Both the position numbers and the translations under genes were made by a program. 64,000 nucleotides of DNA, taken from Candidatus Moranbacteria bacterium GW2011_GWE2_35_2-. GTDB taxonomy: Bacteria > Patescibacteriota > Minisyncoccia > Moranbacterales > UBA9337. Location of the stretch: the NCBI GenBank assembly GCA_000990585.1, contig LBQD01000002.1, positions 250,408-314,407 on the forward strand, read 5' to 3'. Below are positions 1 through 64,000 of this stretch, in pieces (position 1 is the stretch's first letter; each line of letters begins with the position of its first letter). The notes below the pieces were generated by a model, which worked only from the letters and a program-made list of their open reading frames with translations, did no database searches and was not told the origin of the DNA.

Positions 1-1297
1 ATAAATGGCGTAATCCGATATTGAGGTTTCCGGTTATGCTCAAATATGAATATAAAATGATGAATCCGAAGATGGAATATTGAAAAAGAGAGGTTCGCAT
101 GAAATGTGATATTCTGTTCCAGCTAATTTTCCAAAAATTTTTATTCCAAGGAATGCGCTCCATGACTTGATATAGAGTGAAAAATAAAGTGAATAAGATA
201 AGAAACAAGAAAGGAATTGTTTCTTTGATGAGAAATACTGTCGGAAAATAAGCGCCGAAAGCAGTAGAAGAAACTTCCCCTAGGAAATAAGCTCCATTTC
301 CACCAGCGACTCTTTTAAAAACCATAGAAACTCCCAATCCATACATACTGAGCGGGCGAGTGATAGTATTTTCATTTAGCCACATTAGTGTTTGGTTAGT
401 AAGAACGCTCTTCGTGTTGGAATCTTGCGTGCTAAAATAATAATTTATTGATCGGGAAATTTCTTCTTGCGGCATTTTGTACATATTAAAAGCATAAACA
501 ACCCAGATTATAATGATTGAAATGGAAAAAGCAACTAATCCTTTTCCTAAATATCGGAAGAAAATTTCAAAGCGTGAATTTCGGTTTTCGATTTTGCAAA
601 AAAGCGGATATGTCAAAAGAATTAATCCGTAAATCGGAAGCGCTATTATGGATGAAAATTTTGCTAAATGAAAAAGTCCCAGAAATATTCCTCCGACGAA
701 TACGTTCTTCCAAGACGGTTTACGGATGAATTTGAGAAAATAATAAAAAGAAAAAGTTAAAAAAGCGGCAATGCCAATGTCGGTCGTTACATAGTGATTG
801 TGTCCGAGAATATTCGGGTTAAAGCAGTAGAAAGTGAGGGCGGCAAGTCCGGTGATAATTCCAGCAGTTCTTTTTGTCCAGCGAAAAATAAAGAGTCCCA
901 GTAAAACGGAAATAATGACAATCGGAACTCGCGACCAAAAAATTATTTTATCCGGGTCGTTTCCGGATTGATAGAGAAGCGAGCGTCCAGCATCCCATTG
1001 ACCATTGATATCCTCGGTCCAAAATTTTTGCACGGTATCAAAATTCAAGTTTAGGAAAAGTAATGGAAAGGCTGAAATATCTTTGATGAGAGGTGGATGT
1101 TCCGGATTGAGACGCATATCGTTTTGAGTGAGATAGGAATATCCTGCCGGTATGTGAGCGACTTCATCGAAGGTAGCGCTGTCATTATTGGCATTAAGTA
1201 AAGAAATTGAAATGAATATTGCCATAATGAGGGCGATAATCCATCGATATTTTTTCTTGAGAAATGATTCAGTTTTTGTGATTGTTTTGCTTTCCAT
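1..1297 (-). CDS. Partial (3' end outside window) membrane glycosyltransferase, GT39/PMT-like (dolichyl/undecaprenyl-phosphate sugar dependent)
   Basis: Open frame on the minus strand from an ATG near 1297 running off the window start. The six-frame track omits edge-truncated ORFs, and no other ORF of 60 aa or more is listed here on the minus strand. My translation begins MESKTITK..FDEVAHIPAGYSY.., with a DE-containing motif and multiple hydrophobic helices, as in the PMT/ArnT superfamily. Confidence 0.4.
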   Translation of the reverse strand, partial: MESKTITKTESFLKKKYRWIIALIMAIFISISLLNANNDSATFDEVAHIPAGYSYLTQNDMRLNPEHPPLIKDISAFPLLFLNLNFDTVQKFWTEDINGQWDAGRSLLYQSGNDPDKIIFWSRVPIVIISVLLGLFIFRWTKRTAGIITGLAALTFYCFNPNILGHNHYVTTDIGIAAFLTFSFYYFLKFIRKPSWKNVFVGGIFLGLFHLAKFSSIIALPIYGLILLTYPLFCKIENRNSRFEIFFRYLGKGLVAFSISIIIIWVVYAFNMYKMPQEEISRSINYYFSTQDSNTKSVLTNQTLMWLNENTITRPLSMYGLGVSMVFKRVAGGNGAYFLGEVSSTAFGAYFPTVFLIKETIPFLFLILFTLFFTLYQVMERIPWNKNFWKISWNRISHFMRTSLFQYSIFGFIILYSYLSITGNLNIGLRHL

Positions 1298-1348
1298 TTT
1301 GGTTAATATTATGGTGTATTTTTTGAAATAAATATGAATATATAATTT

Positions 1349-2935
1349 TTACCTGAAAACGCAGAATTTGGTATCAAATTTAATAGCTTTGTCAGTGCTA
1401 ATTCCTTTTAGTTGGGAAAGTGGATAATATTTTTTTAGAATTTCAATCATTGAGTCGTTTTTGTTTGTTAGGATGAAAACCGGATTAGTTAATTTTCTTT
1501 CATCAAGAAATGATTTAATTTCTTGGGGATGAACATAGTGGATATTTTGCGCTTGATAGTTAAAAAGTTTTATGGGAATTCTTTGCATATTTTCCGCAAC
1601 AACCACTTTTTCCCTCTCGGCGGGAAGTTCTTGAATGAATTTTGCCATCAATAGCAGGCTTGATTCAAATGATTGATGTTGGGATGGATTGTTTGTCCAA
1701 AAGTAATGATATTTGACTACATCGAAAATTCCCACAAAAACCAGTAAGGCGATAATAAAAGAAAAGAAAAATGTTTTAGTTGAAGGATTGAAATCGTCCG
1801 CTTTTCCTAAAATCCAAAGAATGGGAACAGTAGCAATAATGAAAACAACAGGAAGTGTTCCGATGGCGCGCAGGGCGTGAGGCAGACCTTCGGCGGTGAG
1901 AAATTCCGGGGCTAGCATTGAAAAAAACCAAACCAGTAAAAACGCATACATAAAAAGTTTTTGGTCGCGGATGTCGTGGCGAATGCGAAGCCAAAAAAGA
2001 TGGAAAAATTTTACAATTAAATAGATAAGTCCGATGAGAAATGAGATTCCTACTAATGGATTGAGAATCGGATAGGGAGGATAGTTGTGGCGCCAATTTT
2101 GATCGCCCCAAAAATTGTATTTTGCCAAGCTTAATCCGAAACTTCTTCCGATTGTTGAAAGGAGGTTTCCTTTGTTAACTTCGGGAGAAAAAACCGAAAT
2201 TGAAGCCGAGCGCGACTCGAGAAATTCCGGATGGGTATAAAATGTCCAAAGTATTGGTCCGGAGGAGATTAACATAAAAATAATAAAGACTATTGCTTGC
2301 TTCCAGTAGCTGTGAAAAAGATGTTTTTTTACTAAAAGAAGTCCTAGGAATAGAACGATAAGAATTACCGGAGCGATGCGAAAAGCGATGTAGGTGTGCA
2401 AGCCTATTCCGAAAATAAAACCGGAAACGGCGAATTGCCAGAAACTTTTCGTGCGGATGGCGCGCAAAAGAAAATAAAAAGAAAACGTTAAAACAAAAGG
2501 AAGTATTATGGCGCGAAAAGAGATGCGGGAAAAATTGATTGACCAAAAAGAAAAGGCGGTTAGGTATGCAGCGAAAAGTCCGGCGCGCGGAGTGCGGAAA
2601 ACTTCCTTGGCAAGAAGGAAAACTCCTAAAACTGTGAGAGTTCCGAAGATAATAGAGGGCAGCTTGAGTCCCAAAACGCTCACACCAAGTATTTGGAATG
2701 AAAGCGCGATAAGGTTCATAAACAATCCCTCGCGTCCGTTATTGTCCTGGTAAAACCATTGAAATGGTTGTTCGCCAAGATTGACTTTAATGGCATCGAT
2801 TCCGTTGACGGCCTCATCGGGATATATTCCGGCGGGAGCGCCTTCAATATTCCAGAAACGAACGAAGAATGCGGCGGCAAGTATTGTCAGTAGTATTAGC
2901 CAGTGAAACCAATTTGTTTTCTGATGCATATTCAT
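1349..2935 (-). CDS. Polytopic membrane glycosyltransferase, ArnT/PMT (GT39/GT83)-like
   Basis: 528 aa with about 12 predicted TM helices. N-terminal periplasmic-loop motif IYPDEAVNG, the DE(x) motif typical of ArnT/PMT-type lipid-carrier-dependent glycosyltransferases. Confidence 0.6.
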   Translation of the reverse strand: MNMHQKTNWFHWLILLTILAAAFFVRFWNIEGAPAGIYPDEAVNGIDAIKVNLGEQPFQWFYQDNNGREGLFMNLIALSFQILGVSVLGLKLPSIIFGTLTVLGVFLLAKEVFRTPRAGLFAAYLTAFSFWSINFSRISFRAIILPFVLTFSFYFLLRAIRTKSFWQFAVSGFIFGIGLHTYIAFRIAPVILIVLFLGLLLVKKHLFHSYWKQAIVFIIFMLISSGPILWTFYTHPEFLESRSASISVFSPEVNKGNLLSTIGRSFGLSLAKYNFWGDQNWRHNYPPYPILNPLVGISFLIGLIYLIVKFFHLFWLRIRHDIRDQKLFMYAFLLVWFFSMLAPEFLTAEGLPHALRAIGTLPVVFIIATVPILWILGKADDFNPSTKTFFFSFIIALLVFVGIFDVVKYHYFWTNNPSQHQSFESSLLLMAKFIQELPAEREKVVVAENMQRIPIKLFNYQAQNIHYVHPQEIKSFLDERKLTNPVFILTNKNDSMIEILKKYYPLSQLKGISTDKAIKFDTKFCVFR

Positions 2936-3024
2936 TTTTTTGTTTTTATTTTTAAAAAATCATAACTATGAATATTATAGCACAAATTTTGTTGGAAACG
3001 TAATGTTGTGGTATAATTTTTTAT

Positions 3025-6000
3025 ATGAGTGATAAAAAAACTTTTAAACTTGGAAGCGGGGATGCCGATAGAAATTTAGAAGAATTAAAAAAAATCCTTC
3101 CGGCAGAAAAAAATGGTTCGGAGATTTTGGAAATGGAAGAAAAAAAAATCGAGCGGATGTATGATGAAATTTCCGAAATTATTGGAAATACTTTTGAAGG
3201 TGAATTCAGAGAAAAAACAAAAAATATTTTCAGAAAAGATGCGGAGAATAAAGTAAAAGAAATAATAGATAATACGGAAAAGTTTGTATGCACAAAGGCG
3301 AAATCGGAAAAATGGTATGAAACGGATTTGTCAGAGGAAGATATGAAAAATAAAGTTAAGGAATGTATAAGAACAAATCTCAACAGTATTTCAGGAATAA
3401 AGAAATCAAAACTTTTTAAGGCTGCTGTTTTGGAGGCTGTTAAGGGACAAAAAAACGAAAAAGAAACGGAAAAAGGGATTAAAGAGGTGGCTGAAAAGGG
3501 AATAAAAAATGAGGATGTGAAAAATGAAGCTAAGGAAAAAGAATGGACAAAAAAAGACAAAGAACGTGAGGCGTTTTTCAAACTGGAAGGTGAATTCGGG
3601 AAAATAGGGACGGGATATGTGTATCAGCCGGAAGCCGGAGAAAAACAAAAAATTAAGATTAAATCTTATAAAATTATTTTTAATAAGAAAGGTGGAATTG
3701 ATTGGAATAATACGGAAGTGTTGTTTTTGCGCAATGGAAAACCAGACAGAAAAACCGTTGAAACTTTTCGCAATATTGTAGGCAAATCGAAAAAAATCGA
3801 AAAAAATCGAAAAGAAATTCCGCAAGAAATTGAAAATGAATTTCATTTATACGAAAAGTGGATTCCTGTCGATCGAAGTAAAGCAGGTTTTCGAATTGCT
3901 GATTATAATAATGGTGATTTTACTCTGGTATTTGATGTAAATAGAAAAAAACAAGACGAAAGAATAAAAAAAGTAAACATTAAAGAATTACGTCAAAGAA
4001 TTAAAGATGGAAAATATCAAATTGAAAGCTTGGTGGCAAGTGATGCAAATCTGAAGGTAAATCCTGGTAAAAAAAATAAGGATATGGATGCGGTTGGCGA
4101 TAGTGAAAATGTTGAAAAAAAGGAATATGACGCGGCGGAGTATTTGCATTTGACGGAAAAAACTTTTGGCGAGGATGGAAAGCAGATGACAAATTTGGAT
4201 TTTGCCAAAGCGGTTTTGTATTCTCAAGTTGGAAATTGGAAAGAATTGGATGCCGGTACTCCCCAAGAACGGGAGATAATCATCAATGACAAAATCCGGA
4301 AATTTTTTGTTGAAATGGGAGTTGCGGTGCATGGGTTAATTAAAAATGTTAAAGATAATGAAGGGCAAAAAGAACTTCAATTAAACGAAAAACCTGATTT
4401 GGACGGAAAAGCAACTCTTTTTCTTTTGAAAAAAGCGGGAATTGAAGTTAAATCTGATTCAAAAAAAGGAAATATTAAATATGTCATCCCTGGAACTCAT
4501 GCAATCGGTAAAATAACATTTGACAGTGGAATGGTGGATGGAGTGGAAATTCGTAAGGAACAAAATGAAAAAGGCGAATGGGTAATTTCCGTTATCGCGG
4601 ATCATCATGGCGATACATCGCCGCGGGACACGTCCGCTGCGGATGTTGCGTATCAAACTTTTTCTAAACTGGGGCTTTTTGAGGAATATTTCCAGAAAGA
4701 CGAAAAAAACAAAGAAAACTTGGAAAAATTGGTGCAGTTTATCAACCGAATCGACAATTTTGATTATCCGAACGGAAAAGAATATTTCGAAAATTATTTT
4801 CAGAATTCTTGGGATACGATTATGGGAGTTTCAAGAATGCTCGGACCGCAAAATTTTTTGGATTTTTTTGCCGATGGGCGCAGCATTGACGATGTTTCTA
4901 GAAGTATTTCTGAAATGCGTTTGTTGAAAAAGGATATGAGGCGGTATGGAATTTTGCAATTAAGGGATGTAAAGGACGCAGAAAAAGTAGATGAAATATT
5001 GAAAAATCAACAAATTGATCCGGAAAAAATCAAAAAAGGTGAGGAACTAACGAAAGAGCAAATGGCTGGTCTTGGCAAGGCGGGATTTCACTATGATAAA
5101 ACCAGAAAAGTGATTAGGGAATATGTAGATGTCAGACAAATGCAAGAAGAAAGAGTCAAGGAATCCCAGGCGGTTTTGATGGAAATGGAAAAAGACGGGC
5201 TTATTATTGAATCGGATCGTTTCGGGAAAATTGCGGTGGATATTGACGGTCGAGTCGAAACCGGTTCGGAGGCGGCGAGGGCTTTTGGGTGCGAAGCTTT
5301 TGTCCTTTGGAATCCGGAATATAATCGTTTTAGTGTCAATACTCTCGGCGGGAAAGAATTGATTGATCTTGTTGGGAATCTTTTGGCAAATAAATATAAT
5401 CAAGGGGTGGAAGTGCGAAAAACAATGTGGATAAAATCTCTTGCGGAAAAGGATGAGCCTTTGAATATAAAACTAGAAGATATTTTGGGTGAACTTACGG
5501 ACGGGAAATTTGCGCCGACAGGGAAATTGAAAGAGTATATTGAAAACGGGGAAAAATGGGGTGAAGAAGTGGAAAAAGGAGATGGAAGGGATGAAGAAAA
5601 AAAGGTGGCGAAGGAGAGCGAGAAAGACAAGGCTGAAGTTGTTTTTGATGAGAAAGGGGAATTGGAATTGGCAGATGGGATTGAAAGGGAGAACGCGAAA
5701 GAGAATATGAATATGGAAACAAGCGCAGAAACGGCAGTGGAAAGACCGGCTTTTGAAGCGGGAAATATGCCTTTGGCGGATTTTGAAAGGATGCAAAGAG
5801 AATTGGATGCCAGTCGGGAATTTTATGTGAAGTATAATCATGAATTCGAAAAGAAAAGGAATAATTTGGAAAAATATTTTGGAAAAATTGAAAATCCAAA
5901 TTTTTTCGGACAGGCGCAAGAAGAGGTGAAGAATTTGAAAGATTTGTATGATAAAAAATCAAAAGAATATGTAAAAGAATATTTGGCGACTATGCGAAAA

Positions 6001-6846
6001 TTTTATGAAGAAAATGATAAATTAAAGGGTAGAGTACTCGAGGAAGCTATGATGGAAGAGGCGAGATATTTGGGGCTTAGGGATGCAATAAAAAGCGAGA
6101 AATTAAAAGATCAAGCAGAGTTGGAAATTGAAAGTGGAAGTAGTGGAAAAATAATTGAAAGTTTTAGAAACACATTCAAAAGCAGATTGAAATCCGCTTG
6201 GGAGGGATTTTGGGGCGGTGCGAAAAGAAGCGCCAGGGTAGCGGAATATGTTGTCAAATCAGAAGCGGATGATATTAAACAAAATATAGGAGCGATAAAT
6301 ATAGGAGCGGAAATGGCAGTGGATGCAATTGAAACGGCAGCATCTTCGACAAAAAGAAATATTCGCAAGGAAATATTGAACAGACGGCAAATTGGAAGAA
6401 AAAGAAATGAAGAAACAAAGAAGGATGAGTCGATAGTAGATGTTGAAATTCCAAGAGAAGAAAGCGGCGCTGATAATTTCGCGGATGTTGAAATAGAGAA
6501 AGAAAGCGAGCCAATAGCGGAAGAAAGCAAGAAAACGGAAATAAAGAAAGAAGATTTGACAGAGAAAATTTTTATTCAAAGGATTATGAATAATGATCGT
6601 TCTGTTTGGAATGAATATAAAGGTAAAAATATAAAAAGTATTATCAAGGGAAGCGATCCAAGAAGGGAAGATAAAAAGAAATTTTTCAGCAATTTGGGGA
6701 AAATTATAGATTTTTCCAGAGAAGATTTAGGCGGGGATTTTATGAATAATGAAATAAAAGTTGGAAATTGGCTTTTGCGAATATTCGGAGAGGCGGAAAG
6801 GAGGAAAAAAGTAAAAGATATATTTGAGATTATTGAAGGTGAATAA
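3025..6846 (+). CDS. Large (1273 aa) highly charged K/E-rich hypothetical protein with no TM segments and predicted coiled-coil regions. It is the first gene of the T4SS-like module.
   Basis: Long uninterrupted ORF. An extended -10 (TGgTATAAT, 3008-3016) lies 8 nt upstream of the ATG with no SD, which suggests a leaderless start. Composition is lysine/glutamate rich. There is an internal short tandem DNA repeat aaatcgaaaa x3 at 3781-3815. Confidence 0.6.
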   Translation: MSDKKTFKLGSGDADRNLEELKKILPAEKNGSEILEMEEKKIERMYDEISEIIGNTFEGEFREKTKNIFRKDAENKVKEIIDNTEKFVCTKAKSEKWYETDLSEEDMKNKVKECIRTNLNSISGIKKSKLFKAAVLEAVKGQKNEKETEKGIKEVAEKGIKNEDVKNEAKEKEWTKKDKEREAFFKLEGEFGKIGTGYVYQPEAGEKQKIKIKSYKIIFNKKGGIDWNNTEVLFLRNGKPDRKTVETFRNIVGKSKKIEKNRKEIPQEIENEFHLYEKWIPVDRSKAGFRIADYNNGDFTLVFDVNRKKQDERIKKVNIKELRQRIKDGKYQIESLVASDANLKVNPGKKNKDMDAVGDSENVEKKEYDAAEYLHLTEKTFGEDGKQMTNLDFAKAVLYSQVGNWKELDAGTPQEREIIINDKIRKFFVEMGVAVHGLIKNVKDNEGQKELQLNEKPDLDGKATLFLLKKAGIEVKSDSKKGNIKYVIPGTHAIGKITFDSGMVDGVEIRKEQNEKGEWVISVIADHHGDTSPRDTSAADVAYQTFSKLGLFEEYFQKDEKNKENLEKLVQFINRIDNFDYPNGKEYFENYFQNSWDTIMGVSRMLGPQNFLDFFADGRSIDDVSRSISEMRLLKKDMRRYGILQLRDVKDAEKVDEILKNQQIDPEKIKKGEELTKEQMAGLGKAGFHYDKTRKVIREYVDVRQMQEERVKESQAVLMEMEKDGLIIESDRFGKIAVDIDGRVETGSEAARAFGCEAFVLWNPEYNRFSVNTLGGKELIDLVGNLLANKYNQGVEVRKTMWIKSLAEKDEPLNIKLEDILGELTDGKFAPTGKLKEYIENGEKWGEEVEKGDGRDEEKKVAKESEKDKAEVVFDEKGELELADGIERENAKENMNMETSAETAVERPAFEAGNMPLADFERMQRELDASREFYVKYNHEFEKKRNNLEKYFGKIENPNFFGQAQEEVKNLKDLYDKKSKEYVKEYLATMRKFYEENDKLKGRVLEEAMMEEARYLGLRDAIKSEKLKDQAELEIESGSSGKIIESFRNTFKSRLKSAWEGFWGGAKRSARVAEYVVKSEADDIKQNIGAINIGAEMAVDAIETAASSTKRNIRKEILNRRQIGRKRNEETKKDESIVDVEIPREESGADNFADVEIEKESEPIAEESKKTEIKKEDLTEKIFIQRIMNNDRSVWNEYKGKNIKSIIKGSDPRREDKKKFFSNLGKIIDFSREDLGGDFMNNEIKVGNWLLRIFGEAERRKKVKDIFEIIEGE

Positions 6847-6896
6847 TGTTTAAGGAGATTTGCGTTTCTGATTATAAAGATTGAGCATTTTAAAAA

Positions 6897-7163
6897 ATGT
6901 ATCCAAAAAATATGAAGTCGTTATCCGAAAGAAAAGAAGAATTGCAAAATGAGTTTGAAACAATCGTTGTTGGACGGTTTTTGAATTTACTCAAAAAAAA
7001 GATGGAATTTGAATCATGGAAAATACTTCAGCAGATGGTTGAAAATGGAGAGAAACCGGAAATAATAAAAAATTTCTTGCAATCAAAAGTTGATAATTAT
7101 CAAGATTTGTTGCAAAATATAGTCAGTGAGATGGAGAGTGATATGAAAAACAATAATTTTTAA
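6897..7163 (+). CDS. Small acidic hypothetical protein (88 aa)
   Basis: ORF between the large protein and the ATPase on the same strand. No recognisable motifs. Confidence 0.3.
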   Translation: MYPKNMKSLSERKEELQNEFETIVVGRFLNLLKKKMEFESWKILQQMVENGEKPEIIKNFLQSKVDNYQDLLQNIVSEMESDMKNNNF

Positions 7164-7176
7164 TTGATATAAGATT

Positions 7177-7614
7177 ATGTCGGAAGAAACAAAGAAAAAT
7201 TTGGAACCGATCGAAGATGGAGATTTGAATTTGGAAAAGAAGTTTGGTGTGGCTGGATCAGAATTGGAAGAATCCAAAGAAAGAATAAACCTTGAAAATT
7301 CTGTCGTCAAAGAAGTTTCCAGCGCGGAAAAAGACAATACTTATTTACAGATGCTTTCTAAAATCAAAACACAAAGCAATGATAATAAAAACGAAGAGGA
7401 AATAAGATCCGATGCGGAGAAGGTTTATGATGCTCAGTCGGATGCTGAAAGTCATGTGAAAAAAATGGTGGATTTGGCAATGAATAAGGGAGTAGTTCAT
7501 GCGGTTAAAGTTGCTCGCCATCTAGAGGATAACTATGTGTTGGATATGTTTCATGATCAACTTTTGACCGATGAATTGCATAGCGCACTGACAGAAAAGG
7601 GTTTGATAAAATAA
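7177..7614 (+). CDS. Small acidic hypothetical protein (145 aa)
   Basis: ORF co-directional in the same cluster, helical and acidic. No recognisable motifs. Confidence 0.35.
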   Translation: MSEETKKNLEPIEDGDLNLEKKFGVAGSELEESKERINLENSVVKEVSSAEKDNTYLQMLSKIKTQSNDNKNEEEIRSDAEKVYDAQSDAESHVKKMVDLAMNKGVVHAVKVARHLEDNYVLDMFHDQLLTDELHSALTEKGLIK

Positions 7615-7749
7615 TAAAATGTAAAAAATCAAATCTCAAAATAACAATCAAAAATAAAAAATAAATGAAAGCGGAAAATGTACAAAATGATTTCGTATTT
7701 ATGCTGTAATTTTTCATTTTGAACTTATTTAAAATAAAACAAAAAACAA

Positions 7750-10233
7750 ATGAATAGTTTTGATTTGAATTTAATTTTTTATCCACTACTTGCCGCCTTG
7801 TCTTTGATGACTTTTGTAACGGGTGTGTTTTTGGTTGTGCGCAGTTTTATTTCTTTTCGCGTTCAAATAAACTATTCTATGAATATGGATTTGGAGGTTA
7901 TTCGAGTGACGAAAAAAAATTATGCCAAAGGAGAATCCATGGATAATGGAGAAAGATGGAAAGAAGAAATCGGAGCAATGGAGCAATTACTTTCAACTCT
8001 GGCGAATATTAATAGAAATAAATCATTTTTTTCCGGAATTTTTTATGATGCTCCTTATATTTCTTTTGAAATTGCCAATCCTTCCGATAGTGAAGAGATA
8101 TTTTTCTATTTGGCAGTTCCTAAAAAATTCAAAGAACGCGTAGAAAAGCAGATTCATAGTTTTTTTCCGGATGCGTCTATAGAAAAGAATCCGGACTATA
8201 CCATATTTTCTCCCGGAAGTTTTACTTCAGCGGCAACTTTAGTATTGAAAAATAAGCATGAACTTCCCATTAAAACTTATGAAAATATGGAAACCGATCC
8301 GCTTAATGAAATTTCCAATGCGCTTAGCAAATTAAATACCAAGGAAGAAGGGGCGGCACTTCAAATAGTGCTCAGTCCTGCCGGGTCAGCATGGAGAGAA
8401 TCCGGTAAAGATATTGCGCATAAGATGCAACAAGGACAGCGACTCAAAGATGTCGGTTCAAATTCTTTTTTGAAAGATGTGAGCAGGGGGGTGGGAAAAG
8501 AAATGCAAAATATTGTTATGAAGCCAACGGGAGTGGTAGCGGATTCGAAAAATATTTTGGATAATGAAAAAGCTTTTCAACTTACTCCCGAGGAGCAAGA
8601 ATTGGTGAAATCTATTGAAAGAAAATCCAACAAGACCGGATTTTTGGTTAATATTCGATTGCTTGCTAGTGCTCGAACGCAGGAAAGAGCGGACGAAATT
8701 TTGGCGCATTTGGAAAATGCTTTTTCTCAATTTGAAAATCCGGAAGTGAATAATTTTAAGATTAAAAAAAGAACCAAGAAAAAGGATATTGCCTATCATT
8801 ATATTTTTCGAAATTTTAATGAGGAAAATTCTTTGATTTTGAATGTGGAAGAAGTGGCAAGTATTTTCCATTTTCCAATTTCCACGACTGAAACGCCTAA
8901 AATAAAATGGCTCAAGTCCGGAGCAGCGGCTCCACCGGTAAATATTCCGCAAGAAGGTGTTCTGCTTGGATATAATGATTATCGCGGGCAGAAAACCGAT
9001 ATTTATTTGGGAGACGGAGATAGAAGAAGGCATCTTTATACAATTGGACAAACCGGTGTCGGAAAATCAAATTTTCTGCAAGAAATGGTCAAACAGGATA
9101 TTAAAAATGGAAAAGGAGTTTGTTATATTGATCCTCACGGTGATGCAGTTGAAGACATACTTTCCTGTATTCCCAAAGAGCGCGCTGAAGATGTGATTAT
9201 TTTTAATCCGGCTGACACAGAGCGTCCTTTCGGTCTTAATATGCTTGAGTATTCTCGACCGGAAGAGAAGACTTTTGTGATCAATGAGATGATTGGAATT
9301 TTTGATAAACTTTATGATTTGAAAGCGACCGGAGGTCCGATGTTTGAACAATATGCCCGTAATGCAATGATGCTTATTATGGAGCATCCGGAGTCAGGAT
9401 CCACATTATTGGAAATTTCCAAGGTTTTGGCAGATGAAGATTTTCGAAAAATGAAATTGGAACACTGTGTTAATCCGGTTGTGCGGGATTTCTGGATCAA
9501 GGAAGCGGAAAAAGCCGGAGGAGAAGCGGCACTGGCGAATATGGTTCCGTATATTACTTCTAAGCTCACTACTTTTGTTGCTAATGATATGATGCGCCCG
9601 ATAATTTCTCAGCAGAAAAGTACTTTGAATTTTCGACAAATTATGGATGACAAAAAAATATTGCTTGTTAATCTTTCTAAAGGAAAATTGGGTGAAATAA
9701 ACAGCCACTTACTTGGAATGGTGATCGTGGGAAAAATTTTAATGGCAGCTCTTTCTCGCGTGGATATGCCGGAAGTTGAAAGAAAAGATTTTTATTTATA
9801 CATTGATGAGTTTCAAAATGTTACCACTGACTCTATCTCTCAAATTTTATCCGAAGCGCGAAAATATAAACTCAATCTTATTATAGCTCATCAATTTATC
9901 GGACAGCTTAGTGAAGAAATTTCCAAAGCAGTTTTTGGAAATGTCGGATCAATATGTGCTTTTCGAGTAGGACCGGAGGATGCGGAATTTTTGGAAAAAC
10001 AATTTGCTCCGGTTTTTTCTTCAAACGATTTGGTAAATGTGGATAATTATAATGCTTTTGCTAAAATTTTGGTCAATAATGAGTCAACTAAGCCGTTCAA
10101 TATTAAAACTTATCCTCCAACTTCCGGTGATCAAGAATTGGCAAACAATTTCAAAGAATTGTCGCGCTTGAAATATGGAAGAGATATTTCTATCATTAAT
10201 AAAGAAATTATAGAAAGAGGAAAAGCAAGATAA
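7750..10233 (+). CDS. Type IV secretion-type P-loop ATPase (TraG/VirD4/VirB4 superfamily; coupling-protein-like) with an N-terminal TM anchor
   Basis: N-terminal TM helix (IFYPLLAALSLMTFVTGVFLVV). Walker A is HLYTIGQTGVGKSNF and Walker B is YLYIDEFQNV. The downstream motif KLNLIIAHQFIGQLSEEISKAVFGNVGS resembles the TraG/VirD4/VirB4 QxxxQL...G motif. Confidence 0.6.
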   Translation: MNSFDLNLIFYPLLAALSLMTFVTGVFLVVRSFISFRVQINYSMNMDLEVIRVTKKNYAKGESMDNGERWKEEIGAMEQLLSTLANINRNKSFFSGIFYDAPYISFEIANPSDSEEIFFYLAVPKKFKERVEKQIHSFFPDASIEKNPDYTIFSPGSFTSAATLVLKNKHELPIKTYENMETDPLNEISNALSKLNTKEEGAALQIVLSPAGSAWRESGKDIAHKMQQGQRLKDVGSNSFLKDVSRGVGKEMQNIVMKPTGVVADSKNILDNEKAFQLTPEEQELVKSIERKSNKTGFLVNIRLLASARTQERADEILAHLENAFSQFENPEVNNFKIKKRTKKKDIAYHYIFRNFNEENSLILNVEEVASIFHFPISTTETPKIKWLKSGAAAPPVNIPQEGVLLGYNDYRGQKTDIYLGDGDRRRHLYTIGQTGVGKSNFLQEMVKQDIKNGKGVCYIDPHGDAVEDILSCIPKERAEDVIIFNPADTERPFGLNMLEYSRPEEKTFVINEMIGIFDKLYDLKATGGPMFEQYARNAMMLIMEHPESGSTLLEISKVLADEDFRKMKLEHCVNPVVRDFWIKEAEKAGGEAALANMVPYITSKLTTFVANDMMRPIISQQKSTLNFRQIMDDKKILLVNLSKGKLGEINSHLLGMVIVGKILMAALSRVDMPEVERKDFYLYIDEFQNVTTDSISQILSEARKYKLNLIIAHQFIGQLSEEISKAVFGNVGSICAFRVGPEDAEFLEKQFAPVFSSNDLVNVDNYNAFAKILVNNESTKPFNIKTYPPTSGDQELANNFKELSRLKYGRDISIINKEIIERGKAR

Positions 10234-10275
10234 ATTTTTTAATTAACCTAAATTTCAATTACTAATTTTTAAAAT

Positions 10276-10689
10276 ATGAAAAAAAATATTTTTAACAGGA
10301 AAAGTAATGTTTATATGATTATTATTTTTTCTTTTGTAATCGCATTTGGTTTTTTCCAGTCTGTTTTGGCGCAAAGTTATGTACCGATGGAAAAATTACC
10401 CGGTTCTCCAGGAGCGGCAAATCTCAAGGATTATGTGTTGGCGATTTATAATTTTGCTATTTGGACAGTTGGAATCGCGGCATTTTTTATGATTTCAATT
10501 GGTGGTTTTTGGTATTTTACGGCAGCAGGAAATACGTCCAAGACTGCTAAGGCAAAAGAAATAATCGGTGATGCGCTTTTGGGGGTAATAGTTTCTATGA
10601 TAGCATGGTTGATTTTATATGTGATCAATCCTGATTTGGTGAACGTTAATTTAAGTAGTCTTGGAGAAGGATTGAGGATTAGTCAATAA
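10276..10689 (+). CDS. TrbC/VirB2-like T4SS pilin (signal peptide plus two hydrophobic helices)
   Basis: 137 aa. N-terminal signal peptide ending ..SVLAQS, followed by two long hydrophobic segments separated by a short polar loop (AAGNTSKTAKAKE). This is the classic VirB2/TrbC topology, and it lies immediately downstream of the T4SS-type ATPase. Confidence 0.45.
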   Translation: MKKNIFNRKSNVYMIIIFSFVIAFGFFQSVLAQSYVPMEKLPGSPGAANLKDYVLAIYNFAIWTVGIAAFFMISIGGFWYFTAAGNTSKTAKAKEIIGDALLGVIVSMIAWLILYVINPDLVNVNLSSLGEGLRISQ

Positions 10690-10701
10690 ATATTTTTAAT
10701 A

Positions 10702-11718
10702 ATGAATAAAAAAAATCAGATAATTTGCGTCGGTTCTTCTTGTAAAGACACTTTTTTTCCTACAGGTGATGGTGTTGTTGTTGATACCCCGAGCGATTTG
10801 TTGGCGCAAAAAAAAATTTATTTTGAATTGGGGGCTAAATATAAAGTCGATCAAATATGTGAAGCGCCGGGAGGTTGCGCAGCTAATGTGGCTCAGGGAT
10901 TGGCACGGTTGGAAATTGACGCAGGAGCGCTAACTAAAATTGGCGGAGATTTAGTCGGAAAATGGATAGTGGATGAATTAAAAAAGGAAAACGTGGATGT
11001 TGAATTTGTGCAAATTGACAAAAAATGCCGAACTGACTTGTCATCAATTATTGTTGATACAAAAACCAAAGATCATATTATTTTTTGGAATCGTGATTCA
11101 AATGAAAAGCTGGAAATTTCTTCGGAAAAAATTCCTTCAGCGGAATGGATTTTTGTAAGTGCACTTAATGGAAATTGGCGAGTTCATTTGGATATAATAA
11201 TTGAAATGGCGAAGAAAAAAGATATGAAAATAGCTTTGAATCCCGGACAAAAAAATATTCATGATGACGCGAAAAAAGTTTTAGAAGCAATAAAAAATTC
11301 TCAAATTTTGATTTTGAATAAAGACGAAGCAATTGAAATAATTTCCGAGTCCGGACATTGGAAAGGAGGTAATATTAATTTAAACAATGAGAAATTTTTA
11401 TTGAAAGAATTTTTAAATTTGGGGTGTAGTGCCGTTGTTATCACGGACGGAAATCGCGGAGCGTGGGGATCTGATGGTAAGAGTAATTATTTTTGTCCGG
11501 GAATTAAGGTGGATACCGTGGATACTCTTGGAGCGGGAGATGCATTTACAAGTGGATTTTTGGCGGCGTATTTGAAAGAAAAGGATATTCAAGAGTGTCT
11601 TCGTTGGGGGGCGGCAAATGGAAGTAATGTTGCGAAATTTTATGGAGCGAAAAATGGACTTTTGAGAATAAATGAGATTGAAGCGAGAATTGAGAATATA
11701 GAAATTAAAATTTTTTAA
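10702..11718 (+). CDS. PfkB-family carbohydrate/nucleoside kinase (ribokinase-like)
   Basis: C-terminal DTLGAGDAFTSGF anion-hole motif and a GG dipeptide region typical of the ribokinase/PfkB fold. Confidence 0.7.
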   Translation: MNKKNQIICVGSSCKDTFFPTGDGVVVDTPSDLLAQKKIYFELGAKYKVDQICEAPGGCAANVAQGLARLEIDAGALTKIGGDLVGKWIVDELKKENVDVEFVQIDKKCRTDLSSIIVDTKTKDHIIFWNRDSNEKLEISSEKIPSAEWIFVSALNGNWRVHLDIIIEMAKKKDMKIALNPGQKNIHDDAKKVLEAIKNSQILILNKDEAIEIISESGHWKGGNINLNNEKFLLKEFLNLGCSAVVITDGNRGAWGSDGKSNYFCPGIKVDTVDTLGAGDAFTSGFLAAYLKEKDIQECLRWGAANGSNVAKFYGAKNGLLRINEIEARIENIEIKIF

Positions 11719-11725
11719 AAGAGAT

Positions 11726-12991
11726 ATGGGAATTTTTTCAAAAATATTTAGTGGAGGAAAGAAACTAGATTATGTTCTAGCTTTGGATATTGGAACAGAA
11801 GTGGTTAAAGCGCTTGTTTTTAGAATTGATAAAGATGGTAAAAAAGGTGTTGTGATTGGCGTAGGCAGAGCGCGTCAGAAAATGGGAAATATGCAAAGCG
11901 GAGCAATTTCTGATATCTCGGGTGTTATTGTTTCTGCTCGTGAAGCGATTGAAATTGCCAAAGAAAAATCCGGAGTAAAGAAAATCAAGAACGCGGTGGT
12001 GGGTATCGCCGGAGAATTAGTGAAAGGAATAACAACAACTGTTCATTATGAAAGAGTACGACCGGAAGTAAAAATAGATTTGCCGGAATTGAAAAATATT
12101 ATTGAAAAAGTTCAGCAAAAAGCTTATGAGAGGATTCGAAAACAATTAGCATGGGAAACTAATCAAGAGGGAATTGATGTGAAGTTAATTAATGCAGCGA
12201 TTTCCAATGTAAGTATTGATGGTTATCAAATAACTAATCCGCTTGGATTTCAAGGTCGGGATGTTTCCATTAGCGTGTTTAATGCTTATGCTCCGATGAT
12301 TCATTTGGGTGCAGTGGAAACTATTGCTGATGAGTTGGGTATTGCCTTGATTAGTATTGTTGCTGAGCCGTATGCTGTGGCGCGCAGTGTTGGTTATGAA
12401 GGAGAATTTGATTTTGGGGCAATCTTTATTGATATTGGAGGTGGAACGACAGATATTGCTGTGGTGCGCAATGGAGGATTGGAAGGAACAAAGATGTTTG
12501 CCTTGGGAGGGCGTTCTTTCACTAAACGATTAGCAAGGGAGGCGGGTATTAGTTTTGAGGAAGCCGAGGATTTGAAAATAAAATATTCCGAAAGAAAATT
12601 AGACAAAGGTACGACTGCAAAAATTGAGGAAATATTGCAGAATGATTGCGACGTTTGGCTTAGTGGAGTAGAGCTTTCATTAGAAGAATTTGCTGAGACA
12701 GATCTTTTGCCGTCGAGAATCCTTCTTTGCGGTGGAGGCAGCGCACTTCCCGGAATTAAGAAGGCCTTAGCATCATCAGGATGGACAAAAAAATTATCTT
12801 TCAGTAAAACTCCGGAAATAAATTTCTTGCAACCAAGAGATGTGGTAGATATAATAGACAGTACGCAAGAACTTTTTAGTCCGCAGGATGTTACTCCAAT
12901 GGGATTGGCGACTCTAGTTTTGGATTTTGTGAACGAAGAGAGGGTGATGGCAGGAATTCTCAAAAGAGCAATGAATAATATTGATAAATAA
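11726..12991 (+). CDS. Actin-fold ATPase of the FtsA/PilM family (most likely cell division protein FtsA)
   Basis: Phosphate-1 motif LALDIGTEVVKALV and phosphate-2/adenosine motif IFIDIGGGTTDIAVV. 421 aa with a C-terminal amphipathic tail, consistent with FtsA. Confidence 0.6.
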   Translation: MGIFSKIFSGGKKLDYVLALDIGTEVVKALVFRIDKDGKKGVVIGVGRARQKMGNMQSGAISDISGVIVSAREAIEIAKEKSGVKKIKNAVVGIAGELVKGITTTVHYERVRPEVKIDLPELKNIIEKVQQKAYERIRKQLAWETNQEGIDVKLINAAISNVSIDGYQITNPLGFQGRDVSISVFNAYAPMIHLGAVETIADELGIALISIVAEPYAVARSVGYEGEFDFGAIFIDIGGGTTDIAVVRNGGLEGTKMFALGGRSFTKRLAREAGISFEEAEDLKIKYSERKLDKGTTAKIEEILQNDCDVWLSGVELSLEEFAETDLLPSRILLCGGGSALPGIKKALASSGWTKKLSFSKTPEINFLQPRDVVDIIDSTQELFSPQDVTPMGLATLVLDFVNEERVMAGILKRAMNNIDK

Positions 12992-13013
12992 TTTTTATAA
13001 ATTAAAATAGTAT

Positions 13014-14873
13014 ATGCATAAAACATTTTATATTGATATTGATGAAGAAGTGACATCTATCATTGATCGTTTGAGAAAATCTTCCGTTAAGGAAAATATT
13101 TTGGTTATTCCACAACGCTCCTTGATTTTACAAAGCATAGTTAATTTGAAATTGCTTGAAAAAGAGGCAACAAAGAATAAAAAACAGATAATGATTATAA
13201 CACAAGATTCTCACGGACAAGCTTTGGTTGAAAAAGCGGGAATTTTAGTGCAATCGTCGATGGAGGGTATTGAAGAAGACAATGTTGTTAGAGAAGATTT
13301 TGAGCCGAAAATAAACGATGCGAACATTAAAGATAGGCTATTAGAAAATATGGAAAAGAAGGAAAAATTAAAAAGACTGGGGAGCGGTGAATTTTTTGAC
13401 ATATCTTCAAAGAAAAAAACAAACAATCTAAGAGCAGAAGTAACCGAACAGGTAGATATAAAAAAAACTGATATTTTTCCAGAGATGGCAGAATATAATC
13501 TTGCTACCGAATTTAAGGCTAAAAAAGATAATTCAACGAGAGATAATATTGAAAAGTTGGATTTAAAAAGAGAAAGGGAATTGGAAAAGTTATTTGGAAA
13601 ATCCAGTATAAAAAAGAAGGAAGAAATTTCGGAAAATGTGTCAAAGATAAATAATTTTGATTATGGTAATCAAAATTCGGATAATTATAGTAAAAAAGTT
13701 TCCGGAAGGGTAAAGAAAATTTTTTCTTTATTGGGAATTGTTTGTTTTTTTTCCATTTTGGCGGTTGCCGCTTATCTATTTTTGCCGAAGGTTGATATTG
13801 AAGTTTATCCTCAAACAAATATCAAGGAGGATGATCTTGAAATAGTAGGAGTTTCTAACGGTAATTTTGGTTTGGACGGAAAAAAATTAATTGTTTCTAG
13901 TCGGGTTGTAGAGGCGGATTCTTCTGTTGTTTTTTCTTTTGACGCAACCGGACAGAAAGATGTTTCAGATCAAAAAGCGCATGGAACGGTTGTTGTGTAT
14001 AATGAATATAGTGCTGCTTCCCAACAATTAGTGGCGACAACAAGATTGCTTACGGAAGATGGAAAACTTTTTCGCTTAGTTGCGGGTGTTGTTGTTCCGG
14101 GAATTTCTGAAATTGAAGGAAAGATTGAACCCGGGAAAATAGAAGTAGAAGTGGTAGCTGATCAATCGGGCGAAGAATATAATATAGAAGAAAGTAAATT
14201 TTCTATCATCGGATTTAAGGGCGGGCCAAAATACGAAAAGATACATGCTCGTTCAATAGCTAAAATGATTGGCGGAGGTGGTAATGGAGAAAAGTTAAGT
14301 TCGATTTCCGAAGAAGATGTTAAATTAGCAAAACAAAAAACAGAGGAAAGTGCCCGTGGTCAATTGATGGAAAAAATAAAAGGAAAATTGGGCGAAGGAG
14401 AAATTATATTGGATGCTTCAATAAAGGAAGATATTGTCAGCTCTGCGGCTTCGCCGGGAGAAGGGATGGTGGCAGATAGCTTTAATTATCAAATTGATTT
14501 AAAAGCTAAAGCAGTTGTAGTTTCGCAGAAAAAAATCGATGAATTGGTTGCGGAATATTTTTCAAATAAAATTGATTCAGAAATGATTATTGCCCAAAAT
14601 AAAATTGAATACGGAAATATTGATGTGGATTTTGAAAAAGACAGTCTTATTGCTCGTGTTCATGCCGAATCGCTTTTTCAGGCAAAAATAGATGAAGAAA
14701 AATTAAAAGTGGAAATTTTAGGAAAAAGTACCAATCATTTGAAAGAAATTATTGATGAAGATACTAAGATAAAAAAGATAGAGATGATTTTTTATCCGGA
14801 TTTTTTACGAGGAAGAATTCCTTCGCAAGGTAAATGGGTGAATCTGGAGATAATCAAGCCGACTTTCGAATAA
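13014..14873 (+). CDS. Bitopic membrane protein (619 aa), K/E-rich cytoplasmic N-domain, single TM, large extracytoplasmic domain; function unknown
   Basis: Single hydrophobic helix IFSLLGIVCFFSILAVAAYLFL near residue 240. No catalytic motifs recognised. Immediately follows the FtsA-like gene. Confidence 0.45.
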   Translation: MHKTFYIDIDEEVTSIIDRLRKSSVKENILVIPQRSLILQSIVNLKLLEKEATKNKKQIMIITQDSHGQALVEKAGILVQSSMEGIEEDNVVREDFEPKINDANIKDRLLENMEKKEKLKRLGSGEFFDISSKKKTNNLRAEVTEQVDIKKTDIFPEMAEYNLATEFKAKKDNSTRDNIEKLDLKRERELEKLFGKSSIKKKEEISENVSKINNFDYGNQNSDNYSKKVSGRVKKIFSLLGIVCFFSILAVAAYLFLPKVDIEVYPQTNIKEDDLEIVGVSNGNFGLDGKKLIVSSRVVEADSSVVFSFDATGQKDVSDQKAHGTVVVYNEYSAASQQLVATTRLLTEDGKLFRLVAGVVVPGISEIEGKIEPGKIEVEVVADQSGEEYNIEESKFSIIGFKGGPKYEKIHARSIAKMIGGGGNGEKLSSISEEDVKLAKQKTEESARGQLMEKIKGKLGEGEIILDASIKEDIVSSAASPGEGMVADSFNYQIDLKAKAVVVSQKKIDELVAEYFSNKIDSEMIIAQNKIEYGNIDVDFEKDSLIARVHAESLFQAKIDEEKLKVEILGKSTNHLKEIIDEDTKIKKIEMIFYPDFLRGRIPSQGKWVNLEIIKPTFE

Positions 14874-14888
14874 ATTTTATTTGCGGAC

Positions 14889-14916
14889 TTGACAAAAAAA
14901 ATGAGCGTGGTAGACT
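14889..14916 (+). promoter_or_regulatory. Candidate sigma70 promoter (TTGACA-16-TAGACT)
   Basis: Seen directly in the intergenic region upstream of rpoB. Confidence 0.35.
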
Positions 14917-14925
14917 GCTAATTAC

Positions 14926-14953
14926 TTGAAAAAAAGTGGCGGATTATTATAAT
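14926..14953 (+). promoter_or_regulatory. Candidate sigma70 promoter (TTGAAA-16-TATAAT) upstream of rpoB
   Basis: Near-consensus -35 and perfect -10 hexamers with 16-nt spacing, about 100 nt upstream of the rpoB start region. Confidence 0.45.
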
Positions 14954-15053
14954 TTGCCAGAAAAGAAAATACGTTGCCAATCTTTGAAGCTAAATGTTGC
15001 GCATCAATCAAATATAATTAAATACAACCTTAATAGATCTCATTAACTAACCC

Positions 15054-18000
15054 TTGTCTCTAAGAAAAATCCGCGAAGCAAGGGGTATTGTGAGAGTTGT
15101 TTTTATGCTTAAAAGTGAAAAAACCCTGAGAGTTAAAGGGGAGTTTAGCAGTGCGTCTTCTCTTTCAAAGAGAAAATCTCCCAAGAAAGTCCCAATGGTT
15201 TCGTTGCCTAATTTGATTGAAGCGCAAACCGATTCTTATCGGTGGTTTTTGGAAAAAGGATTTCAGGAATTGTTGGATGAAATAAATCCGATTACTGATT
15301 TTGCAGGAAAGGATTTGGAAATATCTATTTCTGATTATTATCTTGATGAGCCGAAGTATGATGAAATTACGGCAAAAAACAAAAATATTTCTTTCGAAGC
15401 GCCGCTTCGAGCCAAGGCATCTTTGTTAATCAAAAGAACCGGGGAAATCAGAGAACAAGAAATATATCTTGGAGATTTTCCGATAATGACAGATCGTGGA
15501 ACATTCGTGGTAAATGGAGTAGAAAGAGTAGTTGTAAGTCAGCTTATTCGCAGTCCGGGAGTTTTTTTCACGATGAATTATCAAAAAGGAAAAAAACTTT
15601 TCGGAGCTAAAATTATTCCTAATCGCGGAGCATGGCTTGAGATTGATACGGATTTTGACGGAGTTATTTCGGTTAAAATAGACCGAAAAAGGAAAGTTCC
15701 AATAACGGCGTTGCTTCGGGCTTTTGGGTATGGAAGCGATGAAAAATTGCGCAAGATTTTTACTGATACCGATAACGGAGATACGAAGTATATTGAAGAA
15801 ACTATTAGTAAAGATATTTCAAAAAATCAAGGAGAAGGTTATAAGGAAGTATATAAAAGAATTCGTCCGGGTGATTTTGCTACCGAAGAAAATGCCAAAC
15901 AGATGATTGATTCGATGTTTTTTAATTTTGAAAGATATGATTTTGGGAGTGTCGGACGTTATCGCTTGAATCAACGTTTGCGTGTGGATAGAAAAAATAA
16001 TGAAGAAAGTCGCGTGCTTAATGTTGAGGATTTGATTTTGATCATTAAAGAAGTTATAAAGCTCAATAACGATCCTTTGGCACAAGCTGATGATATCGAC
16101 CATTTGGGAAATCGTAGAGTGCGTGGTGTTGGAGAGTTGGTACAAAACAAGCTTCGCGTAGGAATGGCAAGAATGATTCGAAATATCAAAGACCGAATGA
16201 GTACTTGTGATGTTATTACGGTTGTTCCCGGACAATTAGTAAATTCCAGACCGATTGCTGCCGCAATTAAAGAGTTTTTTTCTAGTTCCCAGTTGTCGCA
16301 GTTTATGGATCAAGTGAATCCTTTGGCTGAGTTGGAGCACAAAAGAAGACTTAGTGCGATGGGTCCCGGAGGACTTACTCGTGAAAGAGCTGGATTTGAG
16401 GTGCGTGATGTGCATCATTCTCATTATGGAAGAATTTGTCCAGTACAAACTCCTGAAGGTCCGAATATTGGCTTAGTTGGACATATGGCGACTTATGCTC
16501 GAATAAATAAATTCGGATTTTTGGAAACTCCTTATCGAAAAATAGAACAGGAAGTAGAAAATAAAGTTAAGATGCTGATAAATAAAATTTTGGGAGAAAA
16601 TATTTCCGGTGTTGCCAAAAAAGGAGAGAAAATTGATAATGTATTGGCCGAAAAAATCGTTAAATCAAAAAAAGACAAAGTTAAAGTATTTCCTTTTATT
16701 ACTGAGACAATAGAATATATAGATGCAACTGTTGAAGATCGTAAAATTATTGCGCATGCCGGGATTGAGATAGATAAAGACGGAAATATTATGGAAAGTA
16801 TGGTGGAAGCCAGAGTGAAAGGGCATCCGGAAATGATTGAAGTGGATAAATTGGATTATATTGATGTTTCTGCCAAGCAATGTATTTCTGTGGCAACTTC
16901 AATGATTCCGTTTTTGGAACACGATGATGCTAACCGCGCTCTTATGGGATCGAATATGCAACGTCAAGCTGTTTCTTGTGTTGTTCCGGAGGCACCGGTT
17001 GTGGGAACGGGCATTGAAGATAAAGCGGCGGCTGATTCCGGACAGGTAGTTATTTCCTACGGGGATGGGACGGTTATTGAGGTTGATGCGCGCCACATTA
17101 TTGTGAAGGAAAAAACGCCAGTTGGATCAAAAAAATCAAGTTTTAATCGAGAATATATTTTGCAAAGTTTCATTAAATCCAATGCGTTTACGAGTATGAA
17201 TCAAATTCCGCGCGTAAAAAAAGGAGATGATGTTCATAAAGGACAACTTTTGGCGGATGGAGCTTCTACTGATCATGGGGAATTGGCTTTGGGACAAAAT
17301 GTAATGGTGGCGTTTATTCCTTGGGAAGGTTATAACTTTGAAGACGCGATTATTGTTTCCGAAAGAGTGCTTCAGGCTGACAGATATAGCTCAATCCATA
17401 TTGAGGATTTTTCTGTTGAAGTTCGCGACACAAAGCTTGGACCGGAAGTAGTGACTCGCGATATTCCGAACATTGGAGAGGAACGTCTGAAAAATTTGGA
17501 TGAAACAGGAATAATTCGTATTGGAGCGGAAGTTTCTTCCGGAGATATTATGGTTGGAAAAATTACCCCGAAAGGTGAAGGAGATCTTACTGCTGAAGAA
17601 AGATTACTCAGAGCGATTTTCGGAGAAAAATCCAGAGATGTTAAAGATTCTTCACTTTATCTTCCTCATGGTGAGCATGGTAAGGTTGTGGATATTAAAA
17701 TATTTTCTCGTGAGCAAGGAGATAAGCTTTCAACCGGAGTAATTCAAAAAATACAGGTTTCCGTGGCACAACTTCGAAAAATTTCCGTTGGAGATAAATT
17801 GGCCGGACGACATGGAAATAAGGGTGTTATTTCCCGTATTGCTCCTGTGGAAGATATGCCGTATCTTCCGGATGGAAATCCTGTGGATATTATTTTGAAT
17901 CCGTTAGGAGTGGCCAGTCGTATGAATATCGGTCAGATTTTGGAAACTCACCTTGGGTGGGCGGCAAAGCAACTTGGATATAATATCGCAACGCCGGCTT

Positions 18001-18500
18001 TGGACGGAGTAAGTGAAGATTATATTAAAGAAGAATTGAAGAAAGCTGGATTGCCCGAGGATGGAAAAGTGCGCTTGGTAAATGGAAAAACAGGAGAATA
18101 TTATGATAACCCGTCAACTGTGGGGATTATGTATATTATGAAATTGAACCATTTGGTTGATGATAAATTGCATATGCGTTCAATCGGACCGTACTCGTTA
18201 ATCACTCAGCAACCATTAGGAGGAAAAGCTCAATTCGGAGGACAGAGATTCGGAGAAATGGAAGTGTGGGCATTGGAAGGTTATGGCGCGGCACATACTT
18301 TACAGGAGATGCTTACAATCAAGTCCGATGATGTGATGGGAAGATCTAAAGCGTACGAATCTATTATTAAGGGTGAACCGATTACTAGTCCTAATATCCC
18401 GGCTTCTTTCCACGTTTTGGTAAATGAACTTAAAGGACTTTGCTTGAATGTTCAGCTTTTAGGAGGTCACAGAGAAAGTGGAGAAAAAGAAGATGAATAA
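15054..18500 (+). CDS. rpoB: DNA-directed RNA polymerase subunit beta
   Basis: Unmistakable conserved blocks (e.g. PNLIEAQTDSYRWFL, GDKLAGRHGNKGVIS, NPLGVASRMNIGQILE). The track start at 15054 is a TTG. The true start may be the ATG at 15105 (MLKSEK..). Confidence 0.95.
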   Translation: MSLRKIREARGIVRVVFMLKSEKTLRVKGEFSSASSLSKRKSPKKVPMVSLPNLIEAQTDSYRWFLEKGFQELLDEINPITDFAGKDLEISISDYYLDEPKYDEITAKNKNISFEAPLRAKASLLIKRTGEIREQEIYLGDFPIMTDRGTFVVNGVERVVVSQLIRSPGVFFTMNYQKGKKLFGAKIIPNRGAWLEIDTDFDGVISVKIDRKRKVPITALLRAFGYGSDEKLRKIFTDTDNGDTKYIEETISKDISKNQGEGYKEVYKRIRPGDFATEENAKQMIDSMFFNFERYDFGSVGRYRLNQRLRVDRKNNEESRVLNVEDLILIIKEVIKLNNDPLAQADDIDHLGNRRVRGVGELVQNKLRVGMARMIRNIKDRMSTCDVITVVPGQLVNSRPIAAAIKEFFSSSQLSQFMDQVNPLAELEHKRRLSAMGPGGLTRERAGFEVRDVHHSHYGRICPVQTPEGPNIGLVGHMATYARINKFGFLETPYRKIEQEVENKVKMLINKILGENISGVAKKGEKIDNVLAEKIVKSKKDKVKVFPFITETIEYIDATVEDRKIIAHAGIEIDKDGNIMESMVEARVKGHPEMIEVDKLDYIDVSAKQCISVATSMIPFLEHDDANRALMGSNMQRQAVSCVVPEAPVVGTGIEDKAAADSGQVVISYGDGTVIEVDARHIIVKEKTPVGSKKSSFNREYILQSFIKSNAFTSMNQIPRVKKGDDVHKGQLLADGASTDHGELALGQNVMVAFIPWEGYNFEDAIIVSERVLQADRYSSIHIEDFSVEVRDTKLGPEVVTRDIPNIGEERLKNLDETGIIRIGAEVSSGDIMVGKITPKGEGDLTAEERLLRAIFGEKSRDVKDSSLYLPHGEHGKVVDIKIFSREQGDKLSTGVIQKIQVSVAQLRKISVGDKLAGRHGNKGVISRIAPVEDMPYLPDGNPVDIILNPLGVASRMNIGQILETHLGWAAKQLGYNIATPALDGVSEDYIKEELKKAGLPEDGKVRLVNGKTGEYYDNPSTVGIMYIMKLNHLVDDKLHMRSIGPYSLITQQPLGGKAQFGGQRFGEMEVWALEGYGAAHTLQEMLTIKSDDVMGRSKAYESIIKGEPITSPNIPASFHVLVNELKGLCLNVQLLGGHRESGEKEDE

Positions 18501-18551
18501 ATTTTCAAAATAACTTTTTAAGTACTTAAATTTTTTCAAGGGATAAATTTT

Positions 18552-21500
18552 ATGGAAAAAAATACTAAAGTAAGTGATTTCAATAGTGTGCGCCTAAAAT
18601 TGGCTAGTCCGGAGGATATTTTGGATTGGTCGCACGGAGAAGTTACTAAGCCGGAAACCATCAATTATCGCACTCAACGTTATGAAAAAGATGGGCTTTT
18701 CTGTGAGAAAATTTTTGGTCCGCATAAGGACTGGGAATGTTATTGTGGAAAGTATAAAAGAATTCGTTATAAAGGAATAGTTTGCGACAAATGCGGTGTG
18801 GAGGTGACACGTTCAGTTGTGCGTCGAGAAAGAATGGGACATATCAAATTGGCAGTTCCTGTTTCGCATATTTGGTTTTTGCGCGGAGTTCCGTCAAAAA
18901 TCGGATTAGCTTTAGGGATGTCCTATCAAGAGTTGGAAAAAGTTGTATATTTTTCCGCTTATTTGGTGACGGATGTAAACGAACAAGCAAAAAATTCTGC
19001 TTTGGATCAATTGGAGATTGAGAATAAGAAAAAACAGAAAGAGATTAAAAAATCCAACCAAAATGACGAAACTAAAGAAGAAATGTTGGAGGAACTGCAC
19101 AGTTTATATCGATCAACAAAGGAAGATTTGAAAAATTTGCATTATCTCCAGATTCTTTCCGAAATGGAATATTTCAATCTATCTTCTAGTTTCGCTCAAG
19201 TTTTTAGCGCCGGAATCGGAGCCGAAGCAGTCCGTAGTGCTTTGGAAAATATGAATATTCCTAAGACTGTTGAAGAGTTGAAAAAAGAAATTGATTCTGA
19301 AAAAACAGTTGATAAGAAAAAAATTCTCAAAAGACTCAAGCTTTTGCAGGGATTTGAAAAGGCAGAATTGAAATTAGAATGGATGTTTCCGACAATTATT
19401 CCAGTTATTCCGCCAGATCTACGTCCGATGGTGGCTCTTGACGGAGGAAGATTTGCAACATCCGACCTTAATGATTTGTATCGTCGAATTATCAATAGAA
19501 ATAATCGTTTGAAAAAATTGATTACTCTTGGTGCTCCGGAAGTTATTACCAGAAATGAAAAAAGAATGTTACAAGAAGCAGTAGATTCTCTTTTTGACAA
19601 TAGTATTAGAAGAGGACAGGCTTCCGTTGCCGCTTCTACCGGACAACGCAGACCGTTGCGTTCTTTGGCGGATTCTCTAAAAGGAAAACAAGGAAGATTT
19701 CGTCAAAATCTTTTGGGAAAACGTGTGGATTACTCCGGACGAAGTGTTATTGTTGTTGGTCCTCAACTAAAATTGCATCAGGTTGGTTTGCCGAAAAAAA
19801 TGGCATTGGAACTTTTTAAACCGTTTATTATTAATAAACTTATTGAAAAGGAATATGCTTTTAATATTCGTACTGCCGGTAGAATGGTAGAAGCGGAAAC
19901 TGAGGAGGCGTATGAAATTTTGGATGAGATTATTGAACATCACTATGTCTTGCTAAATCGCGCGCCGACACTTCATCGTTTGTCAATCCAGGCTTTTCAA
20001 CCGGTTTTAATTGAAGGAAAAGCAATTCGAGTTCATCCGATGGTTTGTGCAGCTTTTAATGCGGATTTCGACGGCGACCAGATGGCGGTTCATGTTCCAC
20101 TTACGCGAAAAGCTCGCGAGGAAAGTGCCAATATGATGCTTTCTTCAAAGAATTTGCTCAAGCCTGCTAGTGGAGATCCAATTGCTACTCCGTCGCTAGA
20201 TATTGTTTTGGGAATATATTACCTTACACATATTCGATCAGATGCCAAAAAAGCTGTTAAGATTTTTTCTTCTATTGAAGAAGCGATTTTAGCATATGAA
20301 AATGCGGCGGTAAAAATAAACGAACCAGTTAAATTGTTGTTCGAAGGAGAAATAATTGAAACTTCTGTCGGAAGAATATTGCTTAATGATACTCTTCCTG
20401 AACAATTGCGATTTGTTAATCGTGAGTTGACCAAAAAAGAAATCAAAGAATTGGTTTCTCAAATGTTGGAAACTATCGGTCAAGATGAAACCGCTCGTTA
20501 TATTGATCTTATTAAAAATTTGGGATTTAAAGCTGCTTCCAAATCGGGAATCAGCTGGGGAATGGATGATTTGAAAATTCCACCGGAAAAAGCGGCAATT
20601 ATAAAAGAACACGAAAATAAAGTATCTGTGGTAAAAAACCAGTTTAATATGGGGCTTTTAACCAATGAAGAGAGAAGAAATAAGACGATTGAAATTTGGA
20701 ATGAAGCTAAAAACAGAATTACTGATGTGGTGCGAGGTTCATTGGATAAAGAGGGTCCGGTTTATGCTATGGTTTATTCAAAGGCACGTGGAAGCGAGTC
20801 GGTTGTCGTTCAGATGACCGGTATGAAAGGTTTGATGGCAGGAGCAACCGGAGAAACTATTGAGTTGCCGGTTAAGAGTTCATTCAAAGAAGGTTTCAAT
20901 GTTTTGGAATATTTTATGTCCACCCATGGAGCTAGAAAAGGTATGGCAGATACCGCTCTTCGAACCGCGACAGCCGGATATCTGACCAGAAGACTGGTAG
21001 ATGTTTCTCAAGATGTTATTATTCAAGAAGAAGATTGTAAAGATAAAGAAGGGATTTATTTATATCGAGAAGATTCGGATAAAATCGGACAAAGCTTTGC
21101 CAGTCGAGTGGGCGGAAGAGTGGTTTTGGATGCAGTGGTTGATCCGAATACGGGTGGAACTATCGTTGCCAAAGGAGAATTGGTGAGTAAAATGCAGGCA
21201 TTAGAGATTGAGAAACTTAAAATAGAGAAGGTAAAAATCCGAAGTGTGGTTTCTTGTAAATCAAAAAAAGGAATCTGTCGAAAGTGTTATGGAGTGGATT
21301 TGGGAAGAGGCAAATTGGTAGAAATCGGAGAAGCAGTAGGAGTAGTGGCAGCACAGGCAATTGGAGAACCGGGAACTCAGCTTACTATGCGTACCTTTCA
21401 TATTGGAGGTGTTGCGGGATCAGATATTACTCAAGGTCTTCCTCGCGTAGAAGAAATTTTCGAAGCGCGTCCTCCAAAAGGAGAAGCTTTGATTTCTGAA

Positions 21501-22130
21501 GTTGATGGAAGGGTAAAGGATATTATCAATGACGGAGGAAAATCAGTGATTATTCAGATCGAATCTTCCAATAAGAAGATGAAAGAATATCAAGTCCCGG
21601 TAAGTCTTACATTAAAAGTTGAAAAAGGAGAGATGGTTGGAAAGGGCACTCAATTAGTAGAAGGAAATGTCGACCTTAAAAAGCTGTACAAAATTCTTGG
21701 ACAAGAAGAGATGCATCGTTATATTATTCGAGAAATTCAAGAAATTTATGCTGCTCAAGGAGAAGGAATCAATGACAAGCATATTGAAGTTATTGTTCGT
21801 CAAATGATCAGCAGAATTAAGGTTGAAGATTCGGGAGATACTGCAATATTGGCGGGAGATATTATTGACAAAACATCTTTTAATATTGCTAATGAAGAGG
21901 CTAGGGCTGCGGGAAAGAAAATAGCCAAAGGAGAGACCGAAGTTTTGGGAATTACTCGCGTAGCTCTTTCAACTGAATCATTTCTTAGTGCCGCTTCTTT
22001 CATTGAAACCGCACGTGTTTTGATTGGAGCGTCGGTTGAAGGAAAAGAAGACAAACTTCGAGGGCTCAAAGAAAATGTTATTATCGGAAGATTGATTCCT
22101 GCTGGAACAGGATTTCGAAAGACCGAATAG
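18552..22130 (+). CDS. rpoC: DNA-directed RNA polymerase subunit beta'
   Basis: N-terminal zinc-binding CYCGKYK..CDKCGVEV, the NADFDGDQMAVHVP catalytic motif and the rest of the conserved beta' architecture. Confidence 0.95.
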   Translation: MEKNTKVSDFNSVRLKLASPEDILDWSHGEVTKPETINYRTQRYEKDGLFCEKIFGPHKDWECYCGKYKRIRYKGIVCDKCGVEVTRSVVRRERMGHIKLAVPVSHIWFLRGVPSKIGLALGMSYQELEKVVYFSAYLVTDVNEQAKNSALDQLEIENKKKQKEIKKSNQNDETKEEMLEELHSLYRSTKEDLKNLHYLQILSEMEYFNLSSSFAQVFSAGIGAEAVRSALENMNIPKTVEELKKEIDSEKTVDKKKILKRLKLLQGFEKAELKLEWMFPTIIPVIPPDLRPMVALDGGRFATSDLNDLYRRIINRNNRLKKLITLGAPEVITRNEKRMLQEAVDSLFDNSIRRGQASVAASTGQRRPLRSLADSLKGKQGRFRQNLLGKRVDYSGRSVIVVGPQLKLHQVGLPKKMALELFKPFIINKLIEKEYAFNIRTAGRMVEAETEEAYEILDEIIEHHYVLLNRAPTLHRLSIQAFQPVLIEGKAIRVHPMVCAAFNADFDGDQMAVHVPLTRKAREESANMMLSSKNLLKPASGDPIATPSLDIVLGIYYLTHIRSDAKKAVKIFSSIEEAILAYENAAVKINEPVKLLFEGEIIETSVGRILLNDTLPEQLRFVNRELTKKEIKELVSQMLETIGQDETARYIDLIKNLGFKAASKSGISWGMDDLKIPPEKAAIIKEHENKVSVVKNQFNMGLLTNEERRNKTIEIWNEAKNRITDVVRGSLDKEGPVYAMVYSKARGSESVVVQMTGMKGLMAGATGETIELPVKSSFKEGFNVLEYFMSTHGARKGMADTALRTATAGYLTRRLVDVSQDVIIQEEDCKDKEGIYLYREDSDKIGQSFASRVGGRVVLDAVVDPNTGGTIVAKGELVSKMQALEIEKLKIEKVKIRSVVSCKSKKGICRKCYGVDLGRGKLVEIGEAVGVVAAQAIGEPGTQLTMRTFHIGGVAGSDITQGLPRVEEIFEARPPKGEALISEVDGRVKDIINDGGKSVIIQIESSNKKMKEYQVPVSLTLKVEKGEMVGKGTQLVEGNVDLKKLYKILGQEEMHRYIIREIQEIYAAQGEGINDKHIEVIVRQMISRIKVEDSGDTAILAGDIIDKTSFNIANEEARAAGKKIAKGETEVLGITRVALSTESFLSAASFIETARVLIGASVEGKEDKLRGLKENVIIGRLIPAGTGFRKTE

Positions 22131-22156
22131 TTAAGAAGATACTTTTAGATAAAAAA

Positions 22157-22186
22157 CACTTCGACTAAAAATCGAGGTGTTTTTTG
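22157..22186 (+). terminator. Rho-independent terminator after rpoC
   Basis: 8-bp stem CACTTCGA/TCGAGGTG (one G-U wobble), loop ctaaaaa, followed by TTTTTT. Confidence 0.6.
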
Positions 22187-22210
22187 AGTTATCCACAGAG
22201 AAGATGGTTG

Positions 22211-22252
22211 CAGTGATTATTATGCACTGTTATAATATCAGTGTAATAATCA
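22211..22252. promoter_or_regulatory. Overlapping dyad-symmetry operator candidate (CAGTG-N9-CACTG-N9-CAGTG; also TGATTATTA...TAATAATCA) with an embedded TATAAT, upstream of lexA
   Basis: Read directly from the sequence: gCAGTGattattatgCACTGttataatatCAGTGtaataatca. Lies 15-55 nt upstream of the lexA ATG at 22267. Confidence 0.45.
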
Positions 22253-22266
22253 TTAAAATAAAAAAT

Positions 22267-22926
22267 ATGAAACTAACGGGAAAACAGCAATCAATCTTGG
22301 AATCTGTTCGCGAGTATGTTGAACAGCGAAGAGAAAATCCAACTAGTTATCGATTACAAAAATATTTGTCAGATATGGGGGTGGGCGATAGCCTTAAATC
22401 GGTGATGCAAGTAATTGAGGCATTGGAAAAGAAGGGATTGGTAAAAAGAGATGAAAAGAGAAAATTATATATAGTGGAAAATAAAAGATATGCCAATTGG
22501 AAAAATATTTTTTCCATTCCGATATATGGTTTGGCATCTTGCGGAGAAGCATTAGCTTATGCGGAAGATAATGTTGACGGATATTTGCAAATTTCCAAAA
22601 GTCTTTTTCGCAAAACTGAGCCGGCAAAACTTTTTGCCGTCAAAGCATTGGGAGATTCGATGGATAAAGAGAAAATCAATGATGGGGATTATGTGGTTTT
22701 TGAAAAATATGAAAATCAGGGAGATTTGGAAGGGAAAATCGTGGTGGCAGTTATCAACGGAATGGCAACAATTAAGAGGTTTAAGAAGGTTGGTGGCGGA
22801 ATAATCGGACTTTTTCCGAATTCCGCCAATAAAAGCCATCAGCCTATTTTTATTCATCAAAGCGATTCAGTTATGATTGCCGGAGTTTTTAAAAGAGTAT
22901 TGCCGGTAAAATATGTAAGTTTGTAA
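22267..22926 (+). CDS. lexA: LexA-like SOS repressor (N-terminal wHTH plus C-terminal S24 peptidase domain)
   Basis: N-terminus MKLTGKQQSILESVREYV.. fits the LexA DNA-binding domain. Candidate cleavage region is GLASCGEA. S24 catalytic motifs are present: GDSM (Ser) and a Lys in TIKRF. The track ORF starts at a GTG inside the rpoC terminator (22177); the ATG at 22267 is the more likely start. Confidence 0.75.
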   Translation: MKLTGKQQSILESVREYVEQRRENPTSYRLQKYLSDMGVGDSLKSVMQVIEALEKKGLVKRDEKRKLYIVENKRYANWKNIFSIPIYGLASCGEALAYAEDNVDGYLQISKSLFRKTEPAKLFAVKALGDSMDKEKINDGDYVVFEKYENQGDLEGKIVVAVINGMATIKRFKKVGGGIIGLFPNSANKSHQPIFIHQSDSVMIAGVFKRVLPVKYVSL

Positions 22927-22930
22927 AAAT

Positions 22931-23155
22931 ATGAAAAAAATATATAAACAAAGTACCGATAGTTGGTATTTGGAAAGAATTGTTTTTTTGGTGTCGGGAG
23001 TTTTTATTGTTATTTCATCAGTTTTAACGCTAGTAGGTTTTTCCGGATGGGTGTATTTTACTTTTTTGATTGGGATAATGTTGATAAATTTCGCTTTTTT
23101 TGGATATTGCCCGATGGCAATTTTACTATCAAAAAACGGAGTTAAAGAGAAGTAA
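22931..23155 (+). CDS. Small two-TM membrane protein, DUF2892/YgaP-C-like (G-x-CP motif)
   Basis: 74 aa with two hydrophobic helices and the motif FFGYCPMAILL. Confidence 0.45.
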   Translation: MKKIYKQSTDSWYLERIVFLVSGVFIVISSVLTLVGFSGWVYFTFLIGIMLINFAFFGYCPMAILLSKNGVKEK

Positions 23156-23184
23156 AAATTATAAAAAAATCCCTTATTTAAGCC

Positions 23185-23214
23185 AAAAGTCGACACTTGC
23201 TGTTGACTTTTTTG
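23185..23214 (+). terminator. Candidate rho-independent terminator
   Basis: Hairpin AAAAGTCGACA / TGTTGACTTTT (one mismatch) followed by a T-run. Confidence 0.4.
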
Positions 23215-23380
23215 CTTAGATGTGCTAGTATAGACAGTTGAATATAGATAGTAATATCTTTATCCAACCCAGTATTTAGACGAGTTCTTAGACAAACTGG
23301 ACAGTCTCAGACCAAAGGTTTTTCCAAGTAGTTTGAGCCATTCGGGATGCGTTCTCGAATGATAACTATTAAAGCATTTT

Positions 23381-23923
23381 TTGATGCGTATAATTAGTAT
23401 TTTCCTGAGCGTGCCTGTGCTTTGGATGATGATTTTTCCTCAAACAGCCTTGGCTGCGCCAGAAGATAATACTAATACAAAAACAGAAAATAAAAATATT
23501 TCAGAAGAAGTAAAAATTCCCTACAATTATTTTGGTTACCAACCGGTAAAAGTGAAAACCCGGGAAGAAATCAAGAATGATTTGGCATTAGCCAGATGGA
23601 GAAGAAAACAGTCTCATTTGTGGTTAAATTTGCCGAAAGGGGAATTTACAATTAACGCTTCCGCATATACGGCAGCCGCTGATGAATGTGGTAAGTCTGA
23701 TGGAATTACTGCTAGTGGACTCAAGGTTTCCGAAAAAAGAACTTTGGCTTGTCCGCCTAATTTCCCTTTTGGGGCTAAAATTCAGATTGATGGAATGGGT
23801 GTATATAGTTGCGAGGACCGCGGAGGAGCGATTAAGGGTAACCATATAGATATTTATATGGAGACCAAAACCGAGGCGTTTGCTTTCGGAAGAAGAAATT
23901 TGATTGCTCAGGTCGTGCAATAA
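23381..23923 (+). CDS. Secreted 3D-domain protein (MltA/YuiC-like cell-wall-binding/lytic domain)
   Basis: Signal peptide present. C-terminal 3D-domain signature SAYTAAADECGKSDGITASG...ACPPNFPFGAKIQI..YSCEDRGGAIKGNHIDIYM with the three conserved Asp residues. Confidence 0.65.
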   Translation: MMRIISIFLSVPVLWMMIFPQTALAAPEDNTNTKTENKNISEEVKIPYNYFGYQPVKVKTREEIKNDLALARWRRKQSHLWLNLPKGEFTINASAYTAAADECGKSDGITASGLKVSEKRTLACPPNFPFGAKIQIDGMGVYSCEDRGGAIKGNHIDIYMETKTEAFAFGRRNLIAQVVQ

Positions 23924-23953
23924 AAATAAATAAAGGATGGTTTAAATAGAAAA

Positions 23954-23978
23954 CCCCGACGTAACGTCGGGGTTTTTC
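23954..23978 (+). terminator. Rho-independent terminator
   Basis: CCCCGACG-taa-CGTCGGGG perfect GC-rich hairpin followed by TTTTT. Confidence 0.8.
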
Positions 23979-24019
23979 GTTGACTGCGTGGTAATTTTTT
24001 GGTAGGATACTTTACAGAT

Positions 24020-24090
24020 GGTCCGATGGCGGAGTGGTTACGCAACGGTCTGCAAAACCGTGTACGCCGGTTCAATTCCGGCTCGGACCT
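24020..24090 (+). tRNA. tRNA-Cys (anticodon GCA)
   Basis: Acceptor stem GGTCCGA/TCGGACC, anticodon stem ACGGT/ACCGT with loop CTGCAAA, T-arm GCCGG-TTCAATT-CCGGC. No encoded CCA. Confidence 0.8.
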
Positions 24091-24103
24091 CGTTTTAAAA
24101 TAT

Positions 24104-24187
24104 GCCGCGGTGATGAAATTGGTATACATAGGAGACTTAAAATCTCCCGGTAGTGATACCGTGTGGGTTCGAGTCCCGCCCGCGGCA
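24104..24187 (+). tRNA. tRNA-Leu (anticodon TAA) with long variable arm
   Basis: Acceptor GCCGCGG/CCGCGGC, anticodon stem GGAGA/TCTCC with loop CTTAAAA, long variable arm, T-loop TTCGAGT. Confidence 0.8.
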
Positions 24188-24197
24188 CATATTGCAA

Positions 24198-24785
24198 TTA
24201 TTTTTCTTTCTTTATTTTCTCCAAAACTTCGGGGATTTTTTTGAAGTCTTGGATGAGAGTTTGGCGTATGTTTCCGTTATACAGGGCGGCGGCAGGGTGG
24301 TAAAGGGTGAAAAAATTTCTTTCTCCCAGTCCTTTGATTTTTCGAACAAATAATTTTCCGTGCGCCTCGGATATTTTTTCTTCGGAAATGAAGCGTTCCA
24401 TTGAATGGCGCCCAAGTGTGATGATTATTTTCGGATTAATTATTTTTACTTGTTGTTCTAGCCACGGCCAGCAAAGTTTGATTTCTTCTGGAAGAGGATC
24501 ACGATTTTTTGGCGGTCGACACTTGCAAACATTGGCAATGTAAACGTCTTCACGCTTAAGTTTGATGACTGCAAGCATTTCATTTAAAAATTTTCCGGCG
24601 GCGCCGACAAACGGGCGCCCAGTTTCATCTTCTTTTTTTCCGGGAGCTTCTCCGACAAACATAATTTTCGCGTTAGGGTTGCCTTCACCAAAAACCACAC
24701 GCGAGCAGTTTTTTCGCAAAGAGCATTTTGAACATTTCGACATTTTTTCATTCAGTTTGCCTAATTGTTCTTGTTTGGATGGCAT
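24198..24785 (-). CDS. Uracil-DNA glycosylase, family 4 (4Fe-4S type)
   Basis: Motifs GEGNPNAKIMFVGEAPG and HPAAALY, plus Cys residues for the Fe-S cluster (CSKCSL..C, CRPP). Confidence 0.8.
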   Translation of the reverse strand: MPSKQEQLGKLNEKMSKCSKCSLRKNCSRVVFGEGNPNAKIMFVGEAPGKKEDETGRPFVGAAGKFLNEMLAVIKLKREDVYIANVCKCRPPKNRDPLPEEIKLCWPWLEQQVKIINPKIIITLGRHSMERFISEEKISEAHGKLFVRKIKGLGERNFFTLYHPAAALYNGNIRQTLIQDFKKIPEVLEKIKKEK

Positions 24786-24792
24786 ATTATTT

Positions 24793-25341
24793 TCATTTCA
24801 AATCATGAACGCGAATCAAATCAAATTTGTTATTTTCTATATTCCAAATGGCAAAAGTTGGCGGGAAAATTTCTCCGGCGACGTTGCCGGGATTGAGCAT
24901 TGTGCAATTGCCCACTTTCTCTGTCCAGGGTTTGTGCGTATGTCCGTAAAAAACGAAATCATATTTTCCGCTCTCGCAAAGCTTTTTGGCAATGTCCGGG
25001 AAATGAACAAAGGCTGTTTTCTTCCTATCAATGGAGGTTTCTCCATGATTTTTGAATAATTTGGCGTTTTTGTATTTTGGAATAAACTCAAAATTTTCAA
25101 GCTGTCCGTCGTCCATATTTCCGAAAGTAAAAAAAATCTCGCCGGAAAAATTGTCGCACAAAAAATCCAAAGTTTCCTCGGAAGCCAAATCCCCGCAACA
25201 GATTATTTTTTTAATTGAATTTCGAGCGCAATAATCCAAAACCTTTTTTAAATTGGTTTCATTGTTATGGATGTCGGAAATGATAGCGATTTTTGTGCTC
25301 GAAGTAAATATATTTTTTTTCATATGTTTAAATTTTAGCAA
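24793..25341 (-). CDS. Metallophosphoesterase (YfcE/MJ0936-like phosphodiesterase)
   Basis: Motifs ISDIHNN, CCGDL, GNMD and YGHTH of the calcineurin-like phosphoesterase family. Confidence 0.7.
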   Translation of the reverse strand: MLKFKHMKKNIFTSSTKIAIISDIHNNETNLKKVLDYCARNSIKKIICCGDLASEETLDFLCDNFSGEIFFTFGNMDDGQLENFEFIPKYKNAKLFKNHGETSIDRKKTAFVHFPDIAKKLCESGKYDFVFYGHTHKPWTEKVGNCTMLNPGNVAGEIFPPTFAIWNIENNKFDLIRVHDLK

Positions 25342-25402
25342 GAATTTTTTTGTTTTTCCAGTATTTTTACATATTTCTTAACTTTATCCACAGCATTTTA
25401 AT

Positions 25403-25723
25403 TTGTCAGAAAGCTTTTTTTGGGGTATTATTAGTGGAAATATTGGCGCAACAAAATATTGCGATGCGGCAGGAAATAATTGCAAGGCGATAACGGAGAT
25501 GAGTAATGGAACTGTTAGTGTAGTAAATGAAGGGAGAATACCTGCTAATGGTAGTTTTGGTTCATCTGGTCCGAAAAATTTAGGAGTTCATGATTTTTGT
25601 TTTTTTACTGATTTAACTTATAGTAGTGATGCTGGTCAATGTCGACTTTATAAAAGTGGATCGAATTGGTACATTCAGAGTTATTTAGGTGCTAGGTGTG
25701 GTGCTTATTGTGCTGATATCTAA
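25403..25723 (+). CDS. Hypothetical Cys-rich small protein (106 aa, TTG start in the track); doubtful gene
   Basis: Non-repetitive sequence with 6 Cys. No ATG start with an RBS. Lies next to palindrome copy 1. Confidence 0.2.
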   Translation: MSESFFWGIISGNIGATKYCDAAGNNCKAITEMSNGTVSVVNEGRIPANGSFGSSGPKNLGVHDFCFFTDLTYSSDAGQCRLYKSGSNWYIQSYLGARCGAYCADI

Positions 25724-25774
25724 TATTTTACCTGGAATAATTGTAATAGTAATAGTTTAGTCTTGTTTTGTTTT

Positions 25775-25809
25775 TTAATCAAGATATGGCAATTGCAATA
25801 TCTTGATTA
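25775..25809. promoter_or_regulatory. Palindromic motif copy 1: TTAATCAAGATATGGC-AATT-GCAATATCTTGATTA (15-bp arms, one mismatch)
   Basis: Read directly from the sequence. The core GCAATTGC is flanked by TTAATCAA / TTGATTAA. Confidence 0.6.
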
Positions 25810-25874
25810 GATAGATTGTGGGGAAAATTATTATTTTTTGGATTTTTTATTCAGGTTAAATGATAACATTTTAA

Positions 25875-26537
25875 TCACAAATTGAAAAATTCTTCAATTT
25901 TTTCTTGGTGTAAAAGTTTTTCCGCGGTTATAATCTCGATGTTTTTTTGGACATTGAAAAGTTCGGAAATAAATAGGATTTCATCTTCGCATTCATAAGG
26001 ATAAACCCATACGCTTTTTTGTATTTGGTAGAATCCCAATTCTTTGATTTTTCTTCTCAATGCTTCGCGCGCTTGGTGGTATCTTTTCGGTTTGGCTGGA
26101 ATATCAAAAATCAAGATTCGCCATTTTTTGTCCCATTTTTTCGGTTTTGCGATATCTAAAAGATCAAAGGAAAATTCTTTGATTCTTTTTTGTCCCTTAT
26201 TGGTTAAGCGTACTTCGTATTTTTCTTTTCCTATTTTAATAATCTCAATTAATTTTCTTTGTTTCAAGTTATTGAAAGCGGTTTGTATTTGTTTCTTGGA
26301 ATATTTCTTGTGTTTTTTGAATTTTCCCATTCCGGAAAGTATATTCGGAGCGGCTGCCGCGACAACGAAAAGGGGAGCGGCGAGAACGGCAGCCAGTAAA
26401 AATTTTCCGGCAGTGGCAGTAATGCCGTCATTATACAAAAATTTATCTTCAATTGTCTTTTTGATGTTAATTACTTCTTTTCTCTTTTTTGTTTGTTTTT
26501 TTTGCATGATTATATTTTTTGGTTTCCGATAATGCAA
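25875..26537 (-). CDS. Membrane-anchored PaaX-family-like transcriptional regulator (wHTH plus PaaX C-terminal domain)
   Basis: N-terminal Ala-rich hydrophobic helix. wHTH-like region EVRLTNKGQKRI. C-terminal WDKKWRILIFDIPAKPKRYHQAREALRRKIKELGFYQIQKSVWVYP matches the PaaX C-terminal pattern (W..YDIP...R..LR..L..LGFG.L..SVW..P). The track start is a TTG; an ATG 10 codons in (near 26507) is more likely. Confidence 0.5.
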   Translation of the reverse strand: MHYRKPKNIIMQKKQTKKRKEVINIKKTIEDKFLYNDGITATAGKFLLAAVLAAPLFVVAAAAPNILSGMGKFKKHKKYSKKQIQTAFNNLKQRKLIEIIKIGKEKYEVRLTNKGQKRIKEFSFDLLDIAKPKKWDKKWRILIFDIPAKPKRYHQAREALRRKIKELGFYQIQKSVWVYPYECEDEILFISELFNVQKNIEIITAEKLLHQEKIEEFFNL

Positions 26538-26545
26538 ATAATTGT

Positions 26546-26581
26546 TTAATCAATCTATGGCAATTGCGAATAATTGATTAA
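26546..26581. promoter_or_regulatory. Palindromic motif copy 2 (TTAATCAATCTATGGCAATTGCGAATAATTGATTAA) immediately upstream of the PaaX-like gene
   Basis: Same GCAATTGC core and TTAATCAA/TTGATTAA ends as copy 1. Confidence 0.55.
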
Positions 26582-26652
26582 CTCTTCCATGGTTGATTTT
26601 TTTAAAAATAGTTCTGAGAAAATATATTAAACTTAATGCAATTATACATTCT

Positions 26653-26686
26653 TAATCAAAATATTGCAATTGCCACAGATTGATTA
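26653..26686. promoter_or_regulatory. Palindromic motif copy 3 (TTAATCAAAATATTGCAATTGCCACAGATTGATTA)
   Basis: Same architecture as copies 1 and 2, about 105 bp further upstream of the regulator gene. Confidence 0.55.
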
Positions 26687-26720
26687 TTAAAGGTGATTTA
26701 TGGAAAGTATTTTTTTTATT

Positions 26721-27557
26721 TCATTTTTGATTGATATTATTGCGCAATGATTTTAAGAGTTGGATGTCTTCTTTGACTTTTTCGTGTTCGGTTTCGAGGA
26801 TTAGGTTGATGTTATTTTCTTCGGCGAATTTTATTATTTTTTCAAAAGCTTTCATTCCGATTTCTCCTTTTCCGATGTGTTCATGGCGGTCGATGTGAGA
26901 GGCGCAATCAGATTTGCTGTCATTGGCATGGATCAGTTTAACTTTTTCCAAGCCAATTTCTTGGTCGATTTTTTTGAGGGTATTCTCAAAATCCCGCCAG
27001 TCGTATCCGCTGGCGAAACTGTGCTGGGTGTCCAGGCAAATTCCGTTGAGTTTCGGGTGGTTTACGTTTTTGATTATTTCGGATATTTGCGAAAAAGTCG
27101 CACCAATAATTTTTCCTGCTCCCGCGCTATTTTCAATAAGAAGTTCGGCGGATCCGTCATAATTGTTTAATGTTTTGGTCAACATTTCGGAAACTTTTTT
27201 TGTGGCTTCTTGTTCGGAAAGTTCGCCGGCACTGCCAAGATGAGTCATTACATATTTTGCTCCCAGAAGACTGGCACGTTCCAGTTCATCGCGTACAACG
27301 CTTGCGCTGCCATAGCGGATACGATTATTGGTGGAAGTGAAATTGATGTAGTAGGGAGTATGGATATATATTGTGGAAATTTTAAATTTTAAATTTTCAG
27401 TTTTAAATGACAGGATGATATTTTTTGTAAGTTCAAGGGCTTTGCCGCCTTGCGGTGAGCGAGTAAAAATTTGCATTATTTCACACTTCAAATCCGCTGC
27501 TCTTTGGGGAGCTTTATTAATTCCTCCGGCAATAGAAATATGGCAACCTATTTTCAT
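26721..27557 (-). CDS. nfo: Endonuclease IV (AP endonuclease, xylose-isomerase-like TIM barrel)
   Basis: Conserved His/Asp/Glu metal-ligand blocks: HxxY early, LLIEN, CLDTxH and ILETE. Confidence 0.85.
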   Translation of the reverse strand: MKIGCHISIAGGINKAPQRAADLKCEIMQIFTRSPQGGKALELTKNIILSFKTENLKFKISTIYIHTPYYINFTSTNNRIRYGSASVVRDELERASLLGAKYVMTHLGSAGELSEQEATKKVSEMLTKTLNNYDGSAELLIENSAGAGKIIGATFSQISEIIKNVNHPKLNGICLDTQHSFASGYDWRDFENTLKKIDQEIGLEKVKLIHANDSKSDCASHIDRHEHIGKGEIGMKAFEKIIKFAEENNINLILETEHEKVKEDIQLLKSLRNNINQK

Positions 27558-27743
27558 AGTAGAAAGATTAATATTTATAAATATATCTTAGCATAAAATA
27601 ATAAAAAATCTTTTTATAAAGCTGCTCTAATTTCTAATTTATAATTTCTAATTTCTAAACAAGTTCTAATTTAGTAATGAATTAATTTTTAAATTTAATT
27701 ATTGAAAATTGCTTGAAAATTGAAAATTGTGAATTGAAAATTT

Positions 27744-28706
27744 TTAGATTATTTTCCATCCGCTTGCATCTTCTACTATTTTTCCTTTTATTTCAAATCC
27801 GCTGGCGAGCTTGTGTCCGCCACCACCAAAAAGATGGGCGATTTCAGAAACGTCAATGCCCTTATATTGTTCACTGCGAAGACTTCCTTTAATGGTTTTA
27901 TTATCTCGCTGAGACAGGACAAGTGAAAAGCTGGTGCCTGGAACGGCATTAAGAATTGAAGCGATTTGCGCAATATCATCAGTTGAAGCTTCACATTGTT
28001 TTATATCTTCTTGTGTGAGGACGGTGACAATCATTTTGTTTTTCGGATTGATGCGAGCTTTTTCAAAAGCTCTTCCCCAAAGCTTAAGAGTGGTTATTTT
28101 TTTGTTGGAGAATACTGAGCCGACTATTTTGGAAACGGAGGCTCCTTTTTTAATAAGTTTGGAGGCGATTTCCATTACGTCAGCGGTAGTATTGGAGTGC
28201 TGAAGATTTCCTGTATCGCTGATTATGCCTAATAGTAAACAATTGGCAATTTTTAAATTTGTTTCGGCATTTATTGAAACTAAAAATTTATAAATAATTT
28301 CGCAAACAGAAGAATATTGCGAATCAACAATCCGCAAGTCGGCTGTCAGTGTGATATCCGGATGATGGTCGATAATAATGGAAACTTGTTTAGGATTAAG
28401 TAGCGGATATATTTTTTCAAATCCGCGTTCAACGCTATCACAGGCGATTATGGAATCGTATGAATTTATATTCAGATTATCCGGATAATTGAATTTTCCC
28501 GGAACTATTTCTGCTAGATATTCTGGAAACGGGTCAAAGCAGGCGATATCGATATGCTTTCCCAGTTTTTTCAGATATTCTTGTAATGCCAAAACAGATC
28601 CAACGGTATCTCCGTCCGGACGACTATGAGCAAAAAGAAGTATTCGTGAAGAATTCTCGATTATATATTGAAGAGTTTTAAATTCAGTGCTGAATTCATT
28701 TTTCAT
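27744..28706 (-). CDS. nrnA: DHH-family phosphoesterase NrnA-like (oligoribonuclease/pAp phosphatase)
   Basis: Motifs HSRPDGDTVGS, IIIDHHP and GGGGH (DHHA1). Confidence 0.8.
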   Translation of the reverse strand: MKNEFSTEFKTLQYIIENSSRILLFAHSRPDGDTVGSVLALQEYLKKLGKHIDIACFDPFPEYLAEIVPGKFNYPDNLNINSYDSIIACDSVERGFEKIYPLLNPKQVSIIIDHHPDITLTADLRIVDSQYSSVCEIIYKFLVSINAETNLKIANCLLLGIISDTGNLQHSNTTADVMEIASKLIKKGASVSKIVGSVFSNKKITTLKLWGRAFEKARINPKNKMIVTVLTQEDIKQCEASTDDIAQIASILNAVPGTSFSLVLSQRDNKTIKGSLRSEQYKGIDVSEIAHLFGGGGHKLASGFEIKGKIVEDASGWKII

Positions 28707-28755
28707 CGGTTGCTATGTAAGAGACTTTTCGGACAACTCACAATTCAAGTGGCTG

Positions 28756-29085
28756 TTAAATTTTCTTTAATATTTTTTCAATTGCATCAGCTTCCGCTTT
28801 GGTGGCGTCCGGTTTGAATCTTATTTTAGGGATAATTCTTGTCGGCATTTTTCGGTTTAATGAGCCTTGTATGGCATATATCTCCTTTTTGAGAGTATTT
28901 ATGACATAGGCAGTTTCTTTTTCCGGAAAGATGCTGACAGACACTTGAGAGTAGCGCAAATCACTGCTCGTGTCAACTTTGGAGACAGTCACTAAAACTC
29001 CTGGCTTAAGGCTAAGTTGGCGGGAAATAATTTCAGAAATATGTTTACTTATCAGGCTATTGATTTTTTCAACGCGCAAAGACAT
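28756..29085 (-). CDS. rbfA: Ribosome-binding factor A
   Basis: 109 aa KH-like protein with RbfA-like conserved positions, immediately downstream of infB, which is the conserved gene order. Confidence 0.75.
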   Translation of the reverse strand: MSLRVEKINSLISKHISEIISRQLSLKPGVLVTVSKVDTSSDLRYSQVSVSIFPEKETAYVINTLKKEIYAIQGSLNRKMPTRIIPKIRFKPDATKAEADAIEKILKKI

Positions 29086-29091
29086 AATTTT

Positions 29092-30888
29092 TTATATTTT
29101 TCTTTTAACATCTTCTTCTTTGAAGAATTTAAGAATATCACCTTCTTTGATTTTAATATTTCCGTCAAAGGTTATTCCGCATTCATTTCCTTGTTTAACT
29201 TCATCAGTATCTTTCATATTTTGTTGAAGATTCGTGAGTTTTCCTGTTCCGATAATTTCTCCGTCTCGCTGCACCTCAATGTTCACTGATTTTATCGCCT
29301 TTCCTTCGATAATTCTTCCACCGATAATCATGTCGTGTTTTCCTGTTTTGAATATTGCTAAAACTTTCAATTTTCCAAAATCAGTCCGGATAATTTCCGG
29401 TGGAAGTAAGTCGGAAAGTTTTGATCGTACATCTTCCACGAGCTCATAAATTATTCCGAATGTTTTTACTTCTACCCCGGAATTTTCCGCCATTCTTTTG
29501 GCGACAGAGGTAGCATTAACATTGAATCCCATAATTATTGCATTGCTGCTGCCAGCGACTTTTACGTCCGATTCGGTTATATTTCCAACCCCCATAGCCA
29601 CATATTCAATCGCGACCTCGTCCGATTTGAGTGTGGATAATATTTGTTCGATAGCCTCTAATGAACCCTGAACATCAGATTTGATTATAATATTAAGTTT
29701 TTTTATTTTCTCATTGTCAATACTTTTAAAAAGATTTTGTTTACTAGCATCTTTTTTTGTTCCGGATATTTTTTCCGCAGTCTTCTCTGATTTTATTTTA
29801 GATATTGATTTTTTGCTGGCTACTTGCACGATATCATTTACATTAGGAGTGGTATTTAGTCCTATAATGATTGCGGGTGTTGATGGTGAAGCGCTCTCGA
29901 TGCTTTTCCCGGAGAAATCTTCAATTCTTTTTATTCTTCCATAAGTGTGTCCGGCAGTAATATCTTGCCCGACTTTTAGAGTTCCGGTTTTAACCAGAAC
30001 AGTGGAAACCGGACCTTTTTTAGGATCAAGGTTGGATTCCAAAACAACTGCCAAACCGTCTCTTTTGGCATCAGCTTTCAAATCTTCCACTTCAGCCAAA
30101 AGTAAAACTCTTTCTAATAAATCATCAATTCCGATATTATTTTTCGCACTGATTTCAACTGACATATATTTTCCTCCCCAGTCTTCCACCATTATTTCAT
30201 TTTCCGCCAGTTCTTGTTTTACTCTTTGTGCATTAGCTTCCGGTTTGTCGATTTTGTTGATGGCGATTAATGTGGGTATTTTCCTTTCTTTTAAATATTT
30301 AATTACTTCTTTGGTTTGAGGGCGAACGCCGTCATCAGCTGCCACAACAAGAATAGCAATATCTGCAATACTAACACCACGTTCGCGCATAGCGGAAAAG
30401 GCTTCGTGTCCGGGAGTGTCAACGAATGTGATTATTTTTCCTCGTTTTCGCGCTTGATAGGCGCTGATATGTTGAGTGATTCCTCCAAGTTCTTTGGCAG
30501 CTACACTTGTTTTGCGGATAGTATCCAAAAGGGTGGTTTTTCCATGATCAACATGCCCTAATATTGTTACTATCGGGGCTCGTTCTTGAAGGTTTTTTCC
30601 TGCTTCTTTTTCCTTCTTACAAATATCGATTAATTTCTCTAGAGTGATAATTTCTCCATCGGAAATATCCAAATCTTGTTCGGTCGTAAATCCCAAATCT
30701 TGCGCAATAATACTAGCCGTTTCAAAATCAATTTCTTCATTAATTGTTGCCATAATTCCGTTTTCCATCAATTCTTTGATTACTTCTGAAACAGGCATTT
30801 TTAAAATATCGGCGAATTTTTTTACACTCACGATTGGAGGTATGCTGGCTATTTTTTGAGGTTGTTGTTGACTGTTAATTTGGGTCAT
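29092..30888 (-). CDS. infB: Translation initiation factor IF-2 (short form)
   Basis: GTP-binding motifs ILGHVDHGKTTLLD, DTPGH and NKID, plus the C-terminal beta-barrel domains. Confidence 0.9.
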   Translation of the reverse strand: MTQINSQQQPQKIASIPPIVSVKKFADILKMPVSEVIKELMENGIMATINEEIDFETASIIAQDLGFTTEQDLDISDGEIITLEKLIDICKKEKEAGKNLQERAPIVTILGHVDHGKTTLLDTIRKTSVAAKELGGITQHISAYQARKRGKIITFVDTPGHEAFSAMRERGVSIADIAILVVAADDGVRPQTKEVIKYLKERKIPTLIAINKIDKPEANAQRVKQELAENEIMVEDWGGKYMSVEISAKNNIGIDDLLERVLLLAEVEDLKADAKRDGLAVVLESNLDPKKGPVSTVLVKTGTLKVGQDITAGHTYGRIKRIEDFSGKSIESASPSTPAIIIGLNTTPNVNDIVQVASKKSISKIKSEKTAEKISGTKKDASKQNLFKSIDNEKIKKLNIIIKSDVQGSLEAIEQILSTLKSDEVAIEYVAMGVGNITESDVKVAGSSNAIIMGFNVNATSVAKRMAENSGVEVKTFGIIYELVEDVRSKLSDLLPPEIIRTDFGKLKVLAIFKTGKHDMIIGGRIIEGKAIKSVNIEVQRDGEIIGTGKLTNLQQNMKDTDEVKQGNECGITFDGNIKIKEGDILKFFKEEDVKRKI

Positions 30889-30926
30889 TATTATGAAATT
30901 ATTATAATATTTAAAATGTAATTTTC

Positions 30927-31439
30927 TTAACTTTTCTTTTTTGAAGCGCTGGCAATATTGATAGCATTTTTTTCTTCTTCGGTGAGGGCGTATTTTTCTG
31001 ATTTTCCTTCTAGGATTGGCTTGCTATATACTCTTGTTCCTTCTCGCGTATGCAGAGAAGATATAACAATTCCGGATTTGTTTCCGTCCAGTAGTGCTAT
31101 GGCAAAACTTTGATTTCCTCCTAATTCTTTGAATGGATTGAAGCGTACGACTGCAACTTTATGCAATCCGTGATGGGCGAGAGTATATATTTTGTTCGAG
31201 GCTTCGAAGAGTTCTTGTATATCCTTATCCAGACTCTTGATTTCTTTTTGTTGAGAGAGAATTATCTGTTCGAGATCGTTTCCATTTTTGCCGGAAAAGA
31301 AAGACCGACTAGTATGATTTATTTTTTTTATCTTAAAAAACAGTATAAAAATTAATATTAAGGATAATAAAATAAAAAAAGTTATTAAAATAACCAGTGC
31401 AGTTAAATTGGAAGCGACAAAATTTTCCAAAAATGTCAT
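30927..31439 (-). CDS. Small N-terminally membrane-anchored protein, possibly DUF4446-like
   Basis: 170 aa with an N-terminal TM and the conserved-looking block RFNPFKELGGNQSFAIALLD..GIVISSLHTREGTRVY. The family assignment is from memory and is weak. Confidence 0.35.
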   Translation of the reverse strand: MTFLENFVASNLTALVILITFFILLSLILIFILFFKIKKINHTSRSFFSGKNGNDLEQIILSQQKEIKSLDKDIQELFEASNKIYTLAHHGLHKVAVVRFNPFKELGGNQSFAIALLDGNKSGIVISSLHTREGTRVYSKPILEGKSEKYALTEEEKNAINIASASKKKS

Positions 31440-31505
31440 ATTTTTTTTATTTATTCCTATAACACTTTACAAGCGTAGCACTTATTTTTGGCAGTGTAAA
31501 GCGAA

Positions 31506-33005
31506 TTATTGCTCAAGTAGGTTTATATGAGAAAGTTGAATAATATCGCCTGATTCTTCATAATTGTTAAAATAAAGAAAATTTTGAAAAAAGTCATAGA
31601 CAATCTTTGGATTGTCATATTGAAGCAATAGAATATCTTCCATATTCAAGCGATCGCGCAGGTCTGTTTCAACTATTTTTATCGCTTTTCCGACAGAAAA
31701 AATGACGTGTTCATAATCAGAAAACCAATGAACATTGCTTATTTTTTGTGAGAAACGTGTAATACTTTTTGTTTCATTTTCTAATCTTATTGGCTGAGTA
31801 TCCCAATCGCGCGTGTAATAAGTGAATATCTCGTAGTCATCCCAAAATAAAAGTTTTTTTCCGTCATTGGAAAATTGAACGCTGTTAATATTTTCCGCCA
31901 GTTGGTAAAAATAATTTCTGTATTGTCCGTTGTTATGAATATACAGTTTTCCATCAGCAAGAATAATCATTCGATCTTTGTCATATACGATTATGCGAAA
32001 GTCATTACTTTCGGCAATATTTTCAATCGGTTGCGTGGTTATTTGCTCGGAAGATTCTCCGTTTTGAAGTTTGGCGCGATATATGATTCCGTTGTCTTTT
32101 TTGAAATAGTAGACATAAGAGCTGGAAAGATCGTAGCCGGAAATATTTTCGGCAATTATTTTATTATCATTTGGATCAGAAAGATTTATTCGATATAGAT
32201 TGTTTCGAGAAAGATAAAATACAAAATTTCTACTATTAGGATCCCAGCGCACTTTCTGCAAATCATCTTTTTGGGATAAATTATTGATATTAATGCTTTC
32301 CTTGGATTTAATATCGACTATGAAATAATCGGCTTGATTGATTTGGTGAGATGTTTCAAATTCGTCCGTGGATATATTTTTTGAAGGCGTATTTATTTTT
32401 TTTGTTGGAATAATTATCTTATCTCCTTGTGGTGACCATTCAATATTCTCCCTTTCATTTTTTGAAAATGAATATTCCGAAGATGAGAAAACAGATTGGG
32501 AAATATTTTTATCAATGTTTAATATTCTTACGATAAAATCGTTATTTTCTTTTTTATCTTGAACCAATGCAATATTCTTGTTTTTTGGAGAAATAAAAAA
32601 ATTATCCACGTATGGAGTTGAAAAAGTTTGTTTGGTATATTCTTCTTTGACAAGAAAAACATTCCAAAATTCTACCGAAAGTCCGCTATGGACGGATGTT
32701 TTTTTCTTCCACGGGTGATATCCAGCAAGAGAGATTTCCACGGAATGTTGTCCCGGACGAATTCCGTCAATATGATAAGAATAATTTAGGAAGTTGAATT
32801 TTCTTTCAGATGACTCATCTGAGTCGATTTTAATATTGACTCTTTGCGGGATTGCCTTTGCTGTGATTGATCCAGAATAAATGAAAATTCCCCGTGCGGT
32901 ATTATAACGATAGCCAATGGTATAAAGAATCACCAAAGGAGCGGTTATTAAAAAGAAAACCACTAAAATCCAAAAAAATATTCGCCTTTTTGTGATACTT
33001 GTCAT
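31506..33005 (-). CDS. Membrane-anchored protein with a PEGA-like domain and a beta-propeller-like repeat region
   Basis: N-terminal TM. PEGA-like motif IDGIRPGQHSVEISLAGYHPWKK. The remainder is rich in repeated beta-strand-like segments. Confidence 0.4.
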   Translation of the reverse strand: MTSITKRRIFFWILVVFFLITAPLVILYTIGYRYNTARGIFIYSGSITAKAIPQRVNIKIDSDESSERKFNFLNYSYHIDGIRPGQHSVEISLAGYHPWKKKTSVHSGLSVEFWNVFLVKEEYTKQTFSTPYVDNFFISPKNKNIALVQDKKENNDFIVRILNIDKNISQSVFSSSEYSFSKNERENIEWSPQGDKIIIPTKKINTPSKNISTDEFETSHQINQADYFIVDIKSKESININNLSQKDDLQKVRWDPNSRNFVFYLSRNNLYRINLSDPNDNKIIAENISGYDLSSSYVYYFKKDNGIIYRAKLQNGESSEQITTQPIENIAESNDFRIIVYDKDRMIILADGKLYIHNNGQYRNYFYQLAENINSVQFSNDGKKLLFWDDYEIFTYYTRDWDTQPIRLENETKSITRFSQKISNVHWFSDYEHVIFSVGKAIKIVETDLRDRLNMEDILLLQYDNPKIVYDFFQNFLYFNNYEESGDIIQLSHINLLEQ

Positions 33006-33100
33006 AGTATTGTTTAATTCTTCAAATAATACGTCAAAAATCTTTTTTTGTCCACAGTTATTATAGCATGATTTTTATGGTATAATTTGTTTGTTGTATT

Positions 33101-34183
33101 TTGAATAATTGGATGATTTATGAAATGATGAAAAATAAACTAAGAGAAATCGGTTTGGCGCTTGTGATTATTGCATTGTCTGGCGGGGCATGGTTTTTAC
33201 TGCATCAGTCCGTAATAAATTCTAGTATCAATGACTGGATTGTTCCGGGGATATTTTTTTCTGCTGTTTTTGTTTTTTGGATAGTGGCGGTAATTTTGAT
33301 TAAAAAAACTTCACATATTGCGACAGTATTTTTTCTTTCTTTGATTCCAAGCTTATTTTTTGTATTTGATATCGGGCACTTTTTGGTATTATCCATAGCT
33401 TTTTTGTTTTTATTGATGGCAGCTACAAGAATTGAAAGAGAATTGACAACCTCTGTAAAAATAAATCTATGGAGGACAGTTCGCCTTGGAAGAATAATGA
33501 TGGTTTTCGCGCTGTCTTTGGCTATCAGTAGTCATTATTATTTTGAAATAAAAAATAATAATGCGCATCACAATATTCCTGATTTTAATCTGGGAAATGC
33601 TAATGAGAAAATTATTACAAAAGTCGTTTCATTTATTTATCCGGAAATTGATTTTTCAGAGGAAAATAAACTTACAGTAGATGAATTTATTTTGCAAGCG
33701 CAACAAAAAAAAATGAATACAGATTCAGATGATAAAAAAGAAATTGAAGGAATTATAGCTGAGCAATTTGGAGAAAACATAACCGAACAGCAGAAAAAAG
33801 AAATCATTGAAAATTATCAAAATCAAAGTGAGGAGTTTGCTGAGAAGAATAATGAATTGATTTTACGCAAGGGTCGAAAGCAAATCTCTGATTTAATTAA
33901 ACGTCCGGTGCGAGGGGATGAAGAAGTTGCTAGTGTTTTTTCACAAATGATTAGCACGAAGATTGAAGATTTTATTAATTTTGATGCCGGAAAAAGTAGT
34001 TATGGCAGCGCTTCATATTTGCCGGTTATTTTGACATTCCTTCTTTTTCTTTCTATTTTATCTTTCGGATCTTTTTTTGGACCGTTATGGGTAATGTTGG
34101 CGCAAGTTATTTTTTGGCTGATGGTAAAATTGAGATGGGTTAAAATAAATAAAATAATGGTTGAGCAGGAAGTGATTGAATGA
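33101..34183 (+). CDS. Polytopic membrane protein of unknown function
   Basis: 360 aa with several TM helices at both ends and an acidic central region. Confidence 0.4.
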   Translation: MNNWMIYEMMKNKLREIGLALVIIALSGGAWFLLHQSVINSSINDWIVPGIFFSAVFVFWIVAVILIKKTSHIATVFFLSLIPSLFFVFDIGHFLVLSIAFLFLLMAATRIERELTTSVKINLWRTVRLGRIMMVFALSLAISSHYYFEIKNNNAHHNIPDFNLGNANEKIITKVVSFIYPEIDFSEENKLTVDEFILQAQQKKMNTDSDDKKEIEGIIAEQFGENITEQQKKEIIENYQNQSEEFAEKNNELILRKGRKQISDLIKRPVRGDEEVASVFSQMISTKIEDFINFDAGKSSYGSASYLPVILTFLLFLSILSFGSFFGPLWVMLAQVIFWLMVKLRWVKINKIMVEQEVIE

Positions 34184-34335
34184 CATATTTTTCAAAAAAT
34201 TGATAAAGAAAAAAAGAAAATGGACAGATTATAGATATGAAAACGTGATTACTTATTAGCACTCTGCGCTGGGGATTGCTAATTTTTGTTTTTAGGTATA
34301 CAATAAATTGTGAATTATATTTTTTTTATATGTAT

Positions 34336-35424
34336 ATGACAAACGATTATTACAAAGTATTAGGTGTAGATAAAGGTGCTTCTGATGATGAAATAAAGAA
34401 AGCTTATCGTAAGTTGGCGCACAAATATCATCCGGACAAATCAGGGGGGGATGAAGCGAAATTTAAGGAGATAAACGAAGCTTATCAAGTGCTTTCTGAT
34501 AAAGCCAAGCGTGCGCAATACGATCAATTCGGATCAAACTTCAATCAGGCTGGAGGTGGCGGACAAGGTTTTTCCGGTTTCGATTTTTCCGGTTTTCAAG
34601 GCTTTAGCGGACAACAAAGCGGTTTTGAGTTTGGCGGCGGAGATTTTTCTGATATTTTTTCTGATATTTTTGGCGGCGGAAGGGGAAGTTCGCATCAAAA
34701 AGCAGGACAAGATATTCAAGTGGATGCGGAAATTTCTTTCGAAGAAATGATAAAAGGGGTAAAAAAAGAATTCAAGCTGTACAAAAGAGTGGTTTGTGAT
34801 AGGTGTCATGGAACGGGCGGGGAACTGGGAGAGAAGGAGGAATCTTGCCCGACATGCAAAGGAAGAGGGAAAGTTCAAAGAACGGTGCGCAGTATTTTAG
34901 GAACTTTTTCTCAGACATCAACTTGCCCGACTTGCCATGGAAAAGGAAAAATATATTCTAAAAAATGCAGCAAATGCGGAGGGGATGGACGAGTACGACA
35001 AGAAGAAATTATACAAGTGGAAATTCCGGCAGGAATATTTTCTGGTCAAACTATTTCGGTGCGTGGAAAGGGCGAGGCAGGAGAGCAAGGGGCTCCGGCA
35101 GGAGATTTATACGTGAACGTGCATGTGCATCCCCATGAGAAATTTAAAAGAGAAGAATTTGATATTTTATCAACGGAAAAGATTAGTTTTTCACAAGCCG
35201 CATTGGGAGACAAAATCGAAGTAGAAACTGTTAATGGAAGGGTGAAAATGAAAATTCCCGATGGAACTCAATCGGGCGAGCTTTTCCGAATTCGAGATAA
35301 AGGGGTGCCGAAGTTGAATGGCAGAGGGCGAGGCGATCATTTAGTGAAGATAGTTGTTGAAATTCCGAAAAAACTTTCGCGCGAGCAGAAAAAATTGATT
35401 GAGCAATTGAAAAATACGAAGTAG
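34336..35424 (+). CDS. dnaJ: Molecular chaperone DnaJ
   Basis: J-domain DYYKVLGV...[17 protein letters not shown]-rich linker, and four CxxCxGxG zinc-finger repeats. The track start at 34276 is upstream in frame; the ATG at 34336 (MTNDYYK) is preferred. Confidence 0.9.
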
Positions 35425-35445
35425 GGATTCTTATAATTTTTTTAA

Positions 35446-36030
35446 TTAGTTATTATTGTTGTCAATTATCTCTTCTGTAATTCTGTTCTGACACATTTTG
35501 GAGATATTAAAATCTTCGATTTTTTCACAAATGGCATAATTTTTTTTTGAAATCGCCAGATCGCAGAGACAATAATCTTCTTCTAATCCTTCCTTATCTT
35601 CGCATTCTTCTTCGGAGTTGATATTGGTAAACTCTCCTATTCCGCAAACTTTTTGGCAATAAATTAAATCTTCCTTGTTGCTGGAAAAATTTTTACAGTT
35701 ATTTTCACAATCATCTTTTATTATTTTCAAAAAAGATTCTTTTGGTTTTTGATTTTCTTCGCTTAAATCTTCTTGCATATCCTTTTCCTCAAATAGATCT
35801 TCCTTTTTATCATCTTCATTTAAGAATTCACCGGGAGTGTCTTTTTCTGTGGATATAACATTTTCATTATTAAGAGTCGGTTGATTTTCAAATTGATTTA
35901 TTGTTTGATTTTCTTGGAATTTTTTTTCGGATGAAAAATATCTGTCTTTTATAGATTTTCCCAATAAAATAAAGACAATGGAAATTACAATTATAAATAA
36001 AAGCCAAAATATTTTTTCATATTTTTTCAT
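35446..36030 (-). CDS. Secreted/anchored acidic protein with a Cys-rich C-terminal domain (about 10 Cys); unknown function
   Basis: N-terminal TM or signal anchor. C-terminal CENNCKN..YCQKVCG..CEDK..YCLCD..CEK..MCQN. Confidence 0.4.
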   Translation of the reverse strand: MKKYEKIFWLLFIIVISIVFILLGKSIKDRYFSSEKKFQENQTINQFENQPTLNNENVISTEKDTPGEFLNEDDKKEDLFEEKDMQEDLSEENQKPKESFLKIIKDDCENNCKNFSSNKEDLIYCQKVCGIGEFTNINSEEECEDKEGLEEDYCLCDLAISKKNYAICEKIEDFNISKMCQNRITEEIIDNNNN

Positions 36031-36036
36031 ATTTTC

Positions 36037-37470
36037 TTAATAAACTTTTTGAAATCTTACTTTATAAAAATAATAACGCAGGATGTCTAATTCATTGTAA
36101 TCATAATCACTGGCAAGACGAAGCGCTCCATTGGCGGATAATCCAACCATATGATTTCCGGCAGCTTCCAGCTCATTAGTGCTCAAACTCGGATGTTTCC
36201 CATATGGATCGCGCACTGATTGACACCATGGATAAAGAGTAGAACCCCAGCGTTCTTGAAAGCTTTTGGTTTTTCCGTTTGTCCAAGAAGAATAGGGAGA
36301 AAGAGCTATTTCGTCTCCATACATCATTATTTTTCCGGAAGTATTTTGGGTAGCTTTTTTGATTTGCAAGTGATTATCTATTTCTTTTTCCGGAATGCCA
36401 ACTTCCCAATCGTATCCATGATAAATTTGATTGGAAGAAGTATTTATAACAATAAACCCTTGAGAGGCATATTGAGTGCTCCATCTAATTTTCCAATAAC
36501 CGTAAGTTCTAAACATAATTGTCATAGCTTCATTATAATTTGCATCGCCTGTGCCTGTGATTTCACCGATTCCCCAAATATAATGTTCTAAGGGAAGCGT
36601 GTTGATTATCCATATCCTGTCCCCGTCGGCTACGGGTGAATCGTAAAAATGTGCTTTGATTTTTCCTCGATAGCGGTCAAAGTTTGAATTTGGTCGATTT
36701 AAATCGAAAATAATAGAAGAATTATTTCCATCAGCTGCTTCAAAATATATATTCGATCCGGCATTGGTTTCCGCTATTGAATCATATACTTTTAGATTGC
36801 CATTGGAAAGGTATTGAATTTTAGTATGGGTATTTGCCTTTATTATTCCCAATGATTTTCCTGATTCATCTTTTATTCTATAATTTTTATTAGCGGTTAT
36901 GCGAATATAGGTTTCATCCCTCAAATCCGATTTGGTATAGCTGTAAAGGCCAATGGAAATATTCGGTCCAAGCGGACCGCTTTTTAGCGTTGCTTCACCA
37001 AGACCTCCGTTTTTTTGACTTCTTAAATAGCGACTATGACCATCTTTCCATTTGTTTTTTCCATATTTCTTCCCTTTTTCATACTTTTTTTTGTTGTATT
37101 TTTCGTATTTGGAATAACGGCTGTATTTTTTATATGGAATGACATATTTTTTATATTTTGAATATTTTTTATAGTCATCATAAAAGGTTGCATAGCTTGG
37201 ATAAGATTGCGGATTTTTTTTATAAAGTTTGTATTTTTTGTAATTTTCTTTTGCTGCGGTTTTTTTTGCTGAATTTTCAAATCCGTATTTTTCCTTATAT
37301 TTTTTATATTTTTTATATTTTGAATATTTATCTTTTTTTTGATATTTGAGGTAAAGTTCGTATTTTTGGTAGGCGTCATAATCCGGATCCGTTACTGCTG
37401 TCGCTGTTGGAATTTGGGGAAACAAAAAAACCGCAAATAAGATAATTTTGATTATGGTCTTGAAAGGCAT
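36037..37470 (-). CDS. SpoIID/LytB-domain protein with an N-terminal Tyr/Lys-rich low-complexity region
   Basis: Signal peptide. KYKKY-type repeats (residues ~35-130). C-terminal SpoIID-like block NTLPLEHYIWGIGEI. Confidence 0.55.
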   Translation of the reverse strand: MPFKTIIKIILFAVFLFPQIPTATAVTDPDYDAYQKYELYLKYQKKDKYSKYKKYKKYKEKYGFENSAKKTAAKENYKKYKLYKKNPQSYPSYATFYDDYKKYSKYKKYVIPYKKYSRYSKYEKYNKKKYEKGKKYGKNKWKDGHSRYLRSQKNGGLGEATLKSGPLGPNISIGLYSYTKSDLRDETYIRITANKNYRIKDESGKSLGIIKANTHTKIQYLSNGNLKVYDSIAETNAGSNIYFEAADGNNSSIIFDLNRPNSNFDRYRGKIKAHFYDSPVADGDRIWIINTLPLEHYIWGIGEITGTGDANYNEAMTIMFRTYGYWKIRWSTQYASQGFIVINTSSNQIYHGYDWEVGIPEKEIDNHLQIKKATQNTSGKIMMYGDEIALSPYSSWTNGKTKSFQERWGSTLYPWCQSVRDPYGKHPSLSTNELEAAGNHMVGLSANGALRLASDYDYNELDILRYYFYKVRFQKVY

Positions 37471-37616
37471 TTGTTTTTGTTGATTATTTTTGATTGAAAA
37501 TAGATTTTCTTTATTATAGCATATTTTTCAGTATTGTTGATTGGATTTTGCTATGATTTAGGGTTTGAGATATAATATTACATAGTATGGAGTATAAAAT
37601 ATAAAACACATAAAAA

Positions 37617-39710
37617 ATGTTTGGAATATTTGGAAATAAAAATAAAAAAGAAAAAAAGTTGGAGAAATTTTTTAATCCTTCTTCGGTGGCGGTTGTCGGA
37701 GCGACACCCAAATCGGGCAAAGTGGGAAATGTGATTGCCAAGAATCTTTTAGAGTTGGGATATTCTGGCAAGGTTTTTTTGGTAAATCCAAGACATGATG
37801 AATTGTTTGGTCGCAAGTGTTATAAAAGCCTGGAGGAAATAGAAGATGTGGTTGATTTGGCGATTGTGGCGATTCCGGCTGATTTTGTTGTTGATACGGT
37901 TGCGAATTCTTCCGGTAAAATTAAGAATTTTGCGATAGTTTCCGCCGGATTTTCCGAAATAGGACAGGTGGGAAAAGAACGTGAGGAAAGATTGAAAATA
38001 ATCGCCAAGGAGAATGGTTTGAATATTCTGGGACCCAATTGTCTTGGGTTTATTAATCCAGAAATAAAACTTAATGCGTCGTTTGCCGGCGGGATGCCCC
38101 AGGCGGGAAATGTGGCGTTTATTTCTCAATCAGGAGCTTTGGCAGTGGCGCTTATGGACATCGCGGAAAAAGAAAATATCAAGTTTTCAAATTTGGTTTC
38201 TGTTGGAAATAAAATGCAAATGAGTGAGGCGGAGTTGATTGAATACTTCGGAGAAGATAAGAATGTCGATGTGATTGGATTATATTTGGAGGGGATTAAT
38301 GATGGAGAAAAATTTGTGGAAGTTGCGCGCAGGGTTTCGGCAAAAAAACCAATCATTATTCTTAAAGCCGGAAAAACAGATAGGGCGCAAAAAGCAATTT
38401 CGTCGCATACCGGAGCTTTAGCGGGGAGCGACGCTATAATAAACGAAGCTTTTGTCAAGGCTGGAGTTATTCGCGCCGAAAATTTGGAAAACTTTTTTGA
38501 TTTAATAGAAGTAATATCCAAATCATCGGCAGTGAAAAATGAAAATGTGATTGTAGTGACGAATGCCGGCGGACCGGGAGTTTTGACGACCGATGCTTTT
38601 GAAAATAAAAAAATAAAATTGGCTGAGATTGAGAATAAGACGAAAGAGAAACTTATGGAATTTTTGCCAAGCGAATCTTCGGTAGAAAATCCGATTGATC
38701 TTTTGGGCGATGCGGATGAAATTCGTTATTCCAAAACTTTGGAAGCTTGCAATGATGCGAAGGCAGGTTCAATACTTTGTCTTCTTACTCCGCAAGATCA
38801 AACTCCGGTTGAAAAAATTGCGGAAAAAATTATTGATTTTAAAAAACAAACTGATAAAAATGTACTGGTAGCTTTTATCGGAGGAGAAAAAATCGAACAG
38901 GCTTTGAAGATTTTGCAAGAAAATGAGATTCCTAATGTTCCGTTTCCTGATCGGGCGGTTGCGGCTTTGGATAAATATTACAAATGGGGAAAAAACAAAA
39001 AATCCCCGGATAATATTATTGGGATGAAAAAGAAAGAATCGCGCGCTAAAAAAGTCAAAGAAATTATTTTAAAAGCGAAAAATAGCGGACGTACGGCGTT
39101 GTTGTTTTCGGAGACTGTGGAAATTATGAAATTATACGGGATTAATATGGTTGATTTTGCAAATGCGAAAGACGGAATACTTGGCGGTTTAAATTTTGGA
39201 TTTCCGATGGTTGCTAAAGTAGACAGTGATAAGACTTTACATAAGACCGACAAAGAAGGGTTGATTCTGGGAATTAATAATCAGGAGGAATTAGAAAAAG
39301 GGATTGAGAAGTTGCGTGTCAATTTTCCTGGAGAAAATTTAATTATTCAACCGATGCAAAATATCAAGATGGAGCTGATTGTCGGAATTAAACGCGATGA
39401 AACTTTTGGACCGGTAGTGGTTTATGGGTTGGGCGGGATTTATACGGAAATTTTCAAACAGGTGAATTTTTTGATTGTTCCTATGAATAAAGAAGAAATT
39501 CGCCGGCATTTGCTTGCAAGTAATATTGGATTTCTATTCCGCTCGACTCGCGGGCAAAAACCTTTTGATGCCGGTGAGATGGTAGATATTTTGCATTCGG
39601 TTATGGAACTGGCGCAAGAATCTGAATCAATTTTGGAATTTGATATTAATCCACTGCTTGTCTATAATGACAAAAAATCAGTGGCAGTAGACGTGAAAAT
39701 TATAATATAG
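37617..39710 (+). CDS. Acetyl-CoA synthetase (ADP-forming) / acyl-CoA synthetase (NDP-forming), fused alpha and beta domains
   Basis: CoA-binding N-terminus FFNPSSVAVVGATPKSGKVGN, a succinyl-CoA-synthetase-like flavodoxin domain, and a C-terminal ATP-grasp domain. Confidence 0.75.
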   Translation: MFGIFGNKNKKEKKLEKFFNPSSVAVVGATPKSGKVGNVIAKNLLELGYSGKVFLVNPRHDELFGRKCYKSLEEIEDVVDLAIVAIPADFVVDTVANSSGKIKNFAIVSAGFSEIGQVGKEREERLKIIAKENGLNILGPNCLGFINPEIKLNASFAGGMPQAGNVAFISQSGALAVALMDIAEKENIKFSNLVSVGNKMQMSEAELIEYFGEDKNVDVIGLYLEGINDGEKFVEVARRVSAKKPIIILKAGKTDRAQKAISSHTGALAGSDAIINEAFVKAGVIRAENLENFFDLIEVISKSSAVKNENVIVVTNAGGPGVLTTDAFENKKIKLAEIENKTKEKLMEFLPSESSVENPIDLLGDADEIRYSKTLEACNDAKAGSILCLLTPQDQTPVEKIAEKIIDFKKQTDKNVLVAFIGGEKIEQALKILQENEIPNVPFPDRAVAALDKYYKWGKNKKSPDNIIGMKKKESRAKKVKEIILKAKNSGRTALLFSETVEIMKLYGINMVDFANAKDGILGGLNFGFPMVAKVDSDKTLHKTDKEGLILGINNQEELEKGIEKLRVNFPGENLIIQPMQNIKMELIVGIKRDETFGPVVVYGLGGIYTEIFKQVNFLIVPMNKEEIRRHLLASNIGFLFRSTRGQKPFDAGEMVDILHSVMELAQESESILEFDINPLLVYNDKKSVAVDVKIII

Positions 39711-39733
39711 AAAATTTTTAATTTGCCTGAAAA

Positions 39734-41437
39734 ATGAATTGGAAAGTTTTTCCGAAAATCGAAATAGAAAAAAAAGAATTATACAATCTCCATCCGGTCG
39801 CGCTGGAGATTCTTTTTCGTCGCGGAATTAAGACACAAAAAGAAATTGAAAGTTTTTTGCATCCGGATTATGAGAATGATTTGAGCGATCCATTGGAGTT
39901 TTTCGGAATGAAAAAGGTCGTGGAGAGAATTGGTCAGGCGCGTGAAAAAAAGGAGAAAGTTTTGATTTTTGGAGATTATGACGCGGATGGTATTACGGCT
40001 TCTCTTGTTTTGACGCAGGTGTTGAGTTGGCTGGGAGTCGAGGCGCAGTCATATATTCCCAATAAAGAGCTGGAAGGATATGGAATGAATATGGCGGCGG
40101 TGGAGAAATTTTCCGAGGAAGGAATCAATTTGATTATTACGGTTGATTGCGGAATAACAAGTATCGCCGAAGTGGCGCGTGCCAAGGAGTTGGGAATGGA
40201 TGTGATTATCACCGATCATCATCACGTTCCGGAGAATATTCCTTTGGCGTATGCAGTGATAAATCCGAAGTTGAAGGATAATGCCTGTGATTGCGGAGAT
40301 TTGGCGGGAGTCGGGGTAGCTTTCAAATTGGCGCAAGCGCTTTGCGGGAAATTTTTACCGGAAAAAGAGGATCAACTTAAATGGCTTTTGGATTTGGTGG
40401 CGATCGGAACAGTGGCGGATTGCGTTTCTTTGGTAGGAGAAAACCGAACATTGGTAAAATATGGACTGGTGGTTCTTTCTAAAACTAGAAGAGTGGGAAT
40501 TTTGGAACTTTTCAAAGTTGGAAGAATCCAAATTGATGAAGATAATTTTCCGGATACGCAAAAAATTTCTTTTCAAATTGCTCCGCGAATTAATGCGGCT
40601 GGGAGGATGGATCATGCTAAGATTGCTTTTGATCTTCTTTTGGAAAATGATCCGGTACGCGCGCGTGAGATGGCATTGGAAGTGGAAGCGCACAATCAAA
40701 ATCGGCAGAAAATAACCAAACAGGTGGTAGATGAAGCAATGGCGGAAGCGGAAGAAAAATTTAAAAATAAAAAAATTATTTTTTCCAGAAGTGAGCATTT
40801 TCCAGTGGGAATCGTGGGACTGGCGGCAGGTAGAGTGGCGAACAAATACAACCGTCCGATGGGGATTTTTAGGAAAGAAAAGGATGTTAGTATTGGATCT
40901 TTTCGGAGTATTCCCTTGGTTGATATTATTGAAGTTATCGGAGAATGCGGTGAATTTTTGGAAAAATTCGGCGGACATAGCCAGGCGGCGGGAGTAACGG
41001 TGAAAAATGAAAATTTCGATAAATTTTGCGCTAAGATGGACAGGGTGATCGAAAAAAAATTGGAAGGTGTGGATATTTCTCTGGAGATAAAAATTGATGC
41101 CGAGCTTTCCGCTGAGGATATTGGATTTAAATTGTCTGATGAAATCAGAAGGATGGAACCTTTTGGGCAAGGAAATTCTGAGCCGGTTTTTGCGATTCGA
41201 AATATGATTGTGCAGGATTTGAAATGGGTAGGCAACGGAGAAAAACATTTGAAGCTATTCCTTCGTCCCGATGACGACTCGCCAAGAATTTTTGAAGCAA
41301 TCGGCTTTGGTATGCCGGACGAATTCCGCACTGTCAAACAAGGAGACAAAGCGGATGTCGCGTTCAATCTCCAACAAGACCAATGGAACGGAAGCAAAAA
41401 ACTCCAATTGAGAATCATTGATTTGAAAGTTCTGTAA
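39734..41437 (+). CDS. recJ: Single-stranded-DNA-specific exonuclease RecJ
   Basis: DHH motifs IFGDYDADGITAS, ITDHHH and DHHA1 GGH..AAG. Confidence 0.85.
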   Translation: MNWKVFPKIEIEKKELYNLHPVALEILFRRGIKTQKEIESFLHPDYENDLSDPLEFFGMKKVVERIGQAREKKEKVLIFGDYDADGITASLVLTQVLSWLGVEAQSYIPNKELEGYGMNMAAVEKFSEEGINLIITVDCGITSIAEVARAKELGMDVIITDHHHVPENIPLAYAVINPKLKDNACDCGDLAGVGVAFKLAQALCGKFLPEKEDQLKWLLDLVAIGTVADCVSLVGENRTLVKYGLVVLSKTRRVGILELFKVGRIQIDEDNFPDTQKISFQIAPRINAAGRMDHAKIAFDLLLENDPVRAREMALEVEAHNQNRQKITKQVVDEAMAEAEEKFKNKKIIFSRSEHFPVGIVGLAAGRVANKYNRPMGIFRKEKDVSIGSFRSIPLVDIIEVIGECGEFLEKFGGHSQAAGVTVKNENFDKFCAKMDRVIEKKLEGVDISLEIKIDAELSAEDIGFKLSDEIRRMEPFGQGNSEPVFAIRNMIVQDLKWVGNGEKHLKLFLRPDDDSPRIFEAIGFGMPDEFRTVKQGDKADVAFNLQQDQWNGSKKLQLRIIDLKVL

Positions 41438-41514
41438 TTTTTGGAATTTTTTTACAAACTGATTGTTGGGTAGATAGAGAAAATCAGATTAGTTTTATAT
41501 TTTGGTATTTTTCA

Positions 41515-41553
41515 AATATTACCATATTACGAAATATGGTAATATTTTTTTAT
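41515..41553 (+). terminator. Long AU-rich hairpin (14-bp perfect inverted repeat AATATTACCATATT/AATATGGTAATATT) plus T7; candidate terminator after recJ
   Basis: Seen directly. Shares the TTACCAT...ATGGTAA core with the palindrome at 55900. Confidence 0.5.
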
Positions 41554-41709
41554 TCTTGTTTTTTCATCTCTTTTTGTACATCTTCTTTACTTTTGGACGG
41601 TTTTTGTTTAGTATGTTTCAAAAGAGGAGATTGTTCGTTTACAGATGAATATGTGAATTTTAGGATGTTCTATGAAGTTTTCAACTAACTCAAGAATGAG
41701 GAGGGTAAG

Positions 41710-42699
41710 ATGATAAAAGTGAGGGGTATTGAATTGGGTAATGTTTTCACGGCTTCTGGAGCAAGAGGGTTTTTCGGCGAAGGTTATTGGCATCATCACA
41801 TTTTTCAGTGGCTACTTCCCGGCTTCGATTTTTACGGTTCCACTTTTATTGCAAAGACGGTCACAATGCATGAGCGGATGCCGAATATGGATGAAAGGGG
41901 TGGAAATATGGGGAATCTGCCTCTTAATCATAAGACGCTAAAGCCCATAGAATGGATTCCTGATTGTATTCACGTGTCATTGCTTGAAGGAGAAGTTCTT
42001 AATGCTGTCGGGTTGACGGGACTTAAGGCGGAGGATATGTTTCGTCTTGGTCAGTGGCAACATATAGGAAAAACTTTCGGAATTTCCTTTATGGCGCTGG
42101 GAATAACGCGAGAAGATCGCCTCGAAGAAACGTTGGATTTTTACAGAATTTTCAAGGAATATCTCCCTGGATTTTCTGCACCTGTTTTTTTGCAGATTAA
42201 CAAATCTTGCCCGAATACTAGTCATAATCCTGCGAAACTCACTGAAGATATTGTAGGGGAGTTGGAGGTCATAAACGGACTGGATATTCCGATTGGAATT
42301 AAAATAAACGTCTTGACTCCAATCAAGTCAATAAAGGAAGTAGCTGATTCGGGGCTTTGCGATTTTATCGAAATTCCCAATACTCTCCCATACGGAAAAT
42401 CTTCTAGTATTTGTTGGATGAAGAAATATGGGGCAAAATCTCCATTAAGAAAATATGGAGGAGGTGGGTATTCCGGACCGGAAAATTTTCGATTGGCCAT
42501 CGAATGGATCTGGGAGTTGAGGCAAAGAGGAATAAAGATTCCTATCATTTGCGGAGGAGTGTCGTGCAAGGATGATGTTGAATTGGCAAATATAGCCGGA
42601 GCAAATGCTGTGGCGTTTGCTCGCATAACGATGTCGCCGTTCCATGCATGGAAAATAAAAGGCATAATTAAATATGCCAATGAAATTTTCGGAGGTTAA
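41710..42699 (+). CDS. pyrD: Dihydroorotate dehydrogenase-like TIM-barrel protein (class 1 DHOD family)
   Basis: Motif INKSCPNT (the N-x-SCPN active-site loop), a GGGGYSG FMN-binding-like loop, and a strong RBS GAGGAGGG. Overlaps pyrC by the stop/start. Confidence 0.6.
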   Translation: MIKVRGIELGNVFTASGARGFFGEGYWHHHIFQWLLPGFDFYGSTFIAKTVTMHERMPNMDERGGNMGNLPLNHKTLKPIEWIPDCIHVSLLEGEVLNAVGLTGLKAEDMFRLGQWQHIGKTFGISFMALGITREDRLEETLDFYRIFKEYLPGFSAPVFLQINKSCPNTSHNPAKLTEDIVGELEVINGLDIPIGIKINVLTPIKSIKEVADSGLCDFIEIPNTLPYGKSSSICWMKKYGAKSPLRKYGGGGYSGPENFRLAIEWIWELRQRGIKIPIICGGVSCKDDVELANIAGANAVAFARITMSPFHAWKIKGIIKYANEIFGG

Positions 42700-42701
42700 T
42701 A

Positions 42702-43790
42702 ATGAATACTTTTACGATTAGAAAGCCGGATAACCCGCACGGACATCTGCGGTTGGGGTTTATGATGCAAAGGGTGTTGCCTTTTGCGGATCGAATTTTC
42801 AGTCGGTATGTGGTGATGGGAAATACTTTTCCCAGGCTGATTGAAACCGGCGAAGACGTGGATGTGTATAGGAGGAATATTATGGCATGCGCTATGCCGG
42901 GATTTTGTCCGGTTATGTCGATCATGCTCACAGAGAGGACGACTTCGGAAATTTTACGCGAAGCGTATGATGCCGGAGCGCGGTATGTGAAGTTTATCGG
43001 AAAGGGGGTTTCAACCAATTCCGATGAGGGGATATCTTTCTTTGGCCTGAAGAAGAAATATCCCGTTCTCCGGGAGGTGGAAAAAATTTGTCTCGACACT
43101 AAAAAGGAAGATATGATTTTTTCAGTTCACCCCGAGCTTAATGAAAATAGCAAGGGGGAAAGAATCCCATATATCTATCGGGAGGAGGCATCTTTGCCTT
43201 TTTGCAGACAACTGGTGGAAGATTTTCCTGGGCTTAAAATTATCTTTGAACATCTTTCGACCAGAGAGATGATTGAATTTGTCAAAAGTACCCCGCCGAA
43301 TGTAGCAGGTACTTTGACACCGATGAGCGCTATTGTCGCTTATGAAGAAGTTTGCAATGAGGCGGGAGAAGTTATTAATCCTTTGAAATTCTTTAAGCCT
43401 GTTGCTAAAAGAATTGACGATATGATTGCTGTGCGCGAAACAATGGTGAGCGGGAATCCGAAATTTTTCGTGATACCGGATTCAGCACCTCATGAAATGC
43501 ACAAAAAGCAGTTGCATCTTCTTAAAGGCAAGAAGCCTGCTGCAGGAGTTTTTTCAGATCCGGTTTTTATGCCGTTGGTTACGGATATTTTCTTTTCGGA
43601 AATTTCTGACTCGGAACTTGCCAGACAGCGACTGGAAGATGCTACGTCGCGTTTTTGGGCGGAATTTATGAGATTACCTCTTAATATTGAAACCATCACC
43701 CTGAAACGTGAGGAATGGACAGTTCCATTTGAATATGGAGGAATTCCAATTTTTATGGGAGGACAAACTTTAAACTGGCAAGTGGTTTGA
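42702..43790 (+). CDS. pyrC: Dihydroorotase (homodimeric type II, PyrC-like)
   Basis: N-terminal IRKPDNPHGHLR matches E. coli PyrC RRPDDWHLHLR. Length and the metal-ligand His/Asp pattern are consistent. Confidence 0.65.
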   Translation: MNTFTIRKPDNPHGHLRLGFMMQRVLPFADRIFSRYVVMGNTFPRLIETGEDVDVYRRNIMACAMPGFCPVMSIMLTERTTSEILREAYDAGARYVKFIGKGVSTNSDEGISFFGLKKKYPVLREVEKICLDTKKEDMIFSVHPELNENSKGERIPYIYREEASLPFCRQLVEDFPGLKIIFEHLSTREMIEFVKSTPPNVAGTLTPMSAIVAYEEVCNEAGEVINPLKFFKPVAKRIDDMIAVRETMVSGNPKFFVIPDSAPHEMHKKQLHLLKGKKPAAGVFSDPVFMPLVTDIFFSEISDSELARQRLEDATSRFWAEFMRLPLNIETITLKREEWTVPFEYGGIPIFMGGQTLNWQVV

Positions 43791-43875
43791 AAATTCCGCG
43801 TGCGTTTTTTTTGAAAGATTGTGTAGCATTGCTTACACAATCTTTTTTAATTTTATTTGCCCGTAAATCGTTTGG

Positions 43876-44325
43876 ATGGTAAAATTATTACATATGGAAA
43901 AAATTGTGATGTTTACTGATGGCGGGTCGCGGGGGAATCCCGGACCGGCGGCAGTCGGAGTTTGGATTGAAACTCTTGGGAAAAAATTTGGAGAATGTAT
44001 CGGAAAAAAAACCAACAACGAAGCGGAATACGAGGCGCTTATTTTGGGTTTGCAAAAAACAAAAGTACTGTTGGGAAAAACCAAAGCCAAGCAATCGGAA
44101 ATTGAATGTTTTTTGGATAGCGAATTAGTAGTTAAACAGCTCACGCACAAGTACAAATTAAAAGAAGAGCGGATTCAGAAATATTTTATTGAGATTTGGA
44201 ATTTGATGCTGGATTTTGGAAAAGTTTCATTTTTTCACGTGCCGAGAGAAAAAAATAAAATTGCCGATGAAATGGTTAATTTGGCACTGGATGAAAAAGA
44301 GAAACAAGTTTCTTTAAATTTCTAA
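43876..44325 (+). CDS. rnhA: Ribonuclease HI
   Basis: Motifs FTDGGSRGNPGPAA, NNEAEYEAL and the C-terminal D for RNase H. The probable start is an internal ATG (MEKIVMF..). Confidence 0.75.
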   Translation: MVKLLHMEKIVMFTDGGSRGNPGPAAVGVWIETLGKKFGECIGKKTNNEAEYEALILGLQKTKVLLGKTKAKQSEIECFLDSELVVKQLTHKYKLKEERIQKYFIEIWNLMLDFGKVSFFHVPREKNKIADEMVNLALDEKEKQVSLNF

Positions 44326-44362
44326 AATTATTTTAGGACTTATACGTTCAAGAAATATTCGT

Positions 44363-44488
44363 CCGGTTTTCCGAAAAAATATCTTTTTCTCCGACCCTTT
44401 CGAGGGACACGGGCAGCTACGAAAAAAACATTTTTTCGGAAAACCTAATGCTTTTTGTCGAAGCGCGTAAGCCGTATATTTAATATCA
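44363..44488 (+). ncRNA. Copy A of a duplicated ~120-nt structured 5' leader element (long outer stem GGTTTTCCGAAAAAA/TTTTTTCGGAAAACC enclosing a UUCG-capped hairpin)
   Basis: Direct comparison with 48569-48687 gives about 85% identity with structure-preserving differences. Lies immediately upstream of the efflux operon ATG. Confidence 0.45.
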
Positions 44489-45484
44489 ATGAGTAAAACA
44501 AAAAAAAGAATTATTTGGATTGTTGTTATTGCGATTATTGTCGGTGGATTTTGGTATTTTAAATCGAAGGGACCGGCAGTTGAATATATAACCGAAGAAG
44601 TGAAAAAAGGAAACATCGAAAGAACGGTTTCAGTTACTGGCGTGATGGTTTCGGAAAATCAAGTCGATTTGGCTTTTGAGCTTTCCGGACGCGTCGAAGC
44701 GGTGGATGTTTCCGTAGGAGATATTATTTCACAAGGACAGTTTATTGCCGGGTTGGATGATGGTATTTTAAATTCTCAACTGCAAGAAGTTCAACTGGCT
44801 TTGAATATTCAGATTGAAGCGGAAAAATTAGCCAGAAGAAATTGGAATTCTCTTAAGCCCGAAGAAAGACAGACGCAAAAAGATACCTCAGAAAAATCGC
44901 GCGCGGCGGTACGAACCGCAACAAATCAATTGGCGCGAGCTAAGCTTTATTCTCCAGTTGATGGAATTGTAACAGCGGTAAATATTAAAGAGGGAGAGGT
45001 GGCGACTGTCGGTGTGGCAGTTATTTCTGTGGCAAGTGAGGGTAATTTGGAAATTGAATCTAATATTCCTGAATCGGATATTGCTGAAGTGAAGCTGGGG
45101 CAAAAAGCCGAAGTAGTTTTTGATGCGCTTTCCAATGAGGATGTCTTTGAAGCTGAGGTGGTGGAAATTGATCCTGCTTCGACTGTTATCCAAGGAGTGG
45201 TATATTATCGGACAAAAATGAAATTAATTAGAGGTGATGAGAGAATAAAAATCGGAATGAGTCTGGATGCGGATATTTTGACGGCAAAAAAGGAAAATGT
45301 TTTGATGATTCCCGAGCGAGCGATCAAGACTGAAAACGGAGTTAAGACTGTGGAAATTTTGTTAGCTGAAAAAAATGAGACGGAAAAAGTTGAAATAGAA
45401 GTTGGTCTCAGTGGGGATGGAGGAATGATCGAAGTTTTTTCTGGATTGAAAGAGAAGGATAGAGTAGTGACGTTTGTGAAATAA
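44489..45484 (+). CDS. Efflux transporter periplasmic adaptor subunit (HlyD/MacA family)
   Basis: N-terminal TM anchor, coiled-coil hairpin, and a lipoyl/beta-barrel motif YSPVDGIV. Confidence 0.75.
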   Translation: MSKTKKRIIWIVVIAIIVGGFWYFKSKGPAVEYITEEVKKGNIERTVSVTGVMVSENQVDLAFELSGRVEAVDVSVGDIISQGQFIAGLDDGILNSQLQEVQLALNIQIEAEKLARRNWNSLKPEERQTQKDTSEKSRAAVRTATNQLARAKLYSPVDGIVTAVNIKEGEVATVGVAVISVASEGNLEIESNIPESDIAEVKLGQKAEVVFDALSNEDVFEAEVVEIDPASTVIQGVVYYRTKMKLIRGDERIKIGMSLDADILTAKKENVLMIPERAIKTENGVKTVEILLAEKNETEKVEIEVGLSGDGGMIEVFSGLKEKDRVVTFVK

Positions 45485-45494
45485 TTTTCAAAAT

Positions 45495-46223
45495 ATGTCG
45501 CTTATTCAAGTTGAAAATCTTTGCAAAATATATGATAACGAAGGTGTAAAAACTCAGGCGGTTTGCGGAGTTAATTTTGTTGTGGAAGAGGGTGATTTTG
45601 TGGCGATAATGGGACCGTCCGGAAGCGGAAAATCGACTCTGATGCAAATTTTGGGATTTCTTGATAGACCGACTAGTGGAAAATATTTTTTTGATGGAAA
45701 AAATACTAATGAATTTTCCGATGATTATTTGGCGGATTTGCGAAATAGAAAAATCGGATTTATTTTTCAAACTTTTAATTTGTTGCCGCGAACAACTGTC
45801 TTTGAAAATGTAGAATTACCGTTGCTTTACGACCGAAAAATAATCGGGCGCGATCGGAGTAATGAGGAGAAAATTAAAGAAGCCTTGAATTCGGTTATGA
45901 TGGAGCATCGGATGAATTATTTTTCCAATCAGCTTTCAGGAGGGGAAAAACAAAGAGTGGCGATTGCCAGGGCGTTGGTGAATAATCCAAGTTTAATTTT
46001 TGCTGACGAGCCGACTGGAAATTTGGATTCTAAATCGGGAACACAAATAATGAAAATCTTGCAAAAATTAAATGATGAGGGAAAGACAATTATTTTGGTA
46101 ACTCACGAAACTTTCACTGCTCGGCACGCCAAAAGAATTTTGTATGTAAAAGATGGAAATATTATTTCCGATGAAATTGTTAGAGAGCGAAGAATTGCCA
46201 AAGATGGAGAGATGCTTAAATAA
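45495..46223 (+). CDS. ABC transporter ATP-binding protein (MacB/LolD-type)
   Basis: Walker [10 protein letters not shown], signature LSGGEKQR, Walker [12 protein letters not shown] and the H-loop. Confidence 0.85.
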
Positions 46224-46310
46224 ATTTATAGTTTGAAATTTTTAATTTTGTAATTATTTAATTTTAAATTCAATTTAAATTTCGAATTAAAAATTATAAA
46301 TTAATCTGTT

Positions 46311-47558
46311 ATGCAGATTTTGAATCCCATTAAAATTTCATATAAGAATTTGGTGGCGGCGAAATTCCGCTCCTTTTTGACTATCTTGGGAATAATTATC
46401 GGAGTAGCTTCAGTAATTGTGATTATGGCGGTCGGGCTTTCAGCGCAGGAACTGATTTTGGATCAGATTCGCGGTATTGGATCGAATTTAATCGGGGTGC
46501 TTCCGGGTGCTTCGGAAGAAAACGGACCCCCTACAACAGCTTTGGGGATTTCCATAACGACGCTTACCTACGATGATTTGCAGGCAATGAAGGATCAAAG
46601 AAATATTCCTGAAGTCGAAGATGCTGCCGGATATGTTATGGGCACGAGTAAAATAAAATACGAGGAAGCGGATTTTACTTTTTCTTTTACTGGTACGACA
46701 GCGAGCTATGTTAATGTTGAGAACGCGGAAATGGAGGTGGGAAGATTTTTGAATGAAGAGGAGGAGATAAATCTTTCTCGTGTGGCGGTATTGGGAAGCG
46801 AGGTAGCGAAAGAAATATTTGGAACAGAAAATCCCTTGAATAAGAAAATAAAAATAGACGATAATAATTTTGCGGTTATTGGGGTTTTGAAAAGTCGGAG
46901 TAGTGCTGCTTTTGGAACATCCAGCCAGAATGATACAGTATATATCCCTCTGCGCACTGCGCAGAACTTGCTTTTGGGAATTAACCATCTTGGTTTTGCG
47001 AGATTAAAGGTAAGAGATAGTGATTTAATTCCGATTGCTATTGAGAATACAAAAATAACCTTGCGTGATCAGCATGATATTGATGATCCGGCTGACGATG
47101 ATTTTTCGGTGCGTGATCAAGCGGCGGCGGTTGAAACGATTTCTAATATAACGGACGCTCTGAGATATTTTCTTTTAGCCATCGGAACTATTTCGCTAGT
47201 TGTCGGAGGAGTGGGGATTATGAATGTGATGCTTATTGCGGTAAATCAAAGGATTCGCGAGGTGGGACTTCGTAAGGCGATTGGCGCTAGGAATATCGAT
47301 ATTGCTTTGCAATTTCTGGTAGAGTCGGCGACCATATCTTTTTTGGGCGGAGCGATTGGAATTATCATTGGGATTTTACTTTCTTTTGTAATTTCAATTG
47401 TCATTCAGGTATTGGGGTATACTTGGCCGTTTTTGATTTCCTTTTGGTCGGTAATTGTGGCGGCATTGGTTTCAATAGTAATCGGAATTATTTTCGGAAT
47501 GTATCCTGCCCGTAAAGCTTCGCAAGTTTCTCCAATGGAGGCGCTCCGATATGAATAG
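46311..47558 (+). CDS. ABC transporter permease, FtsX/MacB-like
   Basis: N-terminal TM, a large periplasmic domain, and a C-terminal 3-TM FtsX domain. Confidence 0.8.
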   Translation: MQILNPIKISYKNLVAAKFRSFLTILGIIIGVASVIVIMAVGLSAQELILDQIRGIGSNLIGVLPGASEENGPPTTALGISITTLTYDDLQAMKDQRNIPEVEDAAGYVMGTSKIKYEEADFTFSFTGTTASYVNVENAEMEVGRFLNEEEEINLSRVAVLGSEVAKEIFGTENPLNKKIKIDDNNFAVIGVLKSRSSAAFGTSSQNDTVYIPLRTAQNLLLGINHLGFARLKVRDSDLIPIAIENTKITLRDQHDIDDPADDDFSVRDQAAAVETISNITDALRYFLLAIGTISLVVGGVGIMNVMLIAVNQRIREVGLRKAIGARNIDIALQFLVESATISFLGGAIGIIIGILLSFVISIVIQVLGYTWPFLISFWSVIVAALVSIVIGIIFGMYPARKASQVSPMEALRYE

Positions 47559-47727
47559 AATTTCACAGTTTAATTTTTCGTTCACAAAAATCCTTGCAGG
47601 CAGAATTTGTCGGGGATTTTTTTATTTTGAATTTTATTGAAATAAAGTGTAAAATGAAAGAAAGAGTAAAATGCAAAGATAATTTCTTTGTGATTAGTAT
47701 GATATTAGCAAGTTTCACTAGGAAAAA

Positions 47728-47865
47728 ATGGATTTCTTGAAGAAGATTCTCGATCGTAATCGCCGGAGGAAAGTGGGGAGTGACTGCAAAATGCAGGATG
47801 ACCGGGAAGATCTAAAGATCCTCGGTTTTTTAACTGGCAAAATTGCGCTGTTGACAAGCTGTTAG
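47728..47865 (+). CDS. Candidate 45-aa basic micro-ORF (MDFLKKILDRNRRRKVG..) in the GC-rich island
   Basis: AGGAAAAA RBS 7 nt upstream. The GC content is locally elevated. Overlaps the downstream promoter. Speculative. Confidence 0.2.
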   Translation: MDFLKKILDRNRRRKVGSDCKMQDDREDLKILGFLTGKIALLTSC

Positions 47866-47879
47866 TTTTGATGTATACT
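47851..47879 (+). promoter_or_regulatory. Consensus sigma70 promoter TTGACA-17-TATACT
   Basis: Seen directly. Drives the Arg-rich micro-ORF. Confidence 0.5.
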
Positions 47880-47938
47880 TGGATCTCGTAAATGGGTCAT
47901 TGTTTTTCATATTAAAATTCCCAACTATAAGGAGCTAT

Positions 47939-48046
47939 ATGGGAGCGATCAGGGGCAGAGGGAGAAAAAGACGGAGACGAAAAAATTTTTGGAGCCTGCT
48001 TGAACGGGCAATGTCATTTTTCTTTATATCAAGAAAAAGGACGTAA
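47939..48046 (+). CDS. Candidate 35-aa arginine-rich peptide (MGAIRGRGRKRRRRKNFWSLLERAMSFFFISRKRT)
   Basis: SD AAGGAG 5 nt upstream of the ATG, the consensus promoter upstream, and an intrinsic terminator downstream. Confidence 0.3.
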   Translation: MGAIRGRGRKRRRRKNFWSLLERAMSFFFISRKRT

Positions 48047-48071
48047 TCCGTTTCTTTCTCCCATTTATCGA

Positions 48072-48111
48072 AATCCTCCAGGGCACTGCCACGGAGGATT
48101 TTATTTTTTTC
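48072..48111 (+). terminator. Rho-independent terminator (AATCCTCC/GGAGGATT stem plus U-run)
   Basis: Seen directly. A second hairpin plus T7 follows at about 48127-48160. Confidence 0.5.
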
Positions 48112-48222
48112 AAAAAAGCAGAACAGACTGAGGAGAAATTGCTCCTGGCCTGTTTTTTTATGCAAGATGTGTTAAGATGTTAAATAAACGGGGGTTATTT
48201 TTGTGATTTTTGAAATTTAGGT

Positions 48223-48516
48223 ATGAAAACTTTTGGGATAATTTTGTTTATTATTTTCTTGCTTTTGGGTGGGACTTGGATTGTGCTTTCTGGGATGCAT
48301 AAGGATGAGAAGGTTTTTGAGATTGTGAAAGACGAAAGTGGTTCCTGGAGTATTAAATTTGGCAAGACAGAGGGTGAATTTTTGAAGAATATGGCGAAAA
48401 AAGTTGAAAATTTGATTTATCGCGAAGCAACTAAACACAATCCGGAAGGAGATTTTCTTCCGGATCAAATTGATGATAGGATAAAAGAAGAGGTGAAAAA
48501 TAGAATTGCAGAGTAA
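48223..48516 (+). CDS. Small N-terminally anchored hypothetical protein (97 aa)
   Basis: N-terminal TM followed by a charged soluble domain. Confidence 0.4.
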   Translation: MKTFGIILFIIFLLLGGTWIVLSGMHKDEKVFEIVKDESGSWSIKFGKTEGEFLKNMAKKVENLIYREATKHNPEGDFLPDQIDDRIKEEVKNRIAE

Positions 48517-48568
48517 TTTTTTTTGGTAATTTCAAAATATAGGATCTGCGCGATCATAAGATGCTTGA

Positions 48569-48687
48569 CCGGTTTTCCGAAAAATATCTTTTTCTCCGGT
48601 TCTTTCGAGGGACACGGACAGCTGCGAAAAAAACATTTTTCGGAAAACCTGACACTTTTTATTTAATTGCGTAAGTTATAAAATATT
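48569..48687 (+). ncRNA. Copy B of the duplicated ~120-nt structured leader element
   Basis: See copy A. Lies immediately upstream of the ATG at 48688. Confidence 0.45.
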
Positions 48688-49014
48688 ATGTTAAACAAAA
48701 TTGCAAAACATACAAATAAAATTTTGGTTTTTGTTATTAATATTCTCTTGGTAATTGTCGGATCTTTTATTATTAAAAACAGGGACAAGCATATTTCTAT
48801 TGAGGTGGATACGGAAAAGGATTTATCTCCGGTAAGTTCGGATATTTTGGCAGATCAAGAGAAAATTTCGGTGGACAGGGAAAATAAGCTTCGCGATCTC
48901 AACTCTACTCCGAAAGAAATTCAACAAAAAGAAGTCACTACAACTACTACGACTACAACCACTGTGCCAAAGCCAAGCAAATCTTCCAGTGATAAAACAA
49001 CTAAAAGTTCATAA
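48688..49014 (+). CDS. Small membrane-anchored protein with a poly-Thr tract
   Basis: N-terminal TM, a TTTTTTTTT run, and a Ser/Lys-rich tail. Confidence 0.4.
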   Translation: MLNKIAKHTNKILVFVINILLVIVGSFIIKNRDKHISIEVDTEKDLSPVSSDILADQEKISVDRENKLRDLNSTPKEIQQKEVTTTTTTTTTVPKPSKSSSDKTTKSS

Positions 49015-49029
49015 TATAGTACTAACTAT

Positions 49030-49422
49030 ATGAAAAATATGAAAAAAAGAATACTTTATTTATTTTTAATAATAATATTAATTGTCGGTTTTTCTTTGTG
49101 GTCGGGTAGACATCACGGATTATTAAGTATTAATGGATTTGTAATGACGGCTTGGGCGGATGATGATGAAGATGATGATGAAAAAGATGATGATGAAGAT
49201 GATGAAGATGATGAAGATGATGAATATCGCTCAACTTCAACTTCATCCAGTAGTAGTTCTGGAAATACATCCGTAAAAACAAATGTGGATACACAAATAA
49301 CTGTCTTTAAGGATAGTGACGGCGATGGATTGTTGAATAAAGATGATCCGCATCCGGATATGGCGGAAATATATATTGTCAAAGATGACAATCGAAATGG
49401 GATTGTGGATTCTTTTGAGTAG
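49030..49422 (+). CDS. Secreted acidic protein with poly-Asp/Glu and poly-Ser tracts and a DxDGDG calcium-binding-like motif
   Basis: Signal anchor, DDDEDDDEKDDDEDDEDDEDDE, SSSSSS, and DSDGDGLLNKDD. Confidence 0.45.
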   Translation: MKNMKKRILYLFLIIILIVGFSLWSGRHHGLLSINGFVMTAWADDDEDDDEKDDDEDDEDDEDDEYRSTSTSSSSSSGNTSVKTNVDTQITVFKDSDGDGLLNKDDPHPDMAEIYIVKDDNRNGIVDSFE

Positions 49423-49463
49423 TTTTTAATTTTCGGACAATCGCACTAAAATATTTTTGTTGT

Positions 49464-50420
49464 GTGGTTGTCCCTCGCGGTGATTTTATGGGAGAAAAAG
49501 ATATTTTGAAAAAAAAATTTGGGGTGCTGGGGACTGAGATTGAGATTCAAGTTGTTATTGATGAAAATGAAAGGGGCGGGGCGTGGAATAATCTGTTGGA
49601 AGCAAAAGATATTTATCAAAGTAAAGAAAAAGTACTGAGTAGATTTGATAGTAAAAGCGAACTCTCAAAATTAAATGCAAATTTGGGGAAATTTTTTAAG
49701 GTCTCGGATGATATTTTGTATTTGTCAAAAAAAGCATTGGAGTATTATAATATCAGCGATGGAATATTTGATCCGAGAATTTTGGATGCTTTGGAAAAAA
49801 TCGGATATGATCGGGATTTTAAAAACATACAATCCGGAGGGAGCGACGGAAATATTTCCGATTTGAATGGAGACTTGGCTGATGATTTGATTGTTGATGG
49901 CCGCAATATTAAATTTGAAAAAAAGATGGATTTTGCCGGAATTGCCAAGGGATATATTACGGATGAAGTGGCGAAATTTTTAAAAGAGAAAGGTTGGAAA
50001 AATTTTTTAGTTGATTCGGGCGGGGATATGTATGCGAGTGGAACTAATATTAATGGAAGGAAATGGGCATTGAATGTCGAGGGAATCGATGAGAATAATT
50101 TGTTGATTCGAATTTCCGATCAGGGAATTGCTACTTCGGGAATAACGCGGCGCAAATGGAAAACAGGAGAAAAAAGAGTTCATCATTTGATCAATCCAAA
50201 GAAACCGAATGATTTTTATTTTGATTTAAAAACGGTCACGGCAATTTGCGAGAACGCGGAAATGGCGGATTTTTGGGCGAAAGTTTTATTTTTGGGCGGC
50301 ATTAAAAAGGGTTTGCTTTTGGCGGAGGAAAAGGGAATCGAGGCGATTTTTTTGGATTATAATGGAAATTTTCACATAACTAGCGGTGCGAGAAAATTTT
50401 ATTCCGGAAAGAAAAAATAG
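49464..50420 (+). CDS. apbE: FAD:protein FMN transferase (ApbE family)
   Basis: Motifs GIAKGY, VDSGGDMYASG and HHLINPK characteristic of ApbE. The track start is a GTG; the ATG at 49488 is an alternative. Confidence 0.75.
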   Translation: MVVPRGDFMGEKDILKKKFGVLGTEIEIQVVIDENERGGAWNNLLEAKDIYQSKEKVLSRFDSKSELSKLNANLGKFFKVSDDILYLSKKALEYYNISDGIFDPRILDALEKIGYDRDFKNIQSGGSDGNISDLNGDLADDLIVDGRNIKFEKKMDFAGIAKGYITDEVAKFLKEKGWKNFLVDSGGDMYASGTNINGRKWALNVEGIDENNLLIRISDQGIATSGITRRKWKTGEKRVHHLINPKKPNDFYFDLKTVTAICENAEMADFWAKVLFLGGIKKGLLLAEEKGIEAIFLDYNGNFHITSGARKFYSGKKK

Positions 50421-50428
50421 GGATCAGT

Positions 50429-51400
50429 TTGGATAAAAATAATTATTATATTTTTGTCCTTGTATATTTTGTGATTTTAAAGAAAACAAATAACATGAAA
50501 ATGAATATTAAAAACAGGAAGGCGGTCTTAATTTTTAGTGCGTTGCTGATATTGATATTCAGTGCTTTTTCCTATGCGCAAGAGAATGATAAAAATGAGA
50601 ATGAAAAAACGAAAGAGCTTGATTATGGAAATAATTTGATAATCGACAGTGATTTGGACGGACTTACGGATTTGGGAGAAGAGCAGATTTTCGGAACGGA
50701 TAAGCTGAATCCGGATACTGACGGAGATGGAATTTTTGACGGAGTGGAGGTTGTTAATCATAGCGACCCACTTGATGCAATTTCTCCAATGGCAACGGAA
50801 ATTATTACCAATAACGCCAAGGTGGTTGATCGGGAAGTTCCTTGGGCTTGGTATGTGGTGCGCGCCAGCGGATTTGTGTCTTTTATTCTTCTTTGGTGGG
50901 TGATGTTTACGGGATTGGCGATTCGCATTCCGATTTTGAAAAAAATAATCGAGCCGGAATATTCAATGAGTATGCATCGTTGGATTTCGATGCAGGCGAT
51001 TCTTTTTACGTTGATTCATGGAACGGGACTTTTGTTTGATAAGTTTATGAATTTTTCTATTGCTGCAGTTTTTATTCCTTTTGTTTCCGATTTCAAACCA
51101 GAGTTGGTGACGTTGGGAATTTTCGGATTTTATTTGATGATAATTTTAACGCTCACTTCATATTTTCGAAGGTATATTTCTTTCGGGGTTTGGAGGTTTG
51201 TTCATTATTTTAATATTATTTTGTATGCGATCGTGGTGGCGCATGCACTTTTTCTTGGGACGGATATGCAAAATGAAATTGTGAGAAATATTTTCTTAGC
51301 AGTGAACGGTGTTTTGGCGGTTTTAATTGTGATAAATATTATTGTGAAAATTAAAAATGCGCATTTACATAAAAGTCATTCCGAGGTCGTCGATGAATAA
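50429..51400 (+). CDS. Ferric-reductase-like transmembrane heme-binding protein (MsrQ/YedZ-like) with N-terminal thrombospondin-type-3-like Ca-binding repeats
   Basis: Signal peptide. DSDLDGLTD..DTDGDGIFDG repeats. Six TM helices with paired His (HRW.., HG.., HAL..) typical of the ferric reductase TM domain. Confidence 0.5.
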   Translation: MDKNNYYIFVLVYFVILKKTNNMKMNIKNRKAVLIFSALLILIFSAFSYAQENDKNENEKTKELDYGNNLIIDSDLDGLTDLGEEQIFGTDKLNPDTDGDGIFDGVEVVNHSDPLDAISPMATEIITNNAKVVDREVPWAWYVVRASGFVSFILLWWVMFTGLAIRIPILKKIIEPEYSMSMHRWISMQAILFTLIHGTGLLFDKFMNFSIAAVFIPFVSDFKPELVTLGIFGFYLMIILTLTSYFRRYISFGVWRFVHYFNIILYAIVVAHALFLGTDMQNEIVRNIFLAVNGVLAVLIVINIIVKIKNAHLHKSHSEVVDE

Positions 51401-51575
51401 GGTTGAAAAGATTTCCGAAGGGGAGTACAAAGTGAAACTTACCGCTCCGCCGGTTGACGGCAAGGCTAATGATATGTTAATAAAGATATTAGCGGAATAT
51501 TTTGATGTTCCCAAAAGTTCTTTGAATATCGTCGGAGGCAAATCCGCCAGGACGAAAATGGTGGATATTGGGTGA
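51357..51575 (+). CDS. DUF167 (YggU-like) family protein
   Basis: 72 aa with APPVDGKANDMLIKILAEYF..IVGGKSARTKMVDI matching the YggU/DUF167 pattern. Overlaps the previous gene's 3' end. Confidence 0.5.
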   Translation: MRIYIKVIPRSSMNKVEKISEGEYKVKLTAPPVDGKANDMLIKILAEYFDVPKSSLNIVGGKSARTKMVDIG

Positions 51576-51585
51576 TTCCTTACTC

Positions 51586-51613
51586 TTTACAAGAATAGTG
51601 TCGGTGCTATAAT
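51586..51613 (+). promoter_or_regulatory. Candidate sigma70 promoter TTTACA-16-TATAAT
   Basis: Seen directly in the intergenic region after the DUF167 gene. Confidence 0.4.
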
Positions 51614-51619
51614 TTAAAT

Positions 51620-51743
51620 ATGAAAAACAGTTTTCCATTAAACAACAATCAACAGCAAAATAACTGGCCTTTCCGGCAGCTTGTTTTCTGATTATTTTTT
51701 CAAAGAAATAAAATGGAAAACCGGCTGCAGGGTCGGTTTTTTT
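51620..51743 (+). ncRNA. Candidate ~125-nt small RNA (promoter to intrinsic terminator AAAACCG-gctgcagggt-CGGTTTTTTT) with no substantial ORF
   Basis: A promoter and terminator bracket a region with only a 15-codon ORF. An alternative internal pairing CCGGCAGC...GCTGCAGG is possible. Confidence 0.3.
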
Positions 51744-51775
51744 GTTGTTAAACCAAAGAATGACGGAGGTGGGGT

Positions 51776-51946
51776 ATGTGCGAGATGCCGAATGGAAGAA
51801 ATCTTATTATAGTAGATGGAGAGATTTGTGCAGTTAATCCGGGACCAAATTTGGTTCCGGCGACTGCCGAGGAGATCAGGGAGTTTGATCAAAGGAGGGG
51901 ATTTATCCCTCCCAAAGAATTAGTGGATAACGAGATTCCGGTGTGA
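51776..51946 (+). CDS. Candidate 56-aa small protein (MCEMPNGRNLIIVDGEICAVNPGP..)
   Basis: Good SD GGAGGTG 8 nt upstream. Followed by a hairpin plus T-run at about 51965-52010. Confidence 0.3.
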   Translation: MCEMPNGRNLIIVDGEICAVNPGPNLVPATAEEIREFDQRRGFIPPKELVDNEIPV

Positions 51947-52016
51947 AAATTCACAGCAGGTTTCTCGAAAGCCGATTCGGGGCAAATGCTTCAGTCGGTT
52001 TTTTTATTTTTTTTAA

Positions 52017-52056
52017 AACTTGTCAAATGGTCGCATATGCGATTGGTTGACAAGTT
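52017..52056. promoter_or_regulatory. Nested palindrome AACTTGTCAA-atgg-TCGCATATGCGA-ttgg-TTGACAAGTT upstream of comEC
   Basis: A 10-bp outer inverted repeat plus a perfect 12-bp inner palindrome, about 140 bp upstream of comEC. Confidence 0.45.
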
Positions 52057-52197
52057 ATTGATTATTGTGGATTTTTTAAAGACAAAAGTTATAATTAATG
52101 TATATGGATTAAGTCTCTAATAATCTAAGAGTCTGGTTAGGGATGGTTAATATGTAATTTATAATTAATTAGAGCCTTGGTTGTTGATGTATAATTT

Positions 52198-53661
52198 ATG
52201 ACTAAATCGAAAATATTTTTGATTTTATTTTTGAGTTTTTTGATAGGGATTTTTTCGGCTTCTTTTTGGGATGTCGGATTTTTGAATTATTTTCTTGCTT
52301 TGGCAGCGGTGATGGTTTTTGTTTTGGGATATCGGAATAGAATCGGGGTGGTGATTTTTTTTGCGATCCTGTTTTTTTCTTTCGGAATTTGGAAAGTGCA
52401 AAGCGCGCTGGAAAATGTGGCGCGTTTTCAATCGCAAGATGGAATAGAATTTTCCGGAATAGCGACGGTAGTTCGTGAGCCGGAAGAGAAAGAATTTTAT
52501 CAGGAAATCATTGTCAGACCGGAAGACGGAAAATATAAAATTTTGGTGCAAGGGGAAAAATATGCGAGTTGGGAATATGGCGAAGAGATGAATCTGAAAT
52601 GCATCTTGAAAAAACCGGAAAATTTTTCTCCGGATTTTGATTATCGGATGTATCTTGCCAAAGATAAAATATTTTATATTTGCAAAAAACCTCAAGTGAT
52701 GAAAAGTATGGAAGAAAATTCCGGTAATATTATTTTTGTCGGAATATTGAAGCTTAAGAATTTGATGGAGAAAAATGTAAATCGGGTTATTCCTGCTCCA
52801 GAGGCGGCTTTGGCAGATGGACTTTTATTTGGGGGGAATAATCGTCTGTCGAAAGAGTGGCAGGAAAAATTTTCCCGTACCGGCACTAGTCATATTGTGG
52901 CAGTGTCGGGATACAATGTGACGATTATTGCGGAATATTTGATTTGGCTTGGAATACTGCTTGGATTATGGCGACCAAGAGCTTTTTGGTTTGCCTTGGT
53001 CGGAATATTTTTATTTGTGGCAATGATTGGCTTTCCGTCTTCGGCGGTGCGTGCCGGAGTGATGGGTTCACTACTTCTTTGGGCGGTTAAAAATGGAAGG
53101 TTGGCGAATTCGTATAATGCGATTATTTTTTCTGCAGTGGTTATGCTTTTTCTCAATCCGTTTTTGCTTCGTTATGATATTGGATTCCAGCTTTCTTTTT
53201 TGGCGGCGTTGGGAATTATTGCGGCGGCTCCTTTTTGGGAAAAATATTTTGACAAAAAATTTGATGCGCTGGGAATTTTAGAAACGATATTGCTCACGCT
53301 GAGCGCGCAAATTTTTGTTTTGCCGATAATATTGTATAATTTTCATATGATGTCGTGGCTTTCCGTGGTTGTCAATGCTTTGATTCTTCCGATTGTGCCA
53401 CTCACAATGCTTTTGGTTTTTCTGTCTTCTGTTTTGGGTTTCGTGTTCTTTCCGCTTTCAGTGGCGTTGGGTTGGGCGGGATATGTTTTGCTTAGGTATG
53501 AAACCGAGGTGATTGATTTTTTCTCTAAAATAAATCAAGCAAGTTGGCAGACGGAAAAGTTCGGATGGAAGATGGTCGCGGGGTACTATTTTTTTCTGGG
53601 CGGGATTTTTTGGATTTGGAAAAGATATAAAAATAAATCGGGGAAATTATATGAAAAATAA
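52198..53661 (+). CDS. comEC: ComEC/Rec2 competence channel protein (N-terminal DUF4131 plus competence domain), lacking the metallo-beta-lactamase domain
   Basis: Polytopic membrane protein. Conserved competence-domain blocks (SGYNV.., LLFLS.., PLS..). Confidence 0.75.
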   Translation: MTKSKIFLILFLSFLIGIFSASFWDVGFLNYFLALAAVMVFVLGYRNRIGVVIFFAILFFSFGIWKVQSALENVARFQSQDGIEFSGIATVVREPEEKEFYQEIIVRPEDGKYKILVQGEKYASWEYGEEMNLKCILKKPENFSPDFDYRMYLAKDKIFYICKKPQVMKSMEENSGNIIFVGILKLKNLMEKNVNRVIPAPEAALADGLLFGGNNRLSKEWQEKFSRTGTSHIVAVSGYNVTIIAEYLIWLGILLGLWRPRAFWFALVGIFLFVAMIGFPSSAVRAGVMGSLLLWAVKNGRLANSYNAIIFSAVVMLFLNPFLLRYDIGFQLSFLAALGIIAAAPFWEKYFDKKFDALGILETILLTLSAQIFVLPIILYNFHMMSWLSVVVNALILPIVPLTMLLVFLSSVLGFVFFPLSVALGWAGYVLLRYETEVIDFFSKINQASWQTEKFGWKMVAGYYFFLGGIFWIWKRYKNKSGKLYEK

Positions 53662-54511
53662 AAAAGTTATATATTTTTTTGTCGGATTGGGACTGACTTT
53701 ATCCTTGCTTCTGGCGTCGATAATATTTTATTTGCAAAAATCAAATGAATTAAAAGTGGTTTTCCTCAATGTCGGTCAAGGGGATGCGATTTTGATTTCT
53801 CAGGGAAGTAGCCAAGTTTTGGTTGATAGCGGAAAAAGCGGAAAAATTGTTTTGGAAAAGCTGGGAAAATATATTCCTTTTTGGGATCGGCAAATTGAAG
53901 GGATTGTGATTACGCATCCGGATTATGATCATATCGCCGGCTTTGTGGATGTTTTGAAAAATTATGAAGTAAAAACGATCGTCAGAACGGGAGCAAAAAG
54001 TAATTCAAAGACTTTTGAGGCGCTCTCTGAAAAAATTTCCAAGGAAAATGCTCAAAACGTGGAAGCGCGAAGTGGAGTGAAAATGAAATTTTCTCGCGGA
54101 GCGCAGTTGGAGGTAAAATACCCAATTTTTTCCAAGGATATTTTTTCCAAAAATACCAATGATGAAAGTGTCGTGGTTGGGGTTGATTTTGGAGAGAGTA
54201 GTTTTCTTTTGACGGGGGATCTTCCGATGGAAAAAGAGAGCGAGTTGATTTCCGCCACCAAAAATATTAGCGCGAAAGTTTTGAAGGTGGCGCATCATGG
54301 ATCTAAATATTCAACTGGCGATGAATTTCTGAAAATGGTCAATCCGTCGGAAGCGATTATTTCGGTGGGAAAAAACAACTATGGACATCCGACGCCCGAG
54401 GTGGTAGAAAGAATGGAGAGGCATGGAATAAAAATAATGCGAACGGATCAAGTAGGGGATATCGCGTATCGATGCAATGAGAAAAGTTGTGTTTTTAGTT
54501 CAGAGAGGTAA
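53651..54511 (+). CDS. ComEC-type metallo-beta-lactamase-fold domain protein, encoded separately with its own TM anchor
   Basis: MBL motifs LNVGQGDAILI, THPDYDHIAG and VAHHGS. Overlaps the comEC N-part by 11 nt. Confidence 0.75.
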   Translation: MKNKKVIYFFVGLGLTLSLLLASIIFYLQKSNELKVVFLNVGQGDAILISQGSSQVLVDSGKSGKIVLEKLGKYIPFWDRQIEGIVITHPDYDHIAGFVDVLKNYEVKTIVRTGAKSNSKTFEALSEKISKENAQNVEARSGVKMKFSRGAQLEVKYPIFSKDIFSKNTNDESVVVGVDFGESSFLLTGDLPMEKESELISATKNISAKVLKVAHHGSKYSTGDEFLKMVNPSEAIISVGKNNYGHPTPEVVERMERHGIKIMRTDQVGDIAYRCNEKSCVFSSER

Positions 54512-55127
54512 TTTTTTTATGAAAATATTTCAAAAATTGAAAATAAAATGGGATCGAAAATTGTTGCGCTATTTTTTTGTGTTGGCGGCGGTTTTTGGTT
54601 TTTCAATTTGGCAGGGGTATTATTCCGCCAAGCAAAATACGGAAGAAGCGAATTTGATTGGCAAAGAACTTTCTTCCCAATTGGAATTTTTGAAAAACAC
54701 AAATTCATTCGCGCTTTTTCTGATTATTTTTTTGAATAATTATGTGAAATCTTTGGCTGTCCTTTTGATGGGATCTTTTTTCGGGGTCGTTCCTTTTTTG
54801 ATGATTTGGTTTAATGGATCGATTTTGGGAATATTGGTTTTTGTTTCAATGGCGGGGTTGGGCGGAGTTGCCAGTCTGAGCGGAGCGGAAATTTTTTGGT
54901 CGCTTTTTCCGCATGGAGTTTTCGAGGTTCCAGCGTTTTTGCTTGCTGGAGCGTGCGGAGTTTGGCTTGGGGAAAAGTTTTGGCGCAAGATTAGGCACAA
55001 AGAAGTATTTAAACCGAAGTTGAATTATTGTTTGGATATTTTTATAAAAATAGTGACCCCACTACTTTTCTTGGCGGCACTTATTGAGGTTTTTGCGACG
55101 CCGGTAATTGCATTTTTGCTTGGGTAG
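54477..55127 (+). CDS. SpoIIM/DUF95-family membrane protein
   Basis: Motif FPHGVFEVPAFLLAG (the HG.xExPA signature of DUF95/SpoIIM). The likely start is an internal ATG (MKIFQKL, about 54519). Confidence 0.5.
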   Translation: MRKVVFLVQRGNFFMKIFQKLKIKWDRKLLRYFFVLAAVFGFSIWQGYYSAKQNTEEANLIGKELSSQLEFLKNTNSFALFLIIFLNNYVKSLAVLLMGSFFGVVPFLMIWFNGSILGILVFVSMAGLGGVASLSGAEIFWSLFPHGVFEVPAFLLAGACGVWLGEKFWRKIRHKEVFKPKLNYCLDIFIKIVTPLLFLAALIEVFATPVIAFLLG

Positions 55128-55192
55128 TTGATTTTATTTCCTTAGTTTGATATGGTGATTATATTAAAAAATTTAAAAAATATTAAAAACAT

Positions 55193-55807
55193 ATGGAAAA
55201 ACATCCAAAAAATGAGAGAACATTGGTTATTATCAAGCCGGACGGAATTCAAAGAAGCTTGGTGGGGGAAATAATCAAGCGTTATGAGAGAGTTGGTTTG
55301 AAATTGGTTGCAATGAAAATGATGATTCCGACCGAGGATATGGCAGTGAAGCATTATTATGACGTGGGCGGAGATGCGTGGCTTGAGGAAGTTGGGAGAA
55401 AGGCGAGAGCGGCGTATGAGAAAAAAGGAATGACTAGTCCATATGCCACTAATATGGAAAATGGAAAAGCGGTAATGATGAGCAATGCCAAATATTTGAG
55501 TGCGGGTCCGGTGGTGGCGATGATTTGGCAGGGAAATCAAGCTTGCGCATTGGTGCGTAAAATTACCGGCGGAACGGAACCATTGACGGCGGATTTGGGA
55601 TCGATTCGTAGTGATTTTACTTTGGACACATTTGCTTTGGCGGATACAGATCAAAGAAGCGTACGCAATCTTTTGCATGCATCCGGAAATCCTGAGGAGG
55701 CGGAAAAAGAAATTCCGATTTGGTTTGCGGAAAATGAAATTCTCAAATATAAGCACATCCAAGAAGCGATTTTGTATGATGTGAATCTGGACGGAATACT
55801 TGAGTAG
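55193..55807 (+). CDS. ndk: Nucleoside diphosphate kinase (with a ~50-aa insertion)
   Basis: Motifs ERTLVIIKPDG and NLLHASGNPEEAEKEI (the active-site His region). Confidence 0.8.
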   Translation: MEKHPKNERTLVIIKPDGIQRSLVGEIIKRYERVGLKLVAMKMMIPTEDMAVKHYYDVGGDAWLEEVGRKARAAYEKKGMTSPYATNMENGKAVMMSNAKYLSAGPVVAMIWQGNQACALVRKITGGTEPLTADLGSIRSDFTLDTFALADTDQRSVRNLLHASGNPEEAEKEIPIWFAENEILKYKHIQEAILYDVNLDGILE

Positions 55808-55843
55808 GAATTAGGAGTCGGATTATTTTTTTGGGAATGTGAG

Positions 55844-55871
55844 AACCGGCTGGAATATGCCGGTTTTTTTG
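55844..55871 (+). terminator. Rho-independent terminator after ndk
   Basis: AACCGGC-tggaatat-GCCGGTT followed by TTTTTTT. Confidence 0.7.
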
Positions 55872-55899
55872 TATAAGGTATTTACTTTTAAAAAAATAA

Positions 55900-55939
55900 A
55901 ATTTACCATTTAGAAACGGTCGTTTCTAAATGGTAAATT
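55900..55939. repeat. 40-bp near-perfect palindrome AATTTACCATTTAGAAACG-gt-CGTTTCTAAATGGTAAATT
   Basis: 19-bp perfect arms seen directly. No flanking U-run. Confidence 0.6.
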
Positions 55940-55983
55940 GATGGATAGGGAAGGAGGGAATTGGAACAAAGATTTGATTGTGG

Positions 55984-56012
55984 ATAAGTTGGTTTGACAA
56001 TATTTTTTTGTT
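55984..56012 (+). promoter_or_regulatory. Consensus sigma70 promoter TTGACA-17-TAGAAT positioned for a leaderless transcript
   Basis: The -10 ends 6 nt before the ATG at 56019, so the predicted TSS is at about the A of the ATG. Confidence 0.5.
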
Positions 56013-56018
56013 TTACTA

Positions 56019-56108
56019 GAATATGAGTATGAATAATTTATCAGCTAAAATGTTGCTAGCCTATTTGCTAGTCCTCATTCTTGAGGGACATTTTTTGCCG
56101 GTTAAATT
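56019..56108 (+). CDS. Candidate leaderless 29-aa hydrophobic peptide (MNNLSAKMLLAYLLVLILEGHFLPVKLNS); possible type I toxin-like or membrane micro-protein
   Basis: Promoter immediately upstream, terminator 45 nt downstream, a single predicted TM helix. Confidence 0.3.
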
Positions 56109-56152
56109 GAATTCATAATTTTAAGAGTAGTAGCATAGAAAAGAAATTCAAC

Positions 56153-56176
56153 CCGGCAAAAAAGCCGGATTTTTTG
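56153..56176 (+). terminator. Rho-independent terminator CCGGC-aaaaaa-GCCGG plus ATTTTTT (nested in the outer IR AAATTCAAC/GTTGAATTT)
   Basis: Seen directly. Confidence 0.6.
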
Positions 56177-56210
56177 TTGAATTTAAATGTAGCTCTTTAA
56201 CAATCTGTAT

Positions 56211-56247
56211 ACTACAAAATCTTGCGATCGTGAGTGTTTTGTAGTAA
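56211..56247 (+). promoter_or_regulatory. Inverted repeat TACTACAAAA-N17-TTTTGTAGTA upstream of the 63-aa ORF
   Basis: 10-bp perfect arms. The loop contains CGATCG. Confidence 0.35.
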
Positions 56248-56288
56248 ATGGGTTTGGCGAAAAAAATAAAAAAGAGAAGGAGGAAAGT

Positions 56289-56480
56289 ATGGGACCCGTT
56301 TGTTCTAATGGAATAGTTGAGAGTAATCAAAAGATTGTTGCGGCTGGTAATGAATTAGATTCGATACAGCGCCAGATTGACGCAGCTAAGAGGGCTGACG
56401 ATACTGCTCGGGTTGCTGAATTAAGTCGCCAGCTCGAGGGGAAAAAGAATGTTGTTAGAGGCGATAGGCCATATTTTTAA
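56289..56480 (+). CDS. Small helical protein (63 aa) with a strong SD
   Basis: AAGGAGGAAAGT precedes the ATG. Charged, coiled-coil-like sequence (QRQIDAAKRADDTARVAELSRQLEGKK). Confidence 0.4.
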   Translation: MGPVCSNGIVESNQKIVAAGNELDSIQRQIDAAKRADDTARVAELSRQLEGKKNVVRGDRPYF

Positions 56481-56495
56481 TGAGGAGGAATTTTT

Positions 56496-56642
56496 ATGAC
56501 AGATAGCAAATGTTTGTATGAAAACGGTTGTCAGAGCTGTATTGCTATGTGCGCTGTTGGAAAATGTCCGCGAATGCAGGGAGTGGATGTTTTTTCTGCC
56601 TTTGGCAAGAAAAAGGCGTGTATTAAGCTTGCTGGAAAATAA
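56496..56642 (+). CDS. Cys-rich 48-aa peptide (MTDSKCLYENGCQSCIAMCAVGKCPRMQG..) with a strong SD
   Basis: TGAGGAGG 8 nt upstream. Cys in CxxC-like spacing. Followed by a hairpin plus U-run (about 56668-56712). Confidence 0.4.
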   Translation: MTDSKCLYENGCQSCIAMCAVGKCPRMQGVDVFSAFGKKKACIKLAGK

Positions 56643-56715
56643 TATTTTTTTCCATATTATATAAAGGGTTCGGTCGAAAATTTGACCGTTCCCTTTTCTT
56701 TTTTTGTGAATCTTT

Positions 56716-57741
56716 CTATTTTACAATATGCATTTCCATTGTGTCTGCGTTGAGAATGACTGCCATAGAGTGCATTTTTCCGACCATATCTGGCAAATTT
56801 TTCTTGATAATGTCTTGCGTGAGGCGGTTGAGATAGAGCGTGCGTTCTTTGGCGCGCGAAATTTCTGCGGCGTCCGAGTATACCGCGGATGACAAAAGCA
56901 CGAATTCTTTTTGTCCGCTTTTCGCGTTCATATTCGATTTGATGATATTGGCGGCGGTTTGAATCGGTTCGCCGATATTCGGGTCATATGGACCGACAAT
57001 CATTGCAATATTCGGCGTGTGCAGCCAATCAAATCCTTTTCCTACTGCCAAAATCCATTCGCCGTGAACCATTTGTTTGAGAGGCTTGCCAGTGTTTGTT
57101 GTTTGTTTGATGCAACGCATATTTCCTTGTACCAGTGGAATTAAATCAGAAAGAATTCGTTCCGGCATTGATGGATATAATTTTCCAAAAAGTGTTTTCA
57201 AATTTTTTTCATCACTATCTTTGATTGTCGCTACATCCATAATTTGTCCATTTTCTCCATGGAAAATCAAAGCGTCTTTGTCCGTTTCCAGTCCGACCAG
57301 AATTGGAAAAACTACCCCGTTGTTTTCTCCATATGTGCGCAGAATTTGTTTGCGGAATTCTTCTGTGAATCTTTTCGATTCTTCACAGTCATAATGAAAT
57401 CCGGCACATCCGCGATGCTGGTCTCCTTCAGAATAATGATATGTCACCAGGACGAGCGTGCGGTTTCCTTTGGCTACGGCTTTTTTCACATAGCGGTCGA
57501 AAGATTCGTTCAGGAGCGGCCAACCGAGATCGAATTTTCCTCCGATGTTGCGGAAGGGGTGCATAATTCCTAGCGGAGTTTGGGTGACAGTCGGCATATG
57601 AATGCGCCCGTCCATACATTTGAAAACAATCACATTGGTCGGATGTTTTGCCAAATATAGTTCTCTTTCGAGTCGTTGGCTTTGAAACATTTCCGAATGT
57701 TTTTTGTTCAACTCAGTAATGAGTTTGATTTTATTTTCCAT
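56716..57741 (-). CDS. Divergent beta-class carbonic anhydrase-like protein (zinc-site motifs CxDxR and HxxC) with a ~140-aa C-terminal extension
   Basis: VIVFKCMDGRIHMP..FRNIGG and QHRGCAGF, spaced about 60 residues apart as in beta-CAs (compare CSDSRV...HTxCGG). Confidence 0.45.
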   Translation of the reverse strand: MENKIKLITELNKKHSEMFQSQRLERELYLAKHPTNVIVFKCMDGRIHMPTVTQTPLGIMHPFRNIGGKFDLGWPLLNESFDRYVKKAVAKGNRTLVLVTYHYSEGDQHRGCAGFHYDCEESKRFTEEFRKQILRTYGENNGVVFPILVGLETDKDALIFHGENGQIMDVATIKDSDEKNLKTLFGKLYPSMPERILSDLIPLVQGNMRCIKQTTNTGKPLKQMVHGEWILAVGKGFDWLHTPNIAMIVGPYDPNIGEPIQTAANIIKSNMNAKSGQKEFVLLSSAVYSDAAEISRAKERTLYLNRLTQDIIKKNLPDMVGKMHSMAVILNADTMEMHIVK

Positions 57742-57835
57742 AATTTTTTACGTTTTTAATTAGTTTGGACTTTGGATTAGTATGATACATTGTAAGTGTA
57801 TAATAAAGGGTGAAAAAATCAATAATTTTGGGATA

Positions 57836-57864
57836 TTGAAAAAAATAAAAGGGCGTGGTATATT
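57836..57864 (+). promoter_or_regulatory. Sigma70 promoter TTGAAA-17-TATATT with TGn extension
   Basis: Seen directly. Followed by a 65-nt leader containing the GCGGAAAAAATTTTCCGC hairpin and an AAGGAGGG SD. Confidence 0.45.
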
Positions 57865-57935
57865 GCGGAGGAAAACAATAGGGCGGGCGGAAAAAATTTT
57901 CCGCTCAAAAAAATTTTTCAAGGAGGGAATAAATT

Positions 57936-58163
57936 ATGCCTGACATGGGAAAGAAGTGGTTAGCGTTGAGCGAGAAGAGTTCAGCAGGGAAATTGCGGAT
58001 TCCTGCTGCCGGATTGAATGATGGCGTAAGCAGTTTGTATCGCGGGACCGTCTATCATCCCGAGAGCGGAGAGTTGTTGATTCGGGAAGATACTTCGGGT
58101 TGTAGCGGTGAGTTTCCTTCTGCGGGTGGCATTTGCCCGTGCAGCCGGACATACAGCGGGTAA
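57936..58163 (+). CDS. GC-rich 75-aa ORF (C-terminal GCSGEFPSAGGICPCSRTYSG) of unknown function
   Basis: Strong SD, promoter upstream, and locally elevated GC in an AT-rich genome. Confidence 0.35.
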   Translation: MPDMGKKWLALSEKSSAGKLRIPAAGLNDGVSSLYRGTVYHPESGELLIREDTSGCSGEFPSAGGICPCSRTYSG

Positions 58164-58336
58164 TTTTCTTTGGTTCTTTTTTTTGGAGCTTTCGATCAGT
58201 GTTTGCGTGAATCTGCGCAATTAGGTCGATTGCTCCCTTTCTTTTTTTGAAAAATTATATTATGCTGGAAAAGAAATGAAGTAGAGTAGAATAAGACAAA
58301 TAGGACGCATAAGACATATAAGACTTATATAATTTT

Positions 58337-59038
58337 ATGGATAATTTACCAAATCATATTGTAATAATCCCTGATGGAAATCGCCGATGGGCAAGAGAAA
58401 GAAATCTTAAGCCATGGGAGGGGCACGAGGAAGGAGCGAAAAATATCGAGGCGCTGGTGCGCAAGGCGTTGGATTTGAAAATAAAAAATATTTCTTTTTG
58501 GGGATCGTCTTTGGGAAATCTGGAAAAGCGTCCGCTTTTGGAAAAGAAAGCGCTTTTGGATATTTATGACCGGTATTTTGCAAAGTTGATCAATAGTGAG
58601 GAGGTGCGAGAAAATGAGGCGCGAATCAATATTATTGGCAGATGGAGGCAGTATTTCCCTGCTTCATTAATCAAGACACTGGAAGGCGGAATCGAGAAAA
58701 CCAAAAATTACAAAAATTACAATCTGAATTTTTTTCTGGCTTATGACGGAGATGACGATATGCTTGAGGCGGTAAAGAATATCGCAAAAAAAGAATATCG
58801 GGCGGGGGATATAAATGGAGAGATTATTAAGGAAAATTTAATGACGAAGGATTTGCCGGCAGTGGATTATATGATTCGCACGGGAGGCGAGCCTCATTTG
58901 TCGGCGGGATTTTTGATGTGGGATACAGCGGATGCGCAGTTATATTTTTCCGAGAAATATTTTCCTGATTTCGGAGTAAAAGAATTTGAGGAGGCGATCG
59001 CGGAATATCAAAGGAGAGAGAGGAGAAGGGGGGAATAA
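58337..59038 (+). CDS. uppS: Isoprenyl transferase (undecaprenyl diphosphate synthase)
   Basis: Motifs HIVIIPDGNRRWA and the C-terminal RTGGE..SAGFL. Confidence 0.85.
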   Translation: MDNLPNHIVIIPDGNRRWARERNLKPWEGHEEGAKNIEALVRKALDLKIKNISFWGSSLGNLEKRPLLEKKALLDIYDRYFAKLINSEEVRENEARINIIGRWRQYFPASLIKTLEGGIEKTKNYKNYNLNFFLAYDGDDDMLEAVKNIAKKEYRAGDINGEIIKENLMTKDLPAVDYMIRTGGEPHLSAGFLMWDTADAQLYFSEKYFPDFGVKEFEEAIAEYQRRERRRGE

Positions 59039-59106
59039 TTTCTAATTTACCTAATTTCTAATTTCTAATAAATTTACAATCAATTTTTAAAATTGGTTAT
59101 TGATCA

Positions 59107-60189
59107 TTGATAATTATGAAGATTTTTAAGTTAGTTTTTATTCTGCTGATGATGTTTGTTTTTGCATTTCCGGTTTTTGCGCAAGATTCCAAGAAACAGG
59201 CAGTGTATTTTTATGCATCTTGGTGCGCTCACTGCCAGAATGTGGAGGCTTATTTTGAGAAAGAGGGATTTTATGATAAATATGACATTGTGAAGCTTGA
59301 TTATGATAAAGAAGAGAATAAAATTCTTTTGGCAAAAATATTTTCTGCAAAAGGATATAAAAATCTGGGAATTCCCGCGATTATTATTGATAATCAGTTG
59401 ATCTCCGGCGATGAGCCGATAATTAAAAATTTTGTCAAAAGAATAGAGTCTTCTAATGGAACCGCGGTTGATTTTGTGAATGGTTTTGCCGAAGAAGAAA
59501 GCAAAGTAAGTAGTGATGGTTTGTCGTTTCCGGTCTTGATTGGAGCGGCATTGGTGGATGCAATCAATCCTTGTGCGTTTGCCGTGTTGATTATTTTAGT
59601 GGCGACAGTAGTTGGAGCGCAAGGAAGAAAAAAAGCGCTTTGGTCCGGATTGCTTTTTTCACTGGCAGTTTTCATTTCATATTTTTTGATGGGGCTGGGG
59701 TTGTATAAAGTGATTACAATTTTTAATCTTCCAAAGATAATCTCAATTATTGTTGGGGTTTTGGCGATTGTGATTGGACTAGCGAATCTTAAGGATGCTT
59801 TTTGGCACGGAAAAGTTTTTTTGATGGAGGTACCGATGAGTTGGCGACCAAAAATGAAATCAATATTAAAAAATGTTACTAGTCCATTGGGAGCGCTTGG
59901 AGCCGGATTTTTAGTGAGTCTTTTTTTACTTCCTTGTACGAGCGGTCCGTATATTGTCGTACTTGGTCTTTTGGCGGAAAAAGTTCAAATTTCTCGGACA
60001 CTTTTATTGCTTACTGTATATAATTTAATTTTTGTTCTTCCGATGGTGATGATTACCTTGGCGATGTATTTCGGACTTCGCGGAGGAAAAATGGAGCAGT
60101 GGCGAACAAAAAACATACACTTGCTTCATGGCGCCGCCGGAGTTATAATGACAGGGATAGGAGTCTATCTTATAGTCAGTTGGCTATAA
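59107..60189 (+). CDS. Fusion of a periplasmic thioredoxin-like domain (WCAHC) with a CcdA/DsbD-type transmembrane thiol-disulfide transporter
   Basis: Signal peptide. YASWCAHCQ. TM-embedded Cys in NPCAFAVL and LPCTSGP typical of CcdA. Confidence 0.7.
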   Translation: MIIMKIFKLVFILLMMFVFAFPVFAQDSKKQAVYFYASWCAHCQNVEAYFEKEGFYDKYDIVKLDYDKEENKILLAKIFSAKGYKNLGIPAIIIDNQLISGDEPIIKNFVKRIESSNGTAVDFVNGFAEEESKVSSDGLSFPVLIGAALVDAINPCAFAVLIILVATVVGAQGRKKALWSGLLFSLAVFISYFLMGLGLYKVITIFNLPKIISIIVGVLAIVIGLANLKDAFWHGKVFLMEVPMSWRPKMKSILKNVTSPLGALGAGFLVSLFLLPCTSGPYIVVLGLLAEKVQISRTLLLLTVYNLIFVLPMVMITLAMYFGLRGGKMEQWRTKNIHLLHGAAGVIMTGIGVYLIVSWL

Positions 60190-60282
60190 TAATTTTTAAT
60201 TTAAAATTTTTAATTTTTAATGATTTAATTTTGGAAATTCCTAATTAAGTTAAAATTTAGAAATTAGAAATTACGAAGTTAT

Positions 60283-60597
60283 ATGGAAGTAACTTTTACA
60301 GATGCAAATTTTGATCAAGAAGTTATCAAAAGCGAAAAGATTACTTTGGTGGATTTTTGGGCGCCATGGTGCGGACCGTGCCAGATGATGGGACCGATTA
60401 TTGAGGAATTGGCGAAAGAAGTCGGCGATAAGTTCAAGGTCGGAAAATTGAATGTGGATGAAAATCCTGAAACATCCCAAAAATACGGGATAATGTCCAT
60501 TCCGGCCATCAAGATTTTCAAAGGTGGCGAAGTGGTAAAAGAATTTGTCGGAGTGCAAGATAAGGACAGCTTGAAAAATGAACTCGAATCTTTGTAG
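60283..60597 (+). CDS. trxA: Thioredoxin
   Basis: Motif WAPWCGPCQM and the canonical ~105-aa fold. Confidence 0.9.
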   Translation: MEVTFTDANFDQEVIKSEKITLVDFWAPWCGPCQMMGPIIEELAKEVGDKFKVGKLNVDENPETSQKYGIMSIPAIKIFKGGEVVKEFVGVQDKDSLKNELESL

Positions 60598-60628
60598 AAA
60601 ACAAATGTTTTATGAATATATATTCCAA

Positions 60629-60663
60629 CCAACTCCGACTCAATGTCGGAGTTGGTTTTTTTA
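60629..60663 (+). terminator. Rho-independent terminator after trxA
   Basis: CCAACTCCGAC-tcaat-GTCGGAGTTGG followed by TTTTTTT. Confidence 0.8.
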
Positions 60664-60761
60664 TTGACATAACGATGTTTTTTTGCGATAATTTTTTGAA
60701 GAGATGAATTTAAAAAAGTACTTTTATAAAAACCATTCTCCAATAAAAGGAGGTGAAGAGG

Positions 60762-61379
60762 ATGAGTCAAATGGAGAGAAAAATGCTAGAAGATTTCTTG
60801 AAAAAATCTGGGTTTGATAATGCAGATGGTGCGATGGAGGCGCTTGAATTGTATTATCAGATTATGATGAGGGGGAGATTCAAGTTGGCCCCAAAGGAAA
60901 GGATCGACGAGGAGCTTCTCAGGAAGGCTATCCAAGTTGTTACTAAGGATAGGGTGGAAGGAATTCTTCTTATTCCTATGAATAAATTTTTTATTATCAG
61001 AGGAGGGGTAGTGTCTTTTGATGCCTATCTGAAGGGAAATTTCTCTTATATATGGAAAGAGGAATCCAAGAATGATGGAACTCTGACGCTTTTGAGTGAG
61101 CGGTTTTGGGATGGTATTGGACGTGATATTGCTAAAGTTTTTTTTGACAATATCGATGACACTTTTAGTTATAAATACGGTGTCAGTGTCCGAAATGCTC
61201 TGAATAAAAATTTTTTTTATTTCTTGTGGTTTTTTTTGAAAAAGGATGTTGAGCAGACCAAGCGCCTTGAGGCCACGCTTAAGTTCTGGGGAAAGTGCTT
61301 TATCGTAGGAAAGAAAAAAGGTTCGGGAGTTTGGCTGGTTGCGACGAAAAGTATCAAGGAGGATGTTTTGGCTAAATGA
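60762..61379 (+). CDS. Hypothetical protein (about 205 aa) between trxA and trxB
   Basis: RBS AAGGAGGTG. The ATG at 60762 is preferred over the GTG at 60753. No recognisable motifs. A terminator hairpin GAGGGAT/ATCCCTC plus T6 lies at 61378-61412. Confidence 0.45.
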   Translation: MSQMERKMLEDFLKKSGFDNADGAMEALELYYQIMMRGRFKLAPKERIDEELLRKAIQVVTKDRVEGILLIPMNKFFIIRGGVVSFDAYLKGNFSYIWKEESKNDGTLTLLSERFWDGIGRDIAKVFFDNIDDTFSYKYGVSVRNALNKNFFYFLWFFLKKDVEQTKRLEATLKFWGKCFIVGKKKGSGVWLVATKSIKEDVLAK

Positions 61380-61508
61380 GGGATCAGCGAGAAATCGCCA
61401 TCCCTCTTTTTTATTTGAAATTTTGTCTTGCGAATGGTAGTATTATGAATAAGTGTGAGATATTTGGTATAATGTATTAAGTATAAAAAATTAACAAAAA
61501 ACAGAATT

Positions 61509-62438
61509 ATGGAGAATGAAAAGAAGATGTATGATTTGATTATTATCGGGGCGGGACCGGCCGGGTTGGGAGCCTCGATTTATGCTTCAAGGTATAAGCT
61601 GGATCATATTGTGATTGGAAATGAAATCGGCGGGCAGGTAGTGGAAGCCTCTGAAATAGAAAATTGGGCGGGAGAAGTTTCTATTCCGGGAAAAACTTTG
61701 ATGGAAAAATTCGAGCACCACGCGCGTCATTTCGGAGTAAAAATTATCCAATCGGATGTATCTTCGGTGGCAAAAGCAGAAGAAGGATTTGAGATTATGG
61801 CGGGTGGAGAAAAATATTTGGCAAAAAGTTTGATTTTGGCGCTGGGAATGAAACCGAGAAAAATGAATGTTCAAGGAGAAGACAAATTTGTCGGCAAGGG
61901 TGTGTCATATTGCGCGACTTGCGACGCGATGTTTTTTCGAGAAAAAGATGTGGTGGTGATCGGAGGAGGGGATGCGGCGGCAACCGCGGCGATTCATTTG
62001 ACTGAATTTGCCAAAAGCGTAAAGCTTGTTTATCGCGATGCGTATAACTGGGAGCCATCTTGGGATGAACAGATTGAAAAAAGCGGAAAAATCGAGAAAA
62101 TAAAAATGAATAGCGTGAAAGAAATTTCCGGCGATGCAAAAGTTTCCGGAATTGTTTTGGACGTTGATGGTCAGGAGAAAAAAATAGACGTACAAGGAGT
62201 TTTTATTGAAGTGGGAACTACTCCCGGAGTGGCGATTGCGCAAGGACTTGGCGTGGCATTGGATGAGCAAAGTTATATCGTTGTCGACCAAACGCAAGCG
62301 ACTAATGTGGAAAATGTCTACGCCGCCGGAGACGTAACAACCGGATCAAACAAATTCCGCCAAATAATCACCGCAGTCGCCGAGGGGGCTGTAGCGGCGG
62401 GATCGATTTATAAAAAGCTAAAGATTAATAAAAAATAA
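61509..62438 (+). CDS. trxB: Thioredoxin-disulfide reductase
   Basis: FAD motif DLIIIGAGPAGL, redox-active CATCD, and the NADPH GGGDAA motif. Confidence 0.9.
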   Translation: MENEKKMYDLIIIGAGPAGLGASIYASRYKLDHIVIGNEIGGQVVEASEIENWAGEVSIPGKTLMEKFEHHARHFGVKIIQSDVSSVAKAEEGFEIMAGGEKYLAKSLILALGMKPRKMNVQGEDKFVGKGVSYCATCDAMFFREKDVVVIGGGDAAATAAIHLTEFAKSVKLVYRDAYNWEPSWDEQIEKSGKIEKIKMNSVKEISGDAKVSGIVLDVDGQEKKIDVQGVFIEVGTTPGVAIAQGLGVALDEQSYIVVDQTQATNVENVYAAGDVTTGSNKFRQIITAVAEGAVAAGSIYKKLKINKK

Positions 62439-62501
62439 AACGTAGTTTTGTTCCGATGCTTGTAAAAATTATTATTAAGTGATAATATATCATTGTAAAT
62501 A

Positions 62502-63521
62502 ATGATTTTAAACAAAATGAAAAAGAAAAATACGGAAAAAAACTTGCCAAACAAAGGTGAAGTTATCATCTATAAAACTTCAAAAAATGAAGTCGCTTTG
62601 GATGTGCGGTTGGAAAATGAAACGGTGTGGTTGACGCAAAAGCAAATTGCCATACTTTTTAACACCGAAAGAAGCGTTATTACGAAGCATTTGAGGAATA
62701 TTTTTGTATCAGGTGAATTAAAAGAAAAAAGCAATGTGCAAAAAATGCACATTGCAAATTCTGATAAGCCGGTAAATTTTTATGGCTTGAATGCTATTAT
62801 TTCAGTTGGCTATCGTGTTAATTCTAAGCGTGCTACTGAATTCAGAATTTGGGCTACTGAAATTTTGAGGGATTATTTAATTAGAGGCTATGTGCTGAAC
62901 GATAAAAAACTTCTCGATGCAAAAGAAAAATTATTAGAATTAAAAAACACAATTAATTTTTTGCAAGAAAAATCCAAAAGCAATTCATTGGCTGGACAAG
63001 AAAGTGAGATTTTGGATTTGCTTTCGAATTACGCCAAAACTTTATCTATTCTTGAAAAATATGACAAAGAGAAATTGGAAGCGCCAAAAGGCAGTAAGAG
63101 TAAATTTGTTTTGAAATATGATAATTGTCTGAAAATAATTTCTGAATTGAAAGAGAACTTGATCACCAAGAAAGAAGCTAGTAGTCTTTTCGGCAGTGAA
63201 CGTGGCGGAAGTTTTGAAGGAATAATAAAAGGATTATATCAGACTTTTGGCGGCAAAGAATTGTATGCAAGCTTTGAAAGCAAGGCTGCGCATTTGTTGT
63301 ATTTGATAATTAAAGATCATCCTTTTTCCGATGGTAACAAAAGAACCGGCGCTTTTTTGTTTGTGTATTTTTTGGACAAAACTAATTATTTGTATCGAAA
63401 ATCAGGCGAAAAGAAAATCAATGATAATGCCTTGGCGGCATTGGCGCTTTTGGTTGCGGAAAGTAATCCAAAAGAAAAAGAGGTGATGGTGAAAATAATA
63501 ATGAATTTAATAACAGAATAA
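62502..63521 (+). CDS. RhuM-like N-terminal domain fused to a Fic/Doc-family domain (Doc-type motif HPFSDGNKRTG)
   Basis: The C-terminal HxFx(D)GNKR motif is the Doc/Fic active-site signature. Confidence 0.65.
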   Translation: MILNKMKKKNTEKNLPNKGEVIIYKTSKNEVALDVRLENETVWLTQKQIAILFNTERSVITKHLRNIFVSGELKEKSNVQKMHIANSDKPVNFYGLNAIISVGYRVNSKRATEFRIWATEILRDYLIRGYVLNDKKLLDAKEKLLELKNTINFLQEKSKSNSLAGQESEILDLLSNYAKTLSILEKYDKEKLEAPKGSKSKFVLKYDNCLKIISELKENLITKKEASSLFGSERGGSFEGIIKGLYQTFGGKELYASFESKAAHLLYLIIKDHPFSDGNKRTGAFLFVYFLDKTNYLYRKSGEKKINDNALAALALLVAESNPKEKEVMVKIIMNLITE

Positions 63522-63526
63522 AACTT

Positions 63527-64000
63527 ATGCATAAATCAATTGAGTTATCAAAAAAGTTGGGCGGGAAGATCGAGGTTTGTTCCAAGCAGAAATTGACCAA
63601 GGATAATTTGGCGGTTTTGTATACGCCCGGAGTGGCGGAGGTTTCCAAGGCGGTGGCAAAAAACAAAAAATTGTCTTTTGAATATACGATTCGCAAAAAT
63701 ACCGTGGCGGTGGTTTCAGATGGTAGTGCGGTCTTGGGGTTGGGAAATTTGGGGGCGATCGGTGCACTTCCTGTAATGGAAGGCAAAGCGTTACTTTTTA
63801 AAGAATTAGGAGGAGTGGATGCGTTTCCGATTGTTCTTGATACGCAAGATACAGAAGAAATCATCAAAATCGTCAAGGCGATCGCACCGACTTTTGGAGG
63901 AATAAACTTGGAAGATATTTCAGCTCCGCGATGTTTTGAAATCGAAGAAAGACTCAAAAAAGAATTAGATATTCCGGTTTTTCATGATGACCAGCACGGG
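63527..64000 (+). CDS. NAD(P)-dependent malic enzyme, N-terminal part (truncated by the window end)
   Basis: LAVLYTPGVAEV..VAVVSDGSAVLGLGNLG..ALPVMEGKALLFK matches the malic enzyme N-domain. Confidence 0.7.
   Translation, partial: MHKSIELSKKLGGKIEVCSKQKLTKDNLAVLYTPGVAEVSKAVAKNKKLSFEYTIRKNTVAVVSDGSAVLGLGNLGAIGALPVMEGKALLFKELGGVDAFPIVLDTQDTEEIIKIVKAIAPTFGGINLEDISAPRCFEIEERLKKELDIPVFHDDQHG

Follow-up and report, generated by a model that had tools for sequence, protein, structure and literature searches.

Type IV coupling proteins (T4CPs) such as VirD4, TrwB (R388), and DotL/IcmO carry Walker A and B motifs in a TrwB-type nucleotide-binding domain with an all-alpha region and are membrane anchored, canonically with two transmembrane (TM) helices. 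DotL works with the small acidic adaptors IcmS, IcmW, and LvgA. For Patescibacteria, the portions of a 2025 census drawn on here (Quiñonero-Coronel et al. 2025, Microb Genom 11:001409, PMC12102498) report 5,713 T4CP homologues (in 2,918 genomes), of which only 148 lie near virB4; most are chromosomal, lack a relaxase, and are far from virB4. The same portions describe Southlakia epibionticum as having essential type IV secretion system (T4SS) genes and a non-essential T4CP homologue, and the authors kept open the exaptation of patescibacterial T4CPs. The S. epibionticum T4SS has no recognisable coupling and relaxase proteins (Wang et al. 2023). KKP71086.1, the ATPase considered here, appears in the extract of Table S3 of the census as a typical T4CP (t4cp1 profile, 93.6% coverage, not near virB4) and is thus a known T4CP homologue, catalogued in 2025.

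The window (the whole 64-kb stretch of DNA analysed) is part of the chromosome of Candidatus Moranbacteria GW2011_GWE2_35_2- (Patescibacteria/CPR), an ultra-small bacterium from groundwater. The GC content is about 36% and the genome size is given as 923 kb in the extract of Table S1 (PMC12102498), in keeping with the reduced, AT-rich genome guessed at in the preliminary description. All five co-directional ORFs of that description were present at the coordinates it gave, separated in order by 50, 13, 135, and 42 nt. More than 4,700 homologues were counted for the ATPase, and the small ORFs recur in 57–78 of the related loci, marking these as real genes and not chance ORFs. The operon is flanked by housekeeping genes (PMT glycosyltransferases, FtsQ, RmuC, and rpoBC), no integrase or relaxase was found near it, and its GC content equals that of its surroundings; these sequence features show it to be chromosomal and vertically inherited. 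Synteny in related Moranbacteria loci (n = 81; 80 for tblastn and for ATPase genomes) revealed a conserved unit comprising, in order, variable large charged protein(s), a DUF5663 protein, an acidic 145-aa protein, and the ATPase. The locus is therefore a conserved operon around a coupling-type motor, not a complete secretion machine, and homologues of VirB4, VirB3, VirB6, VirB8, and VirB1 were absent from the module and the whole 64-kb window. Of the compact T4SS-like module proposed initially, the ATPase branch and the pilin type were borne out but the self-contained five-gene unit was not.

The ATPase is an 827-aa membrane-anchored P-loop motor (positions 7750–10233, + strand; 100% match to KKP71086.1). 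Canonical T4CPs have two TM helices at the N terminus, whereas this protein has a single hydrophobic helix (aa 5–36) followed by a DUF8128 domain of ~330 aa (about aa 45–375) and then a T4CP-type nucleotide-binding domain (about aa 413–750). The membrane anchor and the expected motifs were all located in the sequence: Walker A GQTGVGKS (aa 433–440, nt 9046–9069), Walker B FYLYIDEFQ (aa 681–689, nt 9790–9816), and AHQFIGQL (aa 713–720, nt 9886–9909). Pfam searches returned TrwB_AAD_bind (1e-8) and TraG-D_C, and the TIGR TraD model also matched. When the family profile was compared with the PDB, TrwB (8e-8) and DotL (5.8e-5) preceded HerA (3.7e-3) and neither VirB4 nor FtsK was matched; the VirB4 sequence models CagE_TrbE_VirB, AAA_10, and P-loop_TraG likewise gave no match in the ATPase. 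With a single sequence as query, the match to T4CPs reached only E 1e-3, and very little identity extends beyond the P-loop. The early placement in the VirD4/VirB4 branch was upheld, with T4CPs scoring best in HMM searches and not FtsK or HerA, and the profile matches assign the ATPase to the T4CP (VirD4/TrwB) lineage with an additional N-terminal DUF8128 domain.

Relatives on mobile DNA include DUF87-annotated coupling-type ATPases of Gram-positive and archaeal conjugative plasmids (for example B. subtilis plasmid NZ_CP032854, WP_121549396.1), homologous over residues ~90–820 at 22–30% identity. They adjoin Replic_Relax relaxases together with TcpC, TcpE, and a separate VirB4 (AAA_10), the relaxase-adjoining full-length homologues being those of one B. 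subtilis plasmid and one metagenomic mobile element. From this gene order, the ATPase family is seen to fill the coupling-protein slot beside the relaxase in Gram-positive conjugative plasmids. In contrast, the window gene is chromosomal, its operon has no relaxase or Dtr genes, and it is flanked by the DUF5663, 145-aa, and housekeeping genes. Relatives on plasmids and mobile elements could also be accommodated if the motor were a defence-type HerA/mad8-like ATPase or the operon a decayed integrated conjugative element, and the PADLOC mad8 model (50.7 bits, nucleotide-binding domain), Pfam DUF87 (the HerA central domain; 27.1 bits), and the weak HerA matches point the same way. Either is very improbable: profile searches rank T4CPs above HerA, the neighbourhood contains no methylase, nuclease partner, integrase, or relaxase and lacks the seven remaining MADS genes, and position and sequence are kept across 80 genomes, within housekeeping flanks and at the GC content of the surroundings.

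The predicted fold gave a different emphasis from the sequence. In Foldseek searches with the ATPase model, the best 14 matches were all TrwK, and the modelled fold resembles VirB4, a likeness carried mainly by the N-terminal domain (aligned ranges were not given) in a model of poor quality (mean pLDDT of 50.6, falling below 50 in the C-terminal half, with TM-scores near 0.2). The ATPase differs from VirB4/TrwK in matching neither the VirB4 sequence models nor VirB4 in the PDB, and it is not beside VirB3 or TrsD. The true VirB4 of this genome is separate: the Table S3 extract (PMC12102498) numbers VirB4, TrsD, and VirB3 as #334, #335, and #336 and the T4CP as #546, placing that core 212 genes from the ATPase.

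No protein accompanies the ATPase more constantly than the acidic, soluble 145-aa protein KKP71084.1 (positions 7177–7614, + strand; pI 4.85, no hydrophobic segment), which has a conserved C-terminal helical region of ~55 aa (…KGVVHAVKVARH..DNY.LD.FHD…). Searches by tblastn place its gene directly upstream of the ATPase gene in 78 of 80 loci (clustering does so in 66), and in locus L087 a gap of 4 nt separates an upstream homologue (E 6e-17) from an ATPase with 42% identity. Searches of Pfam, PDB, and PADLOC gave no match, so the statement that the small proteins have no family held for this protein. It did not hold for the soluble 88-aa protein (positions 6897–7163, + strand; pI 5.2, no hydrophobic segment). 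Although the window copy has no match to PF18908 (DUF5663) itself, 13 of 16 orthologues do (best E 4.5e-9), and by this orthology the protein is a divergent, N-terminally shortened DUF5663 member. Its orthologue cluster, found in 57 of 81 loci, invariably lies downstream of the large protein(s) and upstream of the 145-aa gene, and in locus L086 a related protein (E 1.5e-8) is encoded ahead of an ATPase with 48% identity. Among the ATPases of 80 Moranbacteria genomes, identity is 64–96%. Evolutionary rates within the operon diverge sharply: relative to the window copies, median identity falls from 68% (ATPase) through 46% (145-aa protein) to 28% (88-aa protein), a contrast consistent with a motor under constraint whose adaptors or substrates evolve fast.

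The small acidic genes are preceded by genes for one or two large proteins that evolve fast and are highly charged. In the window, this variable slot holds a soluble K/E-rich protein of 1273 aa, KKP71082.1 (positions 3025–6846, + strand; 18.9% K+R, 20.2% D+E). Conservation among its relatives is confined to aa 383–846; aa 1–382 and 847–1273 evolve fast. Pfam and NCBIfam, including the Pfam DHH and DHHA1 models, gave no family for this protein, as the preliminary description had it, but motif and fold analysis revealed a domain where none had been detectable: aa 383–846 (nt 4171–5562, + strand) are a divergent DHH/DHHA1 phosphoesterase core. The DxD, D, and DHH motifs are intact as DLDGK (motif I, nt 4396–4410), FDSG (motif II, nt 4519–4530), and DHHGD (motif III, nt 4600–4614). 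Compared with the DHH/DHHA1 phosphoesterases NrnA, RecJ/GAN, GdpP, PggH, and PAP phosphatase, the core has an FGC-type motif in place of the GGGH motif IV, a helical insert of ~100 aa, and a setting within a 1273-aa K/E-rich protein. Identity of the core to the window copy is 28–35% in all relatives except the closest, L001. DHH-bearing homologues were found in only 9 of 81 loci, which removes the giant protein from the conserved module in which it had been included. In about 66 loci the upstream slot is occupied by a different set of large proteins (c6), to which the C-terminal part of the giant protein is weakly similar (BLASTP E 2e-6), although the c6 HMM did not match it.

A nuclease-type DHH domain in the same operon is one reason to consider a T4SS-independent translocase, in which an exapted DUF8128–T4CP motor and its two small partners, by themselves or together with other machinery, would act on nucleic acid. 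Possible roles include the handling of DNA or nucleotides, transport of chromosomes or DNA in division, and scavenging, and in some lineages the DHH/DHHA1 protein would be an associated nuclease or nanoRNase. By ancestry T4CPs translocate DNA, this one is a single chromosomal gene that is very strongly conserved, and distant family members have unrelated housekeeping genes as neighbours and no T4SS genes close by. [quoted passage not shown] However, the DHH protein occurs in only 9 of 81 loci and so is not integral, ComEC, RecJ, and NrnA are encoded separately in this genome, and neither a DNA-binding partner nor a relaxase was found. The nearby FtsQ and FtsA-like genes could be taken to suggest a link to division, but in so compact a genome such neighbours are ordinary. 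The exapted translocase, its DHH component included, is considered a tentative alternative, less probable than a role in secretion.

The last of the five genes encodes a 137-aa prepilin (positions 10276–10689, + strand) with hydrophobic segments at aa 9–34, 53–83, and 95–123, the first being a signal peptide that ends around LAQS (aa 31–34). This topology, a signal peptide and two hydrophobic helices, is that of patescibacterial PF18895 (T4SS_pilin) pilins, and all seven pilin orthologues matched PF18895 (best E 3.1e-9), so the initial identification of a VirB2-like pilin is credible on sequence grounds. At 25.1 bits, the window copy fell just short of the Pfam threshold (26.6) and for this reason was missed in the 2025 census, whose Table S3 extract contains no VirB2 for this genome, the window pilin included. 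In a sister Moranbacteria genome, the same extract (PMC12102498) places PF18895 arrays on either side of virB4 and the T4CP far off, suggesting that pilins normally sit at virB4. The S. epibionticum pilins form an essential array, whereas the window pilin is a single gene that is not beside virB4. It follows the ATPase gene in 7 of 81 loci (plus locus L090), always in the order pilin, PfkB, FtsA-like gene, and 619-aa ORF. The pilin is outside the conserved unit, contrary to the original grouping, and is an operon neighbour in this sub-lineage only; conserved co-occurrence was lacking for the pilin and the giant protein alone among the five.

The position of the pilin bears on whether the five genes suffice by themselves as a compact secretion or pilus apparatus derived from conjugation, in which the ATPase would drive assembly of the adjacent pilin. 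The genes are co-directional and closely spaced, the gaps contain no terminator-like sites, the genome has no further catalogued VirB2, the layout is kept in a sub-clade with ATPases 73–100% identical, and the ATPase is VirB4-like in architecture, canonical VirB4 being the pilin-extracting ATPase. Nevertheless, the pilin adjoins the ATPase in few loci and travels with its own neighbours, 55 loci have an unrelated convergent gene downstream of the ATPase, the motor is T4CP-like and not VirB4-like by sequence, VirB3, VirB6, and VirB8 are absent, and the true VirB4/TrsD/VirB3 set is elsewhere in the genome. A self-sufficient apparatus is accordingly improbable and already largely refuted by synteny.

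The best explanation of the locus as a whole, held with about even confidence, is that a T4CP motor with small adaptors recruits substrates for a distant patescibacterial T4SS. The ATPase would act as a hexameric motor at the cytoplasmic membrane, where the DUF8128 domain, modelled with a VirB4-N-terminal-domain-like fold, may dock it onto VirB3/VirB8-like membrane partners. The two small acidic proteins may be adaptor or chaperone subunits comparable to IcmS/IcmW/LvgA for DotL, as their size, charge, and gene order and the analogy suggest. The T4SS for which the complex of motor and small proteins would recruit substrates is encoded far away, and VirB2-like pilins, of which the adjacent gene offers an example, would form its surface filament. 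Position and variability make the upstream large charged proteins, including the DHH phosphoesterase, candidate substrates; nucleic acid is the other candidate. The locus represents a known kind of component, an orphan patescibacterial T4CP accompanied by a VirB2-like pilin, with some undescribed partners and an inferred function. The consulted passages of PMC12102498, its Table S3 extract, and supplement keywords do not mention the DUF8128/VirB4-like domain, either partner, or the DHH-core proteins. Relative to those parts of the 2025 catalogue, the locus adds to this T4CP a DUF8128/VirB4-like N-terminal domain, the conserved DUF5663 and 145-aa partners, and variable upstream large proteins with a DHH core.

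All five open reading frames of the preliminary description are present on the forward strand with short gaps between them. They encode a giant charged protein (1273 aa; 3025-6846), two small acidic proteins (88 aa, 6897-7163; 145 aa, 7177-7614), a membrane-anchored ATPase (827 aa; 7750-10233), and a small pilin (137 aa; 10276-10689), and their composition and patterns of hydrophobic segments are as first reported. The ATPase is 100% identical to UR69_C0002G0253 (KKP71086.1), and its gene lies on a 788-kb contig of Candidatus Moranbacteria bacterium GW2011_GWE2_35_2-, whose 923-kb genome is assigned to Patescibacteria/CPR, class Paceibacteria. Pfam searches of the flanks identified a PMT_2 glycosyltransferase gene upstream, in divergent orientation, and genes for a PfkB kinase, an FtsA-like protein, a 619-aa protein, rpoB, rpoC, and a LexA-like gene downstream. 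The GC content at the locus is that of its surroundings, and promoter/terminator, Rfam, and tRNA scans of the region gave nothing informative. Domains of VirB4, VirB3, VirB6, VirB8, VirB1, relaxases, or integrases were not found by Pfam in any of the large ORFs up to ~59 kb of the window. The locus is not the compact type IV secretion system (T4SS) that had been proposed; it is best viewed as the operon of an orphan coupling ATPase that, in this sub-lineage, abuts a stand-alone VirB2-like pilin gene. Elsewhere in the window, ComEC appears to be encoded by two overlapping ORFs (52198-53661 and 53651-54511, +), the first containing DUF4131 and Competence domains and the second a metallo-beta-lactamase domain; this division may be genuine or due to a frameshift. 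A DNA-uptake channel is thus encoded separately in the genome. Two annotations are unusual for a CPR genome: a PaaX central Cas2-like domain (25875-26537, -) and a weak match to the catalytic domain of carboxysome-shell carbonic anhydrase (56716-57741, -).

The ATPase carries a Walker A motif at residues 433-440 and a Walker B motif at residues 681-689. In Pfam, TrwB_AAD_bind matched residues 425-736 (E = 1e-8, 34.8 bits) and TraG-D_C scored 23.1 bits, both above cut-off, and a DUF87 match was limited to residues 426-488; NCBIfam TraD matches were weak. The single sequence retrieved TrwB from the PDB (1e-3), with both Walker regions aligned. A family profile built from 30 sequences ranked TrwB (8e-8) and DotL (6e-5) above HerA (4e-3) and returned neither VirB4 nor FtsK from the PDB. 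Because of this ranking, the ATPase is assigned by sequence to the lineage of type IV coupling proteins (T4CPs; VirD4/TrwB/TraD/TraG). It had been proposed as a member of the VirD4/VirB4 superfamily. T4CP models match, but the Pfam models CagE_TrbE_VirB, AAA_10, and P-loop_TraG do not, and an hhalign comparison of the ATPase profile with a plasmid VirB4 was not significant (probability 2.6%). The true VirB4 of the genome is a separate gene (KKP70874.1). An FtsK/HerA identity, raised earlier as the alternative, is not supported, with no FtsK_SpoIIIE match in Pfam and HerA ranked below the T4CPs.

The architecture of the ATPase is not that of a canonical T4CP. Canonical members possess two transmembrane helices directly before the motor, whereas the ATPase is anchored by one hydrophobic helix (residues 5-36), followed by a soluble domain of ~330 aa; precomputed annotation assigns the N-terminal part to PF26449 (DUF8128). 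Modelling with AlphaFold from 12 close homologues gave a structure of low quality as a whole (pLDDT 50.6), although residues ~10-375 were reasonably well modelled, and the best 14 Foldseek matches of the model were all TrwK chains (E values 4e-8 to 3e-4, with TM-scores of only ~0.2). From these matches, we infer that DUF8128 probably folds like the N-terminal domain of VirB4, which would give the ATPase a VirB4-like layout combined with a T4CP-like motor. The motor domain is also matched by the PADLOC model for mad8, a component of MADS defence, at 50.7 bits, which exceeds the score of the Pfam T4CP model. This cross-match could be taken to indicate a role in defence, but the other mad genes are absent and the housekeeping context of the locus is conserved, so that a MADS identity was rejected and a defence-type function is unlikely. 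The match suggests that mad8 itself belongs to the T4CP/HerA-like group of motors.

An exhaustive HMMER search returned 22,396 cluster representatives homologous to the ATPase at E ≤1e-3 and 5,837 at ≤1e-30, many of which align across residues ~100-823. The taxonomic breadth of the family beyond CPR rests on a tblastn search of plasmids, in which full-length homologues with 22-30% identity were found on Bacillus, Streptomyces, Clostridium, haloarchaeal, and Sulfolobus plasmids. On a 24.7-kb plasmid of B. subtilis, the homologue lies directly upstream of a Replic_Relax relaxase gene, followed by TcpC, TcpE, and a separate VirB4 (AAA_10), and an ATPase-relaxase pair also occurs in a metagenomic mobile element. 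Within the conjugation systems of monoderms, this family thus holds the position of the coupling protein, which agrees with the published conclusion that patescibacterial T4SSs derive from MPF-FATA systems (PMC12102498). The linkage of T4CPs to relaxase or DNA-processing genes seen in these relatives is absent at the ATPase of the window, with no relaxase among the large ORFs scanned with Pfam up to ~59 kb. The plasmid relatives might indicate that the locus is the remnant of a mobile element; this identity was rejected, and a mobile-element reading is unlikely, given the conserved housekeeping context. Some members of the family (P0171, P0174, P0191-P0193, and P0179, the last encoded at 8001-14021 of the related locus L083) carry C-terminal extensions of 900-1200 aa, giving proteins of 1,700-2,000 aa.

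Gene order is shared by 80 Moranbacteria loci and runs from PMT-type glycosyltransferases on the opposite strand through one or two large charged proteins to the 88-aa protein, the 145-aa protein, and the ATPase. The ATPase gene is present in all of these, the 88-aa gene in 57, and the 145-aa gene in 66 by clustering or 78 by tblastn. PF18908 (DUF5663) was matched by 13 of 16 positional orthologues of the 88-aa protein (best E = 4.5e-9). The copy in the window has no match itself, yet it aligns with the orthologues and falls short of them by ~15 N-terminal residues; it is probably a shortened, divergent DUF5663 member. The 145-aa family has no match in Pfam or the PDB, and its C-terminal ~55 residues are strongly conserved. 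Profiles of both small families gave nothing significant against the PDB. Relative to the window copies, median identity falls from 68% (ATPase) through 46% (145-aa protein) to 28% (88-aa protein). Both small families recur beside ATPases that are only 42-48% identical (loci L087 and L086), and the partnership is demonstrated down to about that level; around the most divergent ATPases examined (L081 and L083), their HMMs revealed no homology. The conserved three-gene core consists of a DUF5663 protein, a 145-aa acidic protein, and a DUF8128-T4CP. Four loci (L002, L008, L039, and L070) have a small PD-(D/E)XK_3 nuclease-family ORF (~125-137 aa) inserted within the operon, which lies next to the 145-aa gene on the side of either the 88-aa gene or the ATPase.

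The giant protein had been described as free of detectable domains. It is conserved only at residues 383-846 among eight homologues from the loci and two database relatives; a search of a set of 5.8 billion proteins with this core gave two matches and missed the giant itself. The core has a DHH fold with a DHHA1-like lobe behind it and retains metal-binding motifs I-III (DxD, D, DHH), whereas motif IV reads A-F-G-C in place of GGGH. Neither the DHH nor the DHHA1 model of Pfam matches the giant, and the only match of the core profile in the PDB was PggH (E = 0.3). On the strength of these motifs, the giant contains a divergent DHH/DHHA1 phosphoesterase that escapes Pfam and is probably active, contrary to the earlier description. 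Canonical DHH/DHHA1 proteins are also encoded in the window, namely an NrnA-like protein (27744-28706, -) and RecJ with an OB domain (39734-41437, +), so the core of the giant is an additional, highly divergent paralogue; an hhalign comparison with the NrnA-like protein was not significant (probability 2%). The DHH protein is present in only 9 of the 81 loci, and the upstream slot, which is variable, more often holds other large charged proteins, among which the c6 cluster can be recognised in 66 loci. The C-terminal part of the giant weakly resembles c6 in BLAST, although the c6 HMM does not match it, and locus L079 shows a DHH-c6 fusion. The giant may be a fusion of this kind.

The identification of the smallest product as a VirB2-like pilin was upheld. 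It possesses the expected topology of a signal peptide and two hydrophobic helices, and all seven of its orthologues match PF18895 (T4SS_pilin; best E = 3.1e-9). A search with the pilin gave eight close matches, five of which have PF18895 in precomputed annotation. With 25.1 bits, the window copy itself stays below the cut-off (26.6), and this narrow shortfall explains its absence from the 2025 census of patescibacterial T4SSs. A holin identity was rejected (Phage_holin_3_2, only E = 3e-3). The pilin gene adjoins the ATPase in 7 of 81 loci, where the ATPases are 73-100% identical, and in the further locus L090. In each of these it heads a block continuing with PfkB, the FtsA-like gene, and the 619-aa ORF. 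The 619-aa protein of the window (13014-14873, +) matches no family and has a single hydrophobic segment near its centre (residues 232-262). In 55 loci in which the pilin is not adjacent, the ATPase is followed by an unrelated, convergent gene for a protein of ~850 aa, with no ORF resembling a pilin within 10 kb. That protein (L008, 12966-15653, -, and 54 other loci) has no Pfam match and one hydrophobic segment, and no homologue is detectable within the 64-kb window. The adjacency of pilin and ATPase is lineage-specific.

Patescibacteria rely on other microbes. Only one of their species is genetically tractable, and it requires an unusual, pilus-bearing T4SS. VirB2-like PF18895 pilins are a hallmark of these systems (PMC12102498; Wang et al. 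2023). Quiñonero-Coronel et al. 2025 counted 5,713 VirD4-type T4CP homologues in 2,918 Patescibacteria genomes, only 148 of them near virB4 (PMC12102498). The ATPase is entered in their Table S3 as T4CP #546, "not near virB4"; the same table lists for this genome VirB4 (#334), TrsD (#335), VirB3 (#336 and #206), and a second T4CP (#833), and contains no VirB2 for GW2011_GWE2_35_2-. The VirB4/TrsD/VirB3 genes, of which VirB3 is KKP70876.1, lie 212 CDS from the ATPase. PF18895 genes flank virB4 in a sister Moranbacteria genome, with the T4CP far off (PMC12102498); the window pilin is not near virB4 in its own genome. The main rival to a role in a coupling complex is that the ATPase is an exapted translocase working independently of any T4SS. 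The general lack of linkage between T4CP homologues and virB4 favours it, as does the published finding that the T4CP homologue of S. epibionticum is non-essential; the authors of that work allow for exaptation (PMC12102498).

With moderate confidence, and by analogy, the ATPase and the two small proteins are interpreted as a type IV coupling complex. DotL uses the small adaptors IcmS, IcmW, and LvgA. The two small acidic proteins may likewise be adaptors or chaperones for the membrane motor, the complex would serve the distantly encoded VirB4 system, and the variable large charged proteins would be candidate substrates. The complete scheme, in which a complex of DUF8128-T4CP, DUF5663, and 145-aa proteins recruits the hypervariable large charged proteins encoded just upstream, including a DHH/DHHA1 nuclease or phosphodiesterase, for delivery into host cells by the distant pilus-bearing T4SS, is speculative and considered improbable as a whole.

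Both the ATPase and the pilin are of known types, and the former had already been counted as an orphan T4CP (PMC12102498). New, though modest, are the partner genes, the DHH core that had gone unnoticed, and the proposed N-terminal domain of VirB4 type; these details can serve to frame hypotheses. The conserved three-gene core provides a working hypothesis for two DUFs, and the pilin illustrates a VirB2-like protein that escapes threshold-based censuses. If the ATPase and its partners do form a coupling complex, the variable proteins encoded upstream could be tested as candidate effectors. If effectors are indeed delivered in this way, the locus would offer, for the CPR T4SS needed in epibiotic growth, the first candidates both for a platform that recruits effectors and for the effectors themselves.

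What the first reader, a model, noticed from the sequence alone, without database searches (positions are those of the whole stretch)
25775..26686. Three copies of a ~35-bp palindrome (TTAATCAAnnTATgGCAATTGCnAnAnnTTGATTAA) bracketing a membrane-anchored PaaX-like regulator
Copy 1 is a nearly perfect 15+4+15 palindrome lying between convergent gene ends. Copies 2 and 3 sit in the 5' region of the regulator gene, with copy 2 within about 10-40 bp of the start. The enclosed protein combines a TM helix, a wHTH and a PaaX-type C-terminal domain. This looks like an autoregulated operator set for a membrane-tethered transcription factor. Alternatively it could be a small site-specific recombination or mobile unit delimited by inverted repeats.
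Basis: seen in the sequence. Interest (0 to 1): 0.65.

Follow-up and report, generated by a model that had tools for sequence, protein, structure and literature searches.

The report
Self-flanked repressor cassette in Patescibacteria
The three palindromes are very probably the DNA sites bound by the small membrane-anchored PaaX-like protein encoded between them, and this site-gene-site unit recurs across ultra-small (CPR) bacteria with many different matched specificities and behaves as a movable module.

Summary
Three 36-bp palindromes (25775-25810, 26546-26581, 26652-26687) are the only copies in 64 kb, with none expected by chance. They surround a 210-aa minus-strand gene (25875-26507).

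The protein has a hydrophobic anchor, a recognition helix plus wing, and a Cas2-like PaaX_M domain. It has no PaaX_C domain.

Of 137 related loci with enough flank, 111 carry one palindrome upstream and one downstream of the gene. These share locus-specific outer boxes and a conserved G-C-(ATAT/AATT/GATC)-G-C core.

Recognition-helix residues 76/79/80/83/84 covary with the outer box. Cas2-like residues 138 and 148 covary with the core. This points to direct double-stranded DNA recognition.

The upstream site sits on the -35 region, with a -10 box 5-6 nt beyond it. This fits autorepression, as shown for E. coli PaaX. The downstream site is not linked to any promoter, and its role (looping or roadblock) is only inferred.

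The module also looks like an accessory cassette:
- Relatives have empty nfo|phosphoesterase junctions.
- Near-identical cassettes sit in unrelated contexts.
- Synonymous divergence is lower inside the cassette than in its flanks.

How the cassette moves is unknown. I rate it a new variant of a known kind, and I found no description of it in the literature.

The parts
26652..26687 (.). Copy 3: distal upstream operator. Its dyad core supplies the -35 hexamer of the regulator's promoter.
   Evidence: locate it. One search finds TTGCAA (26669-26664), a 17-nt spacer, then TATAAT (26646-26641) on the minus strand. The -10 starts 6 nt after the 34-bp palindrome, which is the modal offset across the family.
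26641..26669 (-). Predicted promoter of the regulator (-35 TTGCAA, 17-nt spacer, -10 TATAAT). The predicted transcription start is near 26634.
   Evidence: Consensus scan, 10 of 12 matches. The family-wide enrichment of -10 boxes at this offset supports it: 50 of 96 sites against a 10% background. The start site is inferred, not measured.
26546..26581 (.). Copy 2: proximal upstream operator, lying in the predicted 5' untranslated region, 38 nt before the ATG.
   Evidence: The closest relatives also have two upstream sites: L081, L001 and L002. A roadblock or cooperative role is inferred.
25875..26507 (-). Gene for a 210-aa membrane-anchored mini-PaaX protein (hydrophobic anchor, recognition helix plus wing, Cas2-like domain).
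   Evidence: Pfam PaaX_M E=1.6e-19. TIGR02277 gives only a local match, far below its cutoff. The structure model and Foldseek match Cas2, VapD and E. coli PaaX 8a39. There are over 1100 homologues and 2223 clusters at 50% identity with E<=1e-10.
26340..26411 (-). Codes for the hydrophobic segment (aa 33-56), the predicted membrane anchor with the N-terminus outside and the C-terminus inside.
   Evidence: The best 19-aa Kyte-Doolittle mean is at least 1.69 in all 101 family members (median 2.15). Flanking net charge is -1 on the N side and +3 on the C side, with the C side more positive in 90%. The model shows an isolated low-confidence helix at aa 30-46.
26253..26297 (-). Codes for the recognition helix (aa 71-85).
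   Evidence: Model helix 71-83. Residues 76, 79, 80, 83 and 84 give the top corrected mutual information with outer-box positions 2-7. In 42 independent sister pairs, R84 against box position 6 gives p=5e-5.
25902..26141 (-). Codes for the Cas2-like (PaaX_M) domain (aa 123-202), the presumed dimerisation module that may also contact the palindrome core.
   Evidence: Residues 138 and 148 covary with the core: T138 goes with GCAT in 41 of 42 cases, and A or S at 138 goes with GCAA or GCGA. The sister-pair tests are weaker, at p=0.026 and 0.001.
25775..25810 (.). Copy 1: downstream operator, 65 nt after the regulator's stop codon. It marks the downstream boundary of the module.
   Evidence: A matching downstream site is present in 111 of 137 relatives. 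High identity to L081 ends 17 nt beyond this site.

Best explanation
The three palindromes are the cognate double-stranded DNA binding sites of the protein encoded between them.

The protein is a mini-PaaX. It has an N-terminal membrane anchor, then a cytoplasmic recognition helix plus wing, then a Cas2-like domain that probably makes the dimer. One dimer would straddle each 36-bp site. The two recognition helices read the 7-bp outer boxes (TAATCAA / TTGATTA). The Cas2-like core sits over the central GCAATTGC.

The distal upstream site (copy 3) covers the -35 region of the gene's own promoter, so the bound protein shuts off its own transcription, as E. coli PaaX does at Px. Copy 2, in the 5' leader, and copy 1, just past the stop codon, are auxiliary operators. 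They most likely strengthen repression by cooperative binding or looping, or act as roadblocks that insulate the gene from neighbouring transcription.

The whole operator-gene-operator unit is an accessory cassette that is gained, lost and exchanged as a block. Its boundaries lie at the outer palindromes.

Shown here: the sites, their conservation, the protein-DNA covariation, the promoter overlap and the cassette-like evolution. Inferred: repression rather than activation, looping or roadblock, dimer geometry, and membrane insertion. Unknown: the signal sensed and how the cassette moves.
For: Sites:
- The three sites are unique in 64 kb, with 0 expected by chance.
- 66 of 81 loci, then 111 of 137 loci with enough flank, carry matched upstream and downstream palindromes. 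These share locus-specific outer boxes and a conserved core, down to 39% protein identity.
- 86 of 122 loci have exactly two sites in about 8.5 kb.

Recognition:
- Outer boxes (positions 1-7) and core (14-17) pair at 85-98%. The spacer pairs at only 67-73% and changes mostly on one side.
- Helix residues 76/79/80/83/84 covary with the outer box, and residues 138/148 with the core.
- This holds in 42 independent sister pairs: R84 p=5e-5, T76 p=0.007, Q83 p=0.015.

Promoter:
- A -10 box follows the upstream palindrome in 50 of 96 loci against a 10% background, with a mode 5-6 nt after it. This puts the dyad near -35.5.
- The window has TTGCAA, 17 nt, TATAAT at copy 3.

Precedent and fold:
- E. 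coli PaaX binds TGATTC-N27-GAATCA and represses its own Px promoter by blocking RNA polymerase (PMC9493321).
- The fold matches Cas2, VapD and PaaX.

Cassette behaviour:
- Window against L081: 91.4% DNA identity from copy 3 to copy 1, against 70-80% in the flanks.
- Third-codon-position identity is 85% in the regulator against 52-65% in the neighbours.
- Four more pairs show the same excess.
- L013 and L014 are 97% identical in unrelated contexts, and L017 and L021 are 86% identical in unrelated contexts. Breakpoints fall within 16 nt of the palindromes.
- Relatives have empty nfo|phosphoesterase junctions, interspersed with occupied ones on the backbone tree.
Against: There is no experimental binding, expression or localisation data, and the organism is uncultured.
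- Only about half of the upstream sites have a recognisable -10 box at the expected offset.
- The downstream site has no promoter link and no demonstrated role. Looping is a guess.
- The covariation of the core with residue 138 is weak once phylogeny is controlled (p=0.026).
- The wHTH is incomplete in the model (one helix plus wing, pLDDT about 70).
- A regulator whose only known targets flank its own gene has no obvious cellular output.
- Higher synonymous identity inside the cassette is seen in 5 of about 9 informative pairs, not all.
Confidence: 0.65

Rival explanations
1. Self-mobilising element. The protein is not only a repressor but also the nuclease or recombinase of the cassette. Its Cas2-like domain, placed on the palindrome dyad, would cut or join DNA at the two ends, in the way a transposase binds terminal repeats and represses its own promoter in the upstream repeat.
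For: - The sites bracket the gene on both sides in 81% of loci.
- Homology breakpoints fall at the palindromes, and near-identical cassettes sit in unrelated contexts.
- Relatives have scar-free empty junctions.
- L081 has a 1.1-kb cargo segment bounded by two identical 34-mers.
- An invariant FDIP aspartate (D135) aligns with the conserved Cas2 YDI motif, and there is an invariant Y171-x-C173-x-D175 cluster.
- Residue 138, three positions after D135, covaries with the dyad centre.
Against: - There is no known recombinase or transposase domain.
- Each specific cassette is normally single-copy per genome.
- No target-site duplications were seen.
- Orientation is fixed in all 11-13 syntenic loci.
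- A membrane anchor is odd for a transposase.
- Reported Cas2 and VapD nuclease activities are weak and non-specific (my own knowledge).
- Long palindromes can cause breakpoints on their own.
Confidence: 0.12
2. The protein binds the sites but activates its promoter rather than repressing it. This would be class II-like activation from a site overlapping -35.
For: The core that replaces the -35 hexamer is a poor match to TTGACA in most loci (ATGCAN). Many of these promoters have a TG-extended -10. Both features are typical of activator-dependent or -35-independent promoters.
Against: The dyad lies near -35.5, not -41.5, and the site spans about -53 to -18. That should exclude sigma region 4. 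The window's own -35 is a good TTGCAA. The PaaX precedent is repression by steric hindrance.
Confidence: 0.12
3. The palindromes act as RNA hairpins at the 5' and 3' ends of the mRNA, as stabilisers, terminators or RNA-binding sites for the Cas2-like domain, rather than as DNA operators.
For: Copy 1 folds strongly as RNA (-15.3 kcal/mol, z=-8.4). Some loci show compensatory changes that keep perfect palindromes. The Cas2/VapD fold is RNA-binding in other proteins.
Against: - Sense-strand G-U type mismatches show no excess over A-C type: 29 against 34 upstream, 35 against 24 downstream.
- Spacer changes are mostly one-sided.
- Copies 2 and 3 fold weakly (z=-3.5 and -1.7).
- The promoter lies downstream of the upstream palindrome, so that copy is not transcribed from it.
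- No T-run follows the hairpins, and the scan finds no terminator there.
- There is no Rfam match.
- Covariation involves a DNA-reading helix.
Confidence: 0.05
4. The sites are recognised by another factor, such as a host Xer-type recombinase or the frequently adjacent TrmB-like regulator, and the enclosed gene is only a passenger.
For: A TrmB-like gene is a neighbour in 35 of 125 loci. Site-flanked modules moved by host recombinases are known elsewhere, for example pdif modules (my own knowledge).
Against: The outer boxes differ between paralogues in one genome and track residues of the enclosed protein's own helix. The window itself has no TrmB neighbour. 72% of loci lack one.
Confidence: 0.04
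5. Generic dispersed repeat (REP- or MITE-like) or a chance similarity.
For: None beyond the palindromic form.
Against: Zero matches are expected by chance. There are no further copies in 64 kb. Most relatives have two sites per locus, always at the gene. The sequences are locus-specific.
Confidence: 0.01

Closest known systems
PaaX, the phenylacetyl-CoA-responsive repressor of E. coli and Pseudomonas (PDB 8a39, 3L09)
   Same: Both have a winged-helix recognition element followed by a Cas2-like central domain. The operator is two short inverted boxes far apart: TGATTC-N27-GAATCA in E. coli, and 7-bp boxes 20-22 bp apart here. PaaX represses its own promoter by steric hindrance (PMC9493321).
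   Different: - There is no PaaX_C effector domain and no paa genes nearby.
- The score is far below the TIGR02277 cutoff (34 against 264.6).
- There is an N-terminal hydrophobic anchor.
- A conserved central core is also part of the site.
- Operators lie on both sides of the gene.
- It retains Cas2-type motifs (FDIP, QKSVW).
Cas2 / VapD ferredoxin-fold nucleases
   Same: The C-terminal domain gives the best fold matches to these proteins. There are weak Cas2 profile hits over aa 129-171. The aspartate at the end of strand 1 is conserved.
   Different: No CRISPR array or cas1 was seen in the loci examined. The domain is fused to a DNA-reading helix and a membrane anchor. No nuclease activity is known.
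Insertion sequences whose transposase binds terminal repeats and represses its own promoter in the left end
   Same: The gene is flanked on both sides by sites for its own product. The promoter overlaps the upstream site. The unit is found in unrelated contexts, and relatives have empty sites.
   Different: Each end is itself a palindrome. There is no DDE, HUH, serine or tyrosine catalytic domain. No target duplications were seen. The unit is normally single-copy, and it stays in one syntenic slot for long periods.
Membrane-tethered one-component regulators (ToxR, CadC, TcpP)
   Same: A DNA-binding domain is held at the inner face of the membrane by a single hydrophobic span.
   Different: The order is reversed: anchor at the N-terminus and DNA-binding domain at the C-terminus. 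The external tail is only about 30 residues, with no sensor domain. The DNA-binding fold is different.
Lambdoid immunity regions and type II toxin-antitoxin modules
   Same: Repressor and operators co-evolve as an exchangeable module. Paralogues within one genome have orthogonal specificities. The modules are autoregulated through palindromic operators.
   Different: It is a single gene with no partner toxin or antitoxin and no phage context (viral scan negative).

Membership tests
PaaX family (Pfam PaaX / PaaX_M / PaaX_C; NCBIfam TIGR02277) | Central Cas2-like domain PaaX_M (PF20803) | tested here: met
   70.2 bits against a cutoff of 24, E=1.6e-19, aa 123-202. All 120 listed homologues carry PF20803.
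PaaX family (Pfam PaaX / PaaX_M / PaaX_C; NCBIfam TIGR02277) | Complete N-terminal PaaX winged helix-turn-helix | tested here: inconclusive
   There is no Pfam PaaX N-domain hit at E<=0.1. TIGR02277 aligns aa 69-182 to model positions 32-138 only. The model shows one helix plus a wing.
PaaX family (Pfam PaaX / PaaX_M / PaaX_C; NCBIfam TIGR02277) | C-terminal effector (phenylacetyl-CoA) domain PaaX_C | tested here: not met
   The protein ends 8 residues after PaaX_M, and there is no PaaX_C hit.
PaaX family (Pfam PaaX / PaaX_M / PaaX_C; NCBIfam TIGR02277) | Equivalog score and linkage to paa catabolic genes | tested here: not met
   34 bits against a cutoff of 264.55. The neighbours are nfo, a phosphoesterase, UDG and IF2, with no paa genes.
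PaaX family (Pfam PaaX / PaaX_M / PaaX_C; NCBIfam TIGR02277) | Operator made of widely spaced inverted boxes overlapping the regulator's own promoter | tested here: met
   The 7-bp boxes are 20-22 bp apart, and the site overlaps -35. Compare TGATTC-N27-GAATCA in E. coli. Actual binding was not tested.
Cas2 (CRISPR adaptation) | Cas2 fold with the conserved aspartate after strand 1 | tested here: met
   Foldseek top hits are Cas2 chains. Cas2 profiles match aa 129-171. D135 is invariant in the 30-sequence alignment.
Cas2 (CRISPR adaptation) | Score above the family cutoff and association with cas1 and a CRISPR array | tested here: not met
   TIGR01573 gives 21.1 bits against a cutoff of 24.5. 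No cas genes appear among the neighbour clusters of 125 loci. Whole genomes were not scanned.
REP / MITE-type dispersed palindromic repeats (with RAYT) | Many copies dispersed through the genome | tested here: not met
   There are three copies in 64 kb, all at the gene. 86 of 122 loci have two per locus. The rest of the genome could not be scanned.
REP / MITE-type dispersed palindromic repeats (with RAYT) | Associated HUH Y1 transposase | tested here: not met
   There are no such Pfam or NCBIfam hits.
Insertion sequence / transposon | Terminal sites recognised by the encoded protein, with the promoter in the upstream end | tested here: met
   Inferred from covariation and promoter position. 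This is not a biochemical test.
Insertion sequence / transposon | Known transposase or recombinase catalytic domain | tested here: not met
   Pfam, NCBIfam, PHROGs and PADLOC give none.
Insertion sequence / transposon | Target-site duplications and multiple identical copies per genome | tested here: not met
   No direct repeats were seen at the cassette edges. Only one near-identical pair was found (L013/L014).
Invertible segment (Hin/hix type) | Both orientations found between fixed flanks, plus a serine or tyrosine recombinase | tested here: not met
   Orientation is the same in all 11-13 loci in the nfo...phosphoesterase slot. There is no recombinase domain.
Membrane-tethered transcription factor | A hydrophobic span long enough to cross the membrane, with the DNA-binding domain on the cytoplasmic side | tested here: inconclusive
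   The Kyte-Doolittle mean is at least 1.69 in all 101 members, and the charge bias favours the C-terminus inside in 90%. This rests on prediction only, and the model confidence is low there.

The most novel reading that the evidence does not exclude
The operator-gene-operator unit is a new kind of minimal selfish element. A membrane-anchored wHTH-Cas2-like protein recognises the two palindromes that bound its own gene. Through its Cas2-like domain, seated on the palindrome dyad, it promotes cutting, exchange or insertion of the cassette. This would make it a Cas2-type counterpart of the Cas1-based casposons. It would also explain the scar-free empty sites, the breakpoints at the palindromes, and the fact that the cassette is younger than its flanks.
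Probability: 0.12. Interest if true: 0.9.

Novelty: new variant of a known kind. Interest (0 to 1): 0.66.

Why it matters
Patescibacteria (CPR) have tiny genomes and few known regulators. This family has at least 2200 clusters at 50% identity and often several paralogues per genome.

- **A set of matched pairs.** It offers dozens of naturally orthogonal protein-operator pairs with a readable recognition code (helix residues 76/79/80/83/84 against the 7-bp box). That is useful for understanding winged-helix specificity and as parts for synthetic biology.
- **A DNA-facing Cas2-like domain.** It shows a Cas2-like domain apparently used as a DNA-facing dimer core. This bears on how PaaX, VapD and Cas2 are related.
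- **A regulator as an accessory cassette.** The conserved operators at both ends of the gene, together with the evidence for block-wise gain and exchange, suggest that regulators themselves can behave as selfish or accessory cassettes. If the protein drives its own movement, this would be a new class of mobile element.

Tried and rejected
- **RNA hairpin model.** There is no G-U asymmetry, spacer changes are mostly one-sided, and copies 2 and 3 fold weakly. Rfam gives nothing.
- **Downstream palindrome as an operator for the next gene.** Downstream neighbours are 41 co-directional and 39 convergent. A -10 box is no more frequent when the neighbour is co-directional: 6 of 41 against 7 of 39.
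- **Downstream palindrome as a replacement for an intrinsic terminator.** GC-rich hairpins occur in 3 of 16 loci lacking the site and in 9 of 85 loci with it (p=0.40).
- **Longer hairpins.** Pairing falls to chance beyond position 18.
- **Invertible segment.** Orientation is fixed.
- **Phage origin.** No relatives were found in the viral contigs. PHROGs hits are weak.
- **Defence system.** PADLOC gives only weak Cas2 hits.
- **Sequence search of PDB.** Both the profile and the domain found nothing useful.
- **Second paralogue in the window.** None found.
- **Target-site duplications at cassette edges.** None seen.
- **Other long palindromes in the window.** Those at 41514-41547 and 55903-55936 are unrelated single copies.
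- **Literature.** Searches for this family returned nothing.
Full report
**1. The observation**

A pattern search for TTAATCAA-N6-GCAATTGC-N6-TTGATTAA with up to three mismatches finds exactly three sites in the 64-kb window. They are 25775-25810, 26546-26581 and 26652-26687. None appears in 100 dinucleotide-preserving shuffles. GCAATTGC occurs only once more in the window. The outer octamer alone is not over-represented.

Copy 1 is a 16-of-17 palindrome. Copies 2 and 3 are less symmetric but keep the outer boxes and the core.

The enclosed gene is on the minus strand, 25875-26507, 210 aa from the ATG. The window comes from Candidatus Moranbacteria bacterium GW2011_GWE2_35_2- (LBSS01000002.1). 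Public annotation of that genome calls the same 210-aa gene and the convergent 106-aa ORF.

**2. The protein**

Pfam gives PaaX_M, the central Cas2-like domain of PaaX, at aa 123-202 (E=1.6e-19). It gives only faint winged-helix hits at aa 63-107 and no PaaX_C. NCBIfam PaaX aligns locally (aa 69-182) at 34 bits against a cutoff of 264.6. Cas2 aligns at aa 129-171, just below its cutoff.

An AlphaFold model built on 30 homologues is confident for the Cas2-like domain (pLDDT about 90). It is moderate for a helix (71-83) followed by a beta-hairpin wing, and low for an isolated helix at aa 30-46. Foldseek against PDB returns Cas2 chains, VapD and E. coli PaaX 8a39.

The hydrophobic segment scores as a membrane span in all 101 non-redundant family members. 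The flanking charge favours the N-terminus outside and the C-terminus inside in 90% of them. Membrane anchoring therefore rests on prediction only.

It aligns the hydrophobic segment with PaaX helices 1-2. I treat that as a lead, not a test.

The family is large and almost confined to Patescibacteria. There are over 1100 hits in the word-indexed search and 2223 clusters at 50% identity with E<=1e-10 in the exhaustive search. None was found in the viral contigs.

**3. The palindromes in relatives**

I fetched 80 genomic and 80 metagenomic loci. In each I looked for the best 34-bp palindrome within 330 bp upstream and within 330 bp downstream of the gene.

In 66 of the first 81 loci, and in 111 of 137 loci with at least 150 nt on both sides, the two best palindromes are copies of each other.

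Their outer 7-bp boxes are specific to the locus. Examples are TAATCAA, TAGTCAA, CTCTCAA, TATGCTA, GTTACAA, GCTTGTA, TCCCCTA, ATTACAC and TACCTCA. The core is G-C-(ATAT/AATT/GATC/CATG)-G-C throughout.

Pairing holds at 85-98% in the box and core, and at one further position outside the 34-mer, so the real length is 36 bp. It holds at only 67-73% in the 6-bp spacer.

Typical geometry is as follows:
- The upstream dyad lies 46-82 nt before the start codon.
- The downstream dyad lies 37-69 nt after the stop codon.
- The centre-to-centre distance has a median of 743 bp.

Most loci have exactly two sites in about 8.5 kb (86 of 122). Nineteen have three, as the window does, and nine have four to six. 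Genomes often hold two to four paralogues, each with a different box.

**4. Who binds the sites**

I paired each protein with the consensus half-site of its own locus, giving 101 non-redundant pairs.

The strongest corrected mutual information with outer-box positions 2-7 comes from residues 76, 79, 80, 83 and 84. All lie on one face of the predicted recognition helix. The table of boxes against helix residues shows a readable code. For example, Y-N-K-R goes with TAGTCAA, N-N-Q-R with TAATCAA, E-Y-K-K with AGTACTT, and R at position 84 with TCAA.

The signal survives in 42 phylogenetically independent sister pairs:
- R84 changes in 10 of 11 pairs where box position 6 changes, and in 6 of 31 where it does not (p=5e-5).
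- T76 and Q83 against box position 4 give p=0.007 and 0.015.

Residues 138 and 148 of the Cas2-like domain track the core. T138 goes with GCAT in 41 of 42 cases, and A or S at 138 goes with GCAA or GCGA. The independent-pair support is weaker here, at p=0.026 and 0.001.

This is what direct reading of double-stranded DNA by a symmetric dimer would produce. The helices sit on the outer boxes, 27 bp apart, and the Cas2-like core sits over the dyad. That geometry matches the only characterised relative. E. coli PaaX binds TGATTC-N27-GAATCA and represses its own Px promoter by excluding RNA polymerase (PMC9493321).

**5. DNA operator or RNA hairpin**

Mismatched positions show no excess of sense-strand G-U over A-C type: 29 against 34 upstream, and 35 against 24 downstream. 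Spacer changes between the two sites of a locus are mostly one-sided.

In the window, copy 1 would fold well as RNA, but copies 2 and 3 fold poorly. Nothing matches Rfam. No terminator-like T-run follows the sites. The RNA reading is therefore unlikely.

**6. Position relative to promoters**

A -10-like hexamer follows the upstream palindrome, in the direction of the gene, in 50 of 96 loci. The background rate is 10%. There is a sharp mode 5-6 nt after the 34-mer, often with TG before it. This puts the dyad near -35.5 and the site across about -53 to -18.

In the window, copy 3 gives TTGCAA (the right half of the core), 17 nt, then TATAAT. Copy 2 then lies in the 5' leader. The closest relatives (L081, L001, L002) share this two-site arrangement.

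The downstream site shows no comparable promoter link. Downstream neighbours are co-directional in 41 loci and convergent in 39. A -10 box is no more frequent when the neighbour is co-directional.

I also tested whether an ordinary terminator hairpin replaces the site in loci that lack the downstream palindrome. The difference is not significant.

The downstream site is clearly under selection, because it follows every change of specificity. Its role (looping with the upstream operator, a roadblock, or an element end) is inferred, not shown.

**7. The unit behaves as a cassette**

- *Younger than the backbone.* Against the closest other genome (L081), DNA identity is 91.4% from the outer edge of copy 3 to 17 nt past copy 1. 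It is 70-80% in the flanking genes. Third-codon-position identity is 85% in the regulator against 52-65% in IF2, RbfA, DHH, nfo, the phosphoesterase and UDG. The cassette's non-coding parts are 88-90% identical, while sequence just outside is at random level. Four other pairs show the same excess, and two pairs do not.
- *Same cassette, different contexts.* L013 and L014, from the same metagenome-assembled genome, carry cassettes that are 97% identical with unrelated flanks. L017 and L021 are 86% identical with unrelated flanks. In these and other pairs, similarity stops within 16 nt or less of the palindromes.
- *Empty sites.* In 11-13 Moranbacteria the cassette sits between nfo and a phosphoesterase-UDG pair, always in the same orientation. 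In three other relatives, nfo abuts the phosphoesterase with 1, 2 or 42 nt between them and no palindrome. A fourth relative has other genes there. On a rough backbone tree, empty and occupied genomes are interspersed.
- *Cargo between sites.* L081 has an extra 1.1-kb segment between two identical 34-mers. It encodes a secreted protein with a PEP-CTERM-like tail.
- *Contig ends.* Contig ends are about three times enriched within 200 nt outside the palindromes. This is weak evidence with possible assembly bias.

Together these points show gain, loss and exchange of the block. They do not show how it happens. Palindrome fragility, recombination at the sites, or an activity of the protein itself all remain possible.

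**8. Comparison with known systems**

The unit works like PaaX: widely spaced inverted boxes, and self-repression at the promoter. It is not a PaaX orthologue, because it lacks the effector domain and paa genes and scores far below the family cutoff.

It contains a Cas2-type fold and motifs but no CRISPR context. It resembles an insertion sequence in layout, with sites for its own product at both ends and the promoter in the upstream site. It lacks any known catalytic domain, target duplications and multiple copies.

It is not a dispersed REP-like repeat, an invertible segment, a phage gene or a listed defence gene. Literature searches found no description of this family or layout.

**9. Verdict**

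I put about 0.65 on the combined statement: cognate operators, self-repression at -35, and an exchangeable cassette. Direct binding on its own I put higher, at about 0.85. I put about 0.12 on the protein itself driving movement.

I rate it a new variant of a known kind, with interest 0.66. The conserved operators at both ends, the recognition code and the cassette dynamics would surprise a specialist and are directly testable. The core mechanism, however, follows a known family.

Noticed in passing
L166 4990-5005; L168 2854-2857; L169 4958-5001 (relatives of window 25341-26721): In three related Moranbacteria, the nfo-like gene abuts the phosphoesterase gene with a gap of 1, 2 or 42 nt and no palindrome. 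The window's regulator cassette therefore sits in what is elsewhere a tight operon junction. L167 has a radical SAM gene, a TrmB-like gene and a 110-aa ORF there instead.
   Followed up: yes
L081 8684-9857: A 1.1-kb segment absent from the window lies between two identical 34-bp palindromes. It encodes a 196-aa protein with a signal peptide and a PEP-CTERM-like C-terminal anchor (...PLPASALLFGSVLSGLIVIRRKR). Its GC content looks higher than the surroundings, though I did not measure this.
   Followed up: partly
L081 10747-10944 (also L082 920-1117): A fragment matching the C-terminal 66 residues of the nfo-like protein (45% identity, E=1.5e-14) lies 14 nt after the downstream palindrome. This suggests an old rearrangement at the site.
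   Followed up: no
L014 (contig JAQTLF010000029.1), gene at about 4001-4354: The second, 97%-identical copy of the L013 cassette has a premature stop (117 aa). It may be a decaying duplicate.
   Followed up: no
35 of 125 related loci, e.g. L008 2815-3669, L081 11707-12441, L167 3509-4306: A TrmB-family regulator of about 250 aa is the most frequent neighbour of the cassette, at a median distance of about 580 bp. It is not present next to the window's copy.
   Followed up: partly
window 25403-25723 (+): A cysteine-rich 106-aa ORF converges on the regulator. It has no Pfam, NCBIfam, PHROGs or PADLOC match. It is annotated as a gene in public records but is replaced by other ORFs in L081.
   Followed up: partly
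window 55903-55936 and 41514-41547: Two other long palindromes pair at 16 of 17 positions: TTACCATTTAGAAACGGTCGTTTCTAAATGGTAA after the ndk-like gene, and AAATATTACCATATTACGAAATATGGTAATATTT between two plus-strand ORFs. Each is a single copy and unrelated to this family. They may be terminators or operators.
   Followed up: partly
window 24020-24188 (+): tRNA-Cys(GCA) and tRNA-Leu(TAA) lie just beyond the UDG gene, about 1.6 kb from the cassette.
   Followed up: no
L168 5082-5789 and 8238-8357: A LAGLIDADG-type ORF and an rve-type integrase fragment lie a few kb from an empty nfo|phosphoesterase junction.
   Followed up: no
L061 708-4692: Six copies of this locus's palindrome (GCTTGTAATTTGTGCATATGCACAAATTACAAGC) punctuate an array of small genes for secreted or membrane proteins around the regulator. 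This could be a local regulon or a cassette array. L022 similarly brackets a 321-aa neighbour between two sites.
   Followed up: partly

What the first reader, a model, noticed from the sequence alone, without database searches (positions are those of the whole stretch)
44363..44488. Duplicated ~120-nt structured leader element (second copy at 48569-48687) preceding an efflux operon and an unrelated small membrane protein gene
Both copies run from CCGGTTTTCCG to the ATG with about 85% identity. They share a 15-bp outer stem (GGUUUUCCGAAAAAA/UUUUUUCGGAAAACC) and an inner hairpin CCG-A-CCCU-UUCG-AGGG-ACA-CGG whose substitutions in copy B (UUCU for CCCU) keep pairing via G-U. A U5 tract follows the outer stem. 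The downstream coding sequences are unrelated, so the element itself is the conserved unit. It may be a cis-regulatory RNA (riboswitch or attenuator), plausibly efflux-related, or a small mobile or duplicated promoter-leader cassette.
Basis: seen in the sequence. Interest (0 to 1): 0.6.

Follow-up and report, generated by a model that had tools for sequence, protein, structure and literature searches.

The report
Dispersed palindromic repeat element in Moranbacteria
The two look-alike "leaders" are copies of a roughly 150-base hairpin-forming repeat that sits between unrelated genes in a small group of Moranbacteria genomes and is present or absent at the same spot in close relatives, so it behaves like a small mobile or duplicated DNA element and not like a metabolite-sensing riboswitch.

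Summary
Copies at 44330-44482 and 48537-48685 are 86% identical, and about 91% in the core. Each forms a long hairpin, and these are the second and third longest inverted repeats in the window.

The unit is larger than reported. It is an imperfect palindrome of about 150 nt that fills the whole intergenic spacer.

I found at least 12 further insertion sites in related Candidatus Moranbacteria genomes. They sit next to unrelated genes: murF, rsmI, metG, groEL, a perM-like gene, and inside the same efflux operon.

Four orthologous sites are filled in some relatives and empty in others. The window itself has a 7-nt spacer where a relative at 84-87% protein identity carries the element. One copy is decayed, and two assemblies break inside the element.

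There is no Rfam family, no canonical terminator, no consensus promoter, and no functional coherence among the downstream genes.

Best reading: a new, low-copy, narrow-range family of MITE/REPIN-like intergenic palindromic repeats. A riboswitch or efflux-specific leader is rejected.

Some observations remain open. The 80-nt core is far better conserved than synonymous sites (about 96% against 69-78%). A divergent copy keeps perfect 31-bp arms. Eight of nine copies between co-directional genes point the same way as those genes. A host-level or strand-specific role therefore cannot be excluded.

The parts
44330..44482 (+). Copy A, full element. It fills the spacer between the RNase H gene (stop at 44323-44325) and the HlyD-type adaptor gene (ATG at 44489).
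   Evidence: nhmmer with the 13-copy profile gives E=4e-45.
44330..44364 (+). Copy A, 5' outer arm: a degenerate terminal inverted repeat of the form TTAGGAYTTRYRCG...AAnAAT.
   Evidence: It aligns with the reverse complement of 44446-44482. The motif is shared by the other copies.
44365..44389 (+). Copy A, 5' arm of the main stem (GGTTTTCCGAAAAAATATCTTTTTC).
   Evidence: Inverted repeat I3: 25 nt, 92% complementary. 95% of cells are paired across 13 copies.
44390..44413 (+). Copy A, apical hairpin (UCCG-A-CCCU-UUCG-AGGG-ACA-CGGG). This part varies between copies and tolerates a 39-nt insertion in L117.
44414..44420 (+). Copy A, conserved one-sided bulge CAGCTAC. Other copies carry the variants CAGCTGC or CAAAAGC. 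This bulge gives the element its polarity.
   Evidence: Alignment A2.
44421..44445 (+). Copy A, 3' arm of the main stem.
44446..44482 (+). Copy A, 3' outer arm (..GCGTAAGCCGTATATTTA). It ends 6 nt before the ATG.
48537..48685 (+). Copy B, full element, between a 97-aa ORF (ends 48516) and a 108-aa membrane-protein gene (ATG at 48688).
   Evidence: nhmmer E=8e-39. The orthologous copy in L117 is at 15580-15770.
48571..48594 (+). Copy B, 5' arm of the main stem.
   Evidence: Inverted repeat I2.
48626..48649 (+). Copy B, 3' arm of the main stem.
   Evidence: Inverted repeat I2.
54509..54521 (+). Empty site C in the window: stop TAA, then TTTTTTT, then ATG. The orthologous spacer in relative L100 (same contig as L117) is about 183 nt and holds a full copy.
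   Evidence: tblastn finds 84-87% identity for the flanking ComEC and MBL genes. The two sequences are compared side by side.
46224..46310 (+). Site D in the window (ABC ATPase | MacB permease spacer). No element is present here. L117 has a full copy, L116 a decayed copy, and L119 and L121 have a 20-nt spacer.

Best explanation
The two 'leaders' are members of a small family of dispersed, non-coding, hairpin-forming repeats of about 150 nt. The family occurs in a narrow clade of Candidatus Moranbacteria (Patescibacteria/CPR) and is MITE/REPIN-like.

Each copy has three layers:
- An outer pair of degenerate terminal inverted repeats.
- A highly conserved AT-rich main stem of 25-31 bp.
- A variable apical hairpin, with a conserved one-sided bulge (CAGCTRC) that gives the element its polarity.

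Shown: copies have been duplicated into the very short intergenic spacers of these reduced genomes, where they fill the gap from the upstream stop codon to the downstream start codon. Copies are then inherited vertically. They can be lost or can decay. Their central parts can be homogenised between copies in one genome.

Inferred: the element spread by a copy-and-insert mechanism supplied in trans by a transposase or HUH-type enzyme that I did not identify, or by recombination. Where it lies inside an operon it is co-transcribed, and it then forms a long RNA hairpin that could affect processing or stability.

It is not a ligand-sensing leader of the efflux operon.
For: (1) Dispersal.
- nhmmer and pattern searches find copies at 12 or more independent sites in related genomes, next to unrelated genes.
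- L032 has 4 copies in 8 kb. The L117/L100 contig has 3 copies in 27 kb.

(2) Presence and absence at orthologous sites.
- Site C is empty in the window (7-nt spacer) and filled in L100.
- Site A is filled in the window, L116 and L121. It is empty in L119 (54-nt spacer), and in L117 a different sequence occupies it.
- Site D is filled in L117, decayed in L116 (the 5' arm was lost between AAAAACATT direct repeats), empty in L119 and L121, and absent from the window.
- Site B is filled in both the window and L117.

(3) Two assemblies break at or inside the element, which is typical of repeats. These are the start of L121 and the start of L006.

(4) Palindrome architecture.
- Each copy folds into one long hairpin on either strand, and neither strand is consistently better.
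- Wobble-compatible mismatches number 62 on the + strand and 59 on the - strand.
- The outer arms show no within-copy co-evolution (self 5.0 against cross 5.7, p=0.84). This fits decaying terminal repeats better than an RNA stem under selection.

(5) No alternative identity turned up.
- No Rfam hit.
- No consensus promoter or terminator inside the element.
- No match in phage or plasmid collections or in viral contigs.

(6) The 39-nt apical insertion is 100% identical in two L117 copies whose outer parts are site-specific. This indicates exchange between copies.
Against: - No target-site duplication could be defined from the filled-versus-empty comparisons.
- No autonomous partner or transposase was found. 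There is none in window 1-34 kb or in the annotated related loci.
- Copy number appears low. The window has 2 copies in 64 kb, and the scan of 185,579 species genomes found only 4 genomes with an exact-arm copy.
- Unlike classical MITEs, the centre is the best conserved part and the termini are the worst. Core identity between orthologous copies is about 96% (3 differences in 81 nt, read by eye), and the whole element is 87% identical. Third codon positions of the flanking genes are 68-78% identical.
- A divergent copy keeps perfect 31-bp arms with compensated changes.
- Eight of nine copies between co-directional genes share the gene orientation.

The last three points suggest constraint or a strand-specific process beyond simple selfish decay.
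Confidence: 0.68

Rival explanations
1. A host-recruited structural module. The conserved hairpin, as RNA in the gene-sense transcript or as DNA, serves the host at many intergenic junctions. Possible roles are an RNase III-type processing or mRNA-stabilising hairpin between cistrons, an insulator, or the carrier of an outward promoter for (near-)leaderless downstream genes. This overlaps with the best explanation, since the element could be a domesticated repeat.
For: - The core is much more conserved than neutral sites. The whole element is 87% identical and the core about 96%, against 68-78% at third codon positions.
- Compensated changes occur in the main stem: 6 pairs, 0 of 500 shuffles reached this.
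- L032d keeps perfect 31-bp arms although it has diverged in sequence.
- Eight of nine co-directional contexts share the gene orientation.
- In most copies the 3' end carries a TA-rich, -10-like box 3-10 nt before the ATG.
- The genome hardly uses Shine-Dalgarno sequences (4 of 45 genes).
Against: - The element is absent from orthologous junctions in close relatives with no visible replacement.
- One copy is decayed.
- One copy is inverted relative to both neighbouring genes (L112).
- Two copies sit behind intrinsic terminators.
- The promoter scan finds no consensus promoter in the element.
- No strand is favoured by G-U statistics.
Confidence: 0.2
2. A riboswitch or attenuator leader that controls the efflux operon and the small membrane protein.
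For: - Both window copies lie directly upstream of genes for membrane or efflux proteins.
- The fold is stable.
- A U5 tract is present in these two copies.
Against: - No Rfam match. The best cis-regulatory hit is the idnO motif at E=1.6 and 18 bits against a gathering score of 100. That motif is specific to the Streptococcus manX-idnO spacer.
- Downstream genes across copies are unrelated.
- The U-tract is not conserved.
- The apical part, where a ligand pocket would be expected, is the variable part and accepts a 39-nt insertion.
- The orthologous efflux operon in L119 lacks the element, and in L117 a different sequence occupies that spacer.
Confidence: 0.03
3. An intrinsic, possibly bidirectional, transcription terminator family for the upstream genes.
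For: It is a hairpin located after the stop codon of a co-directional upstream gene in most copies.
Against: - The terminator scan finds none at either copy.
- The stem is AT-rich, with a 30-70 nt apical domain.
- No U-tract adjoins the stem, and the distant one is not conserved.
- L022 and L110 already have a canonical GC-rich terminator just upstream of the element.
- Copies sit inside operons of essential genes: ftsI|murF, rsmI|metG, and ABC ATPase|permease.
- L032a lies between divergent genes.
Confidence: 0.05

Closest known systems
MITEs derived from insertion sequences (for example Correia/NEMIS elements of Neisseria, and RUP of Streptococcus pneumoniae)
   Same: - Non-coding and 100-200 nt long, with terminal inverted repeats.
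- Whole-element hairpin potential.
- Dispersed intergenic copies, often co-transcribed with neighbouring genes.
- Filled and empty sites between related strains.
- Assembly breaks at copies.
   Different: - No target-site duplication could be shown, and no parent IS is known.
- Copy number is low.
- The centre, not the termini, is the best conserved part.
- Orientation is biased with respect to neighbouring genes.
REP / REPIN elements mobilised by RAYT (Y1 HUH) transposases, and ERIC/IRU imperfect palindromes of enterobacteria
   Same: - Intergenic imperfect palindromes that form long hairpins.
- Vertical persistence with better-than-neutral conservation.
- A conserved asymmetric feature. The bulge reads CGTAGCTG on the - strand, so it contains a GTAG next to the apical hairpin, as in REP.
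   Different: - GTAG is not invariant. GCAG and GCTTTTG variants exist.
- No RAYT gene was looked for, and none could have been found with these tools.
- The element is AT-rich and about 150 nt long, not a GC-rich doublet of 35-nt units.
- There are few copies per genome.
Rickettsia palindromic elements (RPE)
   Same: A family of 100-150 nt palindromic repeats in a reduced genome of a host-dependent bacterium, persisting over long periods.
   Different: RPEs are frequently inserted in frame inside coding genes. All copies seen here are intergenic.
Integron attC sites (for example VCRs)
   Same: - Imperfect palindromes of 60-140 nt between genes, mostly in one orientation.
- Extrahelical bases and a terminal structure of variable length.
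   Different: - No RYYYAAC/GTTRRRY core sites at the ends (read).
- The neighbouring genes are syntenic housekeeping genes, not cassettes.
- The element alone, not gene plus element, is gained or lost.
idnO ncRNA motif (Rfam RF04318)
   Same: A weak whole-length cmscan alignment with a similar AU-rich long stem.
   Different: - 18 bits against a gathering score of 100, at E=1.6.
- The idnO motif is tied to the manX-idnO spacer of Streptococcus and Erysipelotrichaceae (PMC11109978).
- I treat the match as chance.

Membership tests
MITE (non-autonomous IS derivative) | Short (<~300 bp) and non-coding | tested here: met
   The elements are 148-191 nt long, and the only ORFs crossing them are spurious short ones.
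MITE (non-autonomous IS derivative) | Terminal inverted repeats | tested here: met
   The 5' and 3' flanks align as reverse complements in every copy. In L055 about 20 of 23 positions match (AGGATTYACGCRWTTRAATAA, read).
MITE (non-autonomous IS derivative) | Multiple dispersed copies, with filled and empty orthologous sites | tested here: met
   At least 12 sites were found, and four orthologous sites vary among relatives.
MITE (non-autonomous IS derivative) | Target-site duplication flanking the element | tested here: inconclusive
   The junctions at sites C and D are AT-rich and diverged. TA or TAA is possible but not demonstrable.
MITE (non-autonomous IS derivative) | A related autonomous IS with matching termini | not testable with these tools
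   No transposase occurs in the window ORFs scanned or in the related loci, and no partial profile hits flank an ORF. Whole genomes could not be scanned.
REP/REPIN-RAYT system | A conserved GTAG next to an imperfect hairpin, and a RAYT gene flanked by the repeats | tested here: inconclusive
   GTAG is present on the - strand in most copies but is replaced by GCAG or GCTTTTG in 5 of 14. A RAYT gene was not searchable.
Riboswitch / cis-regulatory leader | Match to a described RNA family | tested here: not met
   Only tRNAs reach the gathering score. Nothing below E=0.1 is found in the region, apart from hairpin-shaped miRNA models.
Riboswitch / cis-regulatory leader | Consistent association with a functionally coherent gene set, in the 5' UTR | tested here: not met
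   The downstream genes are an hlyD-type adaptor, a 108-aa membrane protein, a macB permease, murF, rsmI, metG, groEL and a perM-like gene. Two copies lie behind terminators, two lie between convergent genes, and one is inverted.
Riboswitch / cis-regulatory leader | A conserved ligand-binding core with covarying stems | tested here: inconclusive
   The main stem shows some compensated changes. However, the apical domain is the variable part, and no strand is preferred.
Intrinsic terminator | A GC-rich stem directly followed by a U-tract | tested here: not met
   The scan finds none at the copies. The U5 tract is 7-8 nt away and is not conserved.
Integron attC | R''/R' core sites (RYYYAAC ... 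GTTRRRY) and mobility at the cassette level | tested here: not met
   No such cores are found at the element ends. The element alone is gained or lost between syntenic housekeeping genes.

The most novel reading that the evidence does not exclude
The element is not just selfish DNA. It is a selectively maintained, polar hairpin module that Shine-Dalgarno-poor Moranbacteria use to punctuate transcription units. One version is an RNase III-type processing or stabilising site that also carries an outward promoter for (near-)leaderless downstream genes. Another version is the substrate of a strand-specific single-stranded-DNA recombinase whose insertion polarity follows replication. Either way it would be the first described cis-acting repeat system of the candidate phyla radiation.
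Probability: 0.2. Interest if true: 0.55.

Novelty: new member of a known kind. Interest (0 to 1): 0.3.

Why it matters
CPR/Patescibacteria genomes are small and tightly packed, and they are usually described as poor in repeats and mobile DNA. I found no paper describing MITE- or REP-like repeats in them.

A conserved 150-nt hairpin that lands exactly between stop and start codons, sometimes inside essential operons (ftsI|murF, rsmI|metG, an ABC efflux operon), matters in three ways:
- It is a practical marker of strain-level genome dynamics.
- It is a likely cause of assembly breaks.
- It is a candidate modulator of operon expression in organisms whose gene regulation is almost unknown.

It also illustrates that a structured, duplicated 5' "leader" is not necessarily a riboswitch.

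Tried and rejected
- **Rfam.** I searched at gathering thresholds over the whole window and at E<10 over the locus. Only tRNAs and chance hairpin hits came up. I followed the weak idnO hit into the literature and rejected it.
- **Exact-arm pattern scan of 185,579 species genomes.** Of 90 hits, 86 were unrelated palindromes.
- **Relaxed core pattern scan of the metagenome collection.** This gave 12 hits, of which 5 were real and 2 were new sites.
- **Viral contigs and the phage and plasmid collections.** No family members were found.
- **Promoter and terminator consensus scans.** Nothing was found inside the element.
- **Strand assignment by G-U against A-C mismatch counts.** There was no bias: 62 against 59.
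- **Test for within-copy co-evolution of the outer arms.** The result was negative.
- **Search for a target-site duplication** from the filled and empty site pairs. This was inconclusive.
- **Search for a transposase** among ORFs in window 1-34 kb. None was found.
- **Integron attC reading.** Rejected because core sites are missing and the flanking genes are housekeeping genes.
- **6S-RNA-like or other sRNA gene reading.** Considered and set aside, because the element occurs in several copies at variable sites.
- **L121 copy A.** It is 96% identical to the window copy although the adjacent gene is only about 77% identical in nucleotides. The contig starts at the element, so I could not tell recent transfer from a chimeric contig end.

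Full report
**1. The observation**

MAFFT gives 86% mean column identity over 173 columns, with a nearly identical core.

- In copy A the main stem is GGTTTTCCGAAAAAAT (44365-44380) paired with ATTTTTTCGGAAAACC (44430-44445). Copy B is one A:T pair shorter.
- The inverted-repeat scan extends the arms to 25 nt (92% complementary) in copy A and 29 nt (86%) in copy B. It ranks them second and third longest of 33 pairs in the window.
- The + strand folds at -31.4 and -31.7 kcal/mol (z = -3.6 and -4.9). The - strand folds better, at -38.4 and -34.7 kcal/mol, because several A-C oppositions become G-U.
- The inner hairpin and its G-U-compatible variant in copy B are as described.
- A profile search finds only these two copies in the 64-kb window.

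**2. The unit is bigger than reported**

Comparison with homologues shows about 35 nt more upstream and about 35 nt more downstream. These extra segments are degenerate inverted repeats of one another: TTAGGAYTTRCGC..TTnAAnAAT on the left, and ..GCGTRAAKYCnTA on the right.

- The element therefore runs from 44330 to 44482 and from 48537 to 48685.
- It is one imperfect palindrome of about 150 nt that folds into a single long hairpin. L055, for example, reaches -63 kcal/mol.
- It fills the whole spacer from the upstream stop codon to within 3-10 nt of the downstream ATG in most copies.

**3. Source and neighbours**

The window is from a Rifle aquifer Candidatus Moranbacteria genome (GCA_000989885.1, LBSZ01000001.1).

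- Copy A lies between an RNase H gene and a three-gene operon: HlyD-type adaptor, ABC ATPase, and MacB/FtsX permease.
- Copy B lies between a 97-aa ORF and a 108-aa membrane-protein gene. Downstream of that come a 130-aa ORF, ApbE and a ferric reductase.
- Thirteen assemblies of the same species carry identical copies.

**4. Relatives elsewhere**

An exact-arm pattern scan of 185,579 species genomes returned 90 palindromes, of which four are true homologues: L055, L032, L100 and L022. A relaxed core pattern on the metagenome collection added L110 and L112/L113. Fetching orthologues of the HlyD gene added L116, L117, L119 and L121.

An nhmmer profile then found further copies in these loci. L032 has four in 8 kb, and the L117/L100 contig has three in 27 kb.

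The contexts are as follows:

| Locus | Context (| marks the element) |
|---|---|
| L055 | ftsI-like PBP | murF |
| L032 | 422-aa gene | perM-like gene; divergent 152-aa gene | rsmI; rsmI | metG; and a divergent copy before a 507-aa gene |
| L022 | ychF, terminator | sigma-70 promoter, CIRCE, groEL |
| L100 | ComEC-MBL | membrane protein |
| L117 | ABC ATPase | MacB permease, inside the efflux operon |
| L110 | between convergent genes, behind a terminator |
| L112 | between two co-directional genes, in the opposite orientation |

There is no functional theme among these genes.

**5. Presence and absence at orthologous sites**

- **Site C.** The ComEC and MBL genes of L100 are 84-87% identical in protein to window 52327-54508. 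The window has TAA-TTTTTTT-ATG at 54509-54521, whereas L100 has about 183 nt that contain a full copy.
- **Site A.** It is filled in the window, in L116 (HlyD 88% identical) and in L121. It is empty in L119 (54-nt spacer), and in L117 a different hairpin-rich sequence occupies it.
- **Site D.** L117 has a full copy. L116 has a copy that lost its 5' arm between AAAAACATT direct repeats. L119 and L121 have a 20-nt spacer. The window has an unrelated 87-nt AT-rich spacer.
- **Site B.** It is filled in the window and in L117.

Two contigs start at or inside the element: L121 and L006. Several dispersed copies of a non-coding sequence, patchy occupancy and a decayed copy all require a duplicative, insertion-like history.

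**6. What argues against a plain selfish MITE**

- Orthologous copies are 87% identical. This holds for window A against L116A and for window B against L117B. Third codon positions of the flanking genes are 68-78% identical. The 81-nt core of A against L116A differs at 3 positions.
- The main stem is 95% paired across 13 copies. Six pairs changed on both sides, and 0 of 500 shuffles reached this. Some of these come from register shifts in the two most divergent copies.
- The divergent copy L032d keeps perfect 31-bp arms, with CCG/CGG replaced by CTG/CAG.
- Against structural selection, the outer arms show no within-copy co-evolution (self 5.0, cross 5.7, p=0.84). Wobble-type mismatches are equally frequent for the two strands, at 62 and 59.
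- The 39-nt apical insertion is identical in the two L117 copies but absent from the orthologous window copy B. This points to exchange between copies.
- Eight of nine copies between co-directional genes share the gene orientation, and L112 is the exception. This could reflect selection on the transcript or a strand-specific insertion mechanism.

**7. Expression signals**

- Consensus scans find no sigma-70 promoter or intrinsic terminator in either copy.
- The U5 tract is not conserved.
- The genome almost lacks Shine-Dalgarno motifs (4 of 45 genes), so their absence next to the element carries no information.
- A TA-rich, -10-like box a few nucleotides before the ATG is common at the 3' end of the element. 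In DNA with 37% G+C this is weak evidence.

**8. Known families**

- No Rfam family matches. The idnO hit (18 bits, E=1.6) belongs to a riboswitch candidate from the Streptococcus manX-idnO spacer.
- There is no match in phage, plasmid or viral collections.
- No transposase is found in the window ORFs I scanned or in the related loci.
- I found no paper on MITE- or REP-like repeats in the CPR.

**9. Verdict**

The sequence observation is confirmed and extended. The riboswitch or efflux-leader reading is rejected.

I file the element as a new family of MITE/REPIN-like intergenic palindromic repeats restricted to a narrow Moranbacteria clade (confidence about 0.7). About 0.2 goes to the view that the conserved polar hairpin has been recruited for a host function at gene junctions. 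The finding is ordinary in kind and moderately interesting for CPR genome biology.

Noticed in passing
L100 / L117 (CAZRJL010000005.1) and L055 (CAZSCV010000007.1): Both MAGs are titled 'uncultured Bdellovibrionales bacterium'. The L100/L117 contig is syntenic with the Moranbacteria window and 84-88% identical to it in protein, at 37-38% G+C. The taxonomic label therefore looks wrong.
   Followed up: partly
L117:9860-9990 (RNase H | HlyD spacer): Where the window has copy A, this relative has a different GC-rich hairpin repeat (GTCATTCCCGCGGAGGCGGGAATGAC followed by further GGGAATGACAA units). A second GTCATTCCCGC occurrence lies on the opposite strand about 70 bases upstream, inside the RNase H gene, and a third on the same contig about 6.3 kb downstream. 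This may be another small repeat family.
   Followed up: partly
L117:11843-11881 and L117:15653-15691: A 39-nt hairpin-forming insertion (CCCGCCTGCAACGCTTCGCATAGCGATACGGACAGGGGG) sits at the same apical position in two copies of the element and is 100% identical in both. It is either a nested mini-insertion or gene conversion between copies.
   Followed up: partly
window, all gene starts (for example 3025, 52198, 58337): Only 4 of 45 crude gene calls have a Shine-Dalgarno-like motif. Several have a TATAAT-like box 3-7 nt before the ATG. This suggests widespread leaderless or SD-independent initiation in this genome.
   Followed up: partly
window:25776-25809 and window:26546-26686: Operator-like palindromes (TAATCAAnnTATGGCAA/TTGC...TTGATTA) flank a PaaX-like regulator gene at 25875-26507 (- strand). 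One of them is the longest inverted repeat in the window.
   Followed up: no
L022:2830-2900: There is a textbook sigma-70 promoter (TTGACT-17-TAGAAT) followed by a CIRCE operator (TTAGCAGTC-N9-GAGTGCTAA) upstream of groEL, just downstream of the element copy.
   Followed up: no
L002, L003, L005 (MacB permease gene, equivalent to window 46311-47558): In several assemblies of the same species the 415-aa MacB/FtsX permease is called as two fragments (for example 326 + 112 aa). This is either a frameshifted allele or an assembly error.
   Followed up: no
L121:1-160 compared with window:44331-44488: Copy A in L121 is 96% identical to the window copy, although the adjacent HlyD gene is only about 77% identical in nucleotides. 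The close relative L119 lacks the element at this site. The contig starts exactly at the element, so this is either recent transfer or a chimeric contig end.
   Followed up: partly
window:46224-46310: An 87-nt, extremely AT-rich spacer with its own inverted repeat (46229-46247 / 46285-46303) lies between the ABC ATPase and permease genes. Relatives L119 and L121 have 20 nt at this position.
   Followed up: no
window:7750-10233 and window:22204-22926: The window encodes a TrwB/VirD4-like coupling-protein homologue (827 aa) and a LexA-like repressor. Two tRNA genes lie at 24020-24187.
   Followed up: no
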